A stretch of DNA of 64,000 nt from Bacteroidota bacterium (GTDB taxonomy: Bacteria; Bacteroidota; Bacteroidia; 2-12-FULL-35-15). A model generated the notes under the pieces. It had not been told where the DNA came from. It worked only from the letters and a program-made list of their open reading frames with translations, and did not search any database. A program made the translations under genes and the position numbers. Of this stretch, positions 1 through 64,000 are shown in pieces. Location: positions 71,157-135,156 of the forward strand of contig CANFRC010000009.1 of assembly GCA_947449315.1 (NCBI GenBank), read 5' to 3'. Numbering within the stretch: the stretch's first letter is position 1; every line of letters starts with the position of its first letter.

Positions 1-613
1 GAACAACACCTATCATTAATAAGAAGGATAAGGCTAGTACTTTTATTGTTGGATTATCATTTATAAAGTCGCTTACTTTTCCTGAAAATAAGATCATAAT
101 GATCATAGCGACAAGTACAGCTGCAATCATGATCAGAAGATTCGACACTAAACCTACAGCAGTTAAAATAGAATCGAATGAAAAAACGATATCTATTACC
201 ACAATTTGCAACACAATAGCATTAAAACTTATCTTTTTTACATTCATTTCTTCATCATCATAACCTTGAATCTTATTATGCAACTCCATTGTAGTTTTAT
301 ACAACAAGAAAACGCCTCCTGAAAACAAAATAAGATCCCTGCCAGTAACTCCAAAGTTACCAATAGAAAATAACGCATCTTTCAAACCTACTATCCATGA
401 AATGCTAAACAATAAAGCTACACGCATTATTAGAGCCAATAAAAGACCAATGGTTCTTGCCTTGCCTTGCTCAACACGGGGAAGCTTTCCTGCTATTATA
501 GATATAAAGATGATATTATCAATGCCTAATACTATTTCGAGAACCGATAAGGTGAGTAAACTGATAAAAGAAGAAAGCGTAAAAAGCTCGTGAAAATCTT
601 GTGCTATATGCAT
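1..613 (-). CDS. TerC family integral membrane protein (partial; C-terminus lies beyond the window start; ATG at 613-611 on the complement)
   Basis: Reverse-strand translation MHIAQDFHELFTLSSFISLLTLSVLEIVLGIDNIIFISIIAGKLP...VAMIIMILFSGKVSDF is polytopic and hydrophobic with TerC/YkoY-like motifs. No in-frame stop before position 1. Confidence 0.55.
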   Translation of the reverse strand, partial: MHIAQDFHELFTLSSFISLLTLSVLEIVLGIDNIIFISIIAGKLPRVEQGKARTIGLLLALIMRVALLFSISWIVGLKDALFSIGNFGVTGRDLILFSGGVFLLYKTTMELHNKIQGYDDEEMNVKKISFNAIVLQIVVIDIVFSFDSILTAVGLVSNLLIMIAAVLVAMIIMILFSGKVSDFINDNPTIKVLALSFLLMIGVV

Positions 614-1063
614 AAATGAAAATTTTATGTAAAAATACGCAGATTTATCCAATTCAAGTAAAATTTATAACCCTGAAAAAACAAGTTGTTATAAATTATT
701 TTAGTAATAAGCCAAACAAGGAACGATTCATTATAAACAACTTTGCAATCTTTAAAGGCTGAATACAGATTACTTAAGAATCGTTTTTTCATTTCGTTAG
801 TTGAAGCGTTATGAAATCGAAGAAGAAAATAAAAGAGGGTATAATTCGTGTAAAATTTAATTTCACGAGAATACGTTCGCAGCATTTCTTATTCTCCGCC
901 CTATCTAATAAAAGCGATAAGTAATGCACTTATGGGTTTTATTATGAATAAATGCTTTGAAACTAATTCATTAAAGTCTCATCCAAATATTTCTTTGAAA
1001 CGATTCTATTTGCTAAATCAAATCATTATATTTGTAAACAACGAATATTTAACGATTACAATT

Positions 1064-3490
1064 ATGTCGAAAGCAGAAGAAACAATTCCCACAGGAAAAA
1101 CGAAAGTATCCGAATACATCAAAATAGTTTTAAATGATTACCGCATCGCTAACGAAAGCCGTGAAGCCAGTTTGATGGGAAGACGTGAAGTACTGACAGG
1201 AAAAGCTAAATTCGGAATCTTTGGTGATGGAAAGGAAGTTGCGCAATTAGCTATGGCAAAAGTATTCCAAAATGGAGATTTTCGTTCAGGATATTACCGA
1301 GACCAAACTTTTATGTTTGCTACCAATAACCTATCGTTACAGGAATGGTTTGCTGGACTTTATGGACATACGGATGTTGATGCAGAACCGATGAGTGCCG
1401 GCAGACAGATGGGTGGGCATTTTGGAACACGTAGTTTAAATGCGGATGGTACTTGGAAAGATCTTACTAAGATAAAAAATTCATCGCCCGATATTTCTCC
1501 TACGGGTGGACAGATGCCTCGCCTATTAGGTTTAGCAATGGCTTCTAAACAATATAAGAATAACCCTGAATTACAAAAAGATAAATTTCACATCTTTTCT
1601 AACAAAGGATCAGAAATAGCTTTTGGAACCATTGGTGATGCCAGCACTTCTGAAGGATTATTCTGGGAAACAATCAATGCAGCCGGTGTTATGCAAGTCC
1701 CCATGCTTGTTTCTGTTTGGGATGACGGACATGGAATCTCTGTTCCTAAAAAATACCAAACAACCAAAGAAAGTATTTCTGAAATATTAAAAGGTTTCCA
1801 GCGTGAAAACGAAGGAAGCGGATATGAAATTTTTAAAACAAAAGGCTGGGATTACGCACATCTGTGCGAAACGTATGAAAAAGCATCGAGAGTTTGCCGC
1901 GAACAGCATGTTCCTGTTTTAATTCATGTAGAAGAAGTTACGCAACCTCAAGGGCATAGTACATCGGGCTCTCATGAGCGTTATAAATCAAAAGAACGTT
2001 TGAAATGGGAATCCGATTTTGATGGCATCAAAAAAATGCGCGAATGGATCATCGCCAATAAATTATCGACAGATAATGAATTGAACGAGATTGAAGAAAA
2101 TGCAAAAAAAGTAGTTCGAGAAGCAAAATCTGCTGCATGGAGCGCTTATTTGAATCCGATAAAAGCAGAATTAAAAGAAGTTAGTTTGTTGATGGATGCT
2201 ATTGCTGCGCTATCTTCAAATGCTGCCTTCATCGCAAAAATTAAAAACGACCTCTATTCTATTTTAGAACCTATCCGTAAAGACATAATTGTGGCCGCTA
2301 AAAGTGTTTTACGTTTAACACGTAACGAGAATATTGCCGCTAAAAAACAATTAGTTGACTGGATCAACGAATCAAAATTAGCCAATCACGATCGCTATAG
2401 CTCCTATTTACAAAGTGAATCTGAATTCAGCGCACTGAAAGTAAAAACTCAAAAAGCCGAATTTAACGGGGAAGCAAAAACAGTAGATGGCAGAGAATTA
2501 TTACGCGAAAATTTCAATGCCATTCTTGCTAAATATCCTGAAGTTTTGATATTTGGAGAAGATGCAGGAAAAATTGGTGGCGTAAATCAAGGACTGGAAG
2601 GTTTACAGGAAAAATACGGCGAGATACGCGTTTTTGATACAGGTATTCGTGAAGCTACCATTATGGGCCAAGCAATTGGAATGGCAATGCGCGGATTACG
2701 TCCGATCGCTGAAATACAATATCTAGACTATTTATTATACGCTTTGCAAATCATGAGCGATGATCTAGCAACAGTTCAATACCGCACAAAGGGCGGACAA
2801 AAAGCGCCAGTCATTGTTCGTACAAGAGGCCATCGTTTAGAAGGTATCTGGCACAGTGGCTCTCCGATGGGAATGATCATTAATTCTCTGCGAGGCATCC
2901 ATGTATGTGTTCCAAGAAATATGCAGCAAGCAGCAGGTTTTTACAATACGCTATTATCAGCAGATGAACCAGCATTAGTGATTGAACCGTTAAACGGATA
3001 CCGTTTAAAAGAACAATTACCTAGTAACTTAGGTGAATATAAAATCCCATTAGGTGTTGTAGAAATTATCAATGAAGGTACGGATGTAACTCTAGTTACA
3101 TATGGTTCTTGCTGCCGCATAGCTTTGGAAGCAATAAAACAATTGGCCGAAGCTGATATTTCAGTAGAAGTGATCGATGTACAAACATTGTTACCCTTTG
3201 ATCTAAATCACTCGATCGTTAAATCAGTAAAGAAAACAAATCGATTGGTTATTTTAGATGAAGATGTTTCCGGTGGAGCAAGTGCATATATTCTGCAAAA
3301 AGTTCTTGAAGAGCAAGGTGCTTATCAACTCCTTGATTCAGAGCCACGAACATTAGCGGCAAAAGATCATCGTCCTGCCTATGGTTCTGATGGAGACTAT
3401 TTTTCTAAGCCAAGTCCAGATGATGTTTTCGATACTATTTATGAGCTGATGCACGAAACGAATCCAGGAAAATTCCCTAGAATTTATTAA
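1064..3490 (+). CDS. 2-oxoacid dehydrogenase E1 component, fused alpha/beta subunits (TPP-dependent). The ORF is open from 932, but MSKAEE at 1064 is the more plausible start.
   Basis: The 852-aa ORF has an N-terminal E1-alpha-like TPP-binding region and a C-terminal E1-beta/transketolase-C-like region (…VFDTGIREATIMGQAIGMAMRGLRPIAEIQYLDY…). Fused alpha/beta E1 is typical of Bacteroidota. Confidence 0.75.
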   Translation: MSKAEETIPTGKTKVSEYIKIVLNDYRIANESREASLMGRREVLTGKAKFGIFGDGKEVAQLAMAKVFQNGDFRSGYYRDQTFMFATNNLSLQEWFAGLYGHTDVDAEPMSAGRQMGGHFGTRSLNADGTWKDLTKIKNSSPDISPTGGQMPRLLGLAMASKQYKNNPELQKDKFHIFSNKGSEIAFGTIGDASTSEGLFWETINAAGVMQVPMLVSVWDDGHGISVPKKYQTTKESISEILKGFQRENEGSGYEIFKTKGWDYAHLCETYEKASRVCREQHVPVLIHVEEVTQPQGHSTSGSHERYKSKERLKWESDFDGIKKMREWIIANKLSTDNELNEIEENAKKVVREAKSAAWSAYLNPIKAELKEVSLLMDAIAALSSNAAFIAKIKNDLYSILEPIRKDIIVAAKSVLRLTRNENIAAKKQLVDWINESKLANHDRYSSYLQSESEFSALKVKTQKAEFNGEAKTVDGRELLRENFNAILAKYPEVLIFGEDAGKIGGVNQGLEGLQEKYGEIRVFDTGIREATIMGQAIGMAMRGLRPIAEIQYLDYLLYALQIMSDDLATVQYRTKGGQKAPVIVRTRGHRLEGIWHSGSPMGMIINSLRGIHVCVPRNMQQAAGFYNTLLSADEPALVIEPLNGYRLKEQLPSNLGEYKIPLGVVEIINEGTDVTLVTYGSCCRIALEAIKQLAEADISVEVIDVQTLLPFDLNHSIVKSVKKTNRLVILDEDVSGGASAYILQKVLEEQGAYQLLDSEPRTLAAKDHRPAYGSDGDYFSKPSPDDVFDTIYELMHETNPGKFPRIY

Positions 3491-3535
3491 AAAATATAAC
3501 CGCAAATTCTTTTTTGAAATTACGGTTATTAATGA

Positions 3536-4360
3536 TTGTTCCAATTGAAAAAGACCACCGAATCTGACTCAAAATACCATTCACTCGAAAAAATGAGTGT
3601 ACGGGAATTACTTACAAATATTAACAAGGAAGATAAAACAGTTCCTGCTGCTATTGAAAAAGAGATTCCGAAAATTGAGAAACTAGTGAATGTAATTGTA
3701 AAACAAATGAAAGCTGGCGGGCGTTTGTTTTATATGGGTGCAGGTACAAGCGGCCGCCTGGGAGTAGTAGATGCGAGTGAATGTCCACCTACATATGGTG
3801 TTCCTCAAGGATTGGTAATTGGTCTAATTGCTGGTGGCGACAAAGCCATCCGTAAAGCTGTTGAATTTGCTGAAGATGATAAAGAACAAGGTTGGAAAGA
3901 TTTACTTCAACATAAAATAAATAAAAAAGATGTGGTGATCGGAATTGCGGCATCAGGCTCTACTCCTTATGTAGTTAGCGCTTTAGACTATTGCAATAAA
4001 AATGGTATCACAACGGGTTGTATCGTTTGTAATAAAGGAAGTAATGTAGCTAAAGTTTCAAAATATAAAATTGAAGTGGTGGTAGGTCCTGAATTTGTTA
4101 CAGGGAGTACACGAATGAAATCGGGTACAGCACAAAAGTTAACCTTGAATATGATCTCTACTTCCGTGATGATAAAGCTCGGTAAAGTAAAAGGGAATAA
4201 AATGGTCGACATGAAACTAAGCAATAACAAGCTAGTGGACAGAGGAACAAAAATGGTTGCCACAGAAATAAAAGTAACCTACACGAAAGCAAATGAATTA
4301 TTGCTCAAACATGGTAGCGTCAGGAAAGCTGTTGACTATTATAAAAATTTGAAAAGTTAA
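3536..4360 (+). CDS. murQ: N-acetylmuramic acid 6-phosphate etherase (SIS domain)
   Basis: Strong colinear similarity to E. coli MurQ: EDKTVPAAIEKEIP…GGRLFYMGAGTSGRLGVVDASECPPTYGV…GIAASGSTPYVVSALDY…VTGSTRMKSGTAQKLTLNMIST. Confidence 0.85.
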   Translation: MFQLKKTTESDSKYHSLEKMSVRELLTNINKEDKTVPAAIEKEIPKIEKLVNVIVKQMKAGGRLFYMGAGTSGRLGVVDASECPPTYGVPQGLVIGLIAGGDKAIRKAVEFAEDDKEQGWKDLLQHKINKKDVVIGIAASGSTPYVVSALDYCNKNGITTGCIVCNKGSNVAKVSKYKIEVVVGPEFVTGSTRMKSGTAQKLTLNMISTSVMIKLGKVKGNKMVDMKLSNNKLVDRGTKMVATEIKVTYTKANELLLKHGSVRKAVDYYKNLKS

Positions 4361-4422
4361 TTACTAAGTTAACTAGGAATACCGGAATTAAAAAATTATC
4401 CCCAATCAACTCTTTTCCTAAA

Positions 4423-4989
4423 ATGCAGGATATAGAACCATTTTACAACTGGCGACATTTTTACATCGCATCAGAAGATGAGCGTTCTCCATTTTTTGGC
4501 CGAGAATACAGTGAATTCGAGTATACAAATGCTATCTATAATTTCCTGATTCATCCACAATGGGATGACATCGACTCCCCTACTCTTTATATAAAAATAC
4601 TTGCAGTCGATTATGATTTAGGGTATGTGATCATAGAATTGATAGGTGAATGGAATGATGCGATCAACAATGACATCATGCTTTTAAAACGTGATATCAT
4701 TGAACAAATCATGCAATATGGTGTAAATAAATTCATATTGATCGGAGAAAATATTTTGAATTTCCATGCAGCGAATGATTGTTATTATGAAGAATGGTTT
4801 GAAGAAATTGAAGATGGATGGATTGCTTTTTTAAATTTCAGAAAACATGTTCTGGAAGAATTTCACAGAGCAAACATCGATTATTATATTGTTTCTGGTG
4901 GGCAACTGAACGACATAGGATGGCGCACTTCAACCCCACAGCAACTATTTGAAAAGGTAGAGCATTTTGTTCAAAAAAGGATCGGGTAA
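4423..4989 (+). CDS. hypothetical cytoplasmic protein
   Basis: 188-aa ORF with compact spacing in a + strand gene run. No recognisable motif. Confidence 0.45.
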   Translation: MQDIEPFYNWRHFYIASEDERSPFFGREYSEFEYTNAIYNFLIHPQWDDIDSPTLYIKILAVDYDLGYVIIELIGEWNDAINNDIMLLKRDIIEQIMQYGVNKFILIGENILNFHAANDCYYEEWFEEIEDGWIAFLNFRKHVLEEFHRANIDYYIVSGGQLNDIGWRTSTPQQLFEKVEHFVQKRIG

Positions 4990-5150
4990 ACCTCGTCATA
5001 CCATCTCATATTAAATAAAATCTCTTGCATCAACTTCTTTTCCTCCCCGCTCATTTATGAATGGTCACCTTGTTGGTGTTCGCTATTATTTACCGATTCA
5101 TTTTAGCATGAAATAGCATTATTCCTCAAAAATAATCTCCCTATTTTCCT

Positions 5151-5158
5151 TATATTTG
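5151..5158 (+). promoter_or_regulatory. Bacteroidota-type -7 promoter element TAnnTTTG (TATATTTG) upstream of pruA
   Basis: Exact TAnnTTTG match about 45 nt upstream of the preferred ATG at 5204. No clear -33 TTTG element. Confidence 0.3.
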
Positions 5159-5203
5159 CAACTCAATTTAAATTCAACATTTACAATTTATAACTCTCTT
5201 ATT

Positions 5204-6844
5204 ATGCCAAAAGGAATTTATACCGTTCCCGTTCCGGTGAACGAACCAATTAAAAGCTATGCTGCAGGAAGTCCTGAAAGAATTGCAACACAAGCAATGT
5301 TAAAAGAACTACGGTCTAAAGAATTAGATATCCCAATGTATATTGGCGGGAAAGAAGTGCGTAGCAATGACAAAGTTCGTCTTGCTCCACCTCATGATCA
5401 TAAACATACATTAGGGCATTTCCATAAAAGCACAAAAGAACATGTAACACAAGCTATTGAAGCGGCATTGGCTGCAAAACCAAAATGGGAAGCGTTGGCT
5501 TGGGAACACCGTGCAAGCATCTTTTTAAAGGCTGCTGAATTAATTGCTGGTCCGTACCGTGCAAAATTAAATGCTGCAACCATGCTAGGACAATCAAAAA
5601 ATGCGTTTCAAGCAGAGATCGACTCGGCTTGTGAAATCATTGATTTTCTAAGATTCAATGTAATATACATGACCGAAATCTACAAACAACAACCTCCTGT
5701 TGCAGGAACAGGTTTTGGTGTTTGGAACCGTGTTGAGCATAGACCTTTGGAAGGCTTTATTTATGCTTTAACACCTTTTAACTTTACTGCCATAGCAGGT
5801 AATTTACCTACATCATGTGCAATGATGGGAAATGTGGTAGTCTGGAAACCGTCAAATACTCAAGTTTATGCTGCAAATGTTCTGATGGAGATATTTATGA
5901 AAGCTGGAGTTCCTGATGGAGTAATCAATTTAATTTATCCTTCAGGACCTGATGCTGCTGATGTTATTTTCTCTCACGCCGACTTTGCAGGTATTCATTT
6001 TACTGGCTCTACAGAAGTGTTTCAAAATATCTGGAAAACAATAGGAAACAATATTCACAAATACAAAACATACCCTAGAATTGTCGGAGAAACGGGAGGG
6101 AAAGATTTTATCATGGCACACAAATCTGCAGATGCAAAAATTTTAGCAACAGCTATCAGTCGTGGTGCATTTGAGTATCAAGGCCAAAAATGTTCCGCTG
6201 CATCTCGTGCATATATTCCAAGTAATCTTTGGGAAGAAGTAAAAGAATTGTTGATTACCGATCTAAAGTCATTCAAGATGGGACCAACAGAAGATTTCAC
6301 CAACTTTATTAATGCCGTGATCGATGAAAAATCTTTTGATAAATTAGCGAAATATATTGATGCTGCTAAGAAAGATAAAGAAGTAGAAATTATTGCTGGT
6401 GGCAATTACGACAAGTCAAAAGGTTGGTTCATAGAGCCTACAATCATTGTCGCTAAAGATCCAAAGTATGTGACCATGTGCGAAGAATTATTCGGTCCTG
6501 TATTAACACTTTATGTTTACGACGCGGAAAAATTTGATGAGACCTTAAAAATTGTGGACGCTACTTCTATTTATGCTCTAACAGGAGCTATTATAGCCCA
6601 AGATCGTTATGCCATTGAACACGCAACAAAAGCATTAAGAAATGCTGCAGGTAATTTTTACATCAATGATAAATGTACAGGAGCGGTAGTTGGACAACAA
6701 CCCTTTGGTGGCGCTCGCGGTTCAGGAACAAATGATAAAGCAGGTGCTATGATCAATTTATTACGTTGGGTTTCCCCTCGTACAATAAAAGAAACATTTG
6801 TTCCACCTACAGATTACAGATACCCTTTCTTACAAGCAGATTAG
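5204..6844 (+). CDS. pruA: L-glutamate gamma-semialdehyde (1-pyrroline-5-carboxylate) dehydrogenase. The ORF is open from 5156; MPKGIYTVP at 5204 is the preferred start.
   Basis: Aldehyde dehydrogenase superfamily with P5CDH-type N-terminus (MPKGIYTVPVPVNEPIKSYA), catalytic Cys region (FEYQGQKCSAASRAYIP) and Glu motif (VGETGGKDF). Confidence 0.8.
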   Translation: MPKGIYTVPVPVNEPIKSYAAGSPERIATQAMLKELRSKELDIPMYIGGKEVRSNDKVRLAPPHDHKHTLGHFHKSTKEHVTQAIEAALAAKPKWEALAWEHRASIFLKAAELIAGPYRAKLNAATMLGQSKNAFQAEIDSACEIIDFLRFNVIYMTEIYKQQPPVAGTGFGVWNRVEHRPLEGFIYALTPFNFTAIAGNLPTSCAMMGNVVVWKPSNTQVYAANVLMEIFMKAGVPDGVINLIYPSGPDAADVIFSHADFAGIHFTGSTEVFQNIWKTIGNNIHKYKTYPRIVGETGGKDFIMAHKSADAKILATAISRGAFEYQGQKCSAASRAYIPSNLWEEVKELLITDLKSFKMGPTEDFTNFINAVIDEKSFDKLAKYIDAAKKDKEVEIIAGGNYDKSKGWFIEPTIIVAKDPKYVTMCEELFGPVLTLYVYDAEKFDETLKIVDATSIYALTGAIIAQDRYAIEHATKALRNAAGNFYINDKCTGAVVGQQPFGGARGSGTNDKAGAMINLLRWVSPRTIKETFVPPTDYRYPFLQAD

Positions 6845-6863
6845 TATTTCACATACTGATAAA

Positions 6864-6898
6864 AAAACGTTCCGACAGAAGCGGGACGTTTTTTTTAT
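6864..6898 (+). terminator. Rho-independent terminator after pruA
   Basis: Hairpin aacgttccg-acagaag-cgggacgtt followed by a T8 run. Confidence 0.5.
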
Positions 6899-6947
6899 TT
6901 ACTATTTGAGTATTTATAGTATATTAGTTTAATCAATTATATACCAA

Positions 6948-7373
6948 ATGAAAAACAGAATCTATCTAATAATTACCTGCTTCAGTATCTTATACTTTTC
7001 TGAAAATACTTTCGCACAGGAAAAAGCAAAAACGGAAATCACTTCGGTAATACAAAATGCCCAAACTGTTGAATTGACTATTGAATCAACTACTCCATTC
7101 TATTTTGGAGGAAATGTTCATATTCTTCATGTCGGAAATAATGATTTTAAAATGTATAAACAAACAAAAAATAATGGCAAAGGACAGCTAACCTATTTGA
7201 TCCCGATCTCTGATTGGAATACTCTGACAAATGGAGCTGATGTTTGGGTGACGTATGGAAATCTTTTTAAAACAAGTCCAGATCAAAATATTGATATTAA
7301 AACCCTTTGTGAAAAAGCACCTCAAAAATGCTGGTATCTGGGCAAATTCAATGCAGATCTATTGAAAAAATAA
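6948..7373 (+). CDS. small secreted hypothetical protein (signal peptide)
   Basis: 141 aa. N-terminal hydrophobic signal MKNRIYLIITCFSILYFSENTFAQ. Confidence 0.45.
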   Translation: MKNRIYLIITCFSILYFSENTFAQEKAKTEITSVIQNAQTVELTIESTTPFYFGGNVHILHVGNNDFKMYKQTKNNGKGQLTYLIPISDWNTLTNGADVWVTYGNLFKTSPDQNIDIKTLCEKAPQKCWYLGKFNADLLKK

Positions 7374-7397
7374 TTTTAATTCGATAATGATATTACA

Positions 7398-9398
7398 ATG
7401 ACAATAAAAAAAATAAATCTAGCCGTACTTTTTCTTCTTGCATTATTAATCGGTTCTAATATAAACAAGACGATTGCGCAAACCACTCCCGATCCAGGAA
7501 TAGCAGGATCGTATAGTGTGCTTTCACTTGAATATAATTTAGGAGATCTCGCATTTTCTGATCCTAGTTTTCCAAACCCTATGGAAGTAAGAGGTTCTGT
7601 TCATTATCCTTCCTCATTATCAGGCGGACCTTTTCCTGTTTTGATGCTTATGCACGGTCGTCATGAAACAACCTATCAAACCAGTAACCCGTCCAACACA
7701 AATAGCAATTGGCCTCCTTCTTCAGGTTTTCAATCCATCACCAGTTTTCAAGGCTATGATTATTTTGCTACGCAAATGGCAAGTCATGGATACATTGTGA
7801 TTTCCATTTCTACCAATGCTATCAATGCGGCAGATGCGGGTGTTGCTGATTATGGAATGTCGGCTCGGGCAGCTTTGATGCAATATCATTTAAATTTATG
7901 GAACACATACAACACCGTTGGAGGAACTCCATTCGGAACGATGTTTGTCGGAAAATTAGATATGAATAACATCGGTACTATGGGACATTCTCGTGGTGGT
8001 GAAGGTGTTGTTGCAAATGCTTTACTTAACAGATCTTTAGGCAGTCCGTATGGTATAAAAGCTGTACTTACGCTTGCTCCTGTTGATTTTTTAAGAGAAG
8101 TATTAAACAATGTTCCTTTCTTGAATATCGCACCTTATTGCGATGGTGATGTTTCCAATCTTCAAGGTGTTCATTATTTAGATGATGCGCGTTATTCTGT
8201 TCCAACAGATGAGTCACCAAAACATTCTGTTTTATTGATGGGTGCTGATCATAATTTTTTTAATACCGTTTGGACTCCCGGATTATATCCAGCAGGAGGT
8301 TCAGACGACTGGTCATACACTTCCGATCCACATTGCGGTAGCGGGCCAACAAATAAACGATTAACTCCTACTGAACAACAAGCGGCATTCAATACCTATG
8401 CAAGTGCATTTTTTCGTTTATACATTGGAAATGAAACAACCTTTGCTCCTATCCTTGAAGTGGATGATATCATTCCTCCCGCTTCTTCTATGCTTGATTC
8501 TTCAGCTGTTTACGTTTCTTATCATGCACCCTATTCAAAACGATTGGATATCAACAGAACAACAACTGTCGGTAATGCCACATCAAATACACTATCAGGA
8601 GCTGTTACAAACGGAGGATTAGTTTCTTCGGGAATATGTGGTGGCGGATTGGGAGAAGCTGCTTGTGGAGTAAGTACCATAGCAGATAAAGAACCACATA
8701 AAGGTACTTCTGGAACAGGTGGATTATCGCAAATGGCCATAAGATGGAATAGCGCCACAGATTTTTATCAGAATATTTTACCTCCAGCTTATCAAAATGT
8801 TACCAATTTTTTAGATCTACAATTCAGAGCCGCTGAAAATTTTAAAGAAACAACTTCCGGTACCGACCTTGATTTTACAGTACAATTAATTGATGTTTTG
8901 GGAAATACAAGCAGTCAGACTATAAATAGCCATACAAATGCGCTGTTTTTTCAACCTGGAACGCAACCCTGGGAATTACCAAAAGTATTGTTCAATACCA
9001 TAAAGATCCCCTTAAATTCTTTTACAGGAATCGATATGACACAAATAGAAAAGATCAAATTCCTCTTTGATAAAACAACTGCTGGCTCTATTTTAATAAG
9101 CGACCTAGCATTGACTGGTCACCCTCCATTAACAACTGCTGTTGCTAATAATTTAGGATCAACTGTATTGATATACCCCAATCCAACAGAAAATAACCTA
9201 ACTATTGATCTTGGGGATACCTATAAAGAAAATTCAAAAATCAATATCTATGACATTCAAGGGAAGTTGGTTTATTATTCGGAAAGTGTAAAAGAAGAAT
9301 TAGTTAGAATCAATATGAGTAATTTTGGAAAAGGTATCTACATTTTAAATATTATGAGTAACAAGAGCTCCAAAAATTATAAAATCGTAAAACAATAG
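7398..9398 (+). CDS. secreted alpha/beta-hydrolase (chlorophyllase / PAF-acetylhydrolase-like, GHSRGG nucleophile elbow) with C-terminal T9SS sorting domain
   Basis: Signal peptide; LMLMHGRHET and GTMGHSRGGEG lipase-type motifs. C-terminal ~80 aa (…VLIYPNPTENNLTIDLGD…INIYDIQGKLVYY…GKGIYILNI…KIVKQ) matches Por/T9SS CTD. Confidence 0.65.
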   Translation: MTIKKINLAVLFLLALLIGSNINKTIAQTTPDPGIAGSYSVLSLEYNLGDLAFSDPSFPNPMEVRGSVHYPSSLSGGPFPVLMLMHGRHETTYQTSNPSNTNSNWPPSSGFQSITSFQGYDYFATQMASHGYIVISISTNAINAADAGVADYGMSARAALMQYHLNLWNTYNTVGGTPFGTMFVGKLDMNNIGTMGHSRGGEGVVANALLNRSLGSPYGIKAVLTLAPVDFLREVLNNVPFLNIAPYCDGDVSNLQGVHYLDDARYSVPTDESPKHSVLLMGADHNFFNTVWTPGLYPAGGSDDWSYTSDPHCGSGPTNKRLTPTEQQAAFNTYASAFFRLYIGNETTFAPILEVDDIIPPASSMLDSSAVYVSYHAPYSKRLDINRTTTVGNATSNTLSGAVTNGGLVSSGICGGGLGEAACGVSTIADKEPHKGTSGTGGLSQMAIRWNSATDFYQNILPPAYQNVTNFLDLQFRAAENFKETTSGTDLDFTVQLIDVLGNTSSQTINSHTNALFFQPGTQPWELPKVLFNTIKIPLNSFTGIDMTQIEKIKFLFDKTTAGSILISDLALTGHPPLTTAVANNLGSTVLIYPNPTENNLTIDLGDTYKENSKINIYDIQGKLVYYSESVKEELVRINMSNFGKGIYILNIMSNKSSKNYKIVKQ

Positions 9399-9507
9399 AA
9401 ACATTGATCATCAGTCTATACTATTCATAAAATATATCCTATCTTAAAAGTGGTGATACATTCCAATGGTATGAGTATTTTTATCCTGTGAAGGAAATGA
9501 TCGTTAA

Positions 9508-11517
9508 CTACTTCCCAACTATCACAAATTCTGTTCTTCTGTTTTTTGCCCTGCCTGCTTCTGTAGCGTTATCAGCAATTGGTTTGGAGGCGCCAAAACC
9601 TTTAAAATCAACCAATCGTTTTTCATCTATCCCTTGAGCAAGCAATAGATTTCTAACACTAAATGCCCTGTCGGTGGATAGAGCAAGATTTGATTTTACA
9701 TCTCCAACATTATCCGTATGTCCGTGCACTTCAATTTTAATCGTAGGATTTTTCTTTAGAAATTCGGCAAATTCTTCTATCACAATTGTAGAACTTGGAT
9801 CCAGATCTGCTGAATTTGTTTTGTAATAAATATTATTAAGAGCATATGTTTTACCAACTTTAATTGTATCAACAATCATATTAACCTTTGCAGGCTTGGC
9901 ATTTACAATCGAATCCTTTTTTATCAATTCAGAACTGAAAGAGTAATTGTCCTTTTTTACTGTAATAATAAGATCGTTTTTAGTTTTCTGATTTACAACA
10001 ACTGTATAATCACCTGTTAAAGTATCAACCATTGCTTTGGTGACTTTTTTTGTAACTGCATCTTTCACTTCTACTGTAAAACCTTTCGGTTCACCATGAC
10101 CATTGTCTTCAATTTTCCCTTTAAAAAATGCTACTTCATCAGGGCGAGCTTCCTTGTAGAGATCGAATGAATAAATATCATATTTTCCAACAGATTTCCC
10201 TTTTGTTCTGGCTGGTTCGTTTGAAGCAAAATATCCAAGGTGTCCATCAGTACTTACAAAGAAACCAAGATCATCACCTGTCGTATTAATTGGAACTCCA
10301 ATATTTTTCGGTTCAGCCCATTTACCATCCTCGCCTTTTTTTGAAAAGAAAATATCAAAGCCTCCCACTCCAGGTTGCCCATCAGAAGAAAAATAAAGTG
10401 TTTGAAAATCGGAGTGAATGAAAGGTGATTTTTCATCTCCACTTGTATTGATTGTTGGACCTAAATTTTCTGGAGTACACCAAACACCGTTATCACCCCG
10501 AACAGAGTTGTAAAGATCTACGCCTCCGCGACCACCTTTTCTGTCGCTTGCAAAATAAAGTGTCTTACCATCTGAGGCAATACTAGGCTGTGAATCCCAA
10601 TAAACAGGATCATTGATACCTTCTACCTTTTTTGCTTCTGTCCATTCTCCATTAACTTTATCCGAATAGTAGATGTCGCAATTAATGGTTGAACCGCCCT
10701 CATCTGTACATTTAGTAAAAAATAAATGTTTGTTATCAATAGACATGGTTGCACCGCCTTCACTTCCGTTTTTGTTAAATGGATACGACATTCGTTGCCC
10801 TTTATTAAATTGCCCGGTAATTTTGCTTCGGATCGAATAACTGAATAATTCCAATTCTTTGTCGCTCTGGTATACCACATTATTGTCAATAAAAGGCTGC
10901 TTTCTGGTAAACAACATCATTTCATCATCAGAGGATATGATTGGAAGATATTCGTCTTTTTCTGTACAAATACCAGGCACTGGATAAGGATCAAAAGGAA
11001 CAGGTTTCGCTAATTCAATATACAATTTACAATAGCGAATCATTTGTTTTGATTGTGATAAAAATGCATCGTAATCTTTGTTAAATTTCTTATCATCGTC
11101 ATCTTTAAAATCTAAGTATTGCTTTAAATATCTTATAGACTCTGCCCAATTTTCATCTTCGTATGCAATGAAACCAAGATAATAATAAGGATCAGAATGA
11201 TATTTAGGACATATCTCAATCACTTTTTTAAAGTATGGTTCCACAGGTTTGTATTTTGCATCGGCAAGGCTAAGTGTTTTAATTCGCTCTTCAGCAAAGG
11301 CGAAATTAGCATCCACGTAATCAGGTTCCAAAGCAATGGCTTTCGTAAGAAAAGCGAGGCGCTCTTCTTTTTTATATTTTTTATCTGTTCCCTGGGTATA
11401 AAGCTTAATTGCTTTTTTATTGTCTATCTCCTGACATTTTGTTTCTTCCTGAGCCAGCAAGGGAATCGCAAATGAACTAAGAATAAAAAATGATACTGCT
11501 TTTAAATAAAATTTCAT
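9508..11517 (-). CDS. OmpA-family outer-membrane lipoprotein with TPR repeats and TolB-like beta-propeller repeats
   Basis: C-terminal OmpA domain (VHGHTDNVGDVKSNLALSTDRAFSVRNLL…NRRTEFVIVGK), repeated PD40-like units (LYFSSDRKGG…, LYFSSDGQPGVGGFDIF), N-terminal signal and TPR-like region. Confidence 0.7.
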   Translation of the reverse strand: MKFYLKAVSFFILSSFAIPLLAQEETKCQEIDNKKAIKLYTQGTDKKYKKEERLAFLTKAIALEPDYVDANFAFAEERIKTLSLADAKYKPVEPYFKKVIEICPKYHSDPYYYLGFIAYEDENWAESIRYLKQYLDFKDDDDKKFNKDYDAFLSQSKQMIRYCKLYIELAKPVPFDPYPVPGICTEKDEYLPIISSDDEMMLFTRKQPFIDNNVVYQSDKELELFSYSIRSKITGQFNKGQRMSYPFNKNGSEGGATMSIDNKHLFFTKCTDEGGSTINCDIYYSDKVNGEWTEAKKVEGINDPVYWDSQPSIASDGKTLYFASDRKGGRGGVDLYNSVRGDNGVWCTPENLGPTINTSGDEKSPFIHSDFQTLYFSSDGQPGVGGFDIFFSKKGEDGKWAEPKNIGVPINTTGDDLGFFVSTDGHLGYFASNEPARTKGKSVGKYDIYSFDLYKEARPDEVAFFKGKIEDNGHGEPKGFTVEVKDAVTKKVTKAMVDTLTGDYTVVVNQKTKNDLIITVKKDNYSFSSELIKKDSIVNAKPAKVNMIVDTIKVGKTYALNNIYYKTNSADLDPSSTIVIEEFAEFLKKNPTIKIEVHGHTDNVGDVKSNLALSTDRAFSVRNLLLAQGIDEKRLVDFKGFGASKPIADNATEAGRAKNRRTEFVIVGK

Positions 11518-11621
11518 AGACTATTTTCTATAACGGGCTATTCCTTAAAAGATAAGCCATACAACCATTCAACGATGAATTTTTCCAGTAGGCATTCCAT
11601 TGGAACTTAATTAAAACTTTT

Positions 11622-14438
11622 TTATTGCAATTTCTTATCCGATTCCGCTTTTGCATTGATCAATATCTGATCTGCTTTTTTATTTGCCTCATCTAATATA
11701 GCTTGTGCTTTTTTGTCAATCTCCTTCTTCGCTTTTGGTGCTGCTAGTTTTGCAGTCCCTTTTGCTATCGGGTTTTTTATATCCTCAATATTTTTATCAA
11801 TTGCTGCATACCCTTCTGCTATTGTTTTATCTGCTAAAACTTTTGCTTCTGCCTTTATTTTATCCGCCTTTTCCTGAGCATCCTTCAATATTTTTTCTGC
11901 TTCTTCCTTCGCTTTTTGTTTAGCCGCGTCTATCCCTTTATTTAAAAGATCTGCCACCTGATCCTTAACACCTGCAGAAGGATTAAACAAGTCTGTTTTT
12001 AAAGTAGGCTTCGTGACTGTTCCACCAAACAATGCTTTGATCTTGACTTTATCCCCTAACTTAACATTTGTTCCTGCTTGTTTATTCAACTGATCCATCA
12101 AACTTCCCGCAACAGCATTCGCTTGAGAACCAAATTCCGAACGAGGAATCTCAAGATCCCATGTATAATCAATGGTTTGATCGAATCCCGTTGATCCTTT
12201 CACTTTCCCTGTCAAACTTCCGCATTTAATTGGCATTTCATCCACAATCAATCTTCCATCTACAAAACGATAACTTGCATTCACATTTTCGAAGGTCATC
12301 TTTTTGTATCTTTCTTGTTTCAAAGCATCAGCTAATTTATCAATTGGTTCAAATCCTTCAACAACAACACTTTTTGTAGTCAATTTACCACCACCTGTCA
12401 ACGATTTCATATCTGGATTCATATGCTGATCCATGAAGGTCGTGAACTTTAATTTCGTACCAAATTTACCTTTTGCATATTTTCCTATCGGCGCTAATTT
12501 TTGAACGCTATTAAAAGCTTTAAATGTTTTAGGGATGTCAAAGTTTGCGATATCAACATCAAAATCAACTGAAGGCTTTTTTATATCCTGAGAACTATAC
12601 ACACCTGTTAAGCCCATCGTTCCTTCTAACTCATCTATTGTCAATTTCAAATCATCTAACATCATCCTGCTGTCTTTGATTGCAACACCACCTATAACAT
12701 TTGTGATGGTCAATTTATCGTACAACATTTTTTTAAGATTTGCATTTAATTTTACTTCCAAATTAGAGGGCACTAGCACAACAGACATGGCGGCAGTATC
12801 AGCAGCGGCAGCAGTTTCAGGTTTAGTCGTATCACTACTACTCATTAGTTCATTCAAATCAAGATAGCTGGAATTTAAATTAAAACTTCCTTTAAGTAAT
12901 GAATCCTTTAAGGCGTATTGTAAAAAGTTTTCAATCTTACCATTCATTTGAATATCACTCTTTCCAATCTTTGCATCTAAGGCAGTCAGATCAACTGTTT
13001 TAGGATTAAAAGTTAAATACAACTTGCTAATCTGTGTCGGATAATTCAAGGATTTTGTTTGGTAGTTCATATCCAAAATAGCAAGTGTTCCTTCTGCATA
13101 AAATTCATCATAGTGCTCTTTTTCAATTGCACTCAAGCGTCCGTTCATTTTGATATCCGCTGTGATCATTCCATTAAGATCGTCTCCCTTTTCAAGAGGA
13201 ATAACATCTTTCATTGTAGCTAAGTTAATTTTTGCCAATACTTTGGCAACAATGTTTGCATCTGAAACAGGAGTAGAAACATGCATCGTAGCATCAACAG
13301 GATTGCCAGCCATTTCCACATGAAATTTATTCAGATCAATAACAGTGGCATCAGGATCTCCTGTTTTGTTATCTAACGCTAGATCCACCTGAATGTTTGT
13401 AGCCGATTTGGGTAGCGAAGGATATTGGAACATTGCATCTTTAATGATTAATTTTCCACCAAAAGCCGGCATTTTATTCGTAGAATATATCCCTTTTACA
13501 AAACCATCAAGCGCAAGCGATCCAGTGGTTTTCACATCTTTGAAATCAGCTGTATAAACTCCAGGCACTAATGATAAAATATTCTTGAACGCTGTTTGGT
13601 TTGCCTTAAATTTCAAATCCATATCCATATCATCTTTCGGCATAGCAAAATAGCCATCGAGTCCCAAAGTCAATTCATTTAACGAAAATTCATTGTCCTT
13701 AAATGTGAATTTAAAATTAGGCATATCGACATCCATATCGGCCTTAATAGCGGTTTTTACCTTATTCAAATAAGTAACACTACCATAGACTATTGTCATT
13801 TTTTCAATATCGGTAAGTGTTGTAAGAACAAAATTATCCGAGGTAAAATCACCACTTAACGTATGATTCATATTATACAATTCCGTCTTGAAATCCATAG
13901 ACGCATCATCATACATGATGTAACCATTCTTTATTTCAAACTTCTTTAACGTCATTTTAAAAGGAGCAGAATTCGCTGTATCAGCTGTCCCTGTTGAATC
14001 CGAAGACGGCTTTGTAATATCCCAATTTGCCATTCCATCTTTCATCACCAAAGCATGAATACGTGGTTGATTAAGTTTGACAGAATTGATCTTATACTTT
14101 TCACCTTTTATGACACTAACTAAATCTAATCCTATTGTCAGATTTTGAGCGAATAACAATGTATCGCCCTGAAAATAGCCCGTATTGGCAACACTCACAC
14201 TATCAACAGAAAGAGTAAAATCAGGAAACGTACTTAGTAACGTTAAGTCAAACTGACCAAAATTCACTTTCGCATTCAATTGTTCATTCGCTGTATCTTT
14301 CACAAATTGTACAATTTGTTTCTTAAATAAAAACGGTGCGCTGATGATCAAAATAATCAAGACTAGCATCGTTATTCCTGTCCATTTGAAAATTCTGCGT
14401 AGTAAACTTTTTTTCTTTTTGGGTATTTCGTTTGCCAT
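11622..14438 (-). CDS. AsmA-family outer-membrane biogenesis protein (N-terminal membrane anchor; Lys/Ala/Glu-rich C-terminal tail)
   Basis: 938 aa; N-terminal TM helix (WTGITMLVLIILIISAPFLF) followed by a long beta-rich body typical of AsmA/TamB-like proteins. Confidence 0.65.
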   Translation of the reverse strand: MANEIPKKKKSLLRRIFKWTGITMLVLIILIISAPFLFKKQIVQFVKDTANEQLNAKVNFGQFDLTLLSTFPDFTLSVDSVSVANTGYFQGDTLLFAQNLTIGLDLVSVIKGEKYKINSVKLNQPRIHALVMKDGMANWDITKPSSDSTGTADTANSAPFKMTLKKFEIKNGYIMYDDASMDFKTELYNMNHTLSGDFTSDNFVLTTLTDIEKMTIVYGSVTYLNKVKTAIKADMDVDMPNFKFTFKDNEFSLNELTLGLDGYFAMPKDDMDMDLKFKANQTAFKNILSLVPGVYTADFKDVKTTGSLALDGFVKGIYSTNKMPAFGGKLIIKDAMFQYPSLPKSATNIQVDLALDNKTGDPDATVIDLNKFHVEMAGNPVDATMHVSTPVSDANIVAKVLAKINLATMKDVIPLEKGDDLNGMITADIKMNGRLSAIEKEHYDEFYAEGTLAILDMNYQTKSLNYPTQISKLYLTFNPKTVDLTALDAKIGKSDIQMNGKIENFLQYALKDSLLKGSFNLNSSYLDLNELMSSSDTTKPETAAAADTAAMSVVLVPSNLEVKLNANLKKMLYDKLTITNVIGGVAIKDSRMMLDDLKLTIDELEGTMGLTGVYSSQDIKKPSVDFDVDIANFDIPKTFKAFNSVQKLAPIGKYAKGKFGTKLKFTTFMDQHMNPDMKSLTGGGKLTTKSVVVEGFEPIDKLADALKQERYKKMTFENVNASYRFVDGRLIVDEMPIKCGSLTGKVKGSTGFDQTIDYTWDLEIPRSEFGSQANAVAGSLMDQLNKQAGTNVKLGDKVKIKALFGGTVTKPTLKTDLFNPSAGVKDQVADLLNKGIDAAKQKAKEEAEKILKDAQEKADKIKAEAKVLADKTIAEGYAAIDKNIEDIKNPIAKGTAKLAAPKAKKEIDKKAQAILDEANKKADQILINAKAESDKKLQ

Positions 14439-14468
14439 AACTATTTGTCACTAATTAGAATTTGAATA

Positions 14469-15548
14469 TTATAATTTAGAATTTTTTGATCGCAATAAAT
14501 GATCTACAAGAACTAATGCCGCCATTGCCTCTACTATAGGAACAGCTCTGGGCAATACGCAAGGATCATGCCGACCTTTACCAGTCATTTCAACTGCTTC
14601 CCCGTTCGCATTAACCGTATTTTGTTTTTGCATAATAGTTGCAACGGGTTTGAAGGCTACACGAAAATAGATATCATCTCCATTACTTATTCCACCTTGT
14701 ATTCCACCTGAATGATTTGTTTTTGTTTTGATAGCATTGCTTTCCGAAACGAACGCATCATTATGCAGTGATCCATTCATTTTTACTCCTTCAAATCCAC
14801 TTCCATATTCAAAACCTTTTACAGCATTGATACTTAGCATTGCTTTACCCATATCCGCATGTAATTTATCGAAAACAGGTTCTCCTAATCCTACAGGAAC
14901 TCCTTTTGCCACACATGAAATTATTCCTCCGATTGTATCACCAGCTTTACGAACCTGCTCAATCTTCTGAATCATTGTTTCGGCAAGTAGAACATCCGGA
15001 CAACGAACAGGATTCGAATCAATTAAATTAAAATCCAAATCATGATAATTTTTCAATAATTTAATATCGCCAACTTGAGATGTATAGGCGTTAACGGAAA
15101 TTCCGTAATGCTTTAAAATGAGTTTAGCAATAGCGCCCGCCACTACTCTACTTACTGTTTCACGGGCAGAAGAACGTCCGCCACCTCGATGATCCCGCAT
15201 TCCATATTTTGCTTCATAGGTATAATCAGCATGGGAAGGTCGGTATACATCTATATTGTGTTCATAATCTTTCGATTTTTGATTTTCATTGCGAACAATA
15301 AAACCAATTGGAGTTCCCGTTGTCTTTCCTTCGAAAATTCCGGAAAGAAATTCCACTTTGTCACCTTCTTTACGTTGAGTAACAATAGAAGACTGACCAG
15401 GACGTCTTCTATCTAATTCAGATTGGATAAATTCTTGATCGATAACGAGTGCGGCAGGACAACCATCAATAATACCACCCAGCGCTTCGCCATGCGATTC
15501 GCCGAATGTAGTAAGGGTAAATATTTTTCCGAAAGTATTGCCAGCCAT
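14469..15548 (-). CDS. aroC: chorismate synthase
   Basis: [20 protein letters not shown]…[10 protein letters not shown]… canonical AroC motifs. Confidence 0.9.
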
Positions 15549-15604
15549 AAAATAGTATTATAAAACAGTCAAAATTAATGAATTATCGGGAGGAAACTTC
15601 CGCT

Positions 15605-16678
15605 TTAATTGTAAATAATTTTCTTGCATGAACAGCTTTTTCCAGCAACAACCTTCACAAAATAAATTCCAGTATCAAATGGTGTAAGATCTATTTGCTT
15701 TTTATATGTCCCGGTATTTTTTTCAACCTGATCAAAATAGATGGATCGCCCTAAAATGTCCGTAATAAAAACAGAAATATCTTGAGAAGAAGTTATAAAA
15801 CTTAGCTCAACTATTCCATTGGAAGGATTAGGAGCAACTGTAATATCCATCTGATCAAAGCCTTCCTTTACAGACAAATTAGGATTACACATTGCTGGAG
15901 CCAAATAACTTTGATTCAAACTACAACCTGCACCATCTGAAAAAATAGCGGAAACAAAACATGTATTACTGTCGGAAGGTAAACCTGAAAATAAATAGTT
16001 CGTGGGATTAGTAAATGGAGGTGTAAACGTTTGGCTACCTCCACAACTTCCAAAAACGGTTAATGTTCCTGTTGTAGGAGGATTCGAAAAATTCATTACA
16101 CCTGAAATACTATATGTGTTATCGGTAACATTACAAACAGATGGCGTAGCAGATAAGAAATTAAAAGAACAAGGTAAAACACATGTTGCCACGCCTGAAC
16201 CTCCACTTTGGGAATAGGAAACAAAAGCGGGTTGCCCAGAATAGTTAGACACCATGGCTATATAGTAAGAACCAGTTGTTGCACCTGTAATTGCAAAATT
16301 GAGCAAATTATCAGTAGAATAATCACATCCCAAAATATGTCCTGCATCCAATTGCGAATAACATATCCCTGACATGCTCGAAAATGGACCCCAATAAATA
16401 TAATCAATGTCCAATGGATTATCGGAAGCATCTAATCCCGCTCCTGTAATAGTAAGGTCGCCGGGAGAAGTTACAAAAATAGAAATCCATAACGGACTAG
16501 ATTGTGTAGCTAAACAACCATAATCTGGTCCCGAAGGCGCAATAATACCAGCAGCCATTGTATAGTTATAATAATTGCCGCTACAAAATGGTGAAGGAGT
16601 AAAACAACTATCCTGAGCCTTTAGGGAATTAAGTATAAATAAAAACAAGATGAGAAAAGAAATGATAGTTTTTTTCAT
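15605..16678 (-). CDS. secreted protein with T9SS C-terminal sorting domain
   Basis: Signal peptide, Ser/Gly/Thr-rich beta-rich body, C-terminal …GIVELSF…ISVFITDILGRSIYF…GIYFVKVVAG…. Confidence 0.6.
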   Translation of the reverse strand: MKKTIISFLILFLFILNSLKAQDSCFTPSPFCSGNYYNYTMAAGIIAPSGPDYGCLATQSSPLWISIFVTSPGDLTITGAGLDASDNPLDIDYIYWGPFSSMSGICYSQLDAGHILGCDYSTDNLLNFAITGATTGSYYIAMVSNYSGQPAFVSYSQSGGSGVATCVLPCSFNFLSATPSVCNVTDNTYSISGVMNFSNPPTTGTLTVFGSCGGSQTFTPPFTNPTNYLFSGLPSDSNTCFVSAIFSDGAGCSLNQSYLAPAMCNPNLSVKEGFDQMDITVAPNPSNGIVELSFITSSQDISVFITDILGRSIYFDQVEKNTGTYKKQIDLTPFDTGIYFVKVVAGKSCSCKKIIYN

Positions 16679-16807
16679 AGGATAGAAGTGAATTACAATC
16701 CTAACAAATATAATGAATTAATAACTGTTTTTTTGTTCGTTCAAAAAAATAAAAAATCATCGGATAATACCTAGTAAATTCTTATCTTTCGACCTAATTG
16801 TCTTTGC

Positions 16808-18061
16808 ATGAAAATTCTAATAAAAAACATAAAACAATTAGTTCAGGTTGAAGAAAATTCCCGTTTAAAAGTGGCAGGGATAGACATGAAAAATCTTCCC
16901 TGTATTCAGGATGCATGGCTTGCTATTGAAAACGATACAATTGCAGGATTTGGAAAGATGGATGATTGGGAAGGAATTTCGGACTGGACAAATTTAACAA
17001 TCATAGATGCTTCCGATAAAATTGTAATGCCTAGTTATTGCGATAGCCATACCCATATTGTTTTTGCAGGCAGTCGCGAAGGTGAATTTGTGGATAGAAT
17101 CAACGGCCTAACCTATGAACAAATATTCGAAAGAGGTGGTGGTATTTTAAATTCTGCAAAAAAATTAGCGGATGCTTCGGAAGACGAATTAGTAAAGAGT
17201 GCTCTTATACGACTGAATGAGATCATGATTCAAGGAACTGGTGCTGTTGAAATAAAAAGTGGTTACGGATTAAGTGTTGAGTCCGAATTAAAAATGCTGC
17301 GTGTCATCAAAAAACTAAAAACACTTTCTCCTTTAACAATAAAAGCTACTTTCCTTGGTGCACATGCTGTTCCGACTGAATATAAAAATGACAAAAGAAA
17401 ATACATCGATCTTTTAATAAATGAAATGATGCCCAAAATTGCCGCAGAGCAATTAGCTGATTATTGCGATGTATTCTGTGAGAAGAACTATTTTACTAAA
17501 GAAGAAACAATAGAAATATTAACAGCCGGAAAAAAGCATGGTATGTCTCCTAAAGTACATGCTGAGCAGCTAAGTAATTCTGGTGGTGTATTAGCTGGTG
17601 TAGAGGTCGGAGCAATCAGTGTTGACCATTTGGAATTTGTGGGAGAGACAGAAATAAAAGCATTACAAAATTCAAATACAATACCAACCATTTTACCGGG
17701 AGCTGCCTTCTTTTTAGGGCTACCCCATCCACCCGCACGCAAAATGATTGATTCTGGATTAGCAGTTGCTATTGCTTCTGACTTTAACCCCGGAAGCAGT
17801 CCAAGTGGGAACATGAATTTAATGCTCTCTCTTGGTTGTATCCATTACAAAATGACACCAGAAGAAGTTATTAATGCTTCAACTATTAACTCAGCATATG
17901 CTATGGATCTAAGCAAAACACATGGCAGTATAGCAATTGGAAAAAAAGCAAATATTTTCATTACAAAAGAAATTCCGGGATATTCTTTTATACCCTATTC
18001 ATTTGGAAGTAATTTAGTAGATACAATTATTATTAATGGTAAAATAATCGAAAAAAAATAA
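16808..18061 (+). CDS. hutI: imidazolonepropionase
   Basis: Amidohydrolase metal-binding motifs (YCDSHTHIVFAGSR…; …DHLEF…; IASDFNPGSSPS) diagnostic of HutI. Confidence 0.85.
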   Translation: MKILIKNIKQLVQVEENSRLKVAGIDMKNLPCIQDAWLAIENDTIAGFGKMDDWEGISDWTNLTIIDASDKIVMPSYCDSHTHIVFAGSREGEFVDRINGLTYEQIFERGGGILNSAKKLADASEDELVKSALIRLNEIMIQGTGAVEIKSGYGLSVESELKMLRVIKKLKTLSPLTIKATFLGAHAVPTEYKNDKRKYIDLLINEMMPKIAAEQLADYCDVFCEKNYFTKEETIEILTAGKKHGMSPKVHAEQLSNSGGVLAGVEVGAISVDHLEFVGETEIKALQNSNTIPTILPGAAFFLGLPHPPARKMIDSGLAVAIASDFNPGSSPSGNMNLMLSLGCIHYKMTPEEVINASTINSAYAMDLSKTHGSIAIGKKANIFITKEIPGYSFIPYSFGSNLVDTIIINGKIIEKK

Positions 18062-18066
18062 CGCAT

Positions 18067-19749
18067 ATGAATCAATTAATCGAATGTGTTCCGAATTTTT
18101 CTGAAGGACACGACATGAACATCATTCATCAAATTACAACTGAAATTGAATCTGTTGAGGGTGTAAAATTATTAAATGTAGATCCGGGCAAAGCAACGAA
18201 CAGAACTGTAGTCACCTTTGTCGGAAATCCCGATGCTGTTATTCAAGCAGCATTTCTAGCAATAAAAAAAGCAGGTGAATTGATCGATATGAGCAAACAT
18301 AAAGGCGAACACCCACGAATGGGTGCTACCGATGTATGTCCGCTAATTCCAATCGCAGGAATCACCATGGAAGAAACGGCCGAGTATGCAAAAAAACTAG
18401 GTGCCAGAGTTGGAAAAGAACTAAGCATTCCTGTTTATCTCTATGAAGCGGCACAAACAGATAAAAAGCGTAATAATTTATCTGTAATTCGGGCAGGGGA
18501 ATACGAAGGTTTTTTCAAAAAAATAAAACTACCAGAATGGAAACCAGATTTCGGTCCTGCTGAACATTCTGTAAAATCAGGCTCAACCGTTATTGGGGCG
18601 CGTGACTTTCTAGTTGCATATAACGTAAATTTAAATACCACTTCAACCCGAAGAGCTAATTCAATTGCATTTGATGTTCGTGAAGCCGGTCGCGTAAAAC
18701 GCGAAGGAAACCCGGTAACTGGCAAAATTGTAATCGATGAAAAAGGAAACAATGTAAACATTCCTGGATCTTTAAAATCTGTAAAAGCGATTGGTTGGTA
18801 TATTGAAGAATATGGAATTGCACAAATTTCCATGAACTTAACGAATATCAATATCACATCTGTTCATAAGGCTTTTGATGAAGTATGTTCCAAAGCAAAC
18901 GAACGTGGGATCAGGGTAACAGGTTCAGAGTTGGTGGGATTGGTACCATTGAAATCAATGCTGGATGCCGGAAAATACTTTTTAGAAAAACAAAATCGTT
19001 CTATCGGTGTATCAGAAAAGGAACTAATTAAAATTGCCGTAAAATCACTTGGTTTGGATGAGTTATCTCCGTTTAAGCCCGAAGAACGCATTATTGAGTA
19101 CCTGTTAAAAAATAATTCAGAATCACGATTAATAAAAATGGATCTTGTTGAATTTGCTAATGAAACAGCAAGTGAGAGCCCCGCTCCCGGTGGAGGTTCT
19201 ATCGCTGCTTATATTGGTTCTCTTGGCATTTCTCTAGGAACAATGGTTGCTAACCTTTCTTCTCACAAACCAGGATGGGATGATCGTTGGAAAGAATTTT
19301 CCGATTGGGCAGAACGTGGTCAGTATTATAAAAATGAATTATTAAAATTAGTAGATGAAGACACAAATGCATTCAACAAGATCATGACAGCATTTGGATT
19401 ACCAAAAGGAACTGATGAAGAGAAAAAATCCAGAACATCAGCCATACAAGAAGCCACAAAATATGCCACAGAAGTACCTTTCAAGGTGATGCAATTGTGT
19501 TATGATTCTATGGAAGTAATAAAAGCAATGGCAGAAATAGGAAACCCTAATTCTGTAACCGACGCTGGCGTTGGCGCATTATGCGCAAGGTCTGCTGTAA
19601 TGGGAGCCTTTCTTAATGTAAAAATAAATGCTGGAGGATTAACCGATAAAGCATTTTCACAGAACATTATTGACCAAGGGAACGTATTAGAAGAAAAAAC
19701 AAAAGCGCTGGAAACAGAGATCTTGCAGATCGTTAATTCTAAAATTTAG
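18067..19749 (+). CDS. bifunctional glutamate formimidoyltransferase / formimidoyltetrahydrofolate cyclodeaminase
   Basis: N-terminal MNQLIECVPNFSEG…HPRMGATDVCP (formiminotransferase) plus a C-terminal ~200-aa cyclodeaminase domain. 560 aa fits fused FTCD. Confidence 0.8.
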   Translation: MNQLIECVPNFSEGHDMNIIHQITTEIESVEGVKLLNVDPGKATNRTVVTFVGNPDAVIQAAFLAIKKAGELIDMSKHKGEHPRMGATDVCPLIPIAGITMEETAEYAKKLGARVGKELSIPVYLYEAAQTDKKRNNLSVIRAGEYEGFFKKIKLPEWKPDFGPAEHSVKSGSTVIGARDFLVAYNVNLNTTSTRRANSIAFDVREAGRVKREGNPVTGKIVIDEKGNNVNIPGSLKSVKAIGWYIEEYGIAQISMNLTNINITSVHKAFDEVCSKANERGIRVTGSELVGLVPLKSMLDAGKYFLEKQNRSIGVSEKELIKIAVKSLGLDELSPFKPEERIIEYLLKNNSESRLIKMDLVEFANETASESPAPGGGSIAAYIGSLGISLGTMVANLSSHKPGWDDRWKEFSDWAERGQYYKNELLKLVDEDTNAFNKIMTAFGLPKGTDEEKKSRTSAIQEATKYATEVPFKVMQLCYDSMEVIKAMAEIGNPNSVTDAGVGALCARSAVMGAFLNVKINAGGLTDKAFSQNIIDQGNVLEEKTKALETEILQIVNSKI

Positions 19750-19751
19750 TT

Positions 19752-22034
19752 ATGTTACTAACCACACGCATAAAGAGGTCTTTCAGAAAGCATCCTACTT
19801 TCCGAAAACTCATTTATTCTTTTCCGTTTAGGTTAGTCTTACTCGATATTAAAAAAAACCTTCTGTTAGTTGTATTTTGGTTTTTATTTTTTGGAATTAT
19901 TACCAATAGTGTTGCTTCACGATACGGTGTTGCCTACCTTTTTCTTGGACCTGAATATTTTGACAAAATAAGTTTTCTCTCTTATTTCATTCTGGGTTTT
20001 TCTTGTGGTGGATTTATTATGGCATACAATATTGCCAGCTATATAAAAAATGCATTTCGATTCCCCTTTTTAGCAACCTTAAGAAACCCTTTTCTTAAAT
20101 ATTGTTTAAATAATTTTTTCTTCCCCCTGTTGTTTATTACACTCTATTGTTTTCTTGTTTTTTCTTTCCTCAAAGGAGAAGATATCATGTCAACATATAA
20201 GATTTTTCTAATGATCGTAGGCTTTTTGAGCGGAGTTGCTTTTTTTCTGTTTGTATCATTCACCTATTTCTTTAAAGCAAACAAAGACATTTACAAGCTT
20301 TATGGCATCCAGCATCAAAATGAGATGACACAAAATGTAAAAACGAAAGTAATGCAGGGTGAGCGAAACCCAAGACTTATTAAAGAGTCTCGCGACTGGT
20401 ATGTGGAAACCTATTTTAGTAATTTCACAAAAATAAGACTTGTCCGTTCTGTTCAGCATTACAAAAAAGAAATGCTCAAAGATGTCCTCAGACAAAATCA
20501 TCATTCAGCATTCATTTTTCAAATCATAACGATCATAAGCTTATTAGGATTAGGATTATTAAGCAAAATTAAAATACTGGAAATCCCTGCAGGAGCAAGT
20601 GTATTTCTGTTATTTACTACATTTATCATGCTCTTTAGCTCTTTTTACAGATGGTTCAGAGGTTGGTCAACAATCGTATTCATTCTCTTTTTACTTTCAT
20701 TCAATTACCTTCATAAAATTCAATTTCTTCATTCAGAAAATTATGCATATGGTCTAAATTACGACATAAAAAAAGCTGAATACAGCTATGATAATTTGAA
20801 GGTCATGGACAAGCAATACAGCAACCTGAAGAAAGACATTGATGAAACGCTGCAAATATTAAACAAATGGAAAGCAAAAAATACAAGCTCCATCGACCCG
20901 AATAAAAAACCTAAAATTATTTTTATTAATGTCAGTGGTGGTGGCTTACGTTCGTCTTTATGGACACTTTCTACCTTGCAGTATGTTGATAGTTTATTAG
21001 AGGGTAAGCTGCTAAGTCAAACTCAACTTATATCCGGATCATCTGGCGGAATGGTTGGTGCAGCCTATTTAAGGGAACTTTATCTTGAAAAACAAAAACA
21101 TAAAATAAGTAGTTACTATGGAGAGGAATTTCAAACTAACATTTCAAAAGATATATTAAACCCAATTGCTTTTAAGGTTGCAACAAGTGAATGGCTATTT
21201 CCAATGCAAAATTTTGTGATTGATAATCAGCGTTATTCGGAGGATAGAGGGTCAGCATTTGAACATAAATTACAAGAAAACACTCACCATGTTTTCGATA
21301 AACGTCTCGATGATTATAAATTATCAGAAGCGAATTCTGATATTCCTATGATGGTATTTTCTCCTTCTATTGTAAATGATGGACGAAAAATGTTGATCTC
21401 TCCACAAGGTATTTCCTATCTCAGCATGAATGCGATAATGGACAAGACACAATACAATAAGCTATTTGATGCAATTGAATATTCCCGTTTTTTTGAAGAG
21501 CAAGGAGCCAAAAACACACTATTCACAAGTGTTTTAAGAATGAGTGCAACTTTCCCCTATATTTCACCTATCGTATCATTACCTAGCGAACCACGGATTG
21601 AAATTATGGATGCTGGCTTGCGTGATAATTACGGATTAGAAACAAGTTTACGTTTTATTAAAGCATTTAATGATTGGATCGCACAGAACACAAGTGGTAT
21701 TATTATTATCCAAATGCGAGACAAACATAAAAACATCCCTATTGACGAAAACCCTACACAAACACTAGGACAAGCTTTAACACGTCCAATGGGAAGTTTT
21801 TACGGACATCTTTTTGAAGTACAAGACTATAATCAGAATCAACAGATTCAAATGGCGGATCTTTGGTGTAAAAGCCAGATTGATATTATTGATTTAGAAC
21901 TCCGAAATGAATTGAACGATCGAATTTCGCTGAGCTGGCATCTGACCAATAAAGAGAAAAAGAAAGTACTTGCTTCCCTAAAATTACCTACGAATCAGGA
22001 AGAAATTAAACGATTAGTAAAACTTCTAAACTAA
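19752..22034 (+). CDS. patatin-like phospholipase fused to an N-terminal polytopic membrane domain
   Basis: Patatin motifs INVSGGGLRSS (oxyanion GGGxR), GSSGGMVGAAY (GxSxG) and DAGLRDNYG (catalytic Asp) in the C-terminal half. The N-terminal ~330 aa contain about 7 hydrophobic helices. Confidence 0.7.
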   Translation: MLLTTRIKRSFRKHPTFRKLIYSFPFRLVLLDIKKNLLLVVFWFLFFGIITNSVASRYGVAYLFLGPEYFDKISFLSYFILGFSCGGFIMAYNIASYIKNAFRFPFLATLRNPFLKYCLNNFFFPLLFITLYCFLVFSFLKGEDIMSTYKIFLMIVGFLSGVAFFLFVSFTYFFKANKDIYKLYGIQHQNEMTQNVKTKVMQGERNPRLIKESRDWYVETYFSNFTKIRLVRSVQHYKKEMLKDVLRQNHHSAFIFQIITIISLLGLGLLSKIKILEIPAGASVFLLFTTFIMLFSSFYRWFRGWSTIVFILFLLSFNYLHKIQFLHSENYAYGLNYDIKKAEYSYDNLKVMDKQYSNLKKDIDETLQILNKWKAKNTSSIDPNKKPKIIFINVSGGGLRSSLWTLSTLQYVDSLLEGKLLSQTQLISGSSGGMVGAAYLRELYLEKQKHKISSYYGEEFQTNISKDILNPIAFKVATSEWLFPMQNFVIDNQRYSEDRGSAFEHKLQENTHHVFDKRLDDYKLSEANSDIPMMVFSPSIVNDGRKMLISPQGISYLSMNAIMDKTQYNKLFDAIEYSRFFEEQGAKNTLFTSVLRMSATFPYISPIVSLPSEPRIEIMDAGLRDNYGLETSLRFIKAFNDWIAQNTSGIIIIQMRDKHKNIPIDENPTQTLGQALTRPMGSFYGHLFEVQDYNQNQQIQMADLWCKSQIDIIDLELRNELNDRISLSWHLTNKEKKKVLASLKLPTNQEEIKRLVKLLN

Positions 22035-22036
22035 AA

Positions 22037-22069
22037 AACGTCCTGTTCTTTAAAAGAGCAGGACGTTTT
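22037..22069. terminator. bidirectional Rho-independent terminator between convergent transcription units
   Basis: acgtcctgttcttt-aa-aagagcaggacgt hairpin (14-bp stem, one mismatch) flanked by an A-run and a T-run. Confidence 0.5.
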
Positions 22070-22085
22070 CAAATTTCGTAACCGT

Positions 22086-22277
22086 TTAGTTTAAAACCAT
22101 TTCAAAATGTTCTCCGCTTTTTGATTTTCGGATCGATAGCGCTTTTGAATAGTTCAGAATGTTATGGATAACATTATTTCCCGGTTCATAAGGAAACTCT
22201 TTTGTGTTATCATTTTTCTCATTCATTTCTGTTCTAACGGGTTCAATAATTTTTTTTGTAGTAAAGATTTTATTCAT
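22086..22277 (-). CDS. small hypothetical protein (63 aa)
   Basis: ORF only. It lies between two terminator hairpins downstream of the ECF sigma factor gene. No motif and no TM segment, so it is unlikely to be a canonical anti-sigma factor. Confidence 0.25.
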   Translation of the reverse strand: MNKIFTTKKIIEPVRTEMNEKNDNTKEFPYEPGNNVIHNILNYSKALSIRKSKSGEHFEMVLN

Positions 22278-22342
22278 GCAATATTTGTTTAGTTTATATA
22301 CAGATAACGAAAGTTATTTTTGTTTATTGTATAGGGCATAAA

Positions 22343-22377
22343 AAAAGCTGTTCCTCGAATAAAGAACAGCTTTTTCA
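22343..22377 (-). terminator. terminator hairpin downstream of the ECF sigma factor gene
   Basis: gctgttc-ctcgaataaa-gaacagc stem flanked by A and T runs. Confidence 0.4.
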
Positions 22378-22392
22378 CAAAAAAACCAATAA

Positions 22393-22995
22393 TTAATAAC
22401 TAACAACAATCTCTTTTTCTTCAATCATCTTACGTAAATTTATTAATGCATATCGCATACGCCCCAAAGCAGTATTAATGCTCACATTTGTTTGTTCAGA
22501 AATTTCTTTAAAACTCATATCGAAATAATGACGCATCATTAATACTTCGCGTTGCTCCGCAGGAAGACATTCAACCAGTTTACGAATATCCTTCCGAACC
22601 TGAGCTTGTATCATCTCTTGCTCAATCGTTTTATCATACGTACCTAGCACACTAAAAATATCAAATTCTTCACCATCTCCATTGGTGCCACCACTTATTG
22701 TTGGCATCCTTTTGTCTTTGCGAAAAGTATCGATAATGAGATTGTGCGAAATCCGCAATACCCAAGGTAAAAACTTACCTTCTTCATTATAATGACCTTT
22801 TTTAAGGGTATTAATTACTTTAATAAAGGTGTCTTGAAAAACGTCTTCAGCCAATGCTCTGTCTTTTACAGTAAGCATAATGTAGCTAAAAATTCTACGT
22901 TTGTGGCGTGTTATTAAAGAAACGAGAGCTGATTCATCACCCTTGATGTAAAGATTAACGAGTTCTTGGTCGTCAACAATCTGTTGAATAGGCAT
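22393..22995 (-). CDS. RNA polymerase ECF-type sigma-70 factor (sigma-24 family)
   Basis: Region 2 (…DVFQDTFIKV…) and region 4 HTH (…SFKEISEQTNVSINTALGRMRYALINLR…). Confidence 0.85.
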   Translation of the reverse strand: MPIQQIVDDQELVNLYIKGDESALVSLITRHKRRIFSYIMLTVKDRALAEDVFQDTFIKVINTLKKGHYNEEGKFLPWVLRISHNLIIDTFRKDKRMPTISGGTNGDGEEFDIFSVLGTYDKTIEQEMIQAQVRKDIRKLVECLPAEQREVLMMRHYFDMSFKEISEQTNVSINTALGRMRYALINLRKMIEEKEIVVSY

Positions 22996-23411
22996 AGGTA
23001 CCTCCTTTTTTAGTTAAATAAAAAATTAAAAAAGTAGATGTTTCCCTATATCTGTTCTCCTTTGTTTGATGGACTTTTAATAATTTATGTTAAAAGTCCT
23101 GGGTGAATACTAAAATTGAATTTGTTTGGTTTAACGCAGAAATACTTTAATTGTTGCATTTAACAAATAAAATATTCATTTTGTTAAAACAAATATAGTC
23201 TTTTTAACTAAAAATCCAAAGCTAAATTGACTAATTTTGAAGACTTACTAAAAATGGAATAAACATAATCCGTTTTTTTAGCTGAAAAACGATCTATTTT
23301 AATGTGAATTCAGGTAGGTCCAAAATAATAACGAATACATAAAAACACTTTGCGCACCTGTTCAGCCGATATGTAAGCATACGACTAAGCTGCAAAAATT
23401 TCAAAAAAAAT

Positions 23412-26276
23412 ATGGCTAAGGCTAAGCATATAGAAGATCTTGATTCAAAAGAATTCATTATTATTAAAGGGGCACGCGTTCATAATTTAAAAAACATTGA
23501 CGTTGCAATTCCGCGCAACAAATTGGTTGTAATTACTGGCTTATCAGGATCTGGCAAATCTTCTTTGGCTTTTGATACGCTTTATGCAGAAGGACAAAGA
23601 CGGTACGTGGAAAGTCTTTCTTCATATGCAAGACAATTTTTAGGAAGGATTGATAAACCGGAAGTTGATTACATTAAGGGGATTTCACCGGCCATTGCCA
23701 TTGAACAAAAAGTTAATTCACGTAACCCCCGCTCTACCATTGGAACATCAACAGAAATATATGATTATCTAAAGTTATTATTTGCCAGAATCGGTAATAC
23801 TTTTTCGCCAATTTCCGGAAATCAAGTAAAGCGTGATACCGTTTCGGATGTTGTGGCATACATTCATTCACTTTCACCTGAAACAAAATTTTATGTTCTA
23901 TCTCCTCTAAAAAAACAGGCCGATAAAACAATAAAAAAACAGCTAGAGTTATTATCTCAACAAGGTTTTACCCGCATCCAGCAAAATGGAAAAGTTCAAA
24001 AGATTGAGGATTTTATCAATGCAAAATTTTCAGAAAAAGAACAAATTTATATTGTGGTGGATCGTTTAACTGTTCGTCCTGAAGATGAAGATAACGAAAA
24101 CCGCATTTCTGATTCTGTTCAAACAGCATTTTATGAAGGCGAAGGCGAATGTTCAATAGAAATTTTAGATGCTCCTGAACCCGAGTCAAAAACAAAAAAT
24201 AAAAAAACAAAAACAGGAATGCGATCTTTTTCCAATAAATTTGAATTGGACGAGATGGTTTTCGAAGAACCAAGCACACATTTTTTTAGCTTTAATAATC
24301 CTATTGGTGCTTGCAAACACTGTGAAGGATTTGGTAGTGTGATCGGTATAGACGAAGATCTTGTTATACCGAATAAAAATATATCGGTCTATGAAGATGC
24401 GATAGTGTGCTGGAAAGGTGACAAAATGAGTGAGTGGAAAAAAGTGTTAGTGAATAATTCTCATAAATTTGATTTTCCTATTCATCGCCCATATTACGAT
24501 CTGACTGCAAAAGAAAAAAAACTAATTTGGAGTGGAAATAAGTATTTTCAGGGGCTTACTGATTTTTTCAAGCATCTGGAAGAACAAGCCTATAAGATCC
24601 AGTACCGTGTCATGTTATCACGGTACCGAGGAAAAACAACTTGCCCAGAATGTAATGGAACTCGTCTTCGCAAAGATGCAAGCTATGTGAAAATAGCAGA
24701 CATGTCCATCACAGATATCGTTTTGATGCCGGTAAAAAATTCATTGTATTTTTTCAAAAACATTAAACTATCTAAATATGATACAGCAGTAGCTAAACGG
24801 ATTTTAGTTGAAATAACAAATCGCCTGCAGTTTCTGGATGATGTTGGATTAGGCTACCTCACATTGAACCGATTGTCAAACTCTTTATCAGGAGGTGAAT
24901 CGCAACGAATCAATTTAGCAACATCGCTAGGAAGTAGTCTTGTAGGATCCATGTATATTCTTGATGAACCAAGTATAGGTCTGCATTCAAGGGATACTAG
25001 CCGATTGATAAAAGTTCTAAATTCATTGCGCGATATTGGAAATACAGTAATTGTTGTTGAGCATGACGAAGAGATCATGCGCGCTGCTGACCAACTAATT
25101 GACATCGGTCCATTAGCAGGAACACATGGAGGGGAACTTGTTTTTCAGGGAACTCATAAAGATTTAGCAACTGAAAAAAGAAGTTTGACTGCATTCTATT
25201 TAACCGGAAAAGAAAAGATAGAAGTTCCTTCATCCAGAAGAAATTGGAATCAGTATATTGAACTTATCGGTGTCAGAGAAAATAATCTAAAAGGAGTAAA
25301 TGTAAAATTTCCGCTCAATGTAATGACAGTTATTACTGGTGTTAGTGGGTCTGGTAAAACCTCATTAGTTAAACGCGTTTTATATCCTGCATTAAAAAAA
25401 ATCCATGGAGGTTTCGGAGAACAAACAGGAAGTTTCGATAAATTAGGTGGCGACTTTAAAAATATTTCTGCCATAGAGATGATCGATCAAAACCCTATTG
25501 GTAAGTCATCTCGTTCGAATCCGGTCACCTATGTGAAAGCATATGATGAGATACGTGCCTTATACGCAGATCAACTATTAGCCAAAAACAGAGGTTACAA
25601 ACCTTCTCACTTTTCATTTAATGTTGATGGTGGAAGATGCGAAGTTTGTGAAGGAGAAGGAGAAGTGACCGTTGAAATGCAGTTTATGGCAGACATCCAC
25701 CTTGTCTGCGAAGCATGTAATGGCAAACGTTTTAAACAAGACATTCTTGACATCACGTACAATGAGAAAAACATTTCTGACATTTTGAATATGACTGTTG
25801 ATGACGCAATCAACTTTTTCGATTCAGCGTTGCGGCCAACGAATACTGAAAAGAAGATTGTTCAAAAATTAAAACCTTTATCTGATGTAGGACTGGGATA
25901 CGTTCATTTAGGACAACCATCCAGCACACTGAGCGGTGGAGAAGCGCAACGGATTAAACTTGCATCCTTTTTGGGTATTGGTCAAAATAGCACTACGCCT
26001 ACTCTATTTATTTTTGATGAGCCTACAACCGGCTTACATTTTCATGATATCTCAAAATTATTATACGCTTTCAATGCACTCTTAAAGCAAGGGCATTCAT
26101 TAATCATCATTGAACACAATGCAGAAATAATTAAGTGTGCTGATTGGATCATTGACCTTGGTCCTGAAGGAGGAACAGATGGAGGAAACCTTGTTTTTGA
26201 AGGAGTGCCTGAAGATCTTGTTAAATGCAAAGGATCCTATACAGGTCAATATTTAAAAGACAAATTAAACAATTAG
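23412..26276 (+). CDS. uvrA: excinuclease ABC subunit A
   Basis: Two ABC ATPase modules (GLSGSGKSSLAFDT…; GVSGSGKTSLV…), zinc fingers (CKHCEGFG; CEVCEGEGE), LSGGE signatures. 954 aa. Confidence 0.95.
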   Translation: MAKAKHIEDLDSKEFIIIKGARVHNLKNIDVAIPRNKLVVITGLSGSGKSSLAFDTLYAEGQRRYVESLSSYARQFLGRIDKPEVDYIKGISPAIAIEQKVNSRNPRSTIGTSTEIYDYLKLLFARIGNTFSPISGNQVKRDTVSDVVAYIHSLSPETKFYVLSPLKKQADKTIKKQLELLSQQGFTRIQQNGKVQKIEDFINAKFSEKEQIYIVVDRLTVRPEDEDNENRISDSVQTAFYEGEGECSIEILDAPEPESKTKNKKTKTGMRSFSNKFELDEMVFEEPSTHFFSFNNPIGACKHCEGFGSVIGIDEDLVIPNKNISVYEDAIVCWKGDKMSEWKKVLVNNSHKFDFPIHRPYYDLTAKEKKLIWSGNKYFQGLTDFFKHLEEQAYKIQYRVMLSRYRGKTTCPECNGTRLRKDASYVKIADMSITDIVLMPVKNSLYFFKNIKLSKYDTAVAKRILVEITNRLQFLDDVGLGYLTLNRLSNSLSGGESQRINLATSLGSSLVGSMYILDEPSIGLHSRDTSRLIKVLNSLRDIGNTVIVVEHDEEIMRAADQLIDIGPLAGTHGGELVFQGTHKDLATEKRSLTAFYLTGKEKIEVPSSRRNWNQYIELIGVRENNLKGVNVKFPLNVMTVITGVSGSGKTSLVKRVLYPALKKIHGGFGEQTGSFDKLGGDFKNISAIEMIDQNPIGKSSRSNPVTYVKAYDEIRALYADQLLAKNRGYKPSHFSFNVDGGRCEVCEGEGEVTVEMQFMADIHLVCEACNGKRFKQDILDITYNEKNISDILNMTVDDAINFFDSALRPTNTEKKIVQKLKPLSDVGLGYVHLGQPSSTLSGGEAQRIKLASFLGIGQNSTTPTLFIFDEPTTGLHFHDISKLLYAFNALLKQGHSLIIIEHNAEIIKCADWIIDLGPEGGTDGGNLVFEGVPEDLVKCKGSYTGQYLKDKLNN

Positions 26277-28048
26277 ACAACTATTTCGTCCTTAAATTGA
26301 AGCTCAAACAGTTTCTTATATTGTCCATTCTTTTTTAATAACTCCTGGTGATTTCCCATTTCAAGGATCTCACCATTGTCCATCACAATAATTTTGTCTG
26401 CTTTCTGAATAGTTGCCAAACGATGCGCAATCACAATAGATGTGCGACCTTTTGTAAGAATATCTATAGCATTCTGGATTAGTTTTTCAGATTCTGTATC
26501 AATAGAAGATGTTGCTTCATCTAATACCAAGACTTTAGGATCGTAAACATAGGCGCGTATGAATGATATCAATTGTCGCTGCCCTACTGAAAGCATACCA
26601 CCTCGCTCCATAACATTATAATCATACGTATTTGGCAACTTACTAATGAATTCATGAGCACCAACCATCTTTGAAGCTTCAATTATCTTCTCACGACTAA
26701 TACTCGAATTATTCAACGAAATATTATTTGCAATTGTATCCGAAAACAAAAACACATCTTGTAATACGACTCCAATATTTCTTCGTAAGGATGTCAATTC
26801 GTATTCACGAATATTGACACCATCGATACGAATTGAACCACTGTTGTATTCGTAAAAACGGTTCAACAAATTTATGATAGACGATTTACCAGCACCAGTG
26901 GCACCAACCAAAGCAACGGTATCCCCTTTCTTAACAGAAAATGAAATGTTTTTTAAAACAAAATCATTGTTATTGTATGCAAACCAAATATCTTTAAGTT
27001 CAACCTCTCCGCTAATACCGCTTGCTTCTTTAGTTCCATTATTTTCAATAATCTCGTCTGTATCAAGCACTTTAAAAACCCGCTCTGACGAAACCATTCC
27101 CATTTGAAGCGTATTAAATTTATCTGCTAACTGTCGGATAGGGCGAAACAATAAATTCAAAAACATAATAAATTCTACCAGCTGACCCATAGTAGCTGTA
27201 GCATTCAAAATACCTCTTCCACCCCACCAAACCAATAAACCAATAGAAACAGAGGATAATATTTCGACAATCGGAAAAAAGATGGAATAAGCCATAATAG
27301 ATCTAATATTTGCATCGCGATGTTTTGCGTTAATCTTTTCAAATTTTTCTGATTCTGCCTTTTCACGATTAAATATTTGTACAATATTCATTCCTGTGAT
27401 ATGTTCCTGAACAAACGCGTTTAGTCGGGCGACTTGCGTTCTTACATCTTGAAAAGAAGACTGGACAGCCTTTTTAAAAATGTAAGTAGCAATAAGTAAA
27501 AATGGGATTGGAACAAGTACGATCAAGGTTAATTTAAAATTTATAAATATCATCACCACAAGAATCACAATAACTTTTAAAAGATCACCAATAATGGAGA
27601 TCAAACCATCTGAAAACATATCTGCAAGAACCTCAATATCAGAAACGGAACGCGTTACCAATGTCCCTATAGGAGTGTTATCATAATATTTTAGACGTAA
27701 GCGAATCACATGTTTATAAAGAACGGAACGGATATCTTTAATAATATTTTGAGCAATTTTATTTGTTAAAAATGAATCGGCAAATTGTGTGAACGATTCT
27801 AAAATCAAAAGAAGAATAAGAATTTCTGTAGAAAACAAGAGCATATGAGCATCTGGTTTGGCAATATAATGATCAAATGTATATTGAATTAACACAGGTC
27901 GAACAGGAGATAAAAATGCAAGAGTGATGGTAGTAAAAACAGCAAACAAAAAAGTTTTTTTATACGGTTTTACATACTGAAATATTCTTTTCAGGATAAC
28001 AAGATCTAACGCCTTACCAATAACAGATTTTTTCTTTTCTTTAGACAT
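26273..28048 (-). CDS. ABC transporter ATP-binding protein/permease (MsbA-like lipid exporter family)
   Basis: N-terminal 6-TM domain plus C-terminal NBD (GATGAGKSSIINLL…LSVGQRQLISFIRA…LVLDEATSSID…). Overlaps truA by 8 nt, consistent with an operon. Confidence 0.85.
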   Translation of the reverse strand: MSKEKKKSVIGKALDLVILKRIFQYVKPYKKTFLFAVFTTITLAFLSPVRPVLIQYTFDHYIAKPDAHMLLFSTEILILLLILESFTQFADSFLTNKIAQNIIKDIRSVLYKHVIRLRLKYYDNTPIGTLVTRSVSDIEVLADMFSDGLISIIGDLLKVIVILVVMIFINFKLTLIVLVPIPFLLIATYIFKKAVQSSFQDVRTQVARLNAFVQEHITGMNIVQIFNREKAESEKFEKINAKHRDANIRSIMAYSIFFPIVEILSSVSIGLLVWWGGRGILNATATMGQLVEFIMFLNLLFRPIRQLADKFNTLQMGMVSSERVFKVLDTDEIIENNGTKEASGISGEVELKDIWFAYNNNDFVLKNISFSVKKGDTVALVGATGAGKSSIINLLNRFYEYNSGSIRIDGVNIREYELTSLRRNIGVVLQDVFLFSDTIANNISLNNSSISREKIIEASKMVGAHEFISKLPNTYDYNVMERGGMLSVGQRQLISFIRAYVYDPKVLVLDEATSSIDTESEKLIQNAIDILTKGRTSIVIAHRLATIQKADKIIVMDNGEILEMGNHQELLKKNGQYKKLFELQFKDEIVV

Positions 28049-28805
28049 GAAAATAATTTTCAGGGTAGTCTACCTTTATTAAATATAATCCGCAAGCATG
28101 TGCCGACAAGCCTGCATTAGATCTCGTTTTACTTTCTATTATCTCTTTAAATTTTTCAATGCTGATTTTTCCTTTCCCAACTTCTACTATAGTTCCTACA
28201 ATAGCTCTGACCATATTTCTCAAAAAGCGATCGGCCGAAATTGTAAAAACCAACAAACCATTTTCTTCTTTCCACTCCGCGATATATAATTTACAATTAT
28301 TCGTACCTGTTTGAGTGTTACTTTTTGCAAAAGAAGAAAAATCTATATAATCAAACAGCACTTTTGCTGCTTTGTTCATTTCATCCATATTTAAATCGCC
28401 ATAAATAAAACAAGCGTTATTAACGCGAAATGGATCTTTGGTCCTATTTATAACATATTGGTAAGTGCGTGCAACAGCATCAAACCTTGCATTCGCATTT
28501 TCTTTTACTTTAAGAATCTTTTGAATCGCAATATCTGGAGGCAAGGCGTTATTAAATTTAAAAATCCATCGAGCCTCATCCGCAAGTAAATCTACAGAAG
28601 TATCAAAATGAGCATAATAATGGGACGCGTGAACTCCTGTATCGGTTCTGCCACATCCCATAACAGAAACAGACTCATTCAATAATTTGGAAAGCATTTC
28701 ATTGATAACATGCTGAACAGTTAAAAACGTATTCGCCTGAACCTGCCAACCATGGTAGGCCGTTCCATTGTATGAAAGTTGAATAAAATAACGTTTCATT
28801 CGCAT
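28041..28805 (-). CDS. truA: tRNA pseudouridine(38-40) synthase
   Basis: RYFIQLSYNGTAYHGWQVQ…GCGRTDTGVHA catalytic Asp motif. Confidence 0.85.
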   Translation of the reverse strand: MRMKRYFIQLSYNGTAYHGWQVQANTFLTVQHVINEMLSKLLNESVSVMGCGRTDTGVHASHYYAHFDTSVDLLADEARWIFKFNNALPPDIAIQKILKVKENANARFDAVARTYQYVINRTKDPFRVNNACFIYGDLNMDEMNKAAKVLFDYIDFSSFAKSNTQTGTNNCKLYIAEWKEENGLLVFTISADRFLRNMVRAIVGTIVEVGKGKISIEKFKEIIESKTRSNAGLSAHACGLYLIKVDYPENYFHV

Positions 28806-29018
28806 GCTTAAATCGTAGTCGTTCTAATTAATTAATAAAATGGCACATGTACCAAATAATGGTGGACAAATGTAAGTAAATTAATACTTAAAATTAGATA
28901 GACTTCCGAGCAACCTTTAACAATTTTTAACAGCCTAAATCAGCTATTACAATGGCTTTGTATTAATTTTGCAACACTCAAAAATGCTAACTAGCGTACT
29001 CTTAAAAAAACCAAACAA

Positions 29019-30005
29019 ATGACGGACATTCAAGAATTAAACGAGCGTATTCAGCGCGAAAGCGCCTTTGTAGACTTGCTAACCATGGAAATGGACAAAG
29101 TAATTGTTGGACAAAAATACATGGTAGAACGACTTCTAATAGGTCTTTTATCAAATGGGCACATACTTCTGGAAGGAGTTCCCGGATTGGCAAAAACATT
29201 AGCTATCAAATCATTAGCAAATACTATTCATGCTAATTTCAGCCGTATTCAATTTACACCTGATCTTTTGCCTGCCGATTTGATCGGAACAATGATCTAT
29301 AGTCAGAAAAAAGAAGAATTTACAGTCAAACATGGTCCTATCTTCGCTAATTTTATTTTAGCCGATGAGATCAATCGTGCCCCTGCAAAGGTTCAAAGTG
29401 CGCTGCTTGAAGCAATGCAAGAGAAACAAGTAACTATTGGTGAACAAACATTTAAATTACCAAACCCGTTTTTAGTTCTAGCTACACAAAATCCAATAGA
29501 ACAAGAAGGAACTTATCCATTGCCTGAAGCACAAGTTGACCGTTTTATGCTGAAGTTGGTAATCGGATATCCAACGAAGGAAGATGAACGTAAAATCATT
29601 CGTCAGAATTTAGCAAGTGAATATCCTACTGTAAATCCAATCTTAAAAACAGAAGATATTTTAAATGCAAGAAAAGTGGTGAAAGAGGTATACATGGATG
29701 AAAAAATTGAGAAATACATAGTAGATATTGTTTTTGCAACCCGTTATCCTTCTGAATATAAATTAGACAAATTTGCGGGTCTTATAAGTTTTGGAGGCTC
29801 ACCACGTGCAAGTATCAATTTAGCAATGGCTGCAAAAGCATATGCTTTTATTAAAAGAAGAGGATATGTTATTCCGGAGGATGTAAGAGCCATCTGTACG
29901 GATGTGTTGCGTCATCGTATTGGATTAACCTACGAAGCAGAGGCTGAAAATATCACCACTGAAATGATTATCAATGAAATATTAAACACTGTTGAAGTTC
30001 CTTAA
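29019..30005 (+). CDS. moxR: MoxR-family AAA+ ATPase
   Basis: Walker A (GVPGLAKT), Walker B (ILADEINRAP). 328 aa. First gene of a Bat-type operon. Confidence 0.85.
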   Translation: MTDIQELNERIQRESAFVDLLTMEMDKVIVGQKYMVERLLIGLLSNGHILLEGVPGLAKTLAIKSLANTIHANFSRIQFTPDLLPADLIGTMIYSQKKEEFTVKHGPIFANFILADEINRAPAKVQSALLEAMQEKQVTIGEQTFKLPNPFLVLATQNPIEQEGTYPLPEAQVDRFMLKLVIGYPTKEDERKIIRQNLASEYPTVNPILKTEDILNARKVVKEVYMDEKIEKYIVDIVFATRYPSEYKLDKFAGLISFGGSPRASINLAMAAKAYAFIKRRGYVIPEDVRAICTDVLRHRIGLTYEAEAENITTEMIINEILNTVEVP

Positions 30006-30099
30006 TAATTTAAAAATCAGGAAGGAAATTTATTTGAACTATAAAACAAATATGTTAACAATACCTTATTTTAAAATAGCCGAATCTTCAAATTGAATA

Positions 30100-30963
30100 A
30101 TGGAAACAAGTGAGCTTTTAAAGAAAGTCAGGAAAATTGAAATTAAAACACGTGGACTCTCTAACCAGGTTTTTTCTGGAGAATACCATAGTGCTTTTAA
30201 GGGACGAGGTATGACCTTTAGTGAAGTTCGGGAGTACCAACCGGGAGACGATATTCGCTCTATCGATTGGAATGTTACAGCAAGATTCAACACCCCCTTT
30301 GTAAAAGTTTTTGAAGAAGAGCGTGAGATGACAGTTATGATTTTAGTTGACGTAAGTGCCTCTGGAGAATTCGGAACACAGAAACAACTAAAACAGGATG
30401 TCATTACAGAACTTTGCGCAGTGCTATCCTTCTCCTCCATTCAAAATAATGACAAAATCGGAGTCATCTTCTTTAGTGATAAAATTGAAAAATTTATTCC
30501 ACCAAAAAAAGGGAAAAGCCATGTTCTAAGAATCATTCGAGATTTGATTGAATTTAAACCTGAACATAAAAAAACAAACATTCAGCTCGCTTTAAAATAC
30601 CTAACGAGTGTCATAAAAAAAAGAAGCATAGCTTTTGTGATCTCTGATTTTATGGATGAAAATTTTACAGATGCATTAAAGATCGCAAATAAAAAACATG
30701 ATTTGATAGCCCTACGCATTTTTGATAAACGCGAACAAGAATTACCTGATGTTGGGCTAATAAAACTGATTGATGCTGAAACAGGTATTCAAAAATGGGT
30801 GGACACTTCGGATAAAAATGTAAGACTAAGTTATTTGGCAAATGCTAAAAAACGTGAAGCCTATTTAAAAGACGTTTTTAACAAAAGTGGTGTAGATACT
30901 GCTAACATTAACACAGCAGATTCATACATCCTTCCTTTGACCAACTTATTTAAAAGAAGATAA
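30100..30963 (+). CDS. DUF58 domain protein (vWA-like, MoxR partner)
   Basis: FSGEYHSAFKGRGMTFSEVREYQPGDDIRSIDWNVTAR is the conserved DUF58 signature. It is adjacent to moxR. Confidence 0.75.
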   Translation: METSELLKKVRKIEIKTRGLSNQVFSGEYHSAFKGRGMTFSEVREYQPGDDIRSIDWNVTARFNTPFVKVFEEEREMTVMILVDVSASGEFGTQKQLKQDVITELCAVLSFSSIQNNDKIGVIFFSDKIEKFIPPKKGKSHVLRIIRDLIEFKPEHKKTNIQLALKYLTSVIKKRSIAFVISDFMDENFTDALKIANKKHDLIALRIFDKREQELPDVGLIKLIDAETGIQKWVDTSDKNVRLSYLANAKKREAYLKDVFNKSGVDTANINTADSYILPLTNLFKRR

Positions 30964-30986
30964 TAATTATTTAAAGATTCCGATCG

Positions 30987-31988
30987 GTGTTTGCTAAAAA
31001 AATGAAAAATAAATGGAGACTAATCCAATCATATGGTAAAACATTTGTATTGTTTGCATTGCTTTGTGTTTCTTTTATTTCTTCGGCACAAGAAACAAAA
31101 GTGAATGCAACACTCAATAGTAATAATATACAAATTGGACAGCAAATAAAATTAGAATTAAGTATACAATACAGAGTAGACAAAGGCAAACAAGTAAACA
31201 TCATCTGGCCTGAGATTAACGACACCATTCGAAAAGAAGTTGAAGTAGTGAGTCAATCAAAAATTGATACCATAGTCAGCAAAAACGACCCTTTTCTTTT
31301 TACACAAACAAAAACACTTTTTGTAACCTCATTCGATTCAGGTTATTGGGCAATTCCTCCATTTAAATTTTTTGTCAATACAGATACCAATGGTATCTTA
31401 ACATCTCCGCTTTTATTACAAGTAAACACGATTCCAGTTGATACTACGGTTGCTATTAAGACCATCAAACCTCCCTACGAAGAACAATACACATGGCTAG
31501 ACTGGTTAAAAGACAACATGATTGTAGTGTATGTTGGAATAGCTGCCATACTATCCATCATTATAGCAATTTTTATTATTCGGCATTTTAGGAAGGTTCC
31601 TCCTCCAATGGTTCGTGTTGAAGTTCCAAAAATTCCTGCGCACATAATTGCTCTTGAAAAACTAGAAAAACTGACAAATGAAAAACTTTGGCAAAATGGA
31701 AAACTAAAACAATACCACATTGCTATTACAGATATTATTAGAGAATACATTGAAAACCGATTTAAAATTCAGGCATTGGAACAAACAACTGATGAAATTC
31801 TTTTCGGATTCAGAAACATTGCAATGGATGACGAAAGTCGTCAAAAACTAAAGCAGGTTCTTATCTTAGGGGATTTGGTAAAATTTGCGAAAGAGCAGCC
31901 CTTGCCGAATGAAAATGAAAAGAGTCTTCAAAACTGTTATGATTTCATAAACGGGACAAAACGAGAAGAGACAGTAGACAATAAATAG
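30987..31988 (+). CDS. hypothetical membrane-anchored protein within the Bat operon
   Basis: N-terminal signal/TM, one internal TM (MIVVYVGIAAILSIIIAIFII). Position conserved between DUF58 and batA in Bacteroides aerotolerance operons. Confidence 0.5.
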   Translation: MFAKKMKNKWRLIQSYGKTFVLFALLCVSFISSAQETKVNATLNSNNIQIGQQIKLELSIQYRVDKGKQVNIIWPEINDTIRKEVEVVSQSKIDTIVSKNDPFLFTQTKTLFVTSFDSGYWAIPPFKFFVNTDTNGILTSPLLLQVNTIPVDTTVAIKTIKPPYEEQYTWLDWLKDNMIVVYVGIAAILSIIIAIFIIRHFRKVPPPMVRVEVPKIPAHIIALEKLEKLTNEKLWQNGKLKQYHIAITDIIREYIENRFKIQALEQTTDEILFGFRNIAMDDESRQKLKQVLILGDLVKFAKEQPLPNENEKSLQNCYDFINGTKREETVDNK

Positions 31989-32015
31989 AAATAAAAATAA
32001 CAGATATTTAAAAAA

Positions 32016-33026
32016 ATGTTCGACTTTTTTAATGATATTACTTTTGCTAATAAAGAATTACGATGGTTATTCCTTGTGATCCCTTTTATTATTCTTTGGT
32101 ATTTTCTAAAAAGTAAAACGAATACAGCCGAATTAAAAACATCATCACTAAGCGGATTTGAAAATGTAAAATCTTCCTTCAAACAATATTTGAGACATCT
32201 TTTAATTGTTTTACGACTTATTGCAATTTCTGCATTAATACTTGTTTTGATGCGGCCGCAATCCAGATCAAGTTTTAAGGACGTAAAAACACAGGGGATT
32301 GATATTGTAATGGCACTAGACATTTCAGGAAGTATGCTTGCAAAAGATTTTAAACCTGATCGCATAGAAGCGGCAAAAGAAGTTGCACAAGATTTTATAG
32401 ACAGTAGGCCGAACGATAGGATTGGTTTGGTTATATTCAGCGGTGAAAGTTTTACTCAATGTCCAATTACGAGTGACCATGCCGTAATTAAAAATTTATT
32501 TGCTGGCATTCATACAGGAATGGTTGCAGATGGGACAGCCATTGGCAATGGTTTAGCTACAGCCATTTCGAGAGTAAAAGATAGTAAATCCAAAAGTAAA
32601 GTTGTCATTCTTTTAACCGATGGTGTTAATAATCAGGGATCCGTTGCACCATTAACTGCAGCTTCCATAGCAAAAGCATTCGGAGTAAGAGTGTATACCA
32701 TCGGTGTAGGAACAACAGGAAAAGCATTATCCCCTGTAGGAATCTATCCTGATGGCAGTTATGAATATGCCTATGTTGATGTGAACATTGACGAAAAAGT
32801 ACTCGGCGAAATTGCATCTTTGACAGGAGGAAAATACTTCAGAGCTACCGACAATGAAAAATTAAGAGCAACGTACAGTGAAATAGACCGTTTAGAAAAG
32901 ACCATTTTTGAAGAAAAAAACTTCACCAACAAAGCAGAACACTTTTTGCCATTTGCAATTATTGCGGCTGTTTTATTATTAATAGAATTTTTATTAAAAA
33001 ATATAGTATTTAAAAGTATCCCATAA
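32016..33026 (+). CDS. batA: aerotolerance protein BatA (membrane-anchored vWA domain)
   Basis: 2 N-terminal TM helices, then a vWA domain with MIDAS residues (DISGSM…; LLTDGVNN), C-terminal TM. Confidence 0.75.
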   Translation: MFDFFNDITFANKELRWLFLVIPFIILWYFLKSKTNTAELKTSSLSGFENVKSSFKQYLRHLLIVLRLIAISALILVLMRPQSRSSFKDVKTQGIDIVMALDISGSMLAKDFKPDRIEAAKEVAQDFIDSRPNDRIGLVIFSGESFTQCPITSDHAVIKNLFAGIHTGMVADGTAIGNGLATAISRVKDSKSKSKVVILLTDGVNNQGSVAPLTAASIAKAFGVRVYTIGVGTTGKALSPVGIYPDGSYEYAYVDVNIDEKVLGEIASLTGGKYFRATDNEKLRATYSEIDRLEKTIFEEKNFTNKAEHFLPFAIIAAVLLLIEFLLKNIVFKSIP

Positions 33027-33044
33027 TTCAATTGTCATTTAAAG

Positions 33045-34085
33045 GTGTTTCAGTTAGAAAATAAAATATATCTATACGCATTGGCTTTGATCCCTTTGTT
33101 CATTATCATTTATTGGATAATGACCCGATGGAGAAAAAAGGCATTGTTGTCATTTGGCGAACTCGCTGTTATCCAACAGCTTTACCCTGATGTTTCAAAA
33201 TCAAAACGAATCTGGAAATTTATTTTGTATCTGTTCGCATTTACTTTTTTGATAATTGGAATTGTAAATCCTCAAGTTGGAACCCGACTAGAAGAAGTAA
33301 AACGTAAAGGTGCTGACTTAATGATCTGTCTCGATGTTTCTAACAGTATGAAAGCAGAGGATCTTGCTCCAAATCGTTTAGAAAAAGCGAAACAATCGAT
33401 TTCAAAATTAATAGACAAACTGGATGGCGACCGATTAGGGGTTATAGTTTTTGGAGGAGAAGCGTATGTTCAATTACCAATTACCACAGATTATTCGGCA
33501 GCAAAGATGTTCTTAGAAAGCATTAATACGGACATGATTCCAACACAAGGTACTGCGATCGGAAAAGCAATTGACATGGCTATGGAATCATTTGGTAAAG
33601 ATGAAGGGAAAAATAAAGCCATTGTCATAATAACAGATGGGGAAAACCATGAAGATGATGCAATAAAAGCTGCTGAAGATGCCGCTGAAAAAGGGATTAC
33701 TATCCACACAATAGGCATGGGATCTGCTGAAGGAGCTCCTATCCCACTTTATAAAGGAAATGTAAGAGAAGGCTTCAGAAAAGATAAAGAAGGAAATACT
33801 ATTGTAACAAAACTTGATGAAAAGATGCTACAGGAAATTTCTGCTGCAGGTAACGGAATCTATGTAAGAGCATCTAACTCCGATGCTGGTTTAAATAATG
33901 TTCTTGAGGCATTAGATAAATTAGAAAAAAAACAGTTTGACAGCAAAATGTATAGTGATTATGAAGATCGTTTCCAATGGTTCATTGCTGTAGCATTTTT
34001 ACTCTTATTAATTGAAACATTTTTAACTGAACGGAAAAGTAAGATCTACCAACGTTTGAATTTATTTGGAAATGAAAAGAAGTAA
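33045..34085 (+). CDS. batB: aerotolerance protein BatB (vWA domain)
   Basis: Same architecture as BatA (LDVSNSM MIDAS motif; ITDGENH). Confidence 0.7.
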   Translation: MFQLENKIYLYALALIPLFIIIYWIMTRWRKKALLSFGELAVIQQLYPDVSKSKRIWKFILYLFAFTFLIIGIVNPQVGTRLEEVKRKGADLMICLDVSNSMKAEDLAPNRLEKAKQSISKLIDKLDGDRLGVIVFGGEAYVQLPITTDYSAAKMFLESINTDMIPTQGTAIGKAIDMAMESFGKDEGKNKAIVIITDGENHEDDAIKAAEDAAEKGITIHTIGMGSAEGAPIPLYKGNVREGFRKDKEGNTIVTKLDEKMLQEISAAGNGIYVRASNSDAGLNNVLEALDKLEKKQFDSKMYSDYEDRFQWFIAVAFLLLLIETFLTERKSKIYQRLNLFGNEKK

Positions 34086-34839
34086 TCAGTCCATACTTTT
34101 TAAAGCTAAACCTGCAGGCATATTTGTACTTGCATTGTGCTGTTTATTGGCAACTGTTGCAAACGCACAACAGGAGAAGAAATTCATTCACGATGGTAAT
34201 AATCAATACAAAAGCAAAGATTTTGCAGGAGCTGCAAAACAATATGAAAAGGCGGTAATTAAAAATAAAGATTCATATAAAGGAGCATTTAACTTAGGAG
34301 ATGCCTACTATAATCAAGGAAAATATGAAGATGCGGCTAACCAGTTCCAACTTCTTACGCATCGGGCAACATCAAAAGACACTTTAGCAAAAGCATATCA
34401 CAACCTTGGTAACTCATTATTAAAATCCAAAAAATACCAGGAAAGTGTTGATGCATATAAGAGTGCTTTAAAAAATAATCCAAACGATGAAGACACGCGT
34501 TACAATCTTTCTTATGCGCAACAAATGTTAAAAAAACAACAAGAGCAGCAAAAAAAACAGCAAGACAAAGACAACAAGAATAAAGACAACAAAGACAAGA
34601 AAGATAAAGATAAGAAGGACAATAAGAACAAGGATAAAAAAGAGAATAAGGATAAGCAAAACAAGGACAAACAAGACAAAGATAAAGAGGATAAAGAAAA
34701 GCAAGAGCAGAATAATATTTCGAAAGATGATGCTAAAAGAATTTTGGATGCGCTTCAAAATGATGAAAAGAACCTTCAGGATAAAGTAAAAAAAGGAAAA
34801 GTGAATGGCGTGAAAGTAAAGATTGAAAAAGATTGGTAG
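34066..34839 (+). CDS. batC: aerotolerance protein BatC (TPR repeats, K/D/N-rich low-complexity linker)
   Basis: Signal peptide, TPR units (…AYYNQGKYEDAANQF…; AYHNLGNSLLKSKKYQESVDAYKSALKNNPND…), then a KDKDNKNKD… repeat. Confidence 0.65.
   Translation: MEMKRSNQSILFKAKPAGIFVLALCCLLATVANAQQEKKFIHDGNNQYKSKDFAGAAKQYEKAVIKNKDSYKGAFNLGDAYYNQGKYEDAANQFQLLTHRATSKDTLAKAYHNLGNSLLKSKKYQESVDAYKSALKNNPNDEDTRYNLSYAQQMLKKQQEQQKKQQDKDNKNKDNKDKKDKDKKDNKNKDKKENKDKQNKDKQDKDKEDKEKQEQNNISKDDAKRILDALQNDEKNLQDKVKKGKVNGVKVKIEKDW
34549..34722 (+). repeat. in-frame low-complexity tandem repeat (aag/gac/aac/aaa codons; KDKxNK units) inside batC
   Basis: Direct inspection: repeated aagacaa(c/g)aa / aaggataaa units over ~170 nt. 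It also produces a spurious antisense ORF (34528-34758). Confidence 0.5.
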
Positions 34840-36700
34840 AATAGTAACACTAATAAAATCAGCAAAGAGAATTGATCAACAAAAAATGAGAAAAATAGTT
34901 TCCATATTATTTTTTATAGTATCATTAGTACATTACTCGGTCGGACAAAAGCTGACGGCCTCTGTCAGTTCAAGCAGAGTTGCCGTTGGGGAAGCGTTTC
35001 AGATTCAGTTTTCGTTAAGTGGTAGCGGTTCAAATTTTAAACTACCACAATTAACCGACTTTGAAATAATTGAAGGACCCTACCAGTCGTCCAGTACTTC
35101 AATCGTTAATGGTGTAGTAACACAATCGTCTTCGCTTACCTATGTTCTTGTGGGTAAAAAAGAAGGGAAATATACAATTGGACCTGCAAGTGCTTCCTCT
35201 CAAGGAAAAACGATTCAATCGAACATCGTTGATATGGATGTATTAAAAGGGAAAACGGCTGCAGGAAACCCAAACACTTCCTCCAATCAAAACTCCGCCC
35301 CATCAACGAATAACGGCACCGATGATGTAGCTGGAAATCTCTTTATTAAAACAAGTGTTAGTAAAACAAAAGTTTTTCAAGGTGAACAAATTTCTGTCAT
35401 TCAAAAAGTATATTCCCGTTTTCAATTACGAGATTTTCAAAATATACAATTCCCAAGTTATAATGGATTCTGGACTCAGGATGAACCCTTAAACAAACAG
35501 ATAACAGTTCAAAACGAAAACATTAATGGAGTAAGTTATCAGGTTGCTGAATTAAAACGAACTTTTATTTTTGCTCAAAAAAGTGGCAAATTAGAAATCG
35601 ACCCTATGAAGATCGACTGCCTTGTTCGCAAAAAATCTTCTAGAAAACCAAGAGATATTTTTGAACAATTTTTTGGTGGTGGATATGAAGATGTTGTTTG
35701 TTCCATAAAGAGTGATCCTATTACAATTGATGTATCTGCTTTACCAGAAGCCAACAAGCCTGCAGGTTTCTCAGGCGCTGTAGGAGAATATACATTTAAA
35801 GCACAGTTAAATAAAGATAAAGTAAAAGCAAATGACGGTGTAAATTTAACCATCACGCTTACAGGAAAAGGAAACATAAAACTTGTTGACCTTTCTAAAA
35901 TAGATTTCCCGGAAGATTTCGAAACATATGACCCTAAAACATCTGAAAATATTATTGTTGGAGGAAATGGCGTTAGCGGTACAAAAACATTTGATTTCTT
36001 AATGATCCCTCGTCATGAAGGAGATTACAAAATCGACCAGGTAAATTTCAGTTATTTTGACCCATCAAAAAAAGAATACATCACCATACCCTCACCAGAA
36101 TTTAATTTGCATGTTGATAAGGGTGACAACACTCCTGCAACAGTTGTTGGGTCTTCTAACAGACAGGAAGACCTGAAAGTACTGGGCAATGATATTCGAT
36201 ATATTAAAACTGATAAAATTCATTTAAAGTCGAAAGATGCATTCTTTTTTGGCTCAATACCATTCATCATTGGATTACTATCTCCACTAATAGCTTTCCT
36301 AGGTTTCATTTTTATTCGCAGAAAAAATATTGAACAAAACAAAGATATGGTTGCCGTTAAAAGTAGAAAAGCGACAAAAATGGCTAAAAAACGTTTATCA
36401 ATAGCTGAAAAACATTTGAGATCAAACAACAAAGAATTATTTTATATTGAAATATTTAAATCATTGGATGGATATATAAGTGACAAATTGAATATTCCAG
36501 TTGCTGATTTTAACAAAGAACATATTTCTCAAACATTAAAATCGAGAGACGTTTCTACTCCAACCATTTTGCTTTTAATGAAAACGCTTGACAATTGCGA
36601 GTACGCTCATTATGCGCCGAGTGCTGTTTCGGAAGACCTACAAACCATTTACACCAGTACTGTTGAACTGATCACAAATATTGAAGATGAGATCAAATAA
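34823..36700 (+). CDS. batD: aerotolerance protein BatD (oxygen-tolerance protein). The hydrophobic signal at M22 (34886) suggests a later true start.
   Basis: Large secreted/periplasmic body with a C-terminal TM (FGSIPFIIGLLSPLIAFLGFIF). Position after batC. Confidence 0.6.
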   Translation: MKKIGRIVTLIKSAKRIDQQKMRKIVSILFFIVSLVHYSVGQKLTASVSSSRVAVGEAFQIQFSLSGSGSNFKLPQLTDFEIIEGPYQSSSTSIVNGVVTQSSSLTYVLVGKKEGKYTIGPASASSQGKTIQSNIVDMDVLKGKTAAGNPNTSSNQNSAPSTNNGTDDVAGNLFIKTSVSKTKVFQGEQISVIQKVYSRFQLRDFQNIQFPSYNGFWTQDEPLNKQITVQNENINGVSYQVAELKRTFIFAQKSGKLEIDPMKIDCLVRKKSSRKPRDIFEQFFGGGYEDVVCSIKSDPITIDVSALPEANKPAGFSGAVGEYTFKAQLNKDKVKANDGVNLTITLTGKGNIKLVDLSKIDFPEDFETYDPKTSENIIVGGNGVSGTKTFDFLMIPRHEGDYKIDQVNFSYFDPSKKEYITIPSPEFNLHVDKGDNTPATVVGSSNRQEDLKVLGNDIRYIKTDKIHLKSKDAFFFGSIPFIIGLLSPLIAFLGFIFIRRKNIEQNKDMVAVKSRKATKMAKKRLSIAEKHLRSNNKELFYIEIFKSLDGYISDKLNIPVADFNKEHISQTLKSRDVSTPTILLLMKTLDNCEYAHYAPSAVSEDLQTIYTSTVELITNIEDEIK

Positions 36701-37490
36701 GCCATTCATTTTATTCAAAGAAAATTCAATGCTTTTAAAAAAAAGCATAGGATTCATTCTATTTGTTTTACTTTTTTCAACCGCCAATGCTATTGATTGC
36801 AACGCTAAGATAGATAGTGCAAATGCGAATTATGCAAAAGGTAATTATGATCAAGCTATTAGACAATACGCAACTGTTTTAGATCAGAATTTAGAATCTT
36901 CCGAACTTTATTTCAATTTAGGAAATGCATATTATAAAACAAACCAAATAGGATTGGCGATATTAAATTATGAGCGTGCAAAAAAGCTAGCACCCAATGA
37001 TGAGGATATTATTTCGAACCTAAGATTGGCAAATCAAAAGACCGAAGATAAAATTGAAGCCGCTCCTCAATTATTCTTATCCGAATGGGAAAAAGGAATT
37101 ATCGATATGACGACAGAAAAAAGTTGGTCCTACTTCTGTATCCTTTCTTTTTCCGTTTCATTAATTTTAATTGCTCTTTACATTTTGTCAACGAATCAAA
37201 AATTAAAAAAACTCGGATTTTTTGGCGGAATCGCTATTGGAATAACATCAGTAATTGTATTTTTTATTGCAAAACAAAAATATGAACACACAATAAATAT
37301 TGAAGAAGCAATTATAACTTCAGCAAGTGTAACTGTTACTGGATCACCAAGTGAAAAAGGTACAAAGCTTTTCATTCTGCACGAAGGAACAAAAGTGGTT
37401 ATTACTGAAGAAGGTGAAGAATGGACTGAAATTAAAATCGCCAATGGAAATGTTGGTTGGTTAAAATCTAAGACCATTTCTACTATTTAA
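36681..37490 (+). CDS. batE: aerotolerance protein BatE (TPR + C-terminal bacterial SH3 domain). Likely true start at M17 (36729).
   Basis: Signal peptide, TPR units, TM helix, C-terminal SH3b-like …EGEEWTEIKIANGNVGWLKSKTIS. Confidence 0.6.
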   Translation: MKMRSNKPFILFKENSMLLKKSIGFILFVLLFSTANAIDCNAKIDSANANYAKGNYDQAIRQYATVLDQNLESSELYFNLGNAYYKTNQIGLAILNYERAKKLAPNDEDIISNLRLANQKTEDKIEAAPQLFLSEWEKGIIDMTTEKSWSYFCILSFSVSLILIALYILSTNQKLKKLGFFGGIAIGITSVIVFFIAKQKYEHTINIEEAIITSASVTVTGSPSEKGTKLFILHEGTKVVITEEGEEWTEIKIANGNVGWLKSKTISTI

Positions 37491-37529
37491 TTCTTTCCTT
37501 TCATTACTTTTGTATGAAAGAACAAAAAA

Positions 37530-38027
37530 ATGCAACGAATAGCATTACTTTCCGATACACATAATTATTTAGATCATAAACTCTTTAAATATTTTGAAGC
37601 CTGCGACCAGATTTGGCATGCAGGAGATATTGGAACAATTACAATAACAGATGAATTATCAAAAATAAAACCTGTAATTGCTGTTTATGGAAATATTGAT
37701 GGACAGGATGTACGAAAAGTTCATCCGCTAAATCAACGTTTTTTTTGCGAGGATGTAGATGTATATATGACGCACATTGGAGGTTATCCTGACCGCTATT
37801 CGCTTGAAGCATTGGAAGAGATAAAAAACAACCCGCCTAAGCTGTTCATTAGTGGACATTCTCACATACTAAAAGTAATGTTCGATAAAAAATATCAATT
37901 GTTACATATCAATCCAGGAGCCGCAGGAATGCATGGTTTTCACAGGGTAAAAACAATGGTCCGTTTCTCCATAGATGCTGACAAAATAAAGGATCTAGAG
38001 GTTATTGAATTAGGAGAAAGAGCCTAA
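37530..38027 (+). CDS. metallophosphoesterase (YfcE/MJ0936-type phosphodiesterase)
   Basis: MQRIALLSDTHN…GDIG…GNID…ISGHSH calcineurin-like metal-binding motifs. 165 aa. Confidence 0.7.
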   Translation: MQRIALLSDTHNYLDHKLFKYFEACDQIWHAGDIGTITITDELSKIKPVIAVYGNIDGQDVRKVHPLNQRFFCEDVDVYMTHIGGYPDRYSLEALEEIKNNPPKLFISGHSHILKVMFDKKYQLLHINPGAAGMHGFHRVKTMVRFSIDADKIKDLEVIELGERA

Positions 38028-38279
38028 TACACGATTACCTAACCTTTATTTTTATTAACCGTTTAATTCTTAACCGTTTACAGTTCAATTAATTTCTTAA
38101 TTATTATTTGTATGTTAAAAATTCTTTGTATTATTGCAATGCGTTTCCGCTGTTATGTCTTCTCATAACAATTCACAATCTTACTTTTATCGAACAACTA
38201 AAAACACAAAACTTATATCTCATTACTACCCTTAACGATCATTCATTCGAAATGATTTTTTTAAATTAACACAAAAAAT

Positions 38280-39962
38280 ATGTACGACATTATTGAATTG
38301 AACAACAAACTTGTTGGTGAATTAAAAGACATCGCAAAAAGCTTAAACATTCCTAAGTACGAGCTCTTAAAAAAGCAAGAACTGATTTACAAAATTCTTG
38401 ACCAACAAGCCATCAATCCAACACCTTCAGATACTAAGCCTAAAAACAATAAGCCAGACGAACAAAAAATTATGCGACCACGAAAAGTTCGCTTAGAAAA
38501 TATAGATACCGAACCTAAAACAAAAGCTCAGGAATCCACTTCTTTTTTTAATGATGATGAATTTACTCCACCTGTCCAGAAAACAGAAAATGTAGTAAAT
38601 GGGAACGATTCCACATCAACTCCATCTCATGAAGTAACTCCAGAAGTTATAAAAAACACGAATGATACTGTCTCTCACCAACAATCAGAGATACAACAAC
38701 TAGAAAACGCTGCAACTGAAAACCAACATGCTCAACAAGAAAACAATAATGAAGAGAAGGATGCGGTTGGAAATATGGAGCGTAAAGAAAATAATCAAAA
38801 TCGCCAAAAATATAATAATGCGCGTCCACAAGATCTTTACAATTTCGATGGAATTGTTTCAAGTGAAGGTGTATTAGAGATAATGCCTGATGGCTACGGT
38901 TTTTTACGTTCTTCTGATTACAATTATTTAAATTCACCTGACGATGTCTATGTATCTCAATCACAAATAAAATTATTCGGACTAAAAACCGGAGATACTG
39001 TAAGAGGGACAATTCGTCCTCCCAAAGAAGGTGAAAAATATTTCCCTTTAATCAAAGTTGAAAAAATTAATGGACGCGAACCGGCATTTGTGCGTGACCG
39101 AGTTCCATTTGATTATTTAACTCCATTGTTTCCCTATGAAAAATTTAATTTAACAGGTCATCCGCAACAAAATTTATCATCACGAATTGTTGATCTGATC
39201 ACACCAATAGGAAAAGGCCAAAGAGCATTAATTGTGGCGCAACCTAAAACTGGTAAAACGGTATTATTAAAAGATATCGCAAACGCTATTGCAGCAAATC
39301 ATCCGGAAACTTATTTGATAATTCTTTTAATTGATGAACGTCCGGAAGAGGTTACAGACATGGCACGTAGTGTTAAAGCAGAAGTTATTGCATCCACTTT
39401 TGATGAGCCTGCTGATCGTCACGTAAAGATTGCAAATATCGTTTTAGAAAAAGCAAAAAGGATGGTAGAATGCGGACACGATGTTTGTATTTTACTAGAC
39501 TCAATTACTCGTTTAGCACGTGCATACAACACCGTTCAACCTGCATCAGGAAAAGTATTAAGCGGTGGTGTGGATGCAAATGCATTACATAAACCTAAAC
39601 GCTTTTTTGGAGCAGCACGTAAAATAGAAGGAGGCGGTTCATTAACAATCATAGCAACAGCATTAACTGAAACAGGATCTAAAATGGATGAAGTGATCTT
39701 TGAGGAATTCAAAGGAACAGGTAACTCCGAGATCCAACTGGATCGTAAGATCGCTAATAAACGTATTTATCCTGCAATTGATATTGTCGCTTCAAGTACC
39801 CGAAGAGATGACCTTTTAGTTGATAAAGAAACACAACAGCGTGTTTGGATATTACGTAAACATTTGTCTGACATGAACCCTGTTGAAGCTATGGAATTTA
39901 TGAAGGACAGAATCAAAAATACGCAAACAAACGAAGAGTTTTTGATTTCAATGAATGGTTAG
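38280..39962 (+). CDS. rho: transcription termination factor Rho (with Bacteroidota-type N-terminal insertion domain)
   Basis: N-terminal [25 protein letters not shown]; ~150-aa N/Q/E-rich insertion; OB/CSD region ([14 protein letters not shown]); Walker A ([17 protein letters not shown]); Q and R loops. Confidence 0.9.
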
Positions 39963-40015
39963 TTTCTTAACTAGGCTCATGGTTAACAAACGATAATTTT
40001 TTTAGATTTTTTTAT

Positions 40016-40534
40016 ATGAAGATTGGAATAAACGTAAGATTAGGAATTGCCGCAGGATGTATCAATTGTATCGCCTGGTATGCTTTCGCAAAAAAATTAG
40101 GCTTTTATTCTATTGACGTCTATATCTACAGAAATTATGTAACGCTTGCCGTTTTAATTCTTGGTGTGTTTCTATCCGTTTTTTTAACAAAAAGAAAAAA
40201 CAAAAGTTTTTTAGAGTTCAAAGAAGGGTTAAAAACTGGGGTGCTTTATAGTATAGTATTGGCATGTATTCTCGGAATTTTCAACTACATCTATTACACC
40301 TACATCACTCCTGACACCATCGATTATTTTCTTAGCGAAGCAAAAAAATCTGCCATCGCGCATCACCTATCAGAAGCTGATCTTACAAAATTTTTAGCTG
40401 GTGAAAAGAGCAATTTCAGTTCGTTTAAACTGATTCCTCCAATTATTTTCTTTGGATTGATCTCTTCACTTTTAGCTGCATCTGCTTTTCAGAAAAAAAA
40501 TCCAGCTAATCCTATTTCGGAAAACGAAAACTAA
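40016..40534 (+). CDS. DUF4199-like small membrane protein (4 TM)
   Basis: 172 aa, four hydrophobic helices. No enzymatic motif. Confidence 0.4.
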   Translation: MKIGINVRLGIAAGCINCIAWYAFAKKLGFYSIDVYIYRNYVTLAVLILGVFLSVFLTKRKNKSFLEFKEGLKTGVLYSIVLACILGIFNYIYYTYITPDTIDYFLSEAKKSAIAHHLSEADLTKFLAGEKSNFSSFKLIPPIIFFGLISSLLAASAFQKKNPANPISENEN

Positions 40535-40617
40535 GTTGAAAATTTGTTACATTTATTTTTTCCTCTCCTGAACAATCAGCCTTATTGATTGTTCAAGAAA
40601 AAAGACAATTAATCCCG

Positions 40618-43002
40618 ATGAAAAAAGTATCCATTTTCCTATTTGCAATTCTGTTTTCAACAATCGTTTTTTCACAAAACGGAATCATTAAGGGTAAAGT
40701 ATTCAATTCGATCAATAACGAGTCGATTCCTTTTGCTTCTGTTGGAATTTCAACAACTTCAACAACTACCACTACTGATATCAATGGGAATTATGAATTA
40801 AAAAATTTAATTCCAGGCCTCTATAACGTTTCCGTTTCCTACCTAGGGTATAGACAAAAAACAATTTTTGAGATTCAGGTTAACAATTTTACTCCGACAG
40901 TTTTAAATATTCCACTGGAAGAAAAGATCGATAGCCTAAGTGAGATAGAAATAAAAGCGTCGCCTTTTAACAAAACAGAAGAGAGTCCCGTTTCAATGAG
41001 AACAATCGGATCATCTGAAATAGACAGAAATCCAGGTGGCAACAGAGATATTTCAAAAGTTATCCAATCCTTACCAGGTGTAGCATCAACTGTATCTTTC
41101 CGAAATGATATTATTATTAGAGGCGGTGCACCTAATGAGAATCGTTTTTATTTGGATGGAATTGAGGTGCCAAATATCAACCACTTTGCTACACAAGGAG
41201 CTTCTGGCGGACCAGTTGGAATGATAAATGTAAATTTTATTCGAGAAGTAGATTTTTATTCCGGTGCATTTCCTGCCAACCGGGGCAATTCACTCAGTTC
41301 AATTTTTGATTTTAAACAAAAAGATGGTAATAATGAAAAACTTGTTACTACAGCAACCTTAGGCTCATCTGATATAGGATTAACATTAGATGGACCAATT
41401 GGCAAAAAAACCACTTTCATTGCTTCAGCAAGAAGATCGTATTTGGGCTGGTTATTTAAAATTTTAGAACTACCATTTTTACCAATTTATAATGATGCAC
41501 AATTTAAAGCGAAGATTCGTTTCAATGAAAAAAACGAAATATCCTTTATTGGATTAGGAGCAATTGACGATTTTAAATTGAACTTGGATGCAAATAAAAC
41601 AGAACAACAAAAATATATTCTTGGATATTTACCCGTTTTCACACAATGGAATTATGCTTTAGGGGCTAACTACAAGCATTTTTATGAAAAAAGCTATCTA
41701 ACGCTAGTGGTCAGTAGAAACCACTTAAACAATAGATCCTATAAATATGCTAACAATGATTTAAGTAAACCAGAGAACAAAATACTGGATTATACGTCTC
41801 AGGAAATAGAAAACAAAGTAAGAATTGAAGACACCTACAGGCAAAATGGGTTTAAACTAAATTTCGGTGCCGGAATTGAAAATGTCACCTATACTAACTC
41901 TACCTATAATAAAATAACAACTCCATTTGGTCTAACAACTATTGATTTCAACTCAAAATTAAATTTTAATAAATATGCACTATTTGGTCAAATCAGTAAA
42001 GGAGTATTTGATGAAAAGCTAGTGCTATCATTAGGTGCTCGAACTGATATCAATGATTACTCATCAACTATGAGCAATCCGCTCAATCAATTTTCTCCCC
42101 GTTTTTCATTAGCACTCAACATCACCAATAAATTAAGTTTCAATTTGAACATTGGTAGATATTTCCAATTACCCGCATATACTGTTTTAGGTTACAGAGA
42201 TTCTCTAAACCAATTACTAAACAAGCAAAACAAGGTTACCTACATTTCAAATAATCAATTGATTGGAGGATTTGAGTATAATACAAAAATAAATACCAAG
42301 ATAACTGTAGAAGCATTTTATAAATTATATGATAAGTATCCAATGACCTTGAGAGATTCTATTTGTTTGGCCAATCTTGGCGGTGACTATGGAGTTATTG
42401 GAAATGAGCCTGTATCCTCAATTTCAAAAGGAAGGTCCTATGGATTGGAATTTATGATACAACAAAAATTGTATAAAGGATTTTACGGAATCATTGCTTA
42501 TACTTTGGTAAAAAGTGAATTCCAGGACAAAAAAAATAATTACAAACCATCAGCATGGGATAATGGTAACATTGTATCACTCACATTGGGAAAAAAAATA
42601 AAACACAATTGGGAAGTAGGCTTTAAGTGGCGTTATTTGGGCGGAACACCTTATACTCCAATTGATGTAAAAACATCTTCACTTAAATCTGTATGGGATA
42701 TTAACGGCAGAGGAATTTCCGATTACAATCAATTAAACGAAAAAAGGCTGAAGGCATTTCATCAATTGGACCTAAGGATTGATAAAAAATATTTTTTCAA
42801 AAAATGGTCTTTGAATATCTATCTCGATGTACAAAATGCATACAAATATTCTGCACAGCAACCACCGGTATTACTATTGGATAGAGATGCGTTAGGAAAT
42901 TCACAAACTGATCCGAATGATCCTGCTTCTTATAAAACTAAAATGATTGACAATTCTTCTGGCACAATGCTTCAAACATTAGGTATTATAATAGAATTTT
43001 AA
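40618..43002 (+). CDS. TonB-dependent outer-membrane receptor with N-terminal carboxypeptidase-regulatory-like domain (ORF open from 40585)
   Basis: Signal peptide MKKVSIFLFAILFSTIVFSQ, CarbopepD_reg-like (GIIKGKVFNS…INGNYELKNLIPGLYNVSVSYLGY), plug region, C-terminal beta-barrel ending in a hydrophobic-x-F terminus (IIEF). Confidence 0.75.
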   Translation: MKKVSIFLFAILFSTIVFSQNGIIKGKVFNSINNESIPFASVGISTTSTTTTTDINGNYELKNLIPGLYNVSVSYLGYRQKTIFEIQVNNFTPTVLNIPLEEKIDSLSEIEIKASPFNKTEESPVSMRTIGSSEIDRNPGGNRDISKVIQSLPGVASTVSFRNDIIIRGGAPNENRFYLDGIEVPNINHFATQGASGGPVGMINVNFIREVDFYSGAFPANRGNSLSSIFDFKQKDGNNEKLVTTATLGSSDIGLTLDGPIGKKTTFIASARRSYLGWLFKILELPFLPIYNDAQFKAKIRFNEKNEISFIGLGAIDDFKLNLDANKTEQQKYILGYLPVFTQWNYALGANYKHFYEKSYLTLVVSRNHLNNRSYKYANNDLSKPENKILDYTSQEIENKVRIEDTYRQNGFKLNFGAGIENVTYTNSTYNKITTPFGLTTIDFNSKLNFNKYALFGQISKGVFDEKLVLSLGARTDINDYSSTMSNPLNQFSPRFSLALNITNKLSFNLNIGRYFQLPAYTVLGYRDSLNQLLNKQNKVTYISNNQLIGGFEYNTKINTKITVEAFYKLYDKYPMTLRDSICLANLGGDYGVIGNEPVSSISKGRSYGLEFMIQQKLYKGFYGIIAYTLVKSEFQDKKNNYKPSAWDNGNIVSLTLGKKIKHNWEVGFKWRYLGGTPYTPIDVKTSSLKSVWDINGRGISDYNQLNEKRLKAFHQLDLRIDKKYFFKKWSLNIYLDVQNAYKYSAQQPPVLLLDRDALGNSQTDPNDPASYKTKMIDNSSGTMLQTLGIIIEF

Positions 43003-43020
43003 ATGAATGGACGCCGCGTA

Positions 43021-44379
43021 TTATTTAATGACCTGATCTCCTAACTCTTTAAAATCAATACCATCAAAGTTGCCTGAGCTCATCATCAGTAAATTTTTAT
43101 TGTCATAATTCATTTTTAATAACTCTTGAATCAATTGATCTGAGTTTGTAATAACATGAATGTTGTTTCCTCCGAAGGCATTTTTCACTTGCTCTTCAGT
43201 GATGGGCTTTAATTTTTTATGCTCAATCGTATGTTGATTATAGTAAACAATTGCAACATCAGCCAGTTGCATCGAACTTTTATACTCTTTCAAAAACTCA
43301 TCGGTTAAACTACTGAATGTGTGTAACTCCATGCAGGCAACTAATTTTCGCTCAGGAAATTGCTTTTTAACAGCCTGAGTTGTGGCTTTTAGCTTGGAAG
43401 GTGAGTGAGCAAAATCTTTATACATGGCAGAAACATCATTTCTTTTTACTAATTCCAATCGTTTTGCAGCTCCTTTAAAACTTTGAATTGCCTCGTAAAA
43501 TTGGTCATCATTCAAACCAAGTTGGTTACATACAAGGCGGGCACCATTAATATTCATCAGATTATGATCACCAAAAACTAGCAATGGAATAGATGTCGTA
43601 TTTGTATTTATAAAAGTTGTACCATTTTCGATTTTATTTTCCGGAATTGCATACGGAAACTTCTTAATATCCTTTCTGGCATGCTCACACACTTTTTTTA
43701 CTTCCTTGTCTAATTGACAATAAACAAGGCTTCCACCCTCCTCGATTTGATCGACAAATAGTTTAAATTGTTCCACATAAAAATCGAAAGTTGGAAATAC
43801 ATTAATGTGATCCCAAGCTATTCCACTTAAAATAGCAATATTAGGTTTGTACAAATGAAACTTAGGACGTCTGTCGATCGGTGAAGATAAATACTCATCA
43901 CCTTCAATAATGGCAATTTTTGCTTCTTTTGTTAATTTCACCATGGTATCAAAACCTTCCAATTGAGCCCCTACTAAATAATCACAATCTATCGTATGAA
44001 AATTTAACACATGTAATATCATGGCAGTAATTGTTGTTTTACCATGGCTTCCACCAACAACAACACGGATCTTATCTTTAGTTTGCTCATAAATATATTC
44101 AGGATACGAATATATTTTCAATCCCAATTCCTGAGCTTTCAATAATTCCGGATTATCAATACGGGCATGCATACCCAGTATGACAGCATCTAATCCTGAA
44201 TGAATATTAGTGACATCCCAACCTTGTTTGGCGGGTAACAAATTTAATTTTGCTAAACGACTTTTAGAAGGTTCGAAAATTTCATCATCAGAGCCAGTTA
44301 CATGAAACCCTTTTTTATGCATGGCTATTGCCATATTGTGCATGGCACTACCACCAATTGCTATAAGATGTACGTTCAT
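43021..44379 (-). CDS. mpl: UDP-N-acetylmuramate:L-alanyl-gamma-D-glutamyl-meso-diaminopimelate ligase (Mur ligase family, peptidoglycan recycling)
   Basis: MNVHLIAIGGSAMHNMAIAMHKKGFHVTGSD… (MurC/Mpl N-terminus), GSHGKTTITAM P-loop. 452 aa. Confidence 0.8.
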   Translation of the reverse strand: MNVHLIAIGGSAMHNMAIAMHKKGFHVTGSDDEIFEPSKSRLAKLNLLPAKQGWDVTNIHSGLDAVILGMHARIDNPELLKAQELGLKIYSYPEYIYEQTKDKIRVVVGGSHGKTTITAMILHVLNFHTIDCDYLVGAQLEGFDTMVKLTKEAKIAIIEGDEYLSSPIDRRPKFHLYKPNIAILSGIAWDHINVFPTFDFYVEQFKLFVDQIEEGGSLVYCQLDKEVKKVCEHARKDIKKFPYAIPENKIENGTTFINTNTTSIPLLVFGDHNLMNINGARLVCNQLGLNDDQFYEAIQSFKGAAKRLELVKRNDVSAMYKDFAHSPSKLKATTQAVKKQFPERKLVACMELHTFSSLTDEFLKEYKSSMQLADVAIVYYNQHTIEHKKLKPITEEQVKNAFGGNNIHVITNSDQLIQELLKMNYDNKNLLMMSSGNFDGIDFKELGDQVIK

Positions 44380-44551
44380 TTTTATTTCAAATTATGATTA
44401 AAATATCATTCATTGACATTTTAAATTTGGAATAAACTTAGGAAATCAAACAACAAGAAGATGTAATTGCTTAAGAAGTTTTAAACACTCTGCTGTTATA
44501 TTATTTAATAAAGAAATAAATTTGAACCTAGCAGTTTCTAGGAAACAATAA

Positions 44552-45913
44552 CTACTTTTTCAACCTAGGATCCAAGGCATCTCTTAATCCATCTCCTAAT
44601 ATATTAAATACAGCAATAGTAACAAATAGTGCAATGCCAGGAAAAAACACCAACCACCAAGCACTGAACTGCTGCCAGCCTGAATTTAACAAAGAACCCC
44701 AAGTTACTGATGTTGGTGGCACACCTATCCCTAAAAATGACAAAGTAGATTCAATTAAAATTGCTGATGCTACACCAAATGCGATAGCGGTAAATGCTGG
44801 AGCCAAACCATTAGGAAGCGCATGCTTAAAGATGATCCGAAATTCTTTAAACCCCATAGCATGTGCCGCCTGAATATATTCTAGTTTTGATATCCTCAGA
44901 AATTCGGCTCTTGTCAGTCGCGCTATTGCAGTCCAGGATATAAGTCCAATTATCACGATCAAATTAACTATCGATTTTTCTTTTGTAATCGCGGAAAGAG
45001 AAATGATCAAAATCAACAATGGCATCGACAGAAGCATTTCGATCAACCTTGAAACAATTGAATCAACTGGAATAGTTACAATTTTGTTTAAGAAAGCTAT
45101 CTGGCCCACTAATTTGCCTATCCAATAAAACAAAAAAAGAATGATTGAGAAAATAAGCAAACTAAAAATCAACTCATAAAGAATTGAGAAACTAGAAATA
45201 CCAAAACTATCTACTATTGCATAAGACCGAACAGAAAAGGCATAAAAATAAGCTAGGAGAATGCCCAAAATAAATGTCCAGAAGGCCCCTCTTGAAGTTT
45301 GTAATTTGTGATCTCCAAAATAACCCGCCATAGCACCAAGTAAAATCCCTAAAATCGAAGCAATTCCTATCGATAAAATACCGATTGTTAAAGAAACCCT
45401 CGTCCCATTGATAAGCCCCGACAATACATCTTCACCACGTTTATTCGTTCCTAGCCAATGACGGAATTTTAATGGGATGTTTACAGACTGTCCTTCATTA
45501 TTTAAAAAAAATTGCTTTCCAGCAGGAGAAACATAATTCGCATTTTCAAAATCTGTTTTATTGGGTGCATATGGAATAGGCGCAAAAATAATTGTAGTAG
45601 CAGCTAAGTGCTTCCAATCTGCAATATCATATTGAAGCATTTCAATTGTACCATCTATATTTTTTATCTCACAATTAGTAGCAAGAGAAAAAGCAGGAAA
45701 CATATTAACCCCTTTATATTTACAATACAAAGGCTGATCTGTGGCAATAAAAGGAGAAACGATGGCTAGACCAATAAGGAAAAGTAAAATCCTGAAAGAA
45801 TAAAAAGCGAACTTATTTTTTCTGAATTGCGACCATGCATATTTTTTAAAACTGAAATCATTGGTAATTTTCATTTCAATTGATGTTTCCATATTTGCAG
45901 CCTCCTCTTTCAT
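44552..45913 (-). CDS. ABC transporter permease (OppC/DppC-like, peptide/nickel family)
   Basis: 6-TM permease with EAA-like loop (…AAHAMGFKEFRIIFKHALPN…). Confidence 0.8.
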   Translation of the reverse strand: MKEEAANMETSIEMKITNDFSFKKYAWSQFRKNKFAFYSFRILLFLIGLAIVSPFIATDQPLYCKYKGVNMFPAFSLATNCEIKNIDGTIEMLQYDIADWKHLAATTIIFAPIPYAPNKTDFENANYVSPAGKQFFLNNEGQSVNIPLKFRHWLGTNKRGEDVLSGLINGTRVSLTIGILSIGIASILGILLGAMAGYFGDHKLQTSRGAFWTFILGILLAYFYAFSVRSYAIVDSFGISSFSILYELIFSLLIFSIILFLFYWIGKLVGQIAFLNKIVTIPVDSIVSRLIEMLLSMPLLILIISLSAITKEKSIVNLIVIIGLISWTAIARLTRAEFLRISKLEYIQAAHAMGFKEFRIIFKHALPNGLAPAFTAIAFGVASAILIESTLSFLGIGVPPTSVTWGSLLNSGWQQFSAWWLVFFPGIALFVTIAVFNILGDGLRDALDPRLKK

Positions 45914-45918
45914 CTCAT

Positions 45919-47397
45919 TTATTTTTTAAAAGAAATTCGGGGATCAACAATAGCATATAAAATATCCGAGATCAAATAACCAAGCAAGGTTAAAAAACCC
46001 GATATAGTTAGTGCAGCTATAATTACAGGATAATTATTATTTTGAATGGCATAAACTGCTTCAGAGCCTATTCCAGGAATAGTAAATATGCTTTCTATAA
46101 TTATAGAACCGCCAATAGCTGCAGGAAAAACATTTGCAAAAACAGTGATGATGGGAAGCAGTGCATTTCGGAGAGCATGTTTCCAGATGACGGTATTCTC
46201 CGGCACCCCTTTCGCATAAGCTGTTCTGATATAATCCTGCTCTAAAACTTCAAGCATAGCACCTCTCATGATCCGTGAAAGAAAACCAAATGAACTATAG
46301 GTAAAACATATTAACGGTAGAATAATATAGGGAATAGAGGCCTTTATTTTTTGAAATAACGATGCACTTTCAGGGTATCCCAAAGCTGGTTTTACACCCG
46401 ATGCTGGAAATAAATGCAGCATATCTGGATTTGCAAATGTCATTAATAATAAGGTTGCCAACCAAAACGATGGCATTGAATAAAGCATAAAAAAAATAGC
46501 CGAAGTAGTTTTATCAAATCGGGAACCACGCTTTGCAGCAGCTTTTATACCGACGGGAATACTTATTAAATATGCCAGGATTACAGAAAGCATTGAAAAA
46601 AGTAGTGACCAGCCAATTTTTGAATAAATTACATCTGAGACAGGCTGTTTGGTAATATATGATGTCCCGAAATCACCATGAATCAAACCTTTTGAATAAT
46701 TCCCTCCATCACCAAAAAGCCAACGGTGGTATTGATTCTTATACCCATAAAAAATAATTTTCGGAATGTAATTTTTCCAGACTGTTGACGTGTTCTTTAT
46801 TTTATTATAATTTGCCTTTGAGGTTGAAAAAGTTATTTGAAGTTTTGATAAAAAAGGAAATAAAGAAAGAAGTTTTTCAATGTTAGAAATTTTTAAATCT
46901 ATTACTGAAGCAGTATAGGATGACTTTAAACTCAATGCTTCAAACCTAATCTGATTAAGCGTTTCCAAAATAGCACTTCTATCTACAAATCGAATTTCAT
47001 TAGTATCCAGAACAAATGCAGCTTGTTCCTTGTAAAAATTATTCAATGAAGCATAATATTCCTCTATCTCCTTCCAATTACCGTATTGATGAATCAAACG
47101 CCCAAGCGCTTCTCTTTCATTTTTATCATAGATCTTATAGAGCGTATCCGGAAACGAAAATGGAGAGAGTGAAAAATAAAAAATGGGAAGATCCAAACCC
47201 AATTTTTTACGCCATATTTTTTTTTGTTCTAATTGGTTTATTGCTTGAGCAGCGGTTTCTCCTCCATCCTGAGAAGCGACAACCATTCGTTCAACTGGAT
47301 CACCGGGAGCATTCACACTAATCATAAACCCTAGAAGAGTTATTGCAATTAGTGTAGGAATAAAAATTAATATTCGTTTGAAAATATATCTAAGCAT
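45919..47397 (-). CDS. ABC transporter permease (OppB/DppB-like) with long periplasmic insertion
   Basis: N-terminal TM, ~220-aa extracytoplasmic insertion, C-terminal 5 TM with EAA motif (TAYAKGVPENTVIWKHALRN). Confidence 0.8.
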   Translation of the reverse strand: MLRYIFKRILIFIPTLIAITLLGFMISVNAPGDPVERMVVASQDGGETAAQAINQLEQKKIWRKKLGLDLPIFYFSLSPFSFPDTLYKIYDKNEREALGRLIHQYGNWKEIEEYYASLNNFYKEQAAFVLDTNEIRFVDRSAILETLNQIRFEALSLKSSYTASVIDLKISNIEKLLSLFPFLSKLQITFSTSKANYNKIKNTSTVWKNYIPKIIFYGYKNQYHRWLFGDGGNYSKGLIHGDFGTSYITKQPVSDVIYSKIGWSLLFSMLSVILAYLISIPVGIKAAAKRGSRFDKTTSAIFFMLYSMPSFWLATLLLMTFANPDMLHLFPASGVKPALGYPESASLFQKIKASIPYIILPLICFTYSSFGFLSRIMRGAMLEVLEQDYIRTAYAKGVPENTVIWKHALRNALLPIITVFANVFPAAIGGSIIIESIFTIPGIGSEAVYAIQNNNYPVIIAALTISGFLTLLGYLISDILYAIVDPRISFKK

Positions 47398-47465
47398 ATT
47401 TCAGTTGATCAACAAAGGGAAATACAAACCAAATCCACTATCAAAATTATGAAAAGGACAAAAAA

Positions 47466-49370
47466 CTAATTTGCAGAGGTTGACATTTTCATGGAAGAAC
47501 CACTATTTAGCAAGCGTAAATTACTTAACCAAAGGCAAGGTCGTTCATAATACATTTCCTGATTTCCAAAACGCTTATGCATCACAATTCTTCTTACCCC
47601 TGCAAATAAAAAGATATATGGCTGCTCATCGTATACTATCGATTGGAATCTTTTTATCATAGGAATCGATTTTGCAGTATCGAGTGTGTGTTTTATTGAA
47701 TCTATTAATGCATCCGATTGAACAGAACCAAAACCCGTAAAATTAGATCCTTTTGAAACCCATGAAGACGTATGCCATAATTGGGTGTAATCTTCCGGAA
47801 AAACAGTACCACCCCAAGATGCAATAAACATGTCAAAATCATGATTACTTGCTTTCTCATTCAGTACAGAAGGATTTTCAGAATCTATATTTGCCTTCAC
47901 CCCTGCCTTATTCATTTGTTCTGAGACCATTTCGGCAAGATCTTTCCACTCTACTGAAGTAGCAAAAAATCCTAGATTAAATTCCATTTTCACTTTTTCT
48001 CCATCTATCATTTTATCGCGAATATTATCGCCATCCGTGTCTTTCCAACCAGAATCATCCAACAACTTCTTAGCGCCTTCCACGTCAAATGGAAGCAACT
48101 TCAATGCTGAATTGTATTCGGGTTTAAGCGGAGACACAGGTCCAACTATACGTCTGTTTTTACCTTTCTGGACAATCCTAATCACTTCATCAATCGGAAC
48201 AAGCAATGCCATTGCTCGTCTAACTTTTTTATCTGTGAATATTTTTTTATGTTTTATTCCATCAGGCTTCATGTTCATAGCTATGTATGCATAGTTATAA
48301 GTATCTATAAATCGAGAATTATAATTAGCATTAAAATTGGCATCTGCCTGAAGCTCCATTAATGTTTTTGAAGATAAAGAAGTTGACGCATCTAGTGTCT
48401 GTGCTTTAAATTCAAGCTTTTGAGAATTTGCATCTGTATTTAGTTTAAACAGTATTGTTTCCGGAAAAGCAGTTTCAAAAGCTGAATTACTGACATCAGA
48501 CCAATGATTTTTCTTTTTAACAAGAGTAATGCTTTGTCCGGCATCCCATTTTTCGAAACGATAAGGACCTGCTCCAACAATAAAATTTGGATCACGACTG
48601 TATTTTGCACTGTTAAAATCTGTAGCCCAGTCTATCAAATCTTTTTGCATTTCTGCATTAAAATTTTTATCCGAAAATTGCGCAATTGTATATTTGGAAA
48701 GCACGTTCTTTTTATCAAAAAAGGATCGCTGCATGATAGGAAATGTAGTCAGAAAAGAAATATTTTGAATGTATTTATCTTTCATGATCACTTTAAATTT
48801 AGTAGGATCGGTTTTATCGAATACAATATCAATCAGATTTTCTAAATAGGGTTTCGCATTTGGATTGTTTGTCAAAGGGCATTTATTGGCCTTAAAAGTA
48901 AAAAGAACATCTTCCATTGAAAGTGTACTGCCATCATCAAACTTAATATCATTGCGCAATTCGTAGGTATATTCCTTCCCGTTATCAGAAATGACAGGCA
49001 TCGACTTTACAGCAATGGGTCTCATTGTTAAAGATTGAAAATCAGTACCTATCAAAAACACTTGTGTATAGCCCATTATTTCAGCCCTGCAAGCGTTCAG
49101 GCCATTTGTAGGATGCATTTCATCTGGCTCACCCACAATATGATACACCATCACATTTTCGGATGACCATGAAGGCAAAAATGCCTGTGAATCTTCGATC
49201 TTAATGTACGTTGATGCATTCTGATTACTTTTCTCAACATGACCACTTGCTGAGTCATTCTTAACGGATTCGTTTGCACCGCACCCCAAAAAAAAGGCTA
49301 TAGAACAAACGAAAATGAAACAAGAAACTGCAGTTCTGATAGACATAAGGCGGTATTTAAAAAATTTCAA
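47466..49370 (-). CDS. ABC transporter substrate-binding lipoprotein, family 5 (peptide/nickel). Lipobox FFLGC suggests the start is at MSIRTAV.
   Basis: Signal plus lipobox (…AFFLGCGAN), SBP_bac_5-like length and composition. Immediately upstream of two Opp-like permeases. Confidence 0.75.
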   Translation of the reverse strand: MKFFKYRLMSIRTAVSCFIFVCSIAFFLGCGANESVKNDSASGHVEKSNQNASTYIKIEDSQAFLPSWSSENVMVYHIVGEPDEMHPTNGLNACRAEIMGYTQVFLIGTDFQSLTMRPIAVKSMPVISDNGKEYTYELRNDIKFDDGSTLSMEDVLFTFKANKCPLTNNPNAKPYLENLIDIVFDKTDPTKFKVIMKDKYIQNISFLTTFPIMQRSFFDKKNVLSKYTIAQFSDKNFNAEMQKDLIDWATDFNSAKYSRDPNFIVGAGPYRFEKWDAGQSITLVKKKNHWSDVSNSAFETAFPETILFKLNTDANSQKLEFKAQTLDASTSLSSKTLMELQADANFNANYNSRFIDTYNYAYIAMNMKPDGIKHKKIFTDKKVRRAMALLVPIDEVIRIVQKGKNRRIVGPVSPLKPEYNSALKLLPFDVEGAKKLLDDSGWKDTDGDNIRDKMIDGEKVKMEFNLGFFATSVEWKDLAEMVSEQMNKAGVKANIDSENPSVLNEKASNHDFDMFIASWGGTVFPEDYTQLWHTSSWVSKGSNFTGFGSVQSDALIDSIKHTLDTAKSIPMIKRFQSIVYDEQPYIFLFAGVRRIVMHKRFGNQEMYYERPCLWLSNLRLLNSGSSMKMSTSAN

Positions 49371-49523
49371 AATGTACTACAAATATACTATTCCCCGCTG
49401 ATTATTACATCAAAAACAGGTCGAGTTTCGAAATGCATCGATTTGCTAATTTTGGGAATATTTTACTTTTTGTTTTACAATAGCAAATCTTTTTCTACAT
49501 TTGCATTCCTTAAAAAAAGGCTT

Positions 49524-49613
49524 TGGAGAGATGCCTGAGTGGCCGAAAGGAACAGTTTGCTAAACTGTCGTACTGGGAAACCGGTACCGAGGGTTCGAAT
49601 CCCTCTCTCTCCG
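49524..49613 (+). tRNA. tRNA-Ser (anticodon GCT), long variable arm
   Basis: GGAGAGA…TCTCTCC acceptor stem, D-loop AGTGGCCGAA, anticodon stem-loop ACAGT-TTGCTAA-ACTGT, long extra arm, T-arm GGTTCGAATCC. Confidence 0.85.
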
Positions 49614-49628
49614 CTGAAAAATTACAAA

Positions 49629-49668
49629 AGATCTGCTCTGATTATCAGGGCAGATCTTTTTGTTTTTA
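49629..49668 (+). terminator. hairpin plus T-run after tRNA-Ser
   Basis: agatctgctctga-ttat-cagggcagatct followed by tttttgttttt. Confidence 0.4.
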
Positions 49669-49890
49669 GCAATGACTAACCCTTGAATTTATCTCACTAA
49701 TTTTTATTTTGGGGATCAATAGCAATAAATACCTGTGCATTGCTTTCATTGGTATTGTTTGCGATCAAACGTGAATGAGATAAATTATGGTAAATAGTCA
49801 ATAGGAATTATAAACTTTTTTATTAAAATCTTTGCAGAATAAAAAATAATGGTACATTTGCATCCGCATTTATAGTTCTTTATAGTAGTT

Positions 49891-49964
49891 CGGGGCGTAG
49901 CGTAGTTGGTTATCGCGCCTGGTTTGGGACCAGGAGGTCGCAAGTTCGAGTCTTGCCGCCCCGA
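49891..49964 (+). tRNA. tRNA-Pro (anticodon TGG)
   Basis: CGGGGCG…CGCCCCG acceptor stem, anticodon stem-loop CCTGG-TTTGGGA-CCAGG, T-arm GGTCGCAAGTTCGAGTCTTGCC. Confidence 0.85.
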
Positions 49965-50048
49965 CAAAACAAGTGGTTAATGGTTATTTGTTATATTTTA
50001 CTTATAACATATTATCGTTAACCATTTTTGTTAGTAGCCTTTTAAAAT

Positions 50049-50122
50049 GATCCCATAGCTCAGCTGGATAGAGCAACGGTTTTCTAAACCGTAGGCCTTT
50101 GGTTCGAATCCAAATGGGATCA
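50049..50122 (+). tRNA. tRNA-Arg (anticodon TCT)
   Basis: GATCCCA…TGGGATC acceptor stem, D-arm TAGCTCAGCTGGATAGAGCA, anticodon loop TTTCTAA, T-arm GGTTCGAATCC. Confidence 0.85.
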
Positions 50123-50180
50123 CTAAAGCATACTGATAATCAATTAGTTAGCTGTTTGTATTGACAATATTATTGACAAA

Positions 50181-50218
50181 AAAAGGGTTTCTGATTAATT
50201 TCTGAAACCCTTTTTTTG
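50181..50218. terminator. strong bidirectional hairpin terminator downstream of the tRNA cluster
   Basis: aaaaaaagggtttctga-ttaat-ttctgaaaccctttttttg: 11-bp stem flanked by an A7 and a T7 run. Confidence 0.5.
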
Positions 50219-50285
50219 TAATAAAAATAACTGATGAGAATCTATTCTGAGTAATCTAAAAGAAGAAACATAAGTAACATCCAAA

Positions 50286-50398
50286 ATGCTGATAAATCCA
50301 TATTATGTTTATGGTGGTTCAGGTGTTATCCTGATTTTAACAACAGCAGTTATTATTTTGATTTTTAAAAGGAAAAATAAGACCGATGAAGTCGCATA
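50286..50398 (+). CDS. putative 37-aa hydrophobic single-TM peptide (unlisted small ORF)
   Basis: ATG…TAG ORF MLINPYYVYGGSGVILILTTAVIILIFKRKNKTDEVA: hydrophobic core plus basic C-terminus. No RBS can be judged. Speculative. Confidence 0.2.
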
Positions 50399-50651
50399 GA
50401 ATGTTTGTAATCATCAATGCTAATCGCTGATCATCACTTTTCATCGTTTTTAATCGCATTTCAGCGATTAACATCGCTGTTCATCGCTGAGAAGCGCATC
50501 TCATTTCTCAAAAAACTACCCGCTATCGACTCATCATCAATTGAAAAAACTGCTCTTTTTTAGAGTTTTACAGGCTTTATTAAGTTACACAAATCTGTAA
50601 CGTAATAAACATTTATACATTTTACAATACATTGTAAAATGCTGAATTTAG

Positions 50652-50832
50652 TATAAAGAAGCTTTGCGTCATACCAATGTTGCTTTGATAAAAGTGTTGG
50701 AAGGCTTGAACAATAATGTGACTGGCGATTTCTTAGCGATGGATATCCGCACCTCGCTTCATCATCTGGGTGAGAACACCGGAGAAATTTCGAGTGACGA
50801 TCTATTAGCGATTTTTTTTAGTCGATTTTGTA
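50652..50832 (+). pseudogene. mnmE: 3'-terminal fragment (last ~60 codons) of tRNA-modification GTPase gene mnmE (trmE/thdF), truncated by upstream in-frame stops
   Basis: In-frame translation [63 protein letters not shown] matches the conserved MnmE C-terminus, including the terminal FCIGK. Stops (TGA, TAG) lie immediately 5'. No G-domain is present. Confidence 0.7.
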
Positions 50833-51035
50833 TCGGGAAGTAATTTTTTTGTTTTTGGAGCAGTCAATTTTTGTAAAAAAAAATAAGGCTGTCATGAGTT
50901 TGAACTGAAAAAAGCAGCAGTAAACGGGGGGCAACATGTTTATTTTATTGAAAAAGAGTTTCCAATTAAAAAATCATTGGGATGGCGGGAAAATATATGA
51001 AACATAAAAAATGAAAAAATCATAAAATGTTTACA

Positions 51036-51043
51036 TAAATTTG
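51036..51043 (+). promoter_or_regulatory. TAnnTTTG (-7) promoter element (TAAATTTG) about 30 nt upstream of the island's cysteine desulfurase gene
   Basis: Exact motif in a ~230-nt very AT-rich leader. Confidence 0.3.
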
Positions 51044-51072
51044 TATCTTACAAGAGATAAAAGCAAAAACTA

Positions 51073-52227
51073 GTGAATATATCTAAAGATTTAATTTATC
51101 TTGATAATAATTCGACAACAAAAGTTGATGATAGGGTTATTGATGCAATGATTCCAATCATGACAGAATGCTATGGAAATCCCTCTAGCTCTCACCCATT
51201 TGGAAAAGAAATTCATCAATTAATTATTGAAGCCAGAAAAAACGTTTCAAATCTAATTAGTTGCGAACCTAAAGAAATAATATTCACATCCGGAGCAACT
51301 GAAGCTATTAACTTAGCTTTAAAAGGAATTGCCCAATCCTCTCATTTCAATAGAAAAAAAATAGTAACTTTCTCAACGGAACACAAAGCCGTTTTAGATA
51401 CTTGTAAAATCCTTGAAAACCAAGGATTTGAAATTGTAATCCTTCCTGTAAATAATGATGGTACCGTTGACATAGCTTTATTATCCAATGTTGTCGATCA
51501 AGAAACACTTCTTGTTGCTGCAATGTTCGTAAATAACGAAACTGGAGTTATTCATGATATTAAAAAAATGGCTGAAATTACCCATAATATGGGAGCAATT
51601 TTCTTTTGTGATGGCACACAGGCTGTAGGAAAAATTAAAGTAGACATAAATGAACTCGATGTTGATATGCTATGCTTTTCAGGTCACAAGTTTCACGGAC
51701 CAAAAGGAATTGGAGCATTATATGTAAACAATTCTATAAAAAATAAAATTCAAGCACAACAAACTGGTGGTGGACAGGAATCCGGATTAAGAAGTGGAAC
51801 TTCCAATACTGGAGGAATTGTTGGTTTAGGTGAAGCATGCAAAATAGCTGTAATAGAAATAAAAGAAACTGAAGTCAAAGTCGCAAAGCTAAGAGACCAA
51901 TTAGAGTCTGAACTTTTACAAATTCCAGGGACATTTATTAATGGTAATATAAAAAATCGAATTTATAACACTACTAACATTTGCTTCCCTAAAAATGACG
52001 CAAATGTAATAATAGGAAGATTAAAGAAAATTTCTGTAAGTAATGGTTCTGCATGTACATCTTTAATTGTTGAACCATCACATGTTTTATCTGCGATGGG
52101 TTTAGATAATGATTTGGCCTTTGCCTCCCTTCGCTTCTCATTAAGTAGATACAACAATATAAATGAAGTAAAAAAAGTTGTTAAAGAATTAAGTAATATT
52201 CTGATTCCAAATTTAATTATAAATTAA
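51073..52227 (+). CDS. cysteine desulfurase (class V aminotransferase, IscS/NifS/DndA/SspA-like); GTG start
   Basis: LIYLDNNSTTKVDDRV (IscS N-terminus), PLP-lysine motif FSGHKFHGPKGIGALYV, catalytic Cys loop SNGSACTS. 384 aa. Confidence 0.85.
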   Translation: MNISKDLIYLDNNSTTKVDDRVIDAMIPIMTECYGNPSSSHPFGKEIHQLIIEARKNVSNLISCEPKEIIFTSGATEAINLALKGIAQSSHFNRKKIVTFSTEHKAVLDTCKILENQGFEIVILPVNNDGTVDIALLSNVVDQETLLVAAMFVNNETGVIHDIKKMAEITHNMGAIFFCDGTQAVGKIKVDINELDVDMLCFSGHKFHGPKGIGALYVNNSIKNKIQAQQTGGGQESGLRSGTSNTGGIVGLGEACKIAVIEIKETEVKVAKLRDQLESELLQIPGTFINGNIKNRIYNTTNICFPKNDANVIIGRLKKISVSNGSACTSLIVEPSHVLSAMGLDNDLAFASLRFSLSRYNNINEVKKVVKELSNILIPNLIIN

Positions 52228-52231
52228 AAAA

Positions 52232-52447
52232 ATGGAACAGACTCTAGCAAATACCACAAATTGGCTAAAAAGTAAAGAGGTTGAAAGTAAATTGAAAGTT
52301 TATAATAGTCATTTAATGCATTTAAGACTTGAAAGTAAATTAAGTTATACCAAAAACGGGAATTCATTTTTCTACAAAAAAAGTGATGTTAAGAAAATTA
52401 AAGCTATTTTTAAAAACTCAATAATTTCAAAGAGTAGAAATAAATAG
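52232..52447 (+). CDS. small DNA-binding protein, HTH_17 (excisionase/AlpA/MerR-like) candidate
   Basis: 71 aa. …LKSKEVESKLKVYNSHLMHLRLESKLSYTKNGNSFFYKKSDVKKI fits the helix-turn-helix … wing … F..DV pattern of HTH_17. It starts 4 nt after the desulfurase stop. Confidence 0.35.
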   Translation: MEQTLANTTNWLKSKEVESKLKVYNSHLMHLRLESKLSYTKNGNSFFYKKSDVKKIKAIFKNSIISKSRNK

Positions 52448-52534
52448 AGAAAATGAATTATAAAATTGAGCCTCAAAAAAGGAAAGTTGATCTTTTTAAG
52501 GAGCTTAACAGAGTTTTAGAAGAAATTGAAAATT

Positions 52535-54115
52535 ATGATAAATGATATTAAAGAATTAATTTGTGATTTACCTGATGGAAAAAAAAGAAATTATTTAGGT
52601 CAACTTTTCGTACAGTCGCTGAGTAATTATTACTCCAATTTTGGAGTTGATGAAGAAATTGATTTAGATGAACTTCTTGTTAGAAACATCAAAGAAATTA
52701 TTATTGAGGATGAATTATTGAAAGACTTAAAATTATTCGTTTCAAAAAAATTAGAAGAACTTTTTAATCTAAATTCTAATGATATAAGTGAACTTAGAAT
52801 TAAAGATCTTCGAGCAAAACTGATTTCACATTTTGAAATAAAATTTGAAATCGATCAAACAGCTGATAGAATATATGAGAATAATTTAATCTGTAAATTT
52901 CCACTTCATGATTTTCAAGATCGAATTAGGAGAAAAGTCATAAATTTAATTTTCGATAATCAGAAACGATTTTTGATTCATATGCCGACTGGTTCTGGTA
53001 AAACAAGAACCGCAGCAGAGGTTATTTTAGATTTTATTCGATTATCTTCAAGCAAATCCTTGTTAAATGATAAAATAAAAATTCTATGGATAGCGCAATC
53101 CAGCGAACTTTGTTATCAAGCTTATGAAACAGTAAAACTTATAATAGAAAATAAAGGAACTCAAAATATAAGTTTGGCAAATTATTATGGTAATCAAGAG
53201 TTGCCAAATGATATAGAAAACAAATCAGCTGTAATTTTCTGCGGTATTCAAAAATTACTTTTACATTATACAGATGATATTTGGAGAAATATAAAAAATA
53301 ATACTTATTTAGTTATCGTTGATGAAGCGCATAGATCGGTAGCAAATCAATGGGTACAAGCATTAGATTATTTTGTGTCAGATCAAAGCGTATATTTATT
53401 AGGATTAACTGCGACACCTGGACTGGGTACAGTTAATGAAGATAGAACATTTTTGCTATCTACTTATTACCAAAGTAATAAGATAACAATAACGGATTCA
53501 AATTATGAAGAAATACCAAATCCAATTAATGAGTTAGTAAAATTAAAATTTTTGGCTCAAATAAAACGAATTGATATTGATTCGAAAGTTGTTATTGAAA
53601 ATGGTGTAGACACCTCTGACGAAAATGAAATTAAATTTTCAAATAATACTTTAGATGAATTGACTGCGAATCAACAACGAAATGCTTCAATTATTAATAT
53701 AATAAAAGAAAATCATTTAAAGAAGAAAAAAATGCTGGTTTTCACTTGTGGGTTAGAGCATAATCGTATTTTAAAATCCATATTAACAGATTTGAATATA
53801 GTTTCAGAAACTATTGATCAAAGTACTACAAATAGAAATTCTATAATTGATAGATTTAAAGATAGCAATAGTGGTCTCGATATTTTACTAAATTTTGGCA
53901 TTTTAACTACTGGATTTGACGCTCCTAAAACCGATGTATGTATCATTGCTAGACCTATTTCTTCAATTGTAATGTATTCACAAATGGTTGGAAGAATATT
54001 GCGAGGGCCAAAAAATAATGGAAACGATGAAAATACACTCTACACTATAAAAGACAACCTTGGTCACGGTGACTATGATAATCTATTTAATTCATTTAAT
54101 AATTTTTATAAATAA
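52535..54115 (+). CDS. superfamily-2 DEAD/DEAH-type helicase (restriction Res-subunit-like) with ~130-aa N-terminal domain of unknown function. The ORF is open from TTG 52526.
   Basis: Motif I HMPTGSGKTRTAA, motif II LVIVDEAHRS, motif III LGLTATPG, motif VI YSQMVGRILRG. Confidence 0.8.
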   Translation: MINDIKELICDLPDGKKRNYLGQLFVQSLSNYYSNFGVDEEIDLDELLVRNIKEIIIEDELLKDLKLFVSKKLEELFNLNSNDISELRIKDLRAKLISHFEIKFEIDQTADRIYENNLICKFPLHDFQDRIRRKVINLIFDNQKRFLIHMPTGSGKTRTAAEVILDFIRLSSSKSLLNDKIKILWIAQSSELCYQAYETVKLIIENKGTQNISLANYYGNQELPNDIENKSAVIFCGIQKLLLHYTDDIWRNIKNNTYLVIVDEAHRSVANQWVQALDYFVSDQSVYLLGLTATPGLGTVNEDRTFLLSTYYQSNKITITDSNYEEIPNPINELVKLKFLAQIKRIDIDSKVVIENGVDTSDENEIKFSNNTLDELTANQQRNASIINIIKENHLKKKKMLVFTCGLEHNRILKSILTDLNIVSETIDQSTTNRNSIIDRFKDSNSGLDILLNFGILTTGFDAPKTDVCIIARPISSIVMYSQMVGRILRGPKNNGNDENTLYTIKDNLGHGDYDNLFNSFNNFYK

Positions 54116-54121
54116 TCAACT

Positions 54122-55918
54122 ATGAGTAATAAAAGACCACTAATGGGTACAGATAATATCCTTGGGTTACAAGATAACGGATATAAAAGTACTGTTTCTG
54201 CTATTTCTGAAATAATTGATAATAGTATTCAAGCACATGCAACAAATGTTGACATTGTTATTATTAGAAATACTACTCGAGAATCGGATGAAATTGACGA
54301 AATTATGATAATTGATGACGGAGATGGAATGGATCAAAATATTTTTGACAAGGCTCTTCAAATGAGCTCAGGAAGTAGATCAAAAGCAAAATCAGGCTTA
54401 GGTAAATATGGCCAAGGCTTACCTAATTCATCTATTTCTCAAACAAAAAGAGTCGAAGTTTATACCATGCAAAAGGGGAAAATACTTTATAATCATATTG
54501 ATTTAAATGAAATTTACGAAAGTCAACAACCCTATTTACCAGATACCGAAAAAAGAAATGAAATTGATATTCCTATTTTCAAATCTAAAAAATTAAAAGC
54601 ACCTGAAACTGGTACAATAGTAAGATGGGTTAATCCTAATAAAGTAAAACCTAAAACTGCTAGAACATTAGCAACACATATTGAACAAATAGCTGGTCGA
54701 ACATTCAGATATTTTATTAATGGCTTTAAAGACAATGATGGAAAGATTTATAAATGTAATATAAACATTTTAGTCTTTGATTTTAATGGTAAAAATTATG
54801 AACCTGATAATTTTATTACAAAGAAAAATATTCTACCATTTGACCCTATGTTTCTTATGCCAGCAACGCAAATGAATAAATTGTTTCCAGAGAGCAGTCA
54901 TCCAACTAGTAGTATATTTGATGAAAAAATCAAGAAAGAATTTAAAGTTATATACAATAATGAAAAAGTAAAAACAATTGTTGAAATTAAATTATCCTAT
55001 TGCAATAAAAAAGAACGTGATAGATATGGACGAAATGCCGGTGGTGAACCTTTTGGAAAAAAGTACTTGAATAGAAATTTGATTGGTACATCTGGATACA
55101 ATAATATTTCAATAATTCGCGCCGGAAGAGAAATTGATTACGGAAGTTTTGGTTTTATTTTAGATGCTTCTGAATCAACAAATAGATGGTGGTCTGCTGA
55201 AATTTTAGTTGAGCCAGTTATAGATTCTATTATTGGTATCGATAATAAAAAACAACAAGCTTCACAAATTCAATTTGTCGACAATCAGACATCTGAGGAT
55301 TATGACCATCATGAAATTATTCGATGGATTTCTACATTTCTTACGCAAAACATTAAAAGTGTTAAGACAATTATCGAATTGCAAAATGCGTCCTCTAATG
55401 GTACAACTGCTAAGGGGAAAGGAAAAGGACCAAAACTTCCTCCCGGGGGAGGAACTGAGCCAGGAAACTCAGGAAATCCAGGCGCTAATCCTGACGATGA
55501 TGAAATGAAAAAAGTTAAGAAGGAATTATTTGAATGGATAAAAGAAAGATACCCAAAACTGAAAGATGATGAAATATGGGAAATCGTAGATTACGCATTC
55601 AGTATAAAGGATTGTCATATTTTTATTAAATCAGATTTAGGAGATACACAGCTATACAGTTATAAGGTTTTTGGCACTAAAGTTTTGATAGAAATTAATT
55701 ATACTCATAGTTTTTATAAAAGATTTATTCAAGGGTTTGAAGAAGACCCAAGTCAAGAAAAATCATTACGTTCAATCAGATTATTGATAGGTGCCATGGT
55801 TAATGCAGAAATTGTGAATGGTACTGATGAAAAAGAAATACTTAAAGATAGACGGAATATTAAAAATAGGATGTCAGAATGTTTAGAGGATTATATCGAG
55901 GATTTATACGCAAGTTAA
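54122..55918 (+). CDS. GHKL-superfamily ATPase (HATPase_c; prokaryotic MORC / MutL-like) with long C-terminal extension
   Basis: Bergerat-fold boxes: N box EIIDNSIQAHA, G1 box IIDDGDGMD, G2 box GKYGQGL. 598 aa. It starts 7 nt after the helicase stop. Confidence 0.8.
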   Translation: MSNKRPLMGTDNILGLQDNGYKSTVSAISEIIDNSIQAHATNVDIVIIRNTTRESDEIDEIMIIDDGDGMDQNIFDKALQMSSGSRSKAKSGLGKYGQGLPNSSISQTKRVEVYTMQKGKILYNHIDLNEIYESQQPYLPDTEKRNEIDIPIFKSKKLKAPETGTIVRWVNPNKVKPKTARTLATHIEQIAGRTFRYFINGFKDNDGKIYKCNINILVFDFNGKNYEPDNFITKKNILPFDPMFLMPATQMNKLFPESSHPTSSIFDEKIKKEFKVIYNNEKVKTIVEIKLSYCNKKERDRYGRNAGGEPFGKKYLNRNLIGTSGYNNISIIRAGREIDYGSFGFILDASESTNRWWSAEILVEPVIDSIIGIDNKKQQASQIQFVDNQTSEDYDHHEIIRWISTFLTQNIKSVKTIIELQNASSNGTTAKGKGKGPKLPPGGGTEPGNSGNPGANPDDDEMKKVKKELFEWIKERYPKLKDDEIWEIVDYAFSIKDCHIFIKSDLGDTQLYSYKVFGTKVLIEINYTHSFYKRFIQGFEEDPSQEKSLRSIRLLIGAMVNAEIVNGTDEKEILKDRRNIKNRMSECLEDYIEDLYAS

Positions 55919-56220
55919 ATTAACTAATTAATATGATTTTCAAATCTGATTTGGCTTTTGATATTAAAAAAAAGTAAGAGCAGTAATTATTTAACTAACT
56001 TAAAAATCTTGCAGTAGAATATTATAATTTTATTTTGTAAAAATTATTTGGATTAATTCACGAATAAAAAATGTAATACTTATTAGATAACTGCTTTAAT
56101 TTATTAAAAACTGTATTTTCAGCAATTTCATCTTTTATTTCCTTTAGGAAACACTAGAGATAAATCATTTCTCACTATATATAGTGTAAAGTTATTATTA
56201 TTCACTAATGTTTTACAATT

Positions 56221-57183
56221 ATGCTATATAGAAGTGGAGAAAATTTAGAACATGGCGCAATTAATTTCGTAAATAATTGCGAAACAGTAACATTATATTC
56301 AGCATATCTTAAATTGGATGAATTAAAGAAAATAAATGAACATAAAAAAATAAAGCAAATTATTGTCAGATGGGAAATTGAAGATCTTTGTAGAAAAATT
56401 TCAGATATCGAACTATTTCTATACTGCAAAGAAAATAGTATTGTATTATACCGAAATACTCGCATTCACTTAAAAGCCTTTTGGGATAATAAATCAGATG
56501 TGTTTTTTGGTTCTGCAAATGTTACCAACAAAGGCCTTGGCGAAAACGGGAACTTCAATTTTGAATTAAATGGCGCATTAAAGGGAATAAGTTTTGCTGA
56601 CCAAACTTATTTCAATAAATTAATATTAGACAGCGAATATGTTACAGACGACCTTTATAATAAGTTATTGGACTTAATTGAAAGTGTTGTTTTGCCAACA
56701 TTTGATTTCCCAAAACTTCCAACTCCTCCACCAACAGTAGAATATTTTTTAATTAATCAGCTTCCAATGACAACGAGTCCTGAATTACTTTTTGAAATCT
56801 ATAGTGGACAGATGAAAAATGAAATAGAAATGAATTGTGCAGCACATGACTTAGAGTTGTATCGCATACCAAAAGGACTAACTAAAACTGTTTTTTTTGA
56901 CCAATTAAAACAAACATTCAACAATCATCCTTTTATATTGGAATTTAAAGTTACAATTAAAAATTCTGTCGATGAATTAAACCGAACTGATAGGAATGGA
57001 AGTATGACTTTTGGATCTGTTAAACGATGGTTTCAAGATAAAACTACTACTGTTCCCACACCCCGCTCATTTGAATTGAATGATTATGTAAATATATTAT
57101 ACGATTGGATCTGCCATTTCGATAATTGTTACAGCCATTCCATTCCAGGAGGGTACTCTCAGGTAATTAAGTATATTTGCTAA
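56221..57183 (+). CDS. phospholipase D-family nuclease, single HKD motif (Nuc/BfiI-like)
   Basis: HLKAFWDNKSDVFFGSANVTNKG matches HxK(x)3-4D(x)6GSxN. Only one copy is present, implying dimeric use as in Nuc. The C-terminal ~150 aa are unassigned. Confidence 0.65.
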   Translation: MLYRSGENLEHGAINFVNNCETVTLYSAYLKLDELKKINEHKKIKQIIVRWEIEDLCRKISDIELFLYCKENSIVLYRNTRIHLKAFWDNKSDVFFGSANVTNKGLGENGNFNFELNGALKGISFADQTYFNKLILDSEYVTDDLYNKLLDLIESVVLPTFDFPKLPTPPPTVEYFLINQLPMTTSPELLFEIYSGQMKNEIEMNCAAHDLELYRIPKGLTKTVFFDQLKQTFNNHPFILEFKVTIKNSVDELNRTDRNGSMTFGSVKRWFQDKTTTVPTPRSFELNDYVNILYDWICHFDNCYSHSIPGGYSQVIKYIC

Positions 57184-57262
57184 TGAAAATTTAGTATAAT
57201 AAATCAAAATGAACCTAATATAGTTACAAAATTGCGATTTACAAATATTTAAAAACATCAAC

Positions 57263-58837
57263 ATGAAAATTGAAGCTTTAAAAAATCAAATTGTTTCAGG
57301 AGGTAGAACATATCCGATATTCATTGCTTTTATAGAAGCGGAGTTAGTATTAAAATACTCTGTTGTTCCAAATTTTAGTAATGATGATCATGAAGAGGCA
57401 ATTGCGGTGAATATAAAAAGTAAACCTGTAAAAAAATGGCAGCGCCCTCTAATTCAATCGAAAGTTGATGAACTGATTAAAACGTTTAATAATACTGGGG
57501 AATTCATGCCAAATCCTGTTCTGTTATCAGAAAATCCACTGCGAACAAGTAAATCACAAGAAAAAATTAAGGCCTACCCTAAAATTATCGGAGGGCAAAC
57601 TAGTTCTGTTTGGGAAATAAGTTTACCTGAAGAAAAAGAGGTCTTGTGGATTATTGACGGACAGCACAGAATTACAGGTTTAGGAGATGTTGATTGTAAA
57701 CAAAATTCAAATATTGTTCCGGTAGTGCTTTTATTAAACCCTGATACTGTTTTCTATACCCCCCCTGACTTTGCAAAAATATTTGCGCAAGTTTCAACGA
57801 CAGCTTCAGAATTAAGACCACTTCATAAAGAATGGTTGCAGTATTCTTTTGAACTGGCAAAATACGAAGGGAAGCAGTGGCAGGATTCAATGTCTACTGT
57901 GGTTGAGCTATGTGCCCACACAGAATTTATAGACCGAGGCACCACCTACCCTAATCCATATTGGGACAAAATTGTTTTTAACGATGCCAATTTAGAGAAT
58001 AATATGCGTCTAAATTGTCAAGTATTCGCAGAAATAATTCACTCAGAATATTATAATAGAAAACCAGAATACAATCATTTTGCTCCGACTGAACTAGCTG
58101 TTCTTGTTGAAAAAGCGTTCTTTCAGCTTCGTCACACAATACCAAATCCTGACCTTTCGGTGTTTTTTGGAAGCGAATCTACGATTCGTCACGTTGTTTC
58201 AATTAAGGCATATATCAGAGGCATATTAACCTATATCCTAAAATATTGCGACCCTCAAGATTCAAGCAAAACACCTGATTTGAATGCATGGAAAAATGTA
58301 TATGAAACTTTATATTTTAACAAAACTGATTTTAATTGGGCTTTACATTCTATGACTGGTGAAGCGTGGTATTCAAAGTCGGAAATTTTGGCGAATGTCG
58401 TATTTAAAGAAGCTTTTAGATCTTTGACAATCCCTGATGGTGCCGTAGATTTAACTCATTGTATTTGTCTTGGAAATAATCAATTTATAGAACTGGAATT
58501 AACAAACAATGTAGGAGTTTCTACCACAAAAAAAATCACGAGTAACACAACAGTTATAAATGACCCGGGGAATATTTCAAATATAAAAATTGTAAACAAA
58601 TCATTTAATTGCGAATTAATCAGTATCGTTGACCAAAAAACTACCCATAATTATCCTCAAAAGTTCAATATGGATTATGCGCGAAAAAATAAAGGAAAAG
58701 GAATAGATGTTCCTTTTACAAAGCCTGCAACAAAAAGTAAACCCGCATACGATACAACAAAAAACTTCAATCTTGAAGTCAAAATAACACGCTATGGCGG
58801 GGGGACTGATACAATGGTAATTAAATTTCACATTTAA
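57263..58837 (+). CDS. DGQHR-domain protein (DndB-like family), 524 aa
   Basis: Diagnostic motif VLWIIDGQHRITGL. Upstream QRPLIQSKVDEL is the DndB-type region. It is ~150 aa longer than canonical DndB, with an extra C-terminal region. Confidence 0.8.
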   Translation: MKIEALKNQIVSGGRTYPIFIAFIEAELVLKYSVVPNFSNDDHEEAIAVNIKSKPVKKWQRPLIQSKVDELIKTFNNTGEFMPNPVLLSENPLRTSKSQEKIKAYPKIIGGQTSSVWEISLPEEKEVLWIIDGQHRITGLGDVDCKQNSNIVPVVLLLNPDTVFYTPPDFAKIFAQVSTTASELRPLHKEWLQYSFELAKYEGKQWQDSMSTVVELCAHTEFIDRGTTYPNPYWDKIVFNDANLENNMRLNCQVFAEIIHSEYYNRKPEYNHFAPTELAVLVEKAFFQLRHTIPNPDLSVFFGSESTIRHVVSIKAYIRGILTYILKYCDPQDSSKTPDLNAWKNVYETLYFNKTDFNWALHSMTGEAWYSKSEILANVVFKEAFRSLTIPDGAVDLTHCICLGNNQFIELELTNNVGVSTTKKITSNTTVINDPGNISNIKIVNKSFNCELISIVDQKTTHNYPQKFNMDYARKNKGKGIDVPFTKPATKSKPAYDTTKNFNLEVKITRYGGGTDTMVIKFHI

Positions 58838-58838
58838 A

Positions 58839-59381
58839 ATGATTTTTACTGAATTAAATAATTTCAGAATCGAAATTTCTAAAAAATACGTAAATCATCT
58901 TTCTGTGTCATTTATTGTTGGATGGGAAAAATGTAGAAAATCATTAGAAACCGAAAAAGATACATATGAATTAATTTTAAAAAAATTAGCACTACTGCAT
59001 CCCGAACACTACTACTTAATTTTAAAAACTGAAACCAGTAGGATTAATAGCAAAATTGAACTAATTCAAGGAAATAGATCCTTTCCGCAGATTGATGACA
59101 CCGAAAAATGTCAATCTGAAGAACTTTGGGGGTATATTTGTCCTTTTACAATAGAAAACAAGGTTCAAGATCATGAATTTCCATACTCCTTAGGAGGCCC
59201 TACAAATAAGGCATTTAATAGAAGAATACTTTGCAGATGGCATAATATGATAAAAGCTAACGACATCCATAATTATCCCTGGGAAAAACTATTTAATCAA
59301 TATGAATATTATATAAAAACCAACAGGGTGCACTGGGTTGATGAACAATTAAATAAAATCATAAAAGAATTCAATTTGTAA
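58839..59381 (+). CDS. HNH endonuclease
   Basis: CPFTIENKVQDHEFPYSLGGPTNKAFNRRILCRWHNMIK: Cys…D-H…N…C..H-N pattern of the HNH beta-beta-alpha-Me finger. The start is 2 nt after the DGQHR gene stop, so the two are translationally coupled. Confidence 0.6.
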   Translation: MIFTELNNFRIEISKKYVNHLSVSFIVGWEKCRKSLETEKDTYELILKKLALLHPEHYYLILKTETSRINSKIELIQGNRSFPQIDDTEKCQSEELWGYICPFTIENKVQDHEFPYSLGGPTNKAFNRRILCRWHNMIKANDIHNYPWEKLFNQYEYYIKTNRVHWVDEQLNKIIKEFNL

Positions 59382-59651
59382 ATAAGTAGAAATTAAAAAA
59401 TTCTACAAAGAACTCAACAATTTTTCTAGTTCATTTTTTAACTCTTTTTCCTTTTTTCTTATTGAAACATCTATTTCAATAGGGAAAGTATGGCTCATGT
59501 ACTTTTCAATGTCTCCAATTAAGCTACCTTGAATACCATTTCTCATCTTTTTTAAAAATTGAATTCAATCTTCTAAATTATTAAAAATAATCGAAGAGGA
59601 ATGTCTTACAATCTCAAAAAAAATTTAAAAACAGGATCAAAATCGGATTTT

Positions 59652-59908
59652 TCATCCACTAAAATATTTTTTTCCAAGCGCAGCAGCAAAGCCAACTTCA
59701 AGAGTTAAACCATAACCTGAAGGATTATCCTTTTGCAATCCCAAAGAGTATATTCAATTGGAGAAAGTAATTCGTGCTCTCTTGGATTAAAAAAAACAAC
59801 ATTACTTTTACCGACATTTTTAATAACTAGAGATTGCCAATCTATGATATTCATCCCACCTGAAAGAAATATTTTAGAGTCCATCATTTTGTGTATTAAA
59901 TAAAACAA
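59652..59908 (-). pseudogene. nucleoside 2-deoxyribosyltransferase-like small gene interrupted by a +1 frameshift near 59740-59755
   Basis: Frame A (59908-59705) encodes MMDSKIFLSGGMNIIDWQ…NVVFFNPREHE (N-terminal KI(Y/F)L(A/S)G(P/G) motif). Frame B (59753-59652) encodes …SGYGLTLEVGFAAALGKKYFSG*, the D/G..(T)..E.G.A.A.GK C-terminal signature of PF05014-like proteins. The frames overlap and differ by one nucleotide. Confidence 0.35.
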
Positions 59909-60996
59909 CTAGCACAACCCGCATCATCGTCTTCTAGTATATCAATTAGAAGAGATGATTTTTTCTGTGCATTCTTTTCAGTTTTTTTTATGTAATCTTC
60001 TTTTATCTGTTGAATTCTTTCAGGCTTAATTAAATCACCTAAGGCCTCCTCACTCCATGAGTATCCAGTTTTTTCATATTCCAAAGCCTTGTTAAAAAGA
60101 TCAGGGTGCTGTTCGTAAAGCCAAACCCACTCTATTTTCTGCTGGTAAAAACAAAAATAGCATCCTGAGCGGCTTCGTGCATACTCCCCCATTTTACCGT
60201 TTACTTCAAATTTAATCTTTTTATAATACTCAGGCACTCCAACTCCACTTTCTTCTAGTATTTTAAAAATGTCACTTTTAATTAAGATATCCTCATTATC
60301 CAGCAAAGCAAAATCATTTTCCATTGCAAGAGGGTACTCTGTAGTTTTCAGAAATTGAAATACTAAATGATTAAAACCTTTGATGTCGGTATCTAAAATA
60401 GCATTCAATTTATGTTTTAAGGTAAATGAAGTGTCTATTTTCTTAGAAATTAATGCTTCAAACTTTTCTTTATTTCTGCCCCAGTATACATTTGAAAACA
60501 TCGGCATAACTTTATCTAAATTTTGATTGGATAAAACCTTAGCAATAACATCTTCACTCCAAATGTTTTTTCGAAAAGGGAAAATCGATTGAATATTTTT
60601 TTTGGTAGAAATATAACCTTCTCTTTCCTCATCACCTCTGATGCCAACGTAAGAAACTACAGGATCATTTCCAACGTATTTCTCAAAGGGGTCAAGCTTT
60701 AAGGTCTTTGTGCACCATCTAGCAGTTGCAGAAGGCAAATAACCACCATGCAACGTCAAAAAATGATCAAATGGATCAGCTTCCGAAGTCTCTCTTGTTG
60801 CCAAAAGTAAATTAATTTTGATTCCTAAATAAACCTCCAAATTTTTTATCAGTTGGTAAGTTTCGTCAAGCTCCTTTCCAGTATCACATGAATAAAACTC
60901 CAAATCAATGCTTGGATATTTTGTTTTCATATAAATAGCTAAAGCAGCACTATCTTTTCCACCTGAAATCCCTAAAACGTGTCTTGTCTTTTTCAT
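59896..60996 (-). CDS. PAPS-reductase-family PP-loop ATP pyrophosphatase (DndC/SspD/BrxP-like), 366 aa
   Basis: N-terminal PP-loop HVLGISGGKDSAA. C-terminal Cys cluster (RSGCYFCFYQ … DAGCASCFI) as in DndC-type proteins. The start ATG overlaps the upstream gene's stop (TA[A]TG). Confidence 0.8.
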   Translation of the reverse strand: MKKTRHVLGISGGKDSAALAIYMKTKYPSIDLEFYSCDTGKELDETYQLIKNLEVYLGIKINLLLATRETSEADPFDHFLTLHGGYLPSATARWCTKTLKLDPFEKYVGNDPVVSYVGIRGDEEREGYISTKKNIQSIFPFRKNIWSEDVIAKVLSNQNLDKVMPMFSNVYWGRNKEKFEALISKKIDTSFTLKHKLNAILDTDIKGFNHLVFQFLKTTEYPLAMENDFALLDNEDILIKSDIFKILEESGVGVPEYYKKIKFEVNGKMGEYARSRSGCYFCFYQQKIEWVWLYEQHPDLFNKALEYEKTGYSWSEEALGDLIKPERIQQIKEDYIKKTEKNAQKKSSLLIDILEDDDAGCASCFI

Positions 60997-63900
60997 TATT
61001 TCAATAAATCCTTCAATAGATTAACCAATGCAGCAATATTCAATGTTTTATCTGAAGAAAGTTTCTTTTTTAATTGTTCCTTAATTTCATTTATCTCCAA
61101 CTCTTTCTTCTTAGGTATTTTTACGATTTTAGGTGCAATTCCACTAAAAAACGAGTCAATTTTAACGGCTATAACTTCTTCCTTATCTTCATCAATATCA
61201 GTTTTAGAAATATTAGTCAACCCATCAAGTTGTATGATACAGTTTTTAAATTTTTCATACAAACTAATCTCGTCCTCATCTTTAAAGGTATCTAACGTTT
61301 TACCAACAGCAATTTGAGCAAGTGAGTTCAACCAAATCTTCTTATCGTCAATTTTCGAATTTATTCGTTGAACAAATACTTTCTGATCAGCTAATAGCAA
61401 ATGTTGCTTTAACTTTTTAAATCTCTGCTGCAGCTTTTCTTTGTAATCTTCAAAATCTAATTTATCATATACAATTTCATTACAAATAAATTCTTCAAAA
61501 CGCTCAACTAATAAATCATAACATGATCTTAACTCACGAATTGTGCTCTGCAAAGTATTTGTGTATTTCTGTAACTTCTTTTTATCCTTTTGTAGTTCTA
61601 AAACCGTAAAGTCTAAAGCTGCAGGAAATGCATTAAAAAATGTATCTTCTGGGTCTTTAGAGGAAGCTATAGAAGTCCTGATTTTAATAGCTTCTTTTGA
61701 AAGACGATTGGTTTGTTTTGAATATTCAGGCAATTGCTTGTAAAAAGTAAGAAATGGCTTTATTGTTTCAATAAATGACTTATTATCAATCTTTACCCCA
61801 GTAGCTTGATTCAAAAAAGTTCTATAACTATTGAATATATCTAATTTGACACCTTCAATATCGAATGCTTTTATTTTAAATTTCGCAGGTAACTTAGAAA
61901 CTAATTCTAAATTTTCATCAGAAAGATTAGGAACGTACCCTGTTTCTCCAAAAAGCGCAAAATCGTCACGTTTAATAAACAGGAAAGTTGGAATCCAAAA
62001 ATCAATTAAGCCTTGTTTGAGCTTAAATGGCCTTTTGCTTAATATATCGACAAGCTCATCAATAGACCTAGGTTCAATTTTCGTACTTGCAATAAACTTT
62101 TCTGATGTGTTCCAAAGATCCAAAAATGAAGAAGAATTTTCAACACTTGGTACATCAGTACTTCCATCTCTAATTGGAGAGATACCATTTTCTTTCATTA
62201 GAGAAAGAAAAATAGTTTTCTCTGGCGGGAATTTATCGTTTTCAAAACCAAGATTCTCCTTATCCCAATTATTTGCTAAAGCTTTAAAATAATTTTTCTT
62301 AGCCGAATGAATAGATGGAGAAATCCTATGTTTATTCATCAATTCATTAACAAATTCTGGAGTAGAACTATAAACCGAATCGCAAATTTTAGATAAAAAT
62401 TTATTAAATAATTTTTTGTCTGTTATTGTTTTCACTTCCCCGTCCTTCCAAAACCATCTAACGTCAAGATTGTTACTGAATAGATTAGCAACAATGTATT
62501 CATTTAATATTTTTTTCTGATGTGAAAGAATACTCTCTAACTCACGTTTAGCAACTTTATCATCGACATTTTCTTCAATTACTTTTTGAATTTTTTCAAT
62601 TTCGAAAAGCAAATCTTTAATTTCATTTGCATTTCTGTAGAAACCATAAATAACAGCATCTTGTTGATTAATAGCTATTTTTTCGAGTTCATTTAATTTA
62701 AGCTTTGAATTAAATATTAGATTTATATAACCATCTATTTCACCCGTAGGAATTTTTTCTATGGGATACTCTGAAATAACAAATTCGAAAAATCGAGGAG
62801 TACCCTTTTTATAGGAATGCTGCTTTGCCAATATTGGAGCAAAAGAAAAATATTTATTTAACAAAGTAGTTATATCAGTTACCTCAGATACTTTATTTGC
62901 AGCTTCAATAAGAGCTGTTTGTATATCCAAATCTGTACCTTCAAACAAAATATATCTTTGTGAATGGGCTCTATATAGTATAATTTTTTTCTGCTCAAGC
63001 TTTTGAATTAGTTCTCTACCGTTCTTTATTCCACAAGAAGTGATTAAATATTCATCTAGAAAAACAAGGTCTAATTTTGACCCACTAGCCGAAAAAATGT
63101 TAAGCAACCCTATTGTCTTAATAATTTTTGAATACTCAACTATAGAATCATCAAATGCTCTTTCAACTTCTTCAATAGCTGTTCTTATAGAAGACCATGC
63201 AGAAAAATCAGAATTATATTTTGAAGTTAAGTACGAATAAAAATTAAAAATTAAATAATCGTATACACAAGATAAATTATAAAAAGGATTGTCTTTTTTA
63301 TTAAACTTAGCTAAACCAGTATTATCTGTAGATTCTAGAAAAGAAAACAATGACCTTTCATTTTGCCCATATCTTTGAAGTGATAGGGTCAGTACATTAG
63401 CAGAAAGTATATCCAGAGGATATAATTTACTAGCAATTTGTTGTAGAAAATCCTTGTTAAAACTAAATGCTTTTGTATTTATATTAAGCTTTAATGACCT
63501 TTCTATAATAGCCTTTCCAGCTATTGCTTCAACCGTTTCACCAATATGTTCAGAAGCCAAGAACAGCAATTGTTCCACTGGCTCATTAAAAGTAATTTCC
63601 TTAAATCGTCCCTTAACTTTCGTCCACTCTTGCTTCTGTTGTCCTTGAAGTGAAAACGCATACGATTCAAAACTTTGATGAACGGTAGTAATAAAAACGA
63701 TATTATACTTTGGGTCATTGCAAAATTCAGCCAATTGTTGAATAAAATACAATTCATCTTCTGGACTATTTTTTGAAGCATACTCTAAAAATTTGCCAAA
63801 TTCATCAATAAGAAGGAAAAGGATTTTATTTCCCTTTCCCAATGAGTGATATCGATTGAAGATTTCAGAAAAAATATTTTCTTGTTTATTTTTGTTTGAT

Positions 63901-64000
63901 GTTATCTTAAGAAGATCCGCAAAAGTTTGTATAACACTGTTATATTCCCCAATCACCTTAAGGAAATCAACTTTAGGATTATCTATAAAATTAACATTGA
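60996..64000 (-). CDS. large (>1000 aa) ATPase-like protein, N-terminus lies beyond the window end. BrxC/PglY (DUF499) or SspC-like is a candidate family.
   Basis: The minus-strand frame is open from 60996 to the window edge with no stop; the listed GTG at 63956 is not the true start. A Walker-B-like GNKILFLLIDEFGKFLEY lies near the visible N-terminus. The remainder is a long, mostly alpha-helical K/E/L/I-rich body. No P-loop is visible in the window; it is presumably upstream. Confidence 0.55.
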   Translation of the reverse strand, partial: NVNFIDNPKVDFLKVIGEYNSVIQTFADLLKITSNKNKQENIFSEIFNRYHSLGKGNKILFLLIDEFGKFLEYASKNSPEDELYFIQQLAEFCNDPKYNIVFITTVHQSFESYAFSLQGQQKQEWTKVKGRFKEITFNEPVEQLLFLASEHIGETVEAIAGKAIIERSLKLNINTKAFSFNKDFLQQIASKLYPLDILSANVLTLSLQRYGQNERSLFSFLESTDNTGLAKFNKKDNPFYNLSCVYDYLIFNFYSYLTSKYNSDFSAWSSIRTAIEEVERAFDDSIVEYSKIIKTIGLLNIFSASGSKLDLVFLDEYLITSCGIKNGRELIQKLEQKKIILYRAHSQRYILFEGTDLDIQTALIEAANKVSEVTDITTLLNKYFSFAPILAKQHSYKKGTPRFFEFVISEYPIEKIPTGEIDGYINLIFNSKLKLNELEKIAINQQDAVIYGFYRNANEIKDLLFEIEKIQKVIEENVDDKVAKRELESILSHQKKILNEYIVANLFSNNLDVRWFWKDGEVKTITDKKLFNKFLSKICDSVYSSTPEFVNELMNKHRISPSIHSAKKNYFKALANNWDKENLGFENDKFPPEKTIFLSLMKENGISPIRDGSTDVPSVENSSSFLDLWNTSEKFIASTKIEPRSIDELVDILSKRPFKLKQGLIDFWIPTFLFIKRDDFALFGETGYVPNLSDENLELVSKLPAKFKIKAFDIEGVKLDIFNSYRTFLNQATGVKIDNKSFIETIKPFLTFYKQLPEYSKQTNRLSKEAIKIRTSIASSKDPEDTFFNAFPAALDFTVLELQKDKKKLQKYTNTLQSTIRELRSCYDLLVERFEEFICNEIVYDKLDFEDYKEKLQQRFKKLKQHLLLADQKVFVQRINSKIDDKKIWLNSLAQIAVGKTLDTFKDEDEISLYEKFKNCIIQLDGLTNISKTDIDEDKEEVIAVKIDSFFSGIAPKIVKIPKKKELEINEIKEQLKKKLSSDKTLNIAALVNLLKDLLK

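Follow-up and report, generated by a model that had tools for sequence, protein, structure and literature searches.

Effectors in which an HNH nuclease is gated by a ParB-type NTPase have precedent in Ssp systems (SspE, PMC13251355) and in Dnd systems (DndI, PMC11662687). SspE is a single polypeptide that combines a DUF262 GTPase bearing a DGQQR motif with a DUF1524 HNH nickase, and its logic runs from PT recognition through GTP hydrolysis to activation of the HNH domain (PMC13251355). DndI (DUF262-DUF1524, found as IscS-DndBCDE-DndI) is also a single-chain DGQQR protein, whose PT-stimulated ATPase activity governs self-avoidance (PMC11662687). Enzymes of the GmrSD family, which include the type IV enzymes GmrSD and BrxU as well as the split form GmrS + GmrD, are documented in BREX and R-M loci, where they serve as auxiliary effectors (PMC12839542). 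The DGQHR pentapeptide is known from proteins that act on the modification side, namely the regulator DndB (PF14072; PMC4507180) and DpdB, whose ATPase activity serves base insertion (PMC12839542). HNH nucleases are also tied to PT loci in the form of the PT-dependent endonucleases of the ScoMcrA/SprMcrA type, in which the HNH domain is joined to a sulfur-binding domain (SBD). Here we describe a pair of adjacent genes encoding a DGQHR protein and a small HNH protein, hereafter DGQHR-520 and HNH-180, for which targeted literature searches retrieved no description and for which no curated model was found.

The Ssp island and the position of the pair

The window, i.e. the whole stretch of 64,000 nucleotides that was analysed, contains an SspABCD phosphorothioation island together with a module of helicase, GHKL and HKD-nuclease genes, sspB being placed from syntenic relatives. 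The genes surrounding the pair are the following.

51073..52227, plus strand: SspA/DndA-type cysteine desulfurase (PADLOC SspA, E=5e-149)
52526-54115, plus strand: SF2 (ResIII/DEAD) helicase (Pfam, PADLOC; synteny in loci L083-L087 and L172-L176)
54122-55918, plus strand: GHKL (HATPase_c_3) ATPase (Pfam, PADLOC; synteny in the same loci)
56221..57183, plus strand: HKD-320, a PLD-family (HxK...GSxN) nuclease (invariant H83, K85 and G97-S98-x-N100; PLDc_2 in 4/4 members)
59896-60996, minus strand: sspD, convergent with the pair (PADLOC SspD, E=1e-89)
60996-63956, minus strand: sspC, convergent with the pair (PADLOC SspC, E=0, profile positions 77-1038)

The window ends inside sspC, with the N-terminus of sspC and the position of sspB lying beyond base 64000. 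In syntenic relatives, SspB is encoded by a DUF4007 gene of 289-299 aa upstream of sspC and in addition to the pair, and an assignment of the pair as SspB was rejected because of this separate gene. The helicase and GHKL ATPase form a dyad that is conserved in the island and that also adjoins the pair at locus L108, where a C5 methylase is encoded. We also rejected an assignment of the helicase, GHKL and HKD genes as SspFGH, as the published SspF has a Walker A motif, SspH is FtsK-like and no PADLOC SspFGH match was obtained. HKD-320 belongs to the core of the flavobacterial Ssp island and lies outside the pair, since it is found in islands that lack the pair; an SBD was not detected in its C-terminal half.

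The same Ssp island is also conserved without the pair in flavobacterial relatives. In these sister islands, the slot between HKD-320 and sspD is empty or occupied, either by unrelated genes or by a GmrSD-family, SspE-like ParB-NTPase/HNH enzyme, and the islands with an 84-85% identical HKD-320 hold GmrSD_N(+GmrSD_C) proteins at this position. The pair shares this slot next to sspD with the SspE-like enzymes, which makes it a probable two-protein counterpart, so far undescribed, of these enzymes. The nearest relative of the pair is only 54% identical, as against 85% for relatives of the neighbouring island genes, which argues for its independent acquisition. Repeats flanking the insertion resemble AT-rich chance matches, and promoter and terminator scans were at shuffle expectation.

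The DGQHR/HNH gene pair

57263..58837, plus strand: DGQHR-520, a ParB-like 524-aa protein of a distinct DGQHR family (ORF; 86 homologs of ~520 aa; AlphaFold model with pLDDT 93 and pTM 0.89; sub-threshold TIGR03187 and weak DpdB matches only)
57263..57757, plus strand: N-terminal alpha/beta domain, predicted to be ParB/Srx-like, aa 1-165 (invariant W59-Q60-R61 and D132-G-Q-H-R136; DGQHR codons 57656-57670)
57758..58474, plus strand: central all-helical domain, aa 166-404 (from the modelled secondary structure; conservation by domain)
58475..58834, plus strand: C-terminal all-beta Ig-like sandwich, aa 405-524
58835..58841, plus strand: gene junction TAA-a-ATG with a 1-nt spacer (from the sequence)
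58839..59381, plus strand: HNH-180, a small standalone putative HNH nuclease of 180 aa

The initial annotation of this DNA had called a 524-aa DGQHR protein followed by a 180-aa HNH protein, and both ORFs were confirmed as real genes and not chance ORFs, since homologs are abundant: 86 for DGQHR-520, nearly all of 510-545 aa and with E-values down to 1e-184, and for HNH-180 18 word-indexed homologs, with 346 clusters recovered by an exhaustive profile search. The HNH gene does start just after the DGQHR stop codon as had been noted, but the spacer is 1 nt rather than 2, because the junction reads CAC ATT TAA a ATG. Such a junction is consistent with translational coupling of the two genes; in relatives the intergenic gap ranges from -47 to +11 nt, a 4-nt overlap of the ATGA type being the commonest arrangement. 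The pair is spread over at least eight bacterial phyla and one archaeal MAG. An HNH gene lies directly downstream of the DGQHR gene and on the same strand in 81/82 sampled loci with room downstream, and the ~520-aa length of DGQHR-520, including its C-terminal region, is kept throughout the family; a lack of such conservation, considered at the outset as counter-evidence, is thus not seen. The two proteins also co-diverge (Mantel r=0.85, with 0/2000 permutations as high). DGQHR-520 and HNH-180 are a conserved, co-inherited unit, in which the NTPase/HNH coupling of the GmrSD/SspE/DndI family is seen at the genetic level only, as adjacency and co-divergence. A Rosetta-stone search found no DGQHR-HNH fusion among the top 150 HNH relatives or among 10 long DGQHR-core proteins, the latter carrying instead CSD, Schlafen AlbA_2 or weak Card1-like domains. 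A phage origin of the pair was rejected, as a screen of 2.9 million viral contigs (IMG/VR) gave no full-length member of the family.

The DGQHR-520 motif, WIIDGQHRITGL, corresponds to D132-R136, which is invariant across 59 homologs together with W59-Q60-R61. The central helical domain is well conserved, with F174, H188 and W191 invariant, and may be equivalent to the helical domain reported to follow the ParB core in ParB/DUF262 defence proteins (PMC12065111). The Ig-like sandwich is the true extension of the protein and the most variable of its domains. The window copy of DGQHR-520 has no Pfam match, and only few members of the family have a precomputed match to PF14072. It scores 45.6 bits against TIGR03187, below the curated cut-off of 58.85, and matches the DpdB and TIGR04172 models weakly. 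Neither Foldseek against the PDB nor sequence and profile searches of PDB sequences gave a significant match. In hhalign comparisons with seven canonical DndB sequences, only residues 55-165 align (probability 56%, E=1e-4), and we therefore place DGQHR-520 in a separate DGQHR/ParB-like family. The term extended DndB used in the initial annotation is misleading in this respect. DGQHR-520 shares with DndB the DGQHR pentapeptide, the QR pair and a ParB-like core, but it is ~160 aa longer, has an Ig-like domain and an HNH gene partner, and is encoded besides a canonical DndB of ~360 aa. A DndB with a C-terminal tail was thus rejected, both from the limited alignment and from the co-occurrence of canonical DndB, and in the window DGQHR-520 is not the DndB of its locus, which is an Ssp and not a Dnd locus. 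Neither does it qualify as a DpdB, as it scores 27.3 bits against NF041060, for which the cut-off is 300, and no TGT-like gene was seen in the neighbourhoods examined.

HNH-180 is predicted to start with an N-terminal helical bundle (aa 1-77), to continue with a beta-beta-alpha-metal core (~aa 108-145, codons 59160-59273) and to end in helices; in the model, the core consists of strands 108-112 and 128-132 ahead of a helix spanning 133-141. Across 31 independent loci, chosen via the partner (DGQHR) gene, residues C91, C101, D111, H112, N127, C132, N136 and K139 do not vary, the cysteines being taken as ligands, and H135 is kept in 30/31. These family-conserved residues follow the D/H-H...N...H/N order of the HNH superfamily on what the model indicates to be its characteristic core, and degeneration of the HNH motif, which had been considered at the outset, does not apply. 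Taken alone, the window copy of HNH-180 has no Pfam, NCBIfam, PADLOC or PDB match, and none to curated HNH profiles even at E<=10. Among its homologs, 7/20 match HNH_5 (best E=3e-5), 6/20 match HNH (best 3e-4) and 3/20 match HNH_4, and the partner of a distant DGQHR gene (locus L082) passes the PF01844 threshold.

Like SspE, the pair is predicted to join a nucleotide-binding module of the ParB superfamily, with its D-G-Q-x-R motif, to a nuclease of the HNH type. The pair differs from SspE by being two proteins with a DGQHR motif, by its extra Ig-like domain, by an HNH of the HNH/HNH_5 clade and not of DUF1524, and by its convergent orientation to sspBCD. Neither the GmrSD_N (PF03235) and GmrSD_C (PF07510) models nor the PADLOC SspE models matched the pair, and no SspE, DndI or BrxU chain was found when the pair family profile was searched against PDB sequences. 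DndI, encoded next to dndBCDE, resembles the proposed effector in joining a ParB-like NTPase to an HNH nuclease, but there is no detectable homology and no Ig-like domain in DndI. The likeness to GmrSD and BrxU is one of fold, motif and architecture only; their nuclease clade differs, and a fused form of the pair family was not found. Unlike the ScoMcrA/SprMcrA-type enzymes, the pair has no detectable SBD in either protein, and its HNH protein is standalone with a helical N-terminal bundle.

Genomic neighbourhoods of the pair

Neighbourhoods were compared in a non-redundant set of 40 loci, each flanked by at least 8 kb of sequence, where neighbour genes were classed by iterative HMMs, BLAST clustering being too insensitive across phyla. 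Thirteen loci adjoin Dnd/Pbe genes, four adjoin Ssp genes and nine a C5 methylase, and no modification system was detected in the remaining 14. The pair is not specific to Ssp, as it is also found beside Dnd/Pbe, beside C5-methylase R-M systems, or beside neither. Going by raw counts, it is enriched next to DNA-modification systems. The Dnd loci that carry the pair have their own canonical DndB (345-405 aa) next to dndC. In two of the Dnd loci, proteins with the PT-reading SBD directly precede the pair, namely a standalone SBD protein in Psychromonas (L001) and an SBD-HNH_2 protein in Alteromonas (L002). A dpdA/TGT-like gene was not seen in any of the neighbourhoods examined. Neighbours in other loci include integrases, a transposase, a relaxase, and AbiEii-like and PIN genes. 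The C5 methylase beside the pair usually has its own convergent partner ORF of 240/325 aa, without a Pfam match, and such an R-M unit may therefore already be complete. This weakens the candidate role of the pair as cognate R of the adjacent methylase. Identities of the C5 methylase and of DGQHR-520 co-vary (Mantel r=0.77), which shared host phylogeny could explain.

Discussion

The pair is best read as an autonomous, mobile effector that would be analogous to SspE, DndI and GmrSD in function while being unrelated to them in sequence. The proposal of a DGQHR module that acts together with a nuclease, instead of regulating modification alone, agrees with the separate DndB, the SspE-like slot and the co-inheritance of the two genes. 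More specifically, we give a probability of roughly 0.5 to the pair being a two-subunit, NTP-gated HNH nuclease for defence, carried as mobile cargo in an SspE-type slot and acting as a PT-reading restriction arm. DGQHR-520 would then be the sensor or switch subunit, with its ParB/Srx-fold DGQHR core binding nucleotide next to the helical and the variable Ig-like domains, and HNH-180 would be the catalytic subunit, its variable N-terminal helical bundle being the expected point of contact for the Ig-like or the helical domain. By analogy to SspE, DndI and GmrSD/BrxU, binding or hydrolysis of NTP by DGQHR-520 may license or restrain nicking or cleavage by HNH-180, and the modification state of the contacted DNA may modulate this nucleotide binding or hydrolysis. 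In the window, the pair would represent mobile cargo that entered the variable effector slot beside sspD, and since this is the slot of SspE-like enzymes, it would most likely serve as a restriction arm that uses the PT marks of the host for discrimination between self and non-self. For such a role we infer a physical complex, NTPase and nuclease activities, responsiveness to PT and an anti-phage function.

A possible, though less favoured, alternative is that the pair acts autonomously as a type IV-like restriction system resembling GmrSD/BrxU, dependent on modification or at least independent of that of the host, directed at phage DNA carrying foreign modifications and not at host PT marks, and merely clusters in defence islands. 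Its occurrence with three unrelated modification chemistries, and in 14/40 loci with none detected, is in line with this, as are its mobile and defence-related neighbours elsewhere, the potentially complete R-M units beside it, the documented role of GmrSD-family auxiliary effectors and the flavobacterial Ssp islands that function as units without the pair. PT clusters occur in a minority of genomes, yet they adjoin the pair in 17/40 loci (a raw count), and the SBD proteins directly preceding it, its position in the SspE slot and, with the reservation on host phylogeny made above, the co-variation with C5 methylases all speak against a system indifferent to host marks. Tentatively, the pair could also be a swappable, generic R arm for Dnd ds-PT, Ssp ss-PT and Dcm-type m5C modules, in which the Ig-like and helical regions would read the host mark and which would derive from a DndB-like ancestor independently of GmrSD, SspE and DndI.

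Small standalone HNH proteins are typically homing nucleases, and a selfish or addiction module, with an HNH toxin or homing nuclease checked or targeted by a DNA-binding DGQHR partner, would suit a small, mobile pair that is patchy across phyla, is flanked by integrases, transposases or a relaxase in some loci and was acquired independently of its island. We consider this highly improbable, as the family has no full-length member in the viral contigs, the pair does not interrupt host genes or introns, typical antitoxins are much smaller and less conserved than the 520-aa partner, and the association with modification-based defence loci is steady. Also highly improbable is a place on the modification side, with DGQHR-520 as a DndB/DpdB-like regulator or ATPase and HNH-180 as a nickase for sulfur insertion or modification frequency: known DGQHR proteins act there, DGQHR-520 has its weak DpdB and TIGR04172 matches, and SspB, reportedly the nickase of Ssp systems, offers a precedent for nicking during modification, but pair loci already have their own DndB or SspB, the same Ssp island exists in conserved form where the pair is missing, other loci combine the pair with C5 methylases or with no modification genes at all, the similarity to DndB is confined to ~100 residues and no dpdA/TGT gene was seen nearby.

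The restriction partners listed so far for PT defence, a growing but still incomplete set, are DndFGH, DndI, SspE, SspFGH, PbeABCD and SBD-HNH enzymes, and many Dnd and Ssp loci are without any of these. The pair, found with Dnd, Ssp and C5 methylases, is a candidate further partner, and defence annotation tools would gain a model for proteins now called hypothetical or DGQHR domain-containing. If active, it would represent a convergent re-invention of the combination of a ParB-NTPase switch and an HNH nuclease from a DndB-like branch of the superfamily. Being naturally split into a sensor and a nuclease subunit, each of which could be purified and mutated on its own, it would further be useful for learning how such effectors tell sparsely modified self from foreign DNA.

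Gene content of the Ssp island

The phosphorothioate (PT) island of the window and its immediate flank contain the following features.

49525-50123 and 50664-50843: tRNA-Ser(GCT)/Pro(TGG)/Arg(TCT) cluster and 59-aa mnmE-remnant ORF, directly before the low-GC Ssp island
51073-52227: SspA (PADLOC E=5e-149)
52526-54115: SF2 ResIII/DEAD helicase
54122-55918: GHKL HATPase_c_3 ATPase
56221-57183: HKD-320, a PLD-family protein of 320 aa with a textbook HKD motif (RIHLKAFW...GSANVT)
57263..58837, plus strand: DGQHR-520, a ParB-like protein of 524 aa containing WIIDGQHRITGL
58839..59381, plus strand: HNH-180, a predicted HNH nuclease of 180 aa
59896-60996, minus strand: SspD (PADLOC E=1e-89)
60996-63956, minus strand: SspC (PADLOC E=0), N-terminus cut at the window end

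Both ORFs of the DGQHR-HNH pair are as described in the initial annotation, but the proposed 2-nt spacer is a single nucleotide (TAA-a-ATG). The island has a GC content of 0.27-0.32 versus about 0.35, and the 59-aa ORF matches the MnmE helical domain only over the domain's final 52 positions, corresponding to a truncated mnmE 3' end. A tRNA cluster and an mnmE 3' remnant at the edge of the low-GC island suggest insertion at this site.

The helicase, GHKL and HKD-320 genes are syntenic between sspA and sspD in all flavobacterial Ssp islands examined (the window and relative loci L083, L085, L087 and L172-L176), and are kept in islands with or without the pair. PLDc_2 was matched in all four HKD-320 family members scanned; the family has >504 members, and homologs bearing organism names belong to Flavobacteriia, which makes an origin of the window in Bacteroidota probable. 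The trio is without a specific PADLOC model, shows only weak matches to PbeA, MzaB and DrmC, and fits neither SspE nor SspFGH; an assignment to SspFGH was rejected since the genes differ from those described (PMC8092258). The three genes appear to form a candidate restriction module for SspABCD, as yet uncharacterised. In L083 (7290-8921) and L087 (7309-8934), minus strand in both, a gene for a NERD and UvrD-like helicase protein lies between the GHKL and HKD genes on the opposite strand, where the window has a bare 302-nt gap (55919-56220).

Conservation of the pair

Searching a collection of 5.8 billion proteins, we found 86 homologs of DGQHR-520, nearly all of 510-545 aa and with a lowest identity of 28%. 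For HNH-180, a word-indexed search gave 18 homologs, while an exhaustive profile search across 1.84 billion representative sequences gave 346 clusters, 190 of them at E<=1e-10; the top 150 relatives all stand alone, with lengths of about 85-226 aa and for the most part 155-180 aa. The homologs of both proteins show that neither ORF arose by chance. Fold matches for the two were weak.

Relative loci were collected by motif patterns from reference genomes, metagenomes and exact-protein look-ups, and are a sample rather than a census. The DGQHR protein reaches into the C-terminal domain in 87 loci, 82 of them with enough downstream sequence. A small HNH-family gene lies directly downstream on the same strand in 81 of these 82. 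The intergenic distance ranges from -47 to +11 nt, most commonly a 4-nt overlap. Hosts include Gamma- and Alphaproteobacteria, Actinomycetota, Verrucomicrobiota (an Akkermansia MAG), Cyanobacteria, Planctomycetota, Bacteroidota, Armatimonadota/Abditibacteriota, a Clostridia MAG and a euryarchaeal MAG; 2.9 million viral contigs held no full-length member. Pairwise identities of the two proteins correlate strongly over 31 loci (Mantel r=0.85, 0/2000 permutations), showing that they are inherited together. The pair is a conserved unit.

The pairing reaches past the 520-aa family: in an Ignavibacteriaceae MAG (L082 13103-14981), the gene for a shorter, 379-aa member of the DndB family (scoring above the PF14072 threshold) overlaps that for a 269-aa protein with an HNH domain (PF01844) at its C-terminus.

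No specific model for either protein was present in PADLOC-DB 2.0 (2023), NCBIfam 20 (2026) or Pfam (2025 copy), and public names are 'hypothetical' or 'DGQHR domain-containing protein'. The pair is not described in two comprehensive comparative-genomics papers on Dnd and BREX neighbourhoods or in the other open-access texts searched, and may have been described elsewhere.

Genomic neighbourhoods

Iterative HMMs, with annotated examples as seeds, were used to classify the neighbours in the 40 non-redundant loci that have 8 kb or more of flanking sequence. The pair adjoins Dnd and/or Pbe (CxC ABC ATPase) clusters in 13 loci, SspABCD in four, and in nine a C5 cytosine methyltransferase, frequently accompanied by Vsr; the remaining 14 have none of these, possibly including divergent systems outside the HMM seeds. 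A C5 methylase, found in 28 of all 72 non-redundant loci, is the most frequent neighbour; it lies <300 nt from the pair in 13, in varied orientations, and its identity co-varies with that of the DGQHR protein (r=0.77). In most cases the methylase faces a conserved convergent ORF of its own, of 240 or 325 aa and with no Pfam match (e.g., L104 2614-3591, L114 4163-4885 and L108 13565-14284), possibly the methylases' own, uncharacterised type II restriction enzymes. In loci without modification genes, integrases, a transposase, a TrwC relaxase, AbiEii-like and PIN genes are found among housekeeping genes. From this survey, the pair appears to be an autonomous, mobile two-gene module, enriched by locus counts near DNA-modification systems and not bound to them.

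In two Dnd loci, a sulfur-binding-domain (SBD) protein is encoded directly upstream of the pair: a standalone ScoMcrA-type protein of 191 aa with no nuclease domain in Psychromonas (L001 9284-9859), and an SBD-HNH_2 protein beside DndFGH in Alteromonas (L002 8994-9866). A nuclease-less PT reader adjoining the pair may point to a PT-reading system with three components.

DGQHR-520 is not the DndB of its locus, as pair-bearing Dnd loci have their own DndB of 345-405 aa. Nor is the pair SspB, since a DUF4007 gene (SspB) precedes sspC in syntenic relatives; in the window this position falls beyond base 64000.

In an Akkermansia muciniphila MAG (L004 5131-8600 and 9784-11888), the pair lies beside dndBCDE and a cysteine desulfurase, with two extra long DndB-family proteins (561 and 608 aa) upstream. 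Other long proteins with the DGQHR/DndB core (L037, L041 and L047, about 815 aa; L039, L042 and L059, about 700-800 aa) have either a cold-shock domain at the N-terminus or a Schlafen AlbA_2 domain at the C-terminus, and one of the latter also weakly matches a Card1-like endonuclease. As a module, the DndB-like core is reused across multi-domain proteins.

A variable slot and the putative function of the pair

Flavobacterial Ssp islands share the layout sspA - [variable] - helicase - GHKL - HKD-320 -> [slot] <- sspD - sspC - sspB. Nothing lies in the slot in Aurantibacter, a Polaribacter MAG and one further genome have unrelated small genes there, and the window shares the DGQHR-HNH pair with three metagenomic relatives. 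In both islands that encode an HKD-320 with 84-85% identity to that of the window, GmrSD-family proteins lie here. One encodes, directly after sspD, an 874-aa GmrSD_N+GmrSD_C protein with the position and architecture of SspE (PADLOC SspE match over the DUF262 part, E=2.5e-13); the other (L175 10996-14025, minus strand) encodes a 713-aa GmrSD_N-only protein and then a 288-aa ORF without family, which may be another split sensor-plus-effector arrangement. The nearest relative of DGQHR-520 anywhere shares 54% identity, compared to 83-87% for HKD-320 relatives, which indicates separate acquisition of the pair and the other island genes.

Between sspA and the helicase is the second variable slot. 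In the window it holds an ORF of 71 aa (52232-52447); it is empty in L172 and L173, and other relatives have unrelated ORFs of 145-790 aa (L083 1720-3537, L085 4547-5296, L087 3512-3949, L174 5201-6430 and L175 3233-5605). That of L083 (605 aa), the only one scanned, had no Pfam match; none is on record for the others.

The roles considered here are those that genomic context and motifs would suggest. Functional analogy is argued for most strongly by the slot itself, where a ParB-like protein plus an HNH protein take the place of a ParB-NTPase/HNH enzyme. In SspE, PT recognition is coupled to GTP hydrolysis and licenses the HNH domain (PMC13251355), while in DndI, toxic without PT, PT-stimulated ATP hydrolysis leads to release from self DNA (PMC11662687). 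GmrS and GmrD are found split or fused (PMC4619093), and enzymes of the GmrSD type recur as auxiliary effectors in BREX and R-M loci (PMC12839542). The chief alternative to the effector proposed below is a type IV-like system that would be independent of PT and would only happen to lie beside modification genes. Roles on the modification side, or as a selfish or toxin-antitoxin element, are less probable.

By analogy with SspE, DndI and GmrSD, DGQHR-520 would be the nucleotide-dependent sensor or switch of a two-protein effector and HNH-180 its catalytic subunit, for which host PT may be a stimulator, a restrainer or irrelevant. As the design principle of a ParB-like NTPase with an HNH nuclease is already known, the pair would be a variant on it.

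Follow-up and report, generated by a model that had tools for sequence, protein, structure and literature searches.

Identity of the overlapping gene pair

At one end of a 64,000-nucleotide stretch of a Bacteroidota chromosome (the window), the gene for a large ATPase overlaps that for a PP-loop protein of the PAPS-reductase family, which raises the question of the system to which this pair belongs, and whether the neighbouring genes belong to it as well. The profile scores and gene order described below indicate that the two genes are very probably members of an Ssp DNA-phosphorothioation module, namely sspC, encoding the ATPase, and sspD, encoding a PP-loop ATP pyrophosphatase. Ssp is an already known system, of which this locus is an ordinary member; the only fresh angle is offered by the adjoining uncharacterized nuclease, helicase and ATPase genes, which make the neighbourhood moderately interesting (Table 1).

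Table 1. Features of the ssp region, with positions in the window
Feature	Position	Strand	Description	Evidence
sspA	51073..52227	+	384 aa, class-V PLP cysteine desulfurase	PADLOC, Pfam, synteny
Small ORF	52232..52447	+	71 aa	conserved directly 3' of sspA
SF2 helicase	52526..54115	+	529 aa, ResIII/DEAD + Helicase_C	Pfam
GHKL-type ATPase	54122..55918	+	598 aa, HATPase_c_3 at residues 25-143	Pfam, E 7.4e-24
HKD protein	56221..57183	+	320 aa, single-HKD (phospholipase-D-family) nuclease candidate	homologue alignment
DGQHR protein	57263..58837	+	524 aa, candidate phosphorothioate sensor or NTPase	
HNH-like protein	58839..59381	+	180 aa, stand-alone (His-Me finger), candidate nuclease partner	
Frameshifted remnant	59547..59884	-	nucleoside 2-deoxyribosyltransferase-like gene	tblastn, two frames
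sspD	59896..60996	-	complete, 366 aa, PP-loop (SGGKDS) PAPS-reductase-family ATP pyrophosphatase	
TAATG junction sspC/sspD	60994..60998	-		read directly from sequence
sspC	60996..64000	-	3' 93% of gene (1000 of ~1073 codons), large ATPase, Ssp phosphorothioation module	

The stop codon TAA of sspC (60998-60996) and the start codon ATG of sspD (60996-60994) have one base in common, as in the original prediction, which had proposed translational coupling of the two genes. Overlaps of one to four nucleotides (ATGA or TAATG) recur in most of 54 related loci (designated by L numbers), and therefore the overlap is beyond chance; in the remaining loci the stop and start are mostly no more than about 8 nt apart, one case being an artefact of the alignment.

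Among the profiles compared with the small protein, SspD was far ahead (298.8 bits in PADLOC, versus 24.8 for BrxP and 13-20 for DndC). It matches Pfam PAPS_reduct (E 3.7e-8) and carries SGGKDS at residues 11-16, a motif that is found in all 54 loci, while two C-terminal CxxC motifs are found in 53 of them. Five cysteines are invariant in the homologue alignment (C95, C279/C282 and C361/C364). At least 7996 homologues exist, the best 120 listed being 70-94% identical. The predicted structure is poor (pLDDT 63), and neither SspD nor SspC matches a solved structure by sequence. NCBIfam contains no Ssp models, and the genes are therefore named from PADLOC profiles and synteny.

The large protein matches the PADLOC SspC model PDLC02776 with 1443 bits over profile positions 65-1038 of 1039. 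Between 63998 and 60999 its reading frame comprises 1000 sense codons and is open up to the edge of the window, and it therefore runs off the window, as had been stated; an alternative figure of 986 aa counts from the first GTG only. Complete homologues have 1072-1075 aa. In an alignment with the closest of them (L044, 1073 aa, 87% identical) the edge of the window falls at about residue 74, which leaves about 73 N-terminal residues missing. The LLIDEFGKF that had been noticed as Walker-B-like near the visible N-terminus is a Walker B motif and occupies visible residues 52-60, and hhhhDEFG is kept in all 50 homologues readable there. The P-loop had been expected just outside the window, and the relatives agree: L044 has the Walker A motif GTYGTGKSS at residues 49-57, and G[TSN]YGTGKS is present in 50 of the 50 related loci with a readable SspC N-terminal end, so that this SspC would have its Walker A motif, like the rest of its first ~73 residues, beyond 64000. 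We count the protein as having an NTPase fold, the absence of which would have spoken against the prediction. The description of the ATPase as DUF499-type, however, gains no support when the 1000 visible residues are scanned directly with Pfam.

BREX, Dnd and sulfate assimilation as alternative assignments

The original prediction left the choice between an SspD-SspC and a BrxP-BrxC pair open and leaned towards BREX; the Ssp half of it holds and the BREX half does not. If the pair were BrxC and BrxP of a BREX type 4 system, it would produce phosphorothioate jointly with PglZ and BrxL, whose genes would lie just beyond the window. BrxC and SspC are indeed homologous, as are BrxP and SspD (PMC12914056, PMC12839542), and the two proteins match the PADLOC models BrxC (222.7 bits) and BrxP, while the SspC homologues show a faint match to PF19557 BrxC-PglY_N in precomputed Pfam, and only that. 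However, the Ssp models outscore the BREX models six to twelve times. BrxP is described as a fusion of SspD and SspB (DUF4007) (PMC12914056; PMC12839542), whereas the protein in the window has 366 aa without a DUF4007 fusion and matches only the PAPS-reductase part (136-265) of the 779-position BrxP profile, and in the relatives a separate DUF4007 gene lies ahead of sspC. PglZ is reported to be present in all 457 taxa analysed for BREX type 4 and BrxL in 96% (PMC12839542). As had been claimed, neither has a model match in the window: a PADLOC scan of the 33 other ORFs with 100 aa or more (E <= 1e-5) detected no BREX component, and PglZ and BrxL are likewise missing from the fetched flank gene tables of the closest relatives. 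On the profile scores, the stand-alone SspD and the lack of PglZ and BrxL matches in the window and in these flanks, we consider BREX type 4 very improbable.

Even less credible is the possibility that the PP-loop protein is DndC or the CysH PAPS reductase of sulfate assimilation, standing beside an unrelated ATPase. The PAPS_reduct domain is common to SspD, DndC and CysH, and weak matches to the latter two exist, but the scores are far below the family cutoffs (DndC TIGR03183 11.8 against 290; CysH 14.9 bits against 154), for which reason both identities were rejected. The ECGLH motif that would have marked a CysH-type protein is missing from the sequence, the partner ATPase is SspC over its full length, and neither DndD nor DndE was detected when PADLOC was run on the cassette proteins and on the other 33 ORFs.

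Gene order of the ssp locus

The assignment of the pair to Ssp receives further backing from gene order. In 35 genome loci and further metagenome loci, homologues that are 35-94% identical are arranged as sspB-sspC-sspD; the ATPase-first order, regarded earlier as noteworthy, is thus the one that every related locus shows. Where the upstream flank of a relative was examined, sspC is directly preceded by sspB (DUF4007); the ORF in this position matches PADLOC SspB with 417.8 bits in L004 and DUF4007 in the precomputed Pfam annotation of the relatives. Judging from these sequences, sspB, sspC and sspD would be a single operon in which stop and start codons overlap, and which is presumably intact here as well.

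The earlier analysis missed both sspA and a candidate effector cassette (52232-59381) within the window. The sspA product matches SspA (494.6 bits) and DndA (489.6 bits) in PADLOC as well as Pfam Aminotran_5 (E 4.9e-84), and homologues that are 42-70% identical occur in most related loci with enough flank. The gene runs towards sspD and heads the cassette, and it also heads the transcription unit in L049. The small ORF that follows is 62% and 48% identical to a 63-aa gene after sspA in L036 and L040, respectively, and is also found in L002, L003, L025, L070, L075, L077, L080 and L082.

A convergent cassette between sspA and sspD

Five larger genes occupy the space between the small ORF and sspD. 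The helicase (Pfam ResIII 1.7e-28, Helicase_C 1.2e-9) has weak matches to PADLOC PbeA (69 bits) and NCBIfam dnd_restrict_1 (36 bits), and its core aligns weakly with PbeA of L015. The GHKL ATPase resembles MzaB and MutL in its N-terminal part only, and its homologues adjoin helicase and HKD genes in related loci. The HKD protein has weak matches to Pfam PLDc_2 and PADLOC DrmC/ZacB; in its alignment R81 and H83-L84-K85 are invariant and are followed, 14 residues on, by A99-N100 after S or T. The DGQHR protein combines an N-terminal ParB/sulfiredoxin-fold domain (DGQHR at 132-136) with a helical middle and a C-terminal beta-sandwich. Only 2 nt past its stop starts the gene of the HNH-like protein, which has no match in Pfam, NCBIfam, PADLOC or PDB sequences but has 190 homologous cluster representatives at E <= 0.001, the best 150 listed being small stand-alone proteins (85-226 aa). 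The alignment shows invariant D111-H112, G119-G120, N127, C132 and H135-N136.

The closest loci reproduce the architecture of the window. In L044 (SspD 93%, SspC 87% identical), HKD-DGQHR-HNH runs towards sspD-sspC-sspB, and in L049/L050 the same direction is taken by sspA-605aa-helicase-GHKL-[NERD helicase]-HKD-DGQHR-176aa. A homologue of the HNH-like gene follows a DGQHR-520 gene in L044, L045, L046-48 and L049/50, and its position is taken by a 158-163-aa gene in L084 and L085.

We lean slightly towards the view that this convergent cassette (helicase, GHKL, HKD, DGQHR and HNH) is the restriction or sensing arm that would read the phosphorothioate mark, in place of SspE or SspFGH, and its products are plausible candidates for phosphorothioate-dependent effectors. 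In a scan anchored on the HKD protein, one or more ssp genes were present in 22 of 33 metagenome loci; the remaining 11 are contigs of at most 5.1 kb or are cut on the relevant side. The helicase-GHKL-HKD set was found beside ssp genes wherever the flank was long enough, even in this search with HKD instead of Ssp as the anchor. The pair of the DGQHR protein and its small partner was absent from all 33 of these loci. In eight of nine sampled contexts it is arranged tail-to-tail with a modification operon, either ssp or dnd, and it follows phosphorothioation operons of these two unrelated types.

Defence islands often stack independent systems. It is possible, if rather doubtful, that a solitary sspABCD module serves epigenetic or redox marking here, and that the cassette consists of independent defence systems sharing the island. 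Neither SspE nor SspFGH accompanies 83.9% of sspBCD loci, and the existence of bona fide orphans has been suggested (PMC8092258). The interval between sspD and sspA also varies widely in relatives: it may contain PbeA together with an ABC ATPase, proteins resembling NsnA and kinases, or a GmrSD_N protein, or it may be empty. The PADLOC models of SspE, SspF, SspG and SspH match no member of the five-protein cassette (E <= 0.01). The recurrent adjacency described above, and the fact that both here and in L049 the transcription unit of the cassette begins with sspA, argue against independence and in favour of an effector arm.

Comparison with characterized systems

The modification genes resemble SspABCD-SspE of Vibrio cyclitrophicus FF75 and E. 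coli 3234/A (Xiong et al. 2020, as described in PMC8092258, PMC12914056, PMC9646914) in their four functions (sspA, sspC and sspD in the window, sspB upstream in relatives), in the order sspB-sspC-sspD, in the PP-loop motif of SspD and Walker A/B of SspC, and in strong profile matches. Unlike there, sspA lies on the opposite strand as the leading gene of the cassette, and the Bacteroidota clade, with the internal identities given above, has its own PADLOC sub-model. In place of SspE, a fused DUF262 + DUF1524/HNH protein, the window has separate DGQHR and HNH-like proteins without an SspE-model match. The two characterized phosphorothioate sensors, SspE and DndI, are both fusions of a ParB-like DUF262 domain with HNH (PMC11662687). 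The pair in the window shares with these nickases (PMC11662687, PMC9646914) a ParB-superfamily NTPase domain (D-G-Q-x-R) and an HNH nuclease beside a phosphorothioation operon, but it is encoded by separate genes, no fused DGQHR-HNH protein being found among the best 150 partner homologues. In addition, its motif is DGQHR as in DndB, not DGQQR, the DGQHR protein has the extra C-terminal beta-sandwich, and neither protein matches DUF262, DUF1524, SspE or DndI at the sequence level.

Helicase, GHKL ATPase and HKD nuclease are comparable with SspBCD-SspFGH of Vibrio anguillarum FF-93 (PMC8092258) as a three-gene module beside sspBCD that would act on unmodified DNA, with an ATP-binding motif in one of the three. 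However, SspF, SspG and SspH are described as having no recognizable domains, the exceptions being a Walker A motif and a C-terminus that resembles FtsK (PMC8092258), unlike the domain-bearing trio in the window. The same three predicted activities occur in the PbeABCD or CxC-ABC-ATPase system (PMC6459918; re-annotated in PMC10853773), in which PbeA, a fusion of HKD nuclease and SF2 helicase, works with a large ATPase beside phosphorothioation genes (PMC10853773). In L036 and L040, the nearest sspD relatives (~80% identical), PbeA (736 aa), an ABC ATPase (716 aa) and a 173-aa protein sit exactly at the place of the cassette, after sspA and the small ORF. In the window, by contrast, HKD and helicase are separate proteins, the ATPase is GHKL and not ABC, no DndE-like protein was detected, and the helicase resembles PbeA only marginally in sequence and the HKD protein not at all. 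With BREX type 4 (PMC12914056, PMC12839542) the locus has in common the homologous ATPase and PAPS-reductase domain and the same DNA phosphorothioation chemistry, but not PglZ, BrxL or the PAPS-reductase-DUF4007 fusion.

Putative mechanism

By analogy with published work on Ssp of Vibrio and E. coli, in which the roles of SspA-D have been described (PMC8092258, PMC12914056, PMC10853773), SspA would take sulfur from cysteine, and SspD would use ATP and its conserved cysteines to pass it on to the DNA backbone. SspB, a DUF4007 DNA-binding nickase expected just beyond 64000, would select and open the target together with the SspC ATPase. The product would be a sequence-specific phosphorothioate in one strand, which could serve as a self-mark on the cell's own DNA for phage defence. 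The sequences show the junction, the motifs, the identities of the genes and the synteny; that the locus makes this modification, and at what motif, we infer.

Between the cassette and sspD, a frameshifted remnant was found, which intact proteins from L036 and L005 match in tblastn with residues 1-47 and 61-125 in different frames, and which has a weak Pfam Nuc_deoxyri_tr2 match. The gene is intact (128-130 aa) 3' of sspD in L005, L006, L013, L014, L024, L031 and L036.

Identity of the overlapping genes

The original prediction described a PP-loop gene whose ATG overlaps the stop codon of a larger reading frame, which runs off the window and carries a Walker-B-like LLIDEFGKF motif, and every one of these elements was recovered (see table). 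The large reading frame comprises 1000 sense codons, from 63998 down to 60999, and is stop-free in frame to the window edge, with the Walker B motif at residues 52-60 of the visible protein.

Profile searches with PADLOC, NCBIfam and Pfam leave little doubt that the two genes encode SspC and SspD of an Ssp single-strand DNA phosphorothioation system, in which SspA is a cysteine desulfurase, SspB a nickase, SspC an ATPase and SspD an ATP pyrophosphatase (PMC12914056, PMC8092258, PMC10853773). The PADLOC SspC model scored 1443 bits on the large reading frame and matched profile positions 65-1038 of 1039. The BrxC/PglY model reached 222.7 bits on the same protein, a score that shows real homology at the profile level, and ten SspC sub-models, at 254 to 1443 bits, ranked above it. 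The prediction had left the choice for the small protein among the SspD, BrxP and DndC profiles; the comparison favoured SspD (298.8 bits) and spoke against BrxP (24.8 bits) and DndC (at most 20 bits). NCBIfam matches to the small protein were all below threshold, with CysH at 14.9 bits (cutoff 154). The alignment of SspD proteins revealed invariant cysteines at C95, C279/C282 and C361/C364. The proposed assignment of the large protein to the DUF499-type ATPases was not borne out, as Pfam DUF499 had no match in the visible part of SspC.

The pair is thus a new instance of a known and well-populated family and no surprise to the specialist: the SspD search scored at least 7996 homologues, the best 120 listed being 70-94% identical, and the SspC clade already has a dedicated PADLOC sub-model. 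An alpha+beta insert and an Fe-S-like region have been reported in some SspD proteins (PMC12839542). Searches of PDB chains with single sequences and profiles gave no meaningful match for SspD, SspC, the ParB-fold DGQHR protein or the HNH-like protein, and an AF2 model of SspD built from 28 close homologues (mean pLDDT 63) was too poor for a fold search.

The original prediction had also considered a BrxP-BrxC pair of BREX type 4. The resemblance is real, since BrxC and SspC are homologous and BrxP has been described as an SspD-SspB fusion (PMC12914056, PMC12839542). BrxP is a PAPS reductase of about 780 aa that is often fused to DUF4007; the SspD of the window is a stand-alone protein of 366 aa, of the 779 positions of the BrxP model it matched only 136-265, the PAPS-reductase part, and DUF4007 is a separate gene in the relatives, so that the fusion characteristic of BrxP is missing. 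An analysis of 457 type 4 BREX taxa found PglZ in every one and BrxL in 96% (PMC12839542). As the prediction had noted, neither is found here: PADLOC gave no match to PglZ or BrxL among the 33 other ORFs of the window (E <= 1e-5) or the eight cassette proteins, and both are absent from the gene tables of the fetched flanks around the closest relatives. BREX type 4 was therefore rejected, and the ATPase-first gene order, which the prediction had pointed out, is simply the normal sspB-C-D order. A Dnd system (DndABCDE) was likewise rejected on the DndC models, including TIGR03183 (11.8 bits, cutoff 290), and PADLOC matched neither DndD nor DndE among the cassette proteins or the other window ORFs scanned.

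Features of the Ssp island and its left border, with the evidence for each assignment
Feature	Position	Strand	Evidence
tRNA-Ser(gct), tRNA-Pro(tgg), tRNA-Arg(tct) in a row	49525-50123	+	
sspA	51073-52227	+	PADLOC SspA 494.6 bits, DndA 489.6 bits; Aminotran_5 E 4.9e-84
71-aa ORF	52232-52447	+	
SF2 helicase	52526-54115	+	ResIII E 1.7e-28
GHKL ATPase	54122-55918	+	HATPase_c_3 E 7.4e-24
320-aa single-HKD nuclease candidate	56221-57183	+	family-invariant HxK...(S/T)AN
DGQHR protein, 524 aa	57263-58837	+	
HNH-like protein, 180 aa	58839-59381	+	invariant DH...GG...N...HN
Nucleoside-deoxyribosyltransferase-like remnant	59547-59884	-	frameshift; residues 1-47 in one frame, 61-125 in another
sspD	59896-60996	-	366 aa, starts MKKTRHVLGISGGKDSAAL; PP-loop SGGKDS at residues 11-16; Pfam PAPS_reduct E 3.7e-8
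sspC stop/sspD start junction	60998-60994	-	TAATG; TAA ends sspC, ATG opens sspD, one base common

Conservation of the operon and its upstream part

Related loci were compared at two distances. The more distant set of 35 loci, nearly all titled Bacteroidota, encodes SspC proteins 52-70% identical to that of the window (one genome per species scanned), and closer loci were added through look-ups with SspD homologues. Full-length SspC in these relatives has 1072-1075 aa, as expected of SspC proteins, which are P-loop ATPases of ~1050-1100 aa. In the closest complete copy, locus L044, identity to the window proteins is 87% for SspC and 93% for SspD; the window edge corresponds to about residue 74 of the L044 SspC, which carries GTYGTGKSS at residues 49-57. 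Of the 54 loci compared, 50 are readable at that end of SspC, and each of these has both Walker A (G[TSN]YGTGKS) and Walker B (hhhhDEFG). The P-loop that had been predicted for the missing N-terminus thus exists in the relatives, and for this genome, judging from them, it is almost certainly carried by the SspC N-terminus beyond 64000. In SspD, the SGGKDS motif is present in 54 of 54 loci and the two C-terminal CxxC motifs in 53.

In most of the 54 loci, sspC and sspD share 1-4 nt at the stop/start junction, which argues that the translational coupling predicted from the junction is conserved and no accident. An overlap also exists at the other end of sspC: wherever the upstream flank was examined in the relatives, an ORF of 291-320 aa (375 aa in the divergent locus L035) overlaps the sspC start. 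It matched PADLOC SspB with 417.8 bits in L004 and Pfam DUF4007 in L036-L044 and L049; the corresponding sspB position of the window genome would be past 64000. In two relatives, a gene for a 344-aa HTH_3 and Peptidase_M78 protein (L036, 4638-5672; L040, 3918-4952) is divergent from sspB and followed by several small ORFs; this protein could be an island regulator or part of a mobile element, and the window genome may have a comparable gene there too.

The gene run facing sspD

Opposite sspD, on the other strand, lies a run of seven genes that begins with sspA, a gene that is dispensable in Ssp loci where IscS substitutes. The 320-aa protein is classed as a putative single-HKD nuclease and the 180-aa protein as HNH-like because of their respective invariant motifs. 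None of SspE, SspF, SspG and SspH had a PADLOC match at E <= 0.01 among the eight neighbouring proteins. Such a partner is not defining for the modification module, because 83.9% of sspBCD loci lack both SspE and SspFGH (PMC8092258).

The nucleoside 2-deoxyribosyltransferase-like gene of which the window retains a remnant is intact just downstream of sspD in several relatives and recurs between sspD and sspA. The sspA cassette faces sspBCD in the window and is co-directional with it in many relatives. Inverted or direct repeats were sought as an explanation for the orientation of the cassette, with only AT-rich chance matches as the outcome, and a promoter and terminator scan at the convergent gene ends gave no excess over the shuffled expectation.

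Linkage of the helicase-GHKL-HKD set to Ssp

The position between sspA and sspD is occupied by different genes across the clade, namely PbeA with an ABC ATPase, a GmrSD_N protein, the helicase-GHKL-HKD set or the DGQHR-HNH pair. In loci L036 and L040, whose SspD is about 80% identical to that of the window, sspA and the small ORF are kept, and the cassette genes of the window are replaced by genes for a PbeA homologue of 736 aa, an ABC ATPase of 716 aa and a protein of 173 aa; the PbeA of another relative, L015, scored 1119 bits with the PADLOC model. PbeA is a fusion of an HKD nuclease and an SF2 helicase (PMC10853773). The window thus has the same activities at the same position, but on separate proteins and with a different ATPase. 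To regard the set as a split PbeA is an analogy, with homology not shown, because the similarity of the window helicase to PbeA is marginal and BLASTP detected no similarity between the window HKD protein and the N-terminal HKD part of PbeA.

In a test that was not anchored on Ssp, the alignment of the HKD protein was scanned against metagenome contigs, which yielded 33 loci. At least one of sspA, sspB, sspC and sspD is present in 22 of them, usually with helicase and GHKL ATPase beside the HKD gene, in either a convergent arrangement, as in the window, or a co-directional one. The other 11 are contigs of at most 5.1 kb or are cut on the expected ssp side, so that the set adjoins ssp genes in every locus with a visible flank. 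From this distribution, the helicase-GHKL-HKD set looks like a dedicated companion of Ssp. The DGQHR-HNH pair is absent from all 33 loci and is therefore an optional add-on.

Two further loci, L042 and L043, have an SspD 94% identical to that of the window and, directly after sspD, a gene for a 779-aa GmrSD_N (DUF262) protein (11117-13456 and 6452-8791, respectively), which is the canonical SspE position. Further on come a helicase, a GHKL ATPase and an HKD gene (86% identical), with a NERD helicase in between. Modification modules that are almost the same thus come with different reader genes.

The DGQHR-HNH pair

Nine genomic contexts of the DGQHR gene were sampled. A gene of 158-186 aa follows it immediately in eight, and the ninth is a contig end; in L044-L050, tblastn identified the following gene as a homologue of the HNH-like protein of the window. 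The pair is tail-to-tail with a phosphorothioation operon in eight of eight cases. This operon is sspBCD in the window, L044 and L049/50, and it is dndBCDE in Psychromonas, Alteromonas and three other loci; the association with ssp and dnd operons spans Bacteroidota and Gammaproteobacteria. Between the window and L044, the pair (57263-59381 and 1121-3261, respectively) is only 53-54% identical, whereas the flanking HKD gene, sspD and sspC are 86-93% identical, a divergence that suggests fast evolution of the pair or its replacement by a diverged copy.

SspE and DndI, the two phosphorothioate sensors characterised so far, each join a ParB-like DUF262 NTPase to an HNH nuclease in one protein (PMC11662687). 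The window pair follows the same logic, with a predicted ParB-superfamily NTPase domain that carries a D-G-Q-x-R motif in the DGQHR protein, but the two parts reside on separate polypeptides. Neither Pfam DUF262, GmrSD_N and DUF1524 nor PADLOC SspE matched the pair, and no fused DGQHR-HNH form was found in the best 150 partner homologues from 1.84 billion representatives, which are all stand-alone proteins of 85-226 aa. By these comparisons, the pair is best classified as an analogue, not a member, of the SspE and DndI families.

In two dnd neighbourhoods, a protein with a ScoMcrA sulfur-binding domain precedes the pair. In Psychromonas marina (L045, 7460-9859) it is stand-alone and located after a GHKL ATPase, and in Alteromonas stellipolaris (L084, 8994-9866) the domain is fused to HNH. 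The presence of a known phosphorothioate-binding domain beside the pair fits a phosphorothioate-reading role.

Proposed roles of the cassette

In other Ssp systems, SspA has been reported to supply the sulfur, SspD to activate and transfer it with ATP, SspB to nick and bind the DNA and SspC to hydrolyse ATP, and the published product, a phosphorothioate on one strand, occurs at a short motif, only a fraction of the sites being modified. The system at this locus would be intact and active, and the cassette would read the phosphorothioate mark. Helicase, GHKL ATPase and HKD nuclease might together form an ATP-driven nuclease that acts on unmarked DNA, and the DGQHR-HNH pair might combine a phosphorothioate-modulated NTPase with a nickase.

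The comparisons establish the gene identities, catalytic motifs, operon coupling and synteny at this locus, and they show that the neighbouring modules are repeatedly linked to phosphorothioation genes. An effector role of the cassette is somewhat favoured; the main rival, that independent systems are stacked in a defence island, is less likely. More specifically, and only tentatively, the window might contain two effector modules, so far undescribed, that read phosphorothioate for Ssp systems without SspE or SspFGH, namely the helicase-GHKL-HKD set and the DGQHR-HNH pair. The first would work as a PbeA taken apart and given another motor, and the second would be a split counterpart of SspE and DndI. 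In the searched literature, with most subscription journals outside it, neither an Ssp-linked helicase-GHKL-HKD set nor a split ParB-like/HNH pair was described.

It should be noted that Wang et al. did not settle whether anything restricts DNA, and if so what, in the 84% of sspBCD loci without SspE or SspFGH (PMC8092258). If the two modules act as proposed, they would explain part of these loci, which have been reported as 'orphan', and a pair found beside both ssp and dnd would read the phosphorothioate mark itself and not a particular modification enzyme. The sspC-sspD pair by itself carries little weight, being a routine Ssp module that existing defence-system profiles recognise at once. 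The neighbourhood is more useful, in that the locus and its relatives offer two concrete, clonable restriction candidates, for which the predictions are phosphorothioate-dependent protection or toxicity relieved by modification, a phosphorothioate-modulated NTPase activity, and nicking by the HNH or HKD protein. In addition, the varied content of the cassette amounts to a natural experiment, in which the reader arm is swapped on one modification system.

The island border and the left part of the window

Within 1-49000, PADLOC reported mad3 (two ORFs, best E 2.5e-78) and mad8 (three ORFs, best E 1.9e-29). These suggested a further defence system at first sight. The region encodes BatD, Rho and UvrA as well as a protein ending in a type-IX secretion sorting tail, and the matches are probably chance paralogue matches in this housekeeping region. 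As a guess, they may stem from MoxR- or vWA-type genes of a Bat operon and not from a defence system.

The island begins just past the three tRNA genes, and across it the G+C content drops from about 0.34 to 0.25-0.31. An Rfam scan of 49000-64000 identified the three tRNAs and nothing else. A 28-nt inverted repeat that resembles a terminator hairpin (50167-50228) follows the tRNAs, and the Ssp island starts less than 1 kb to its right. The gene-free stretch between the tRNAs and an mnmE remnant contains a degenerate 10-nt tandem repeat, ATCGCTTTTC (50423-50488, 6.6 copies, 66% matches). The remnant is a stop-ended frame at 50667-50843 on the forward strand, of about the last 55 codons, whose C-terminus we take to be the characteristic end of the tRNA-modification GTPase MnmE; an intact mnmE is absent from the window. 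This mnmE end may be a duplicate left by an integrating element and mark the left border of the Ssp island.
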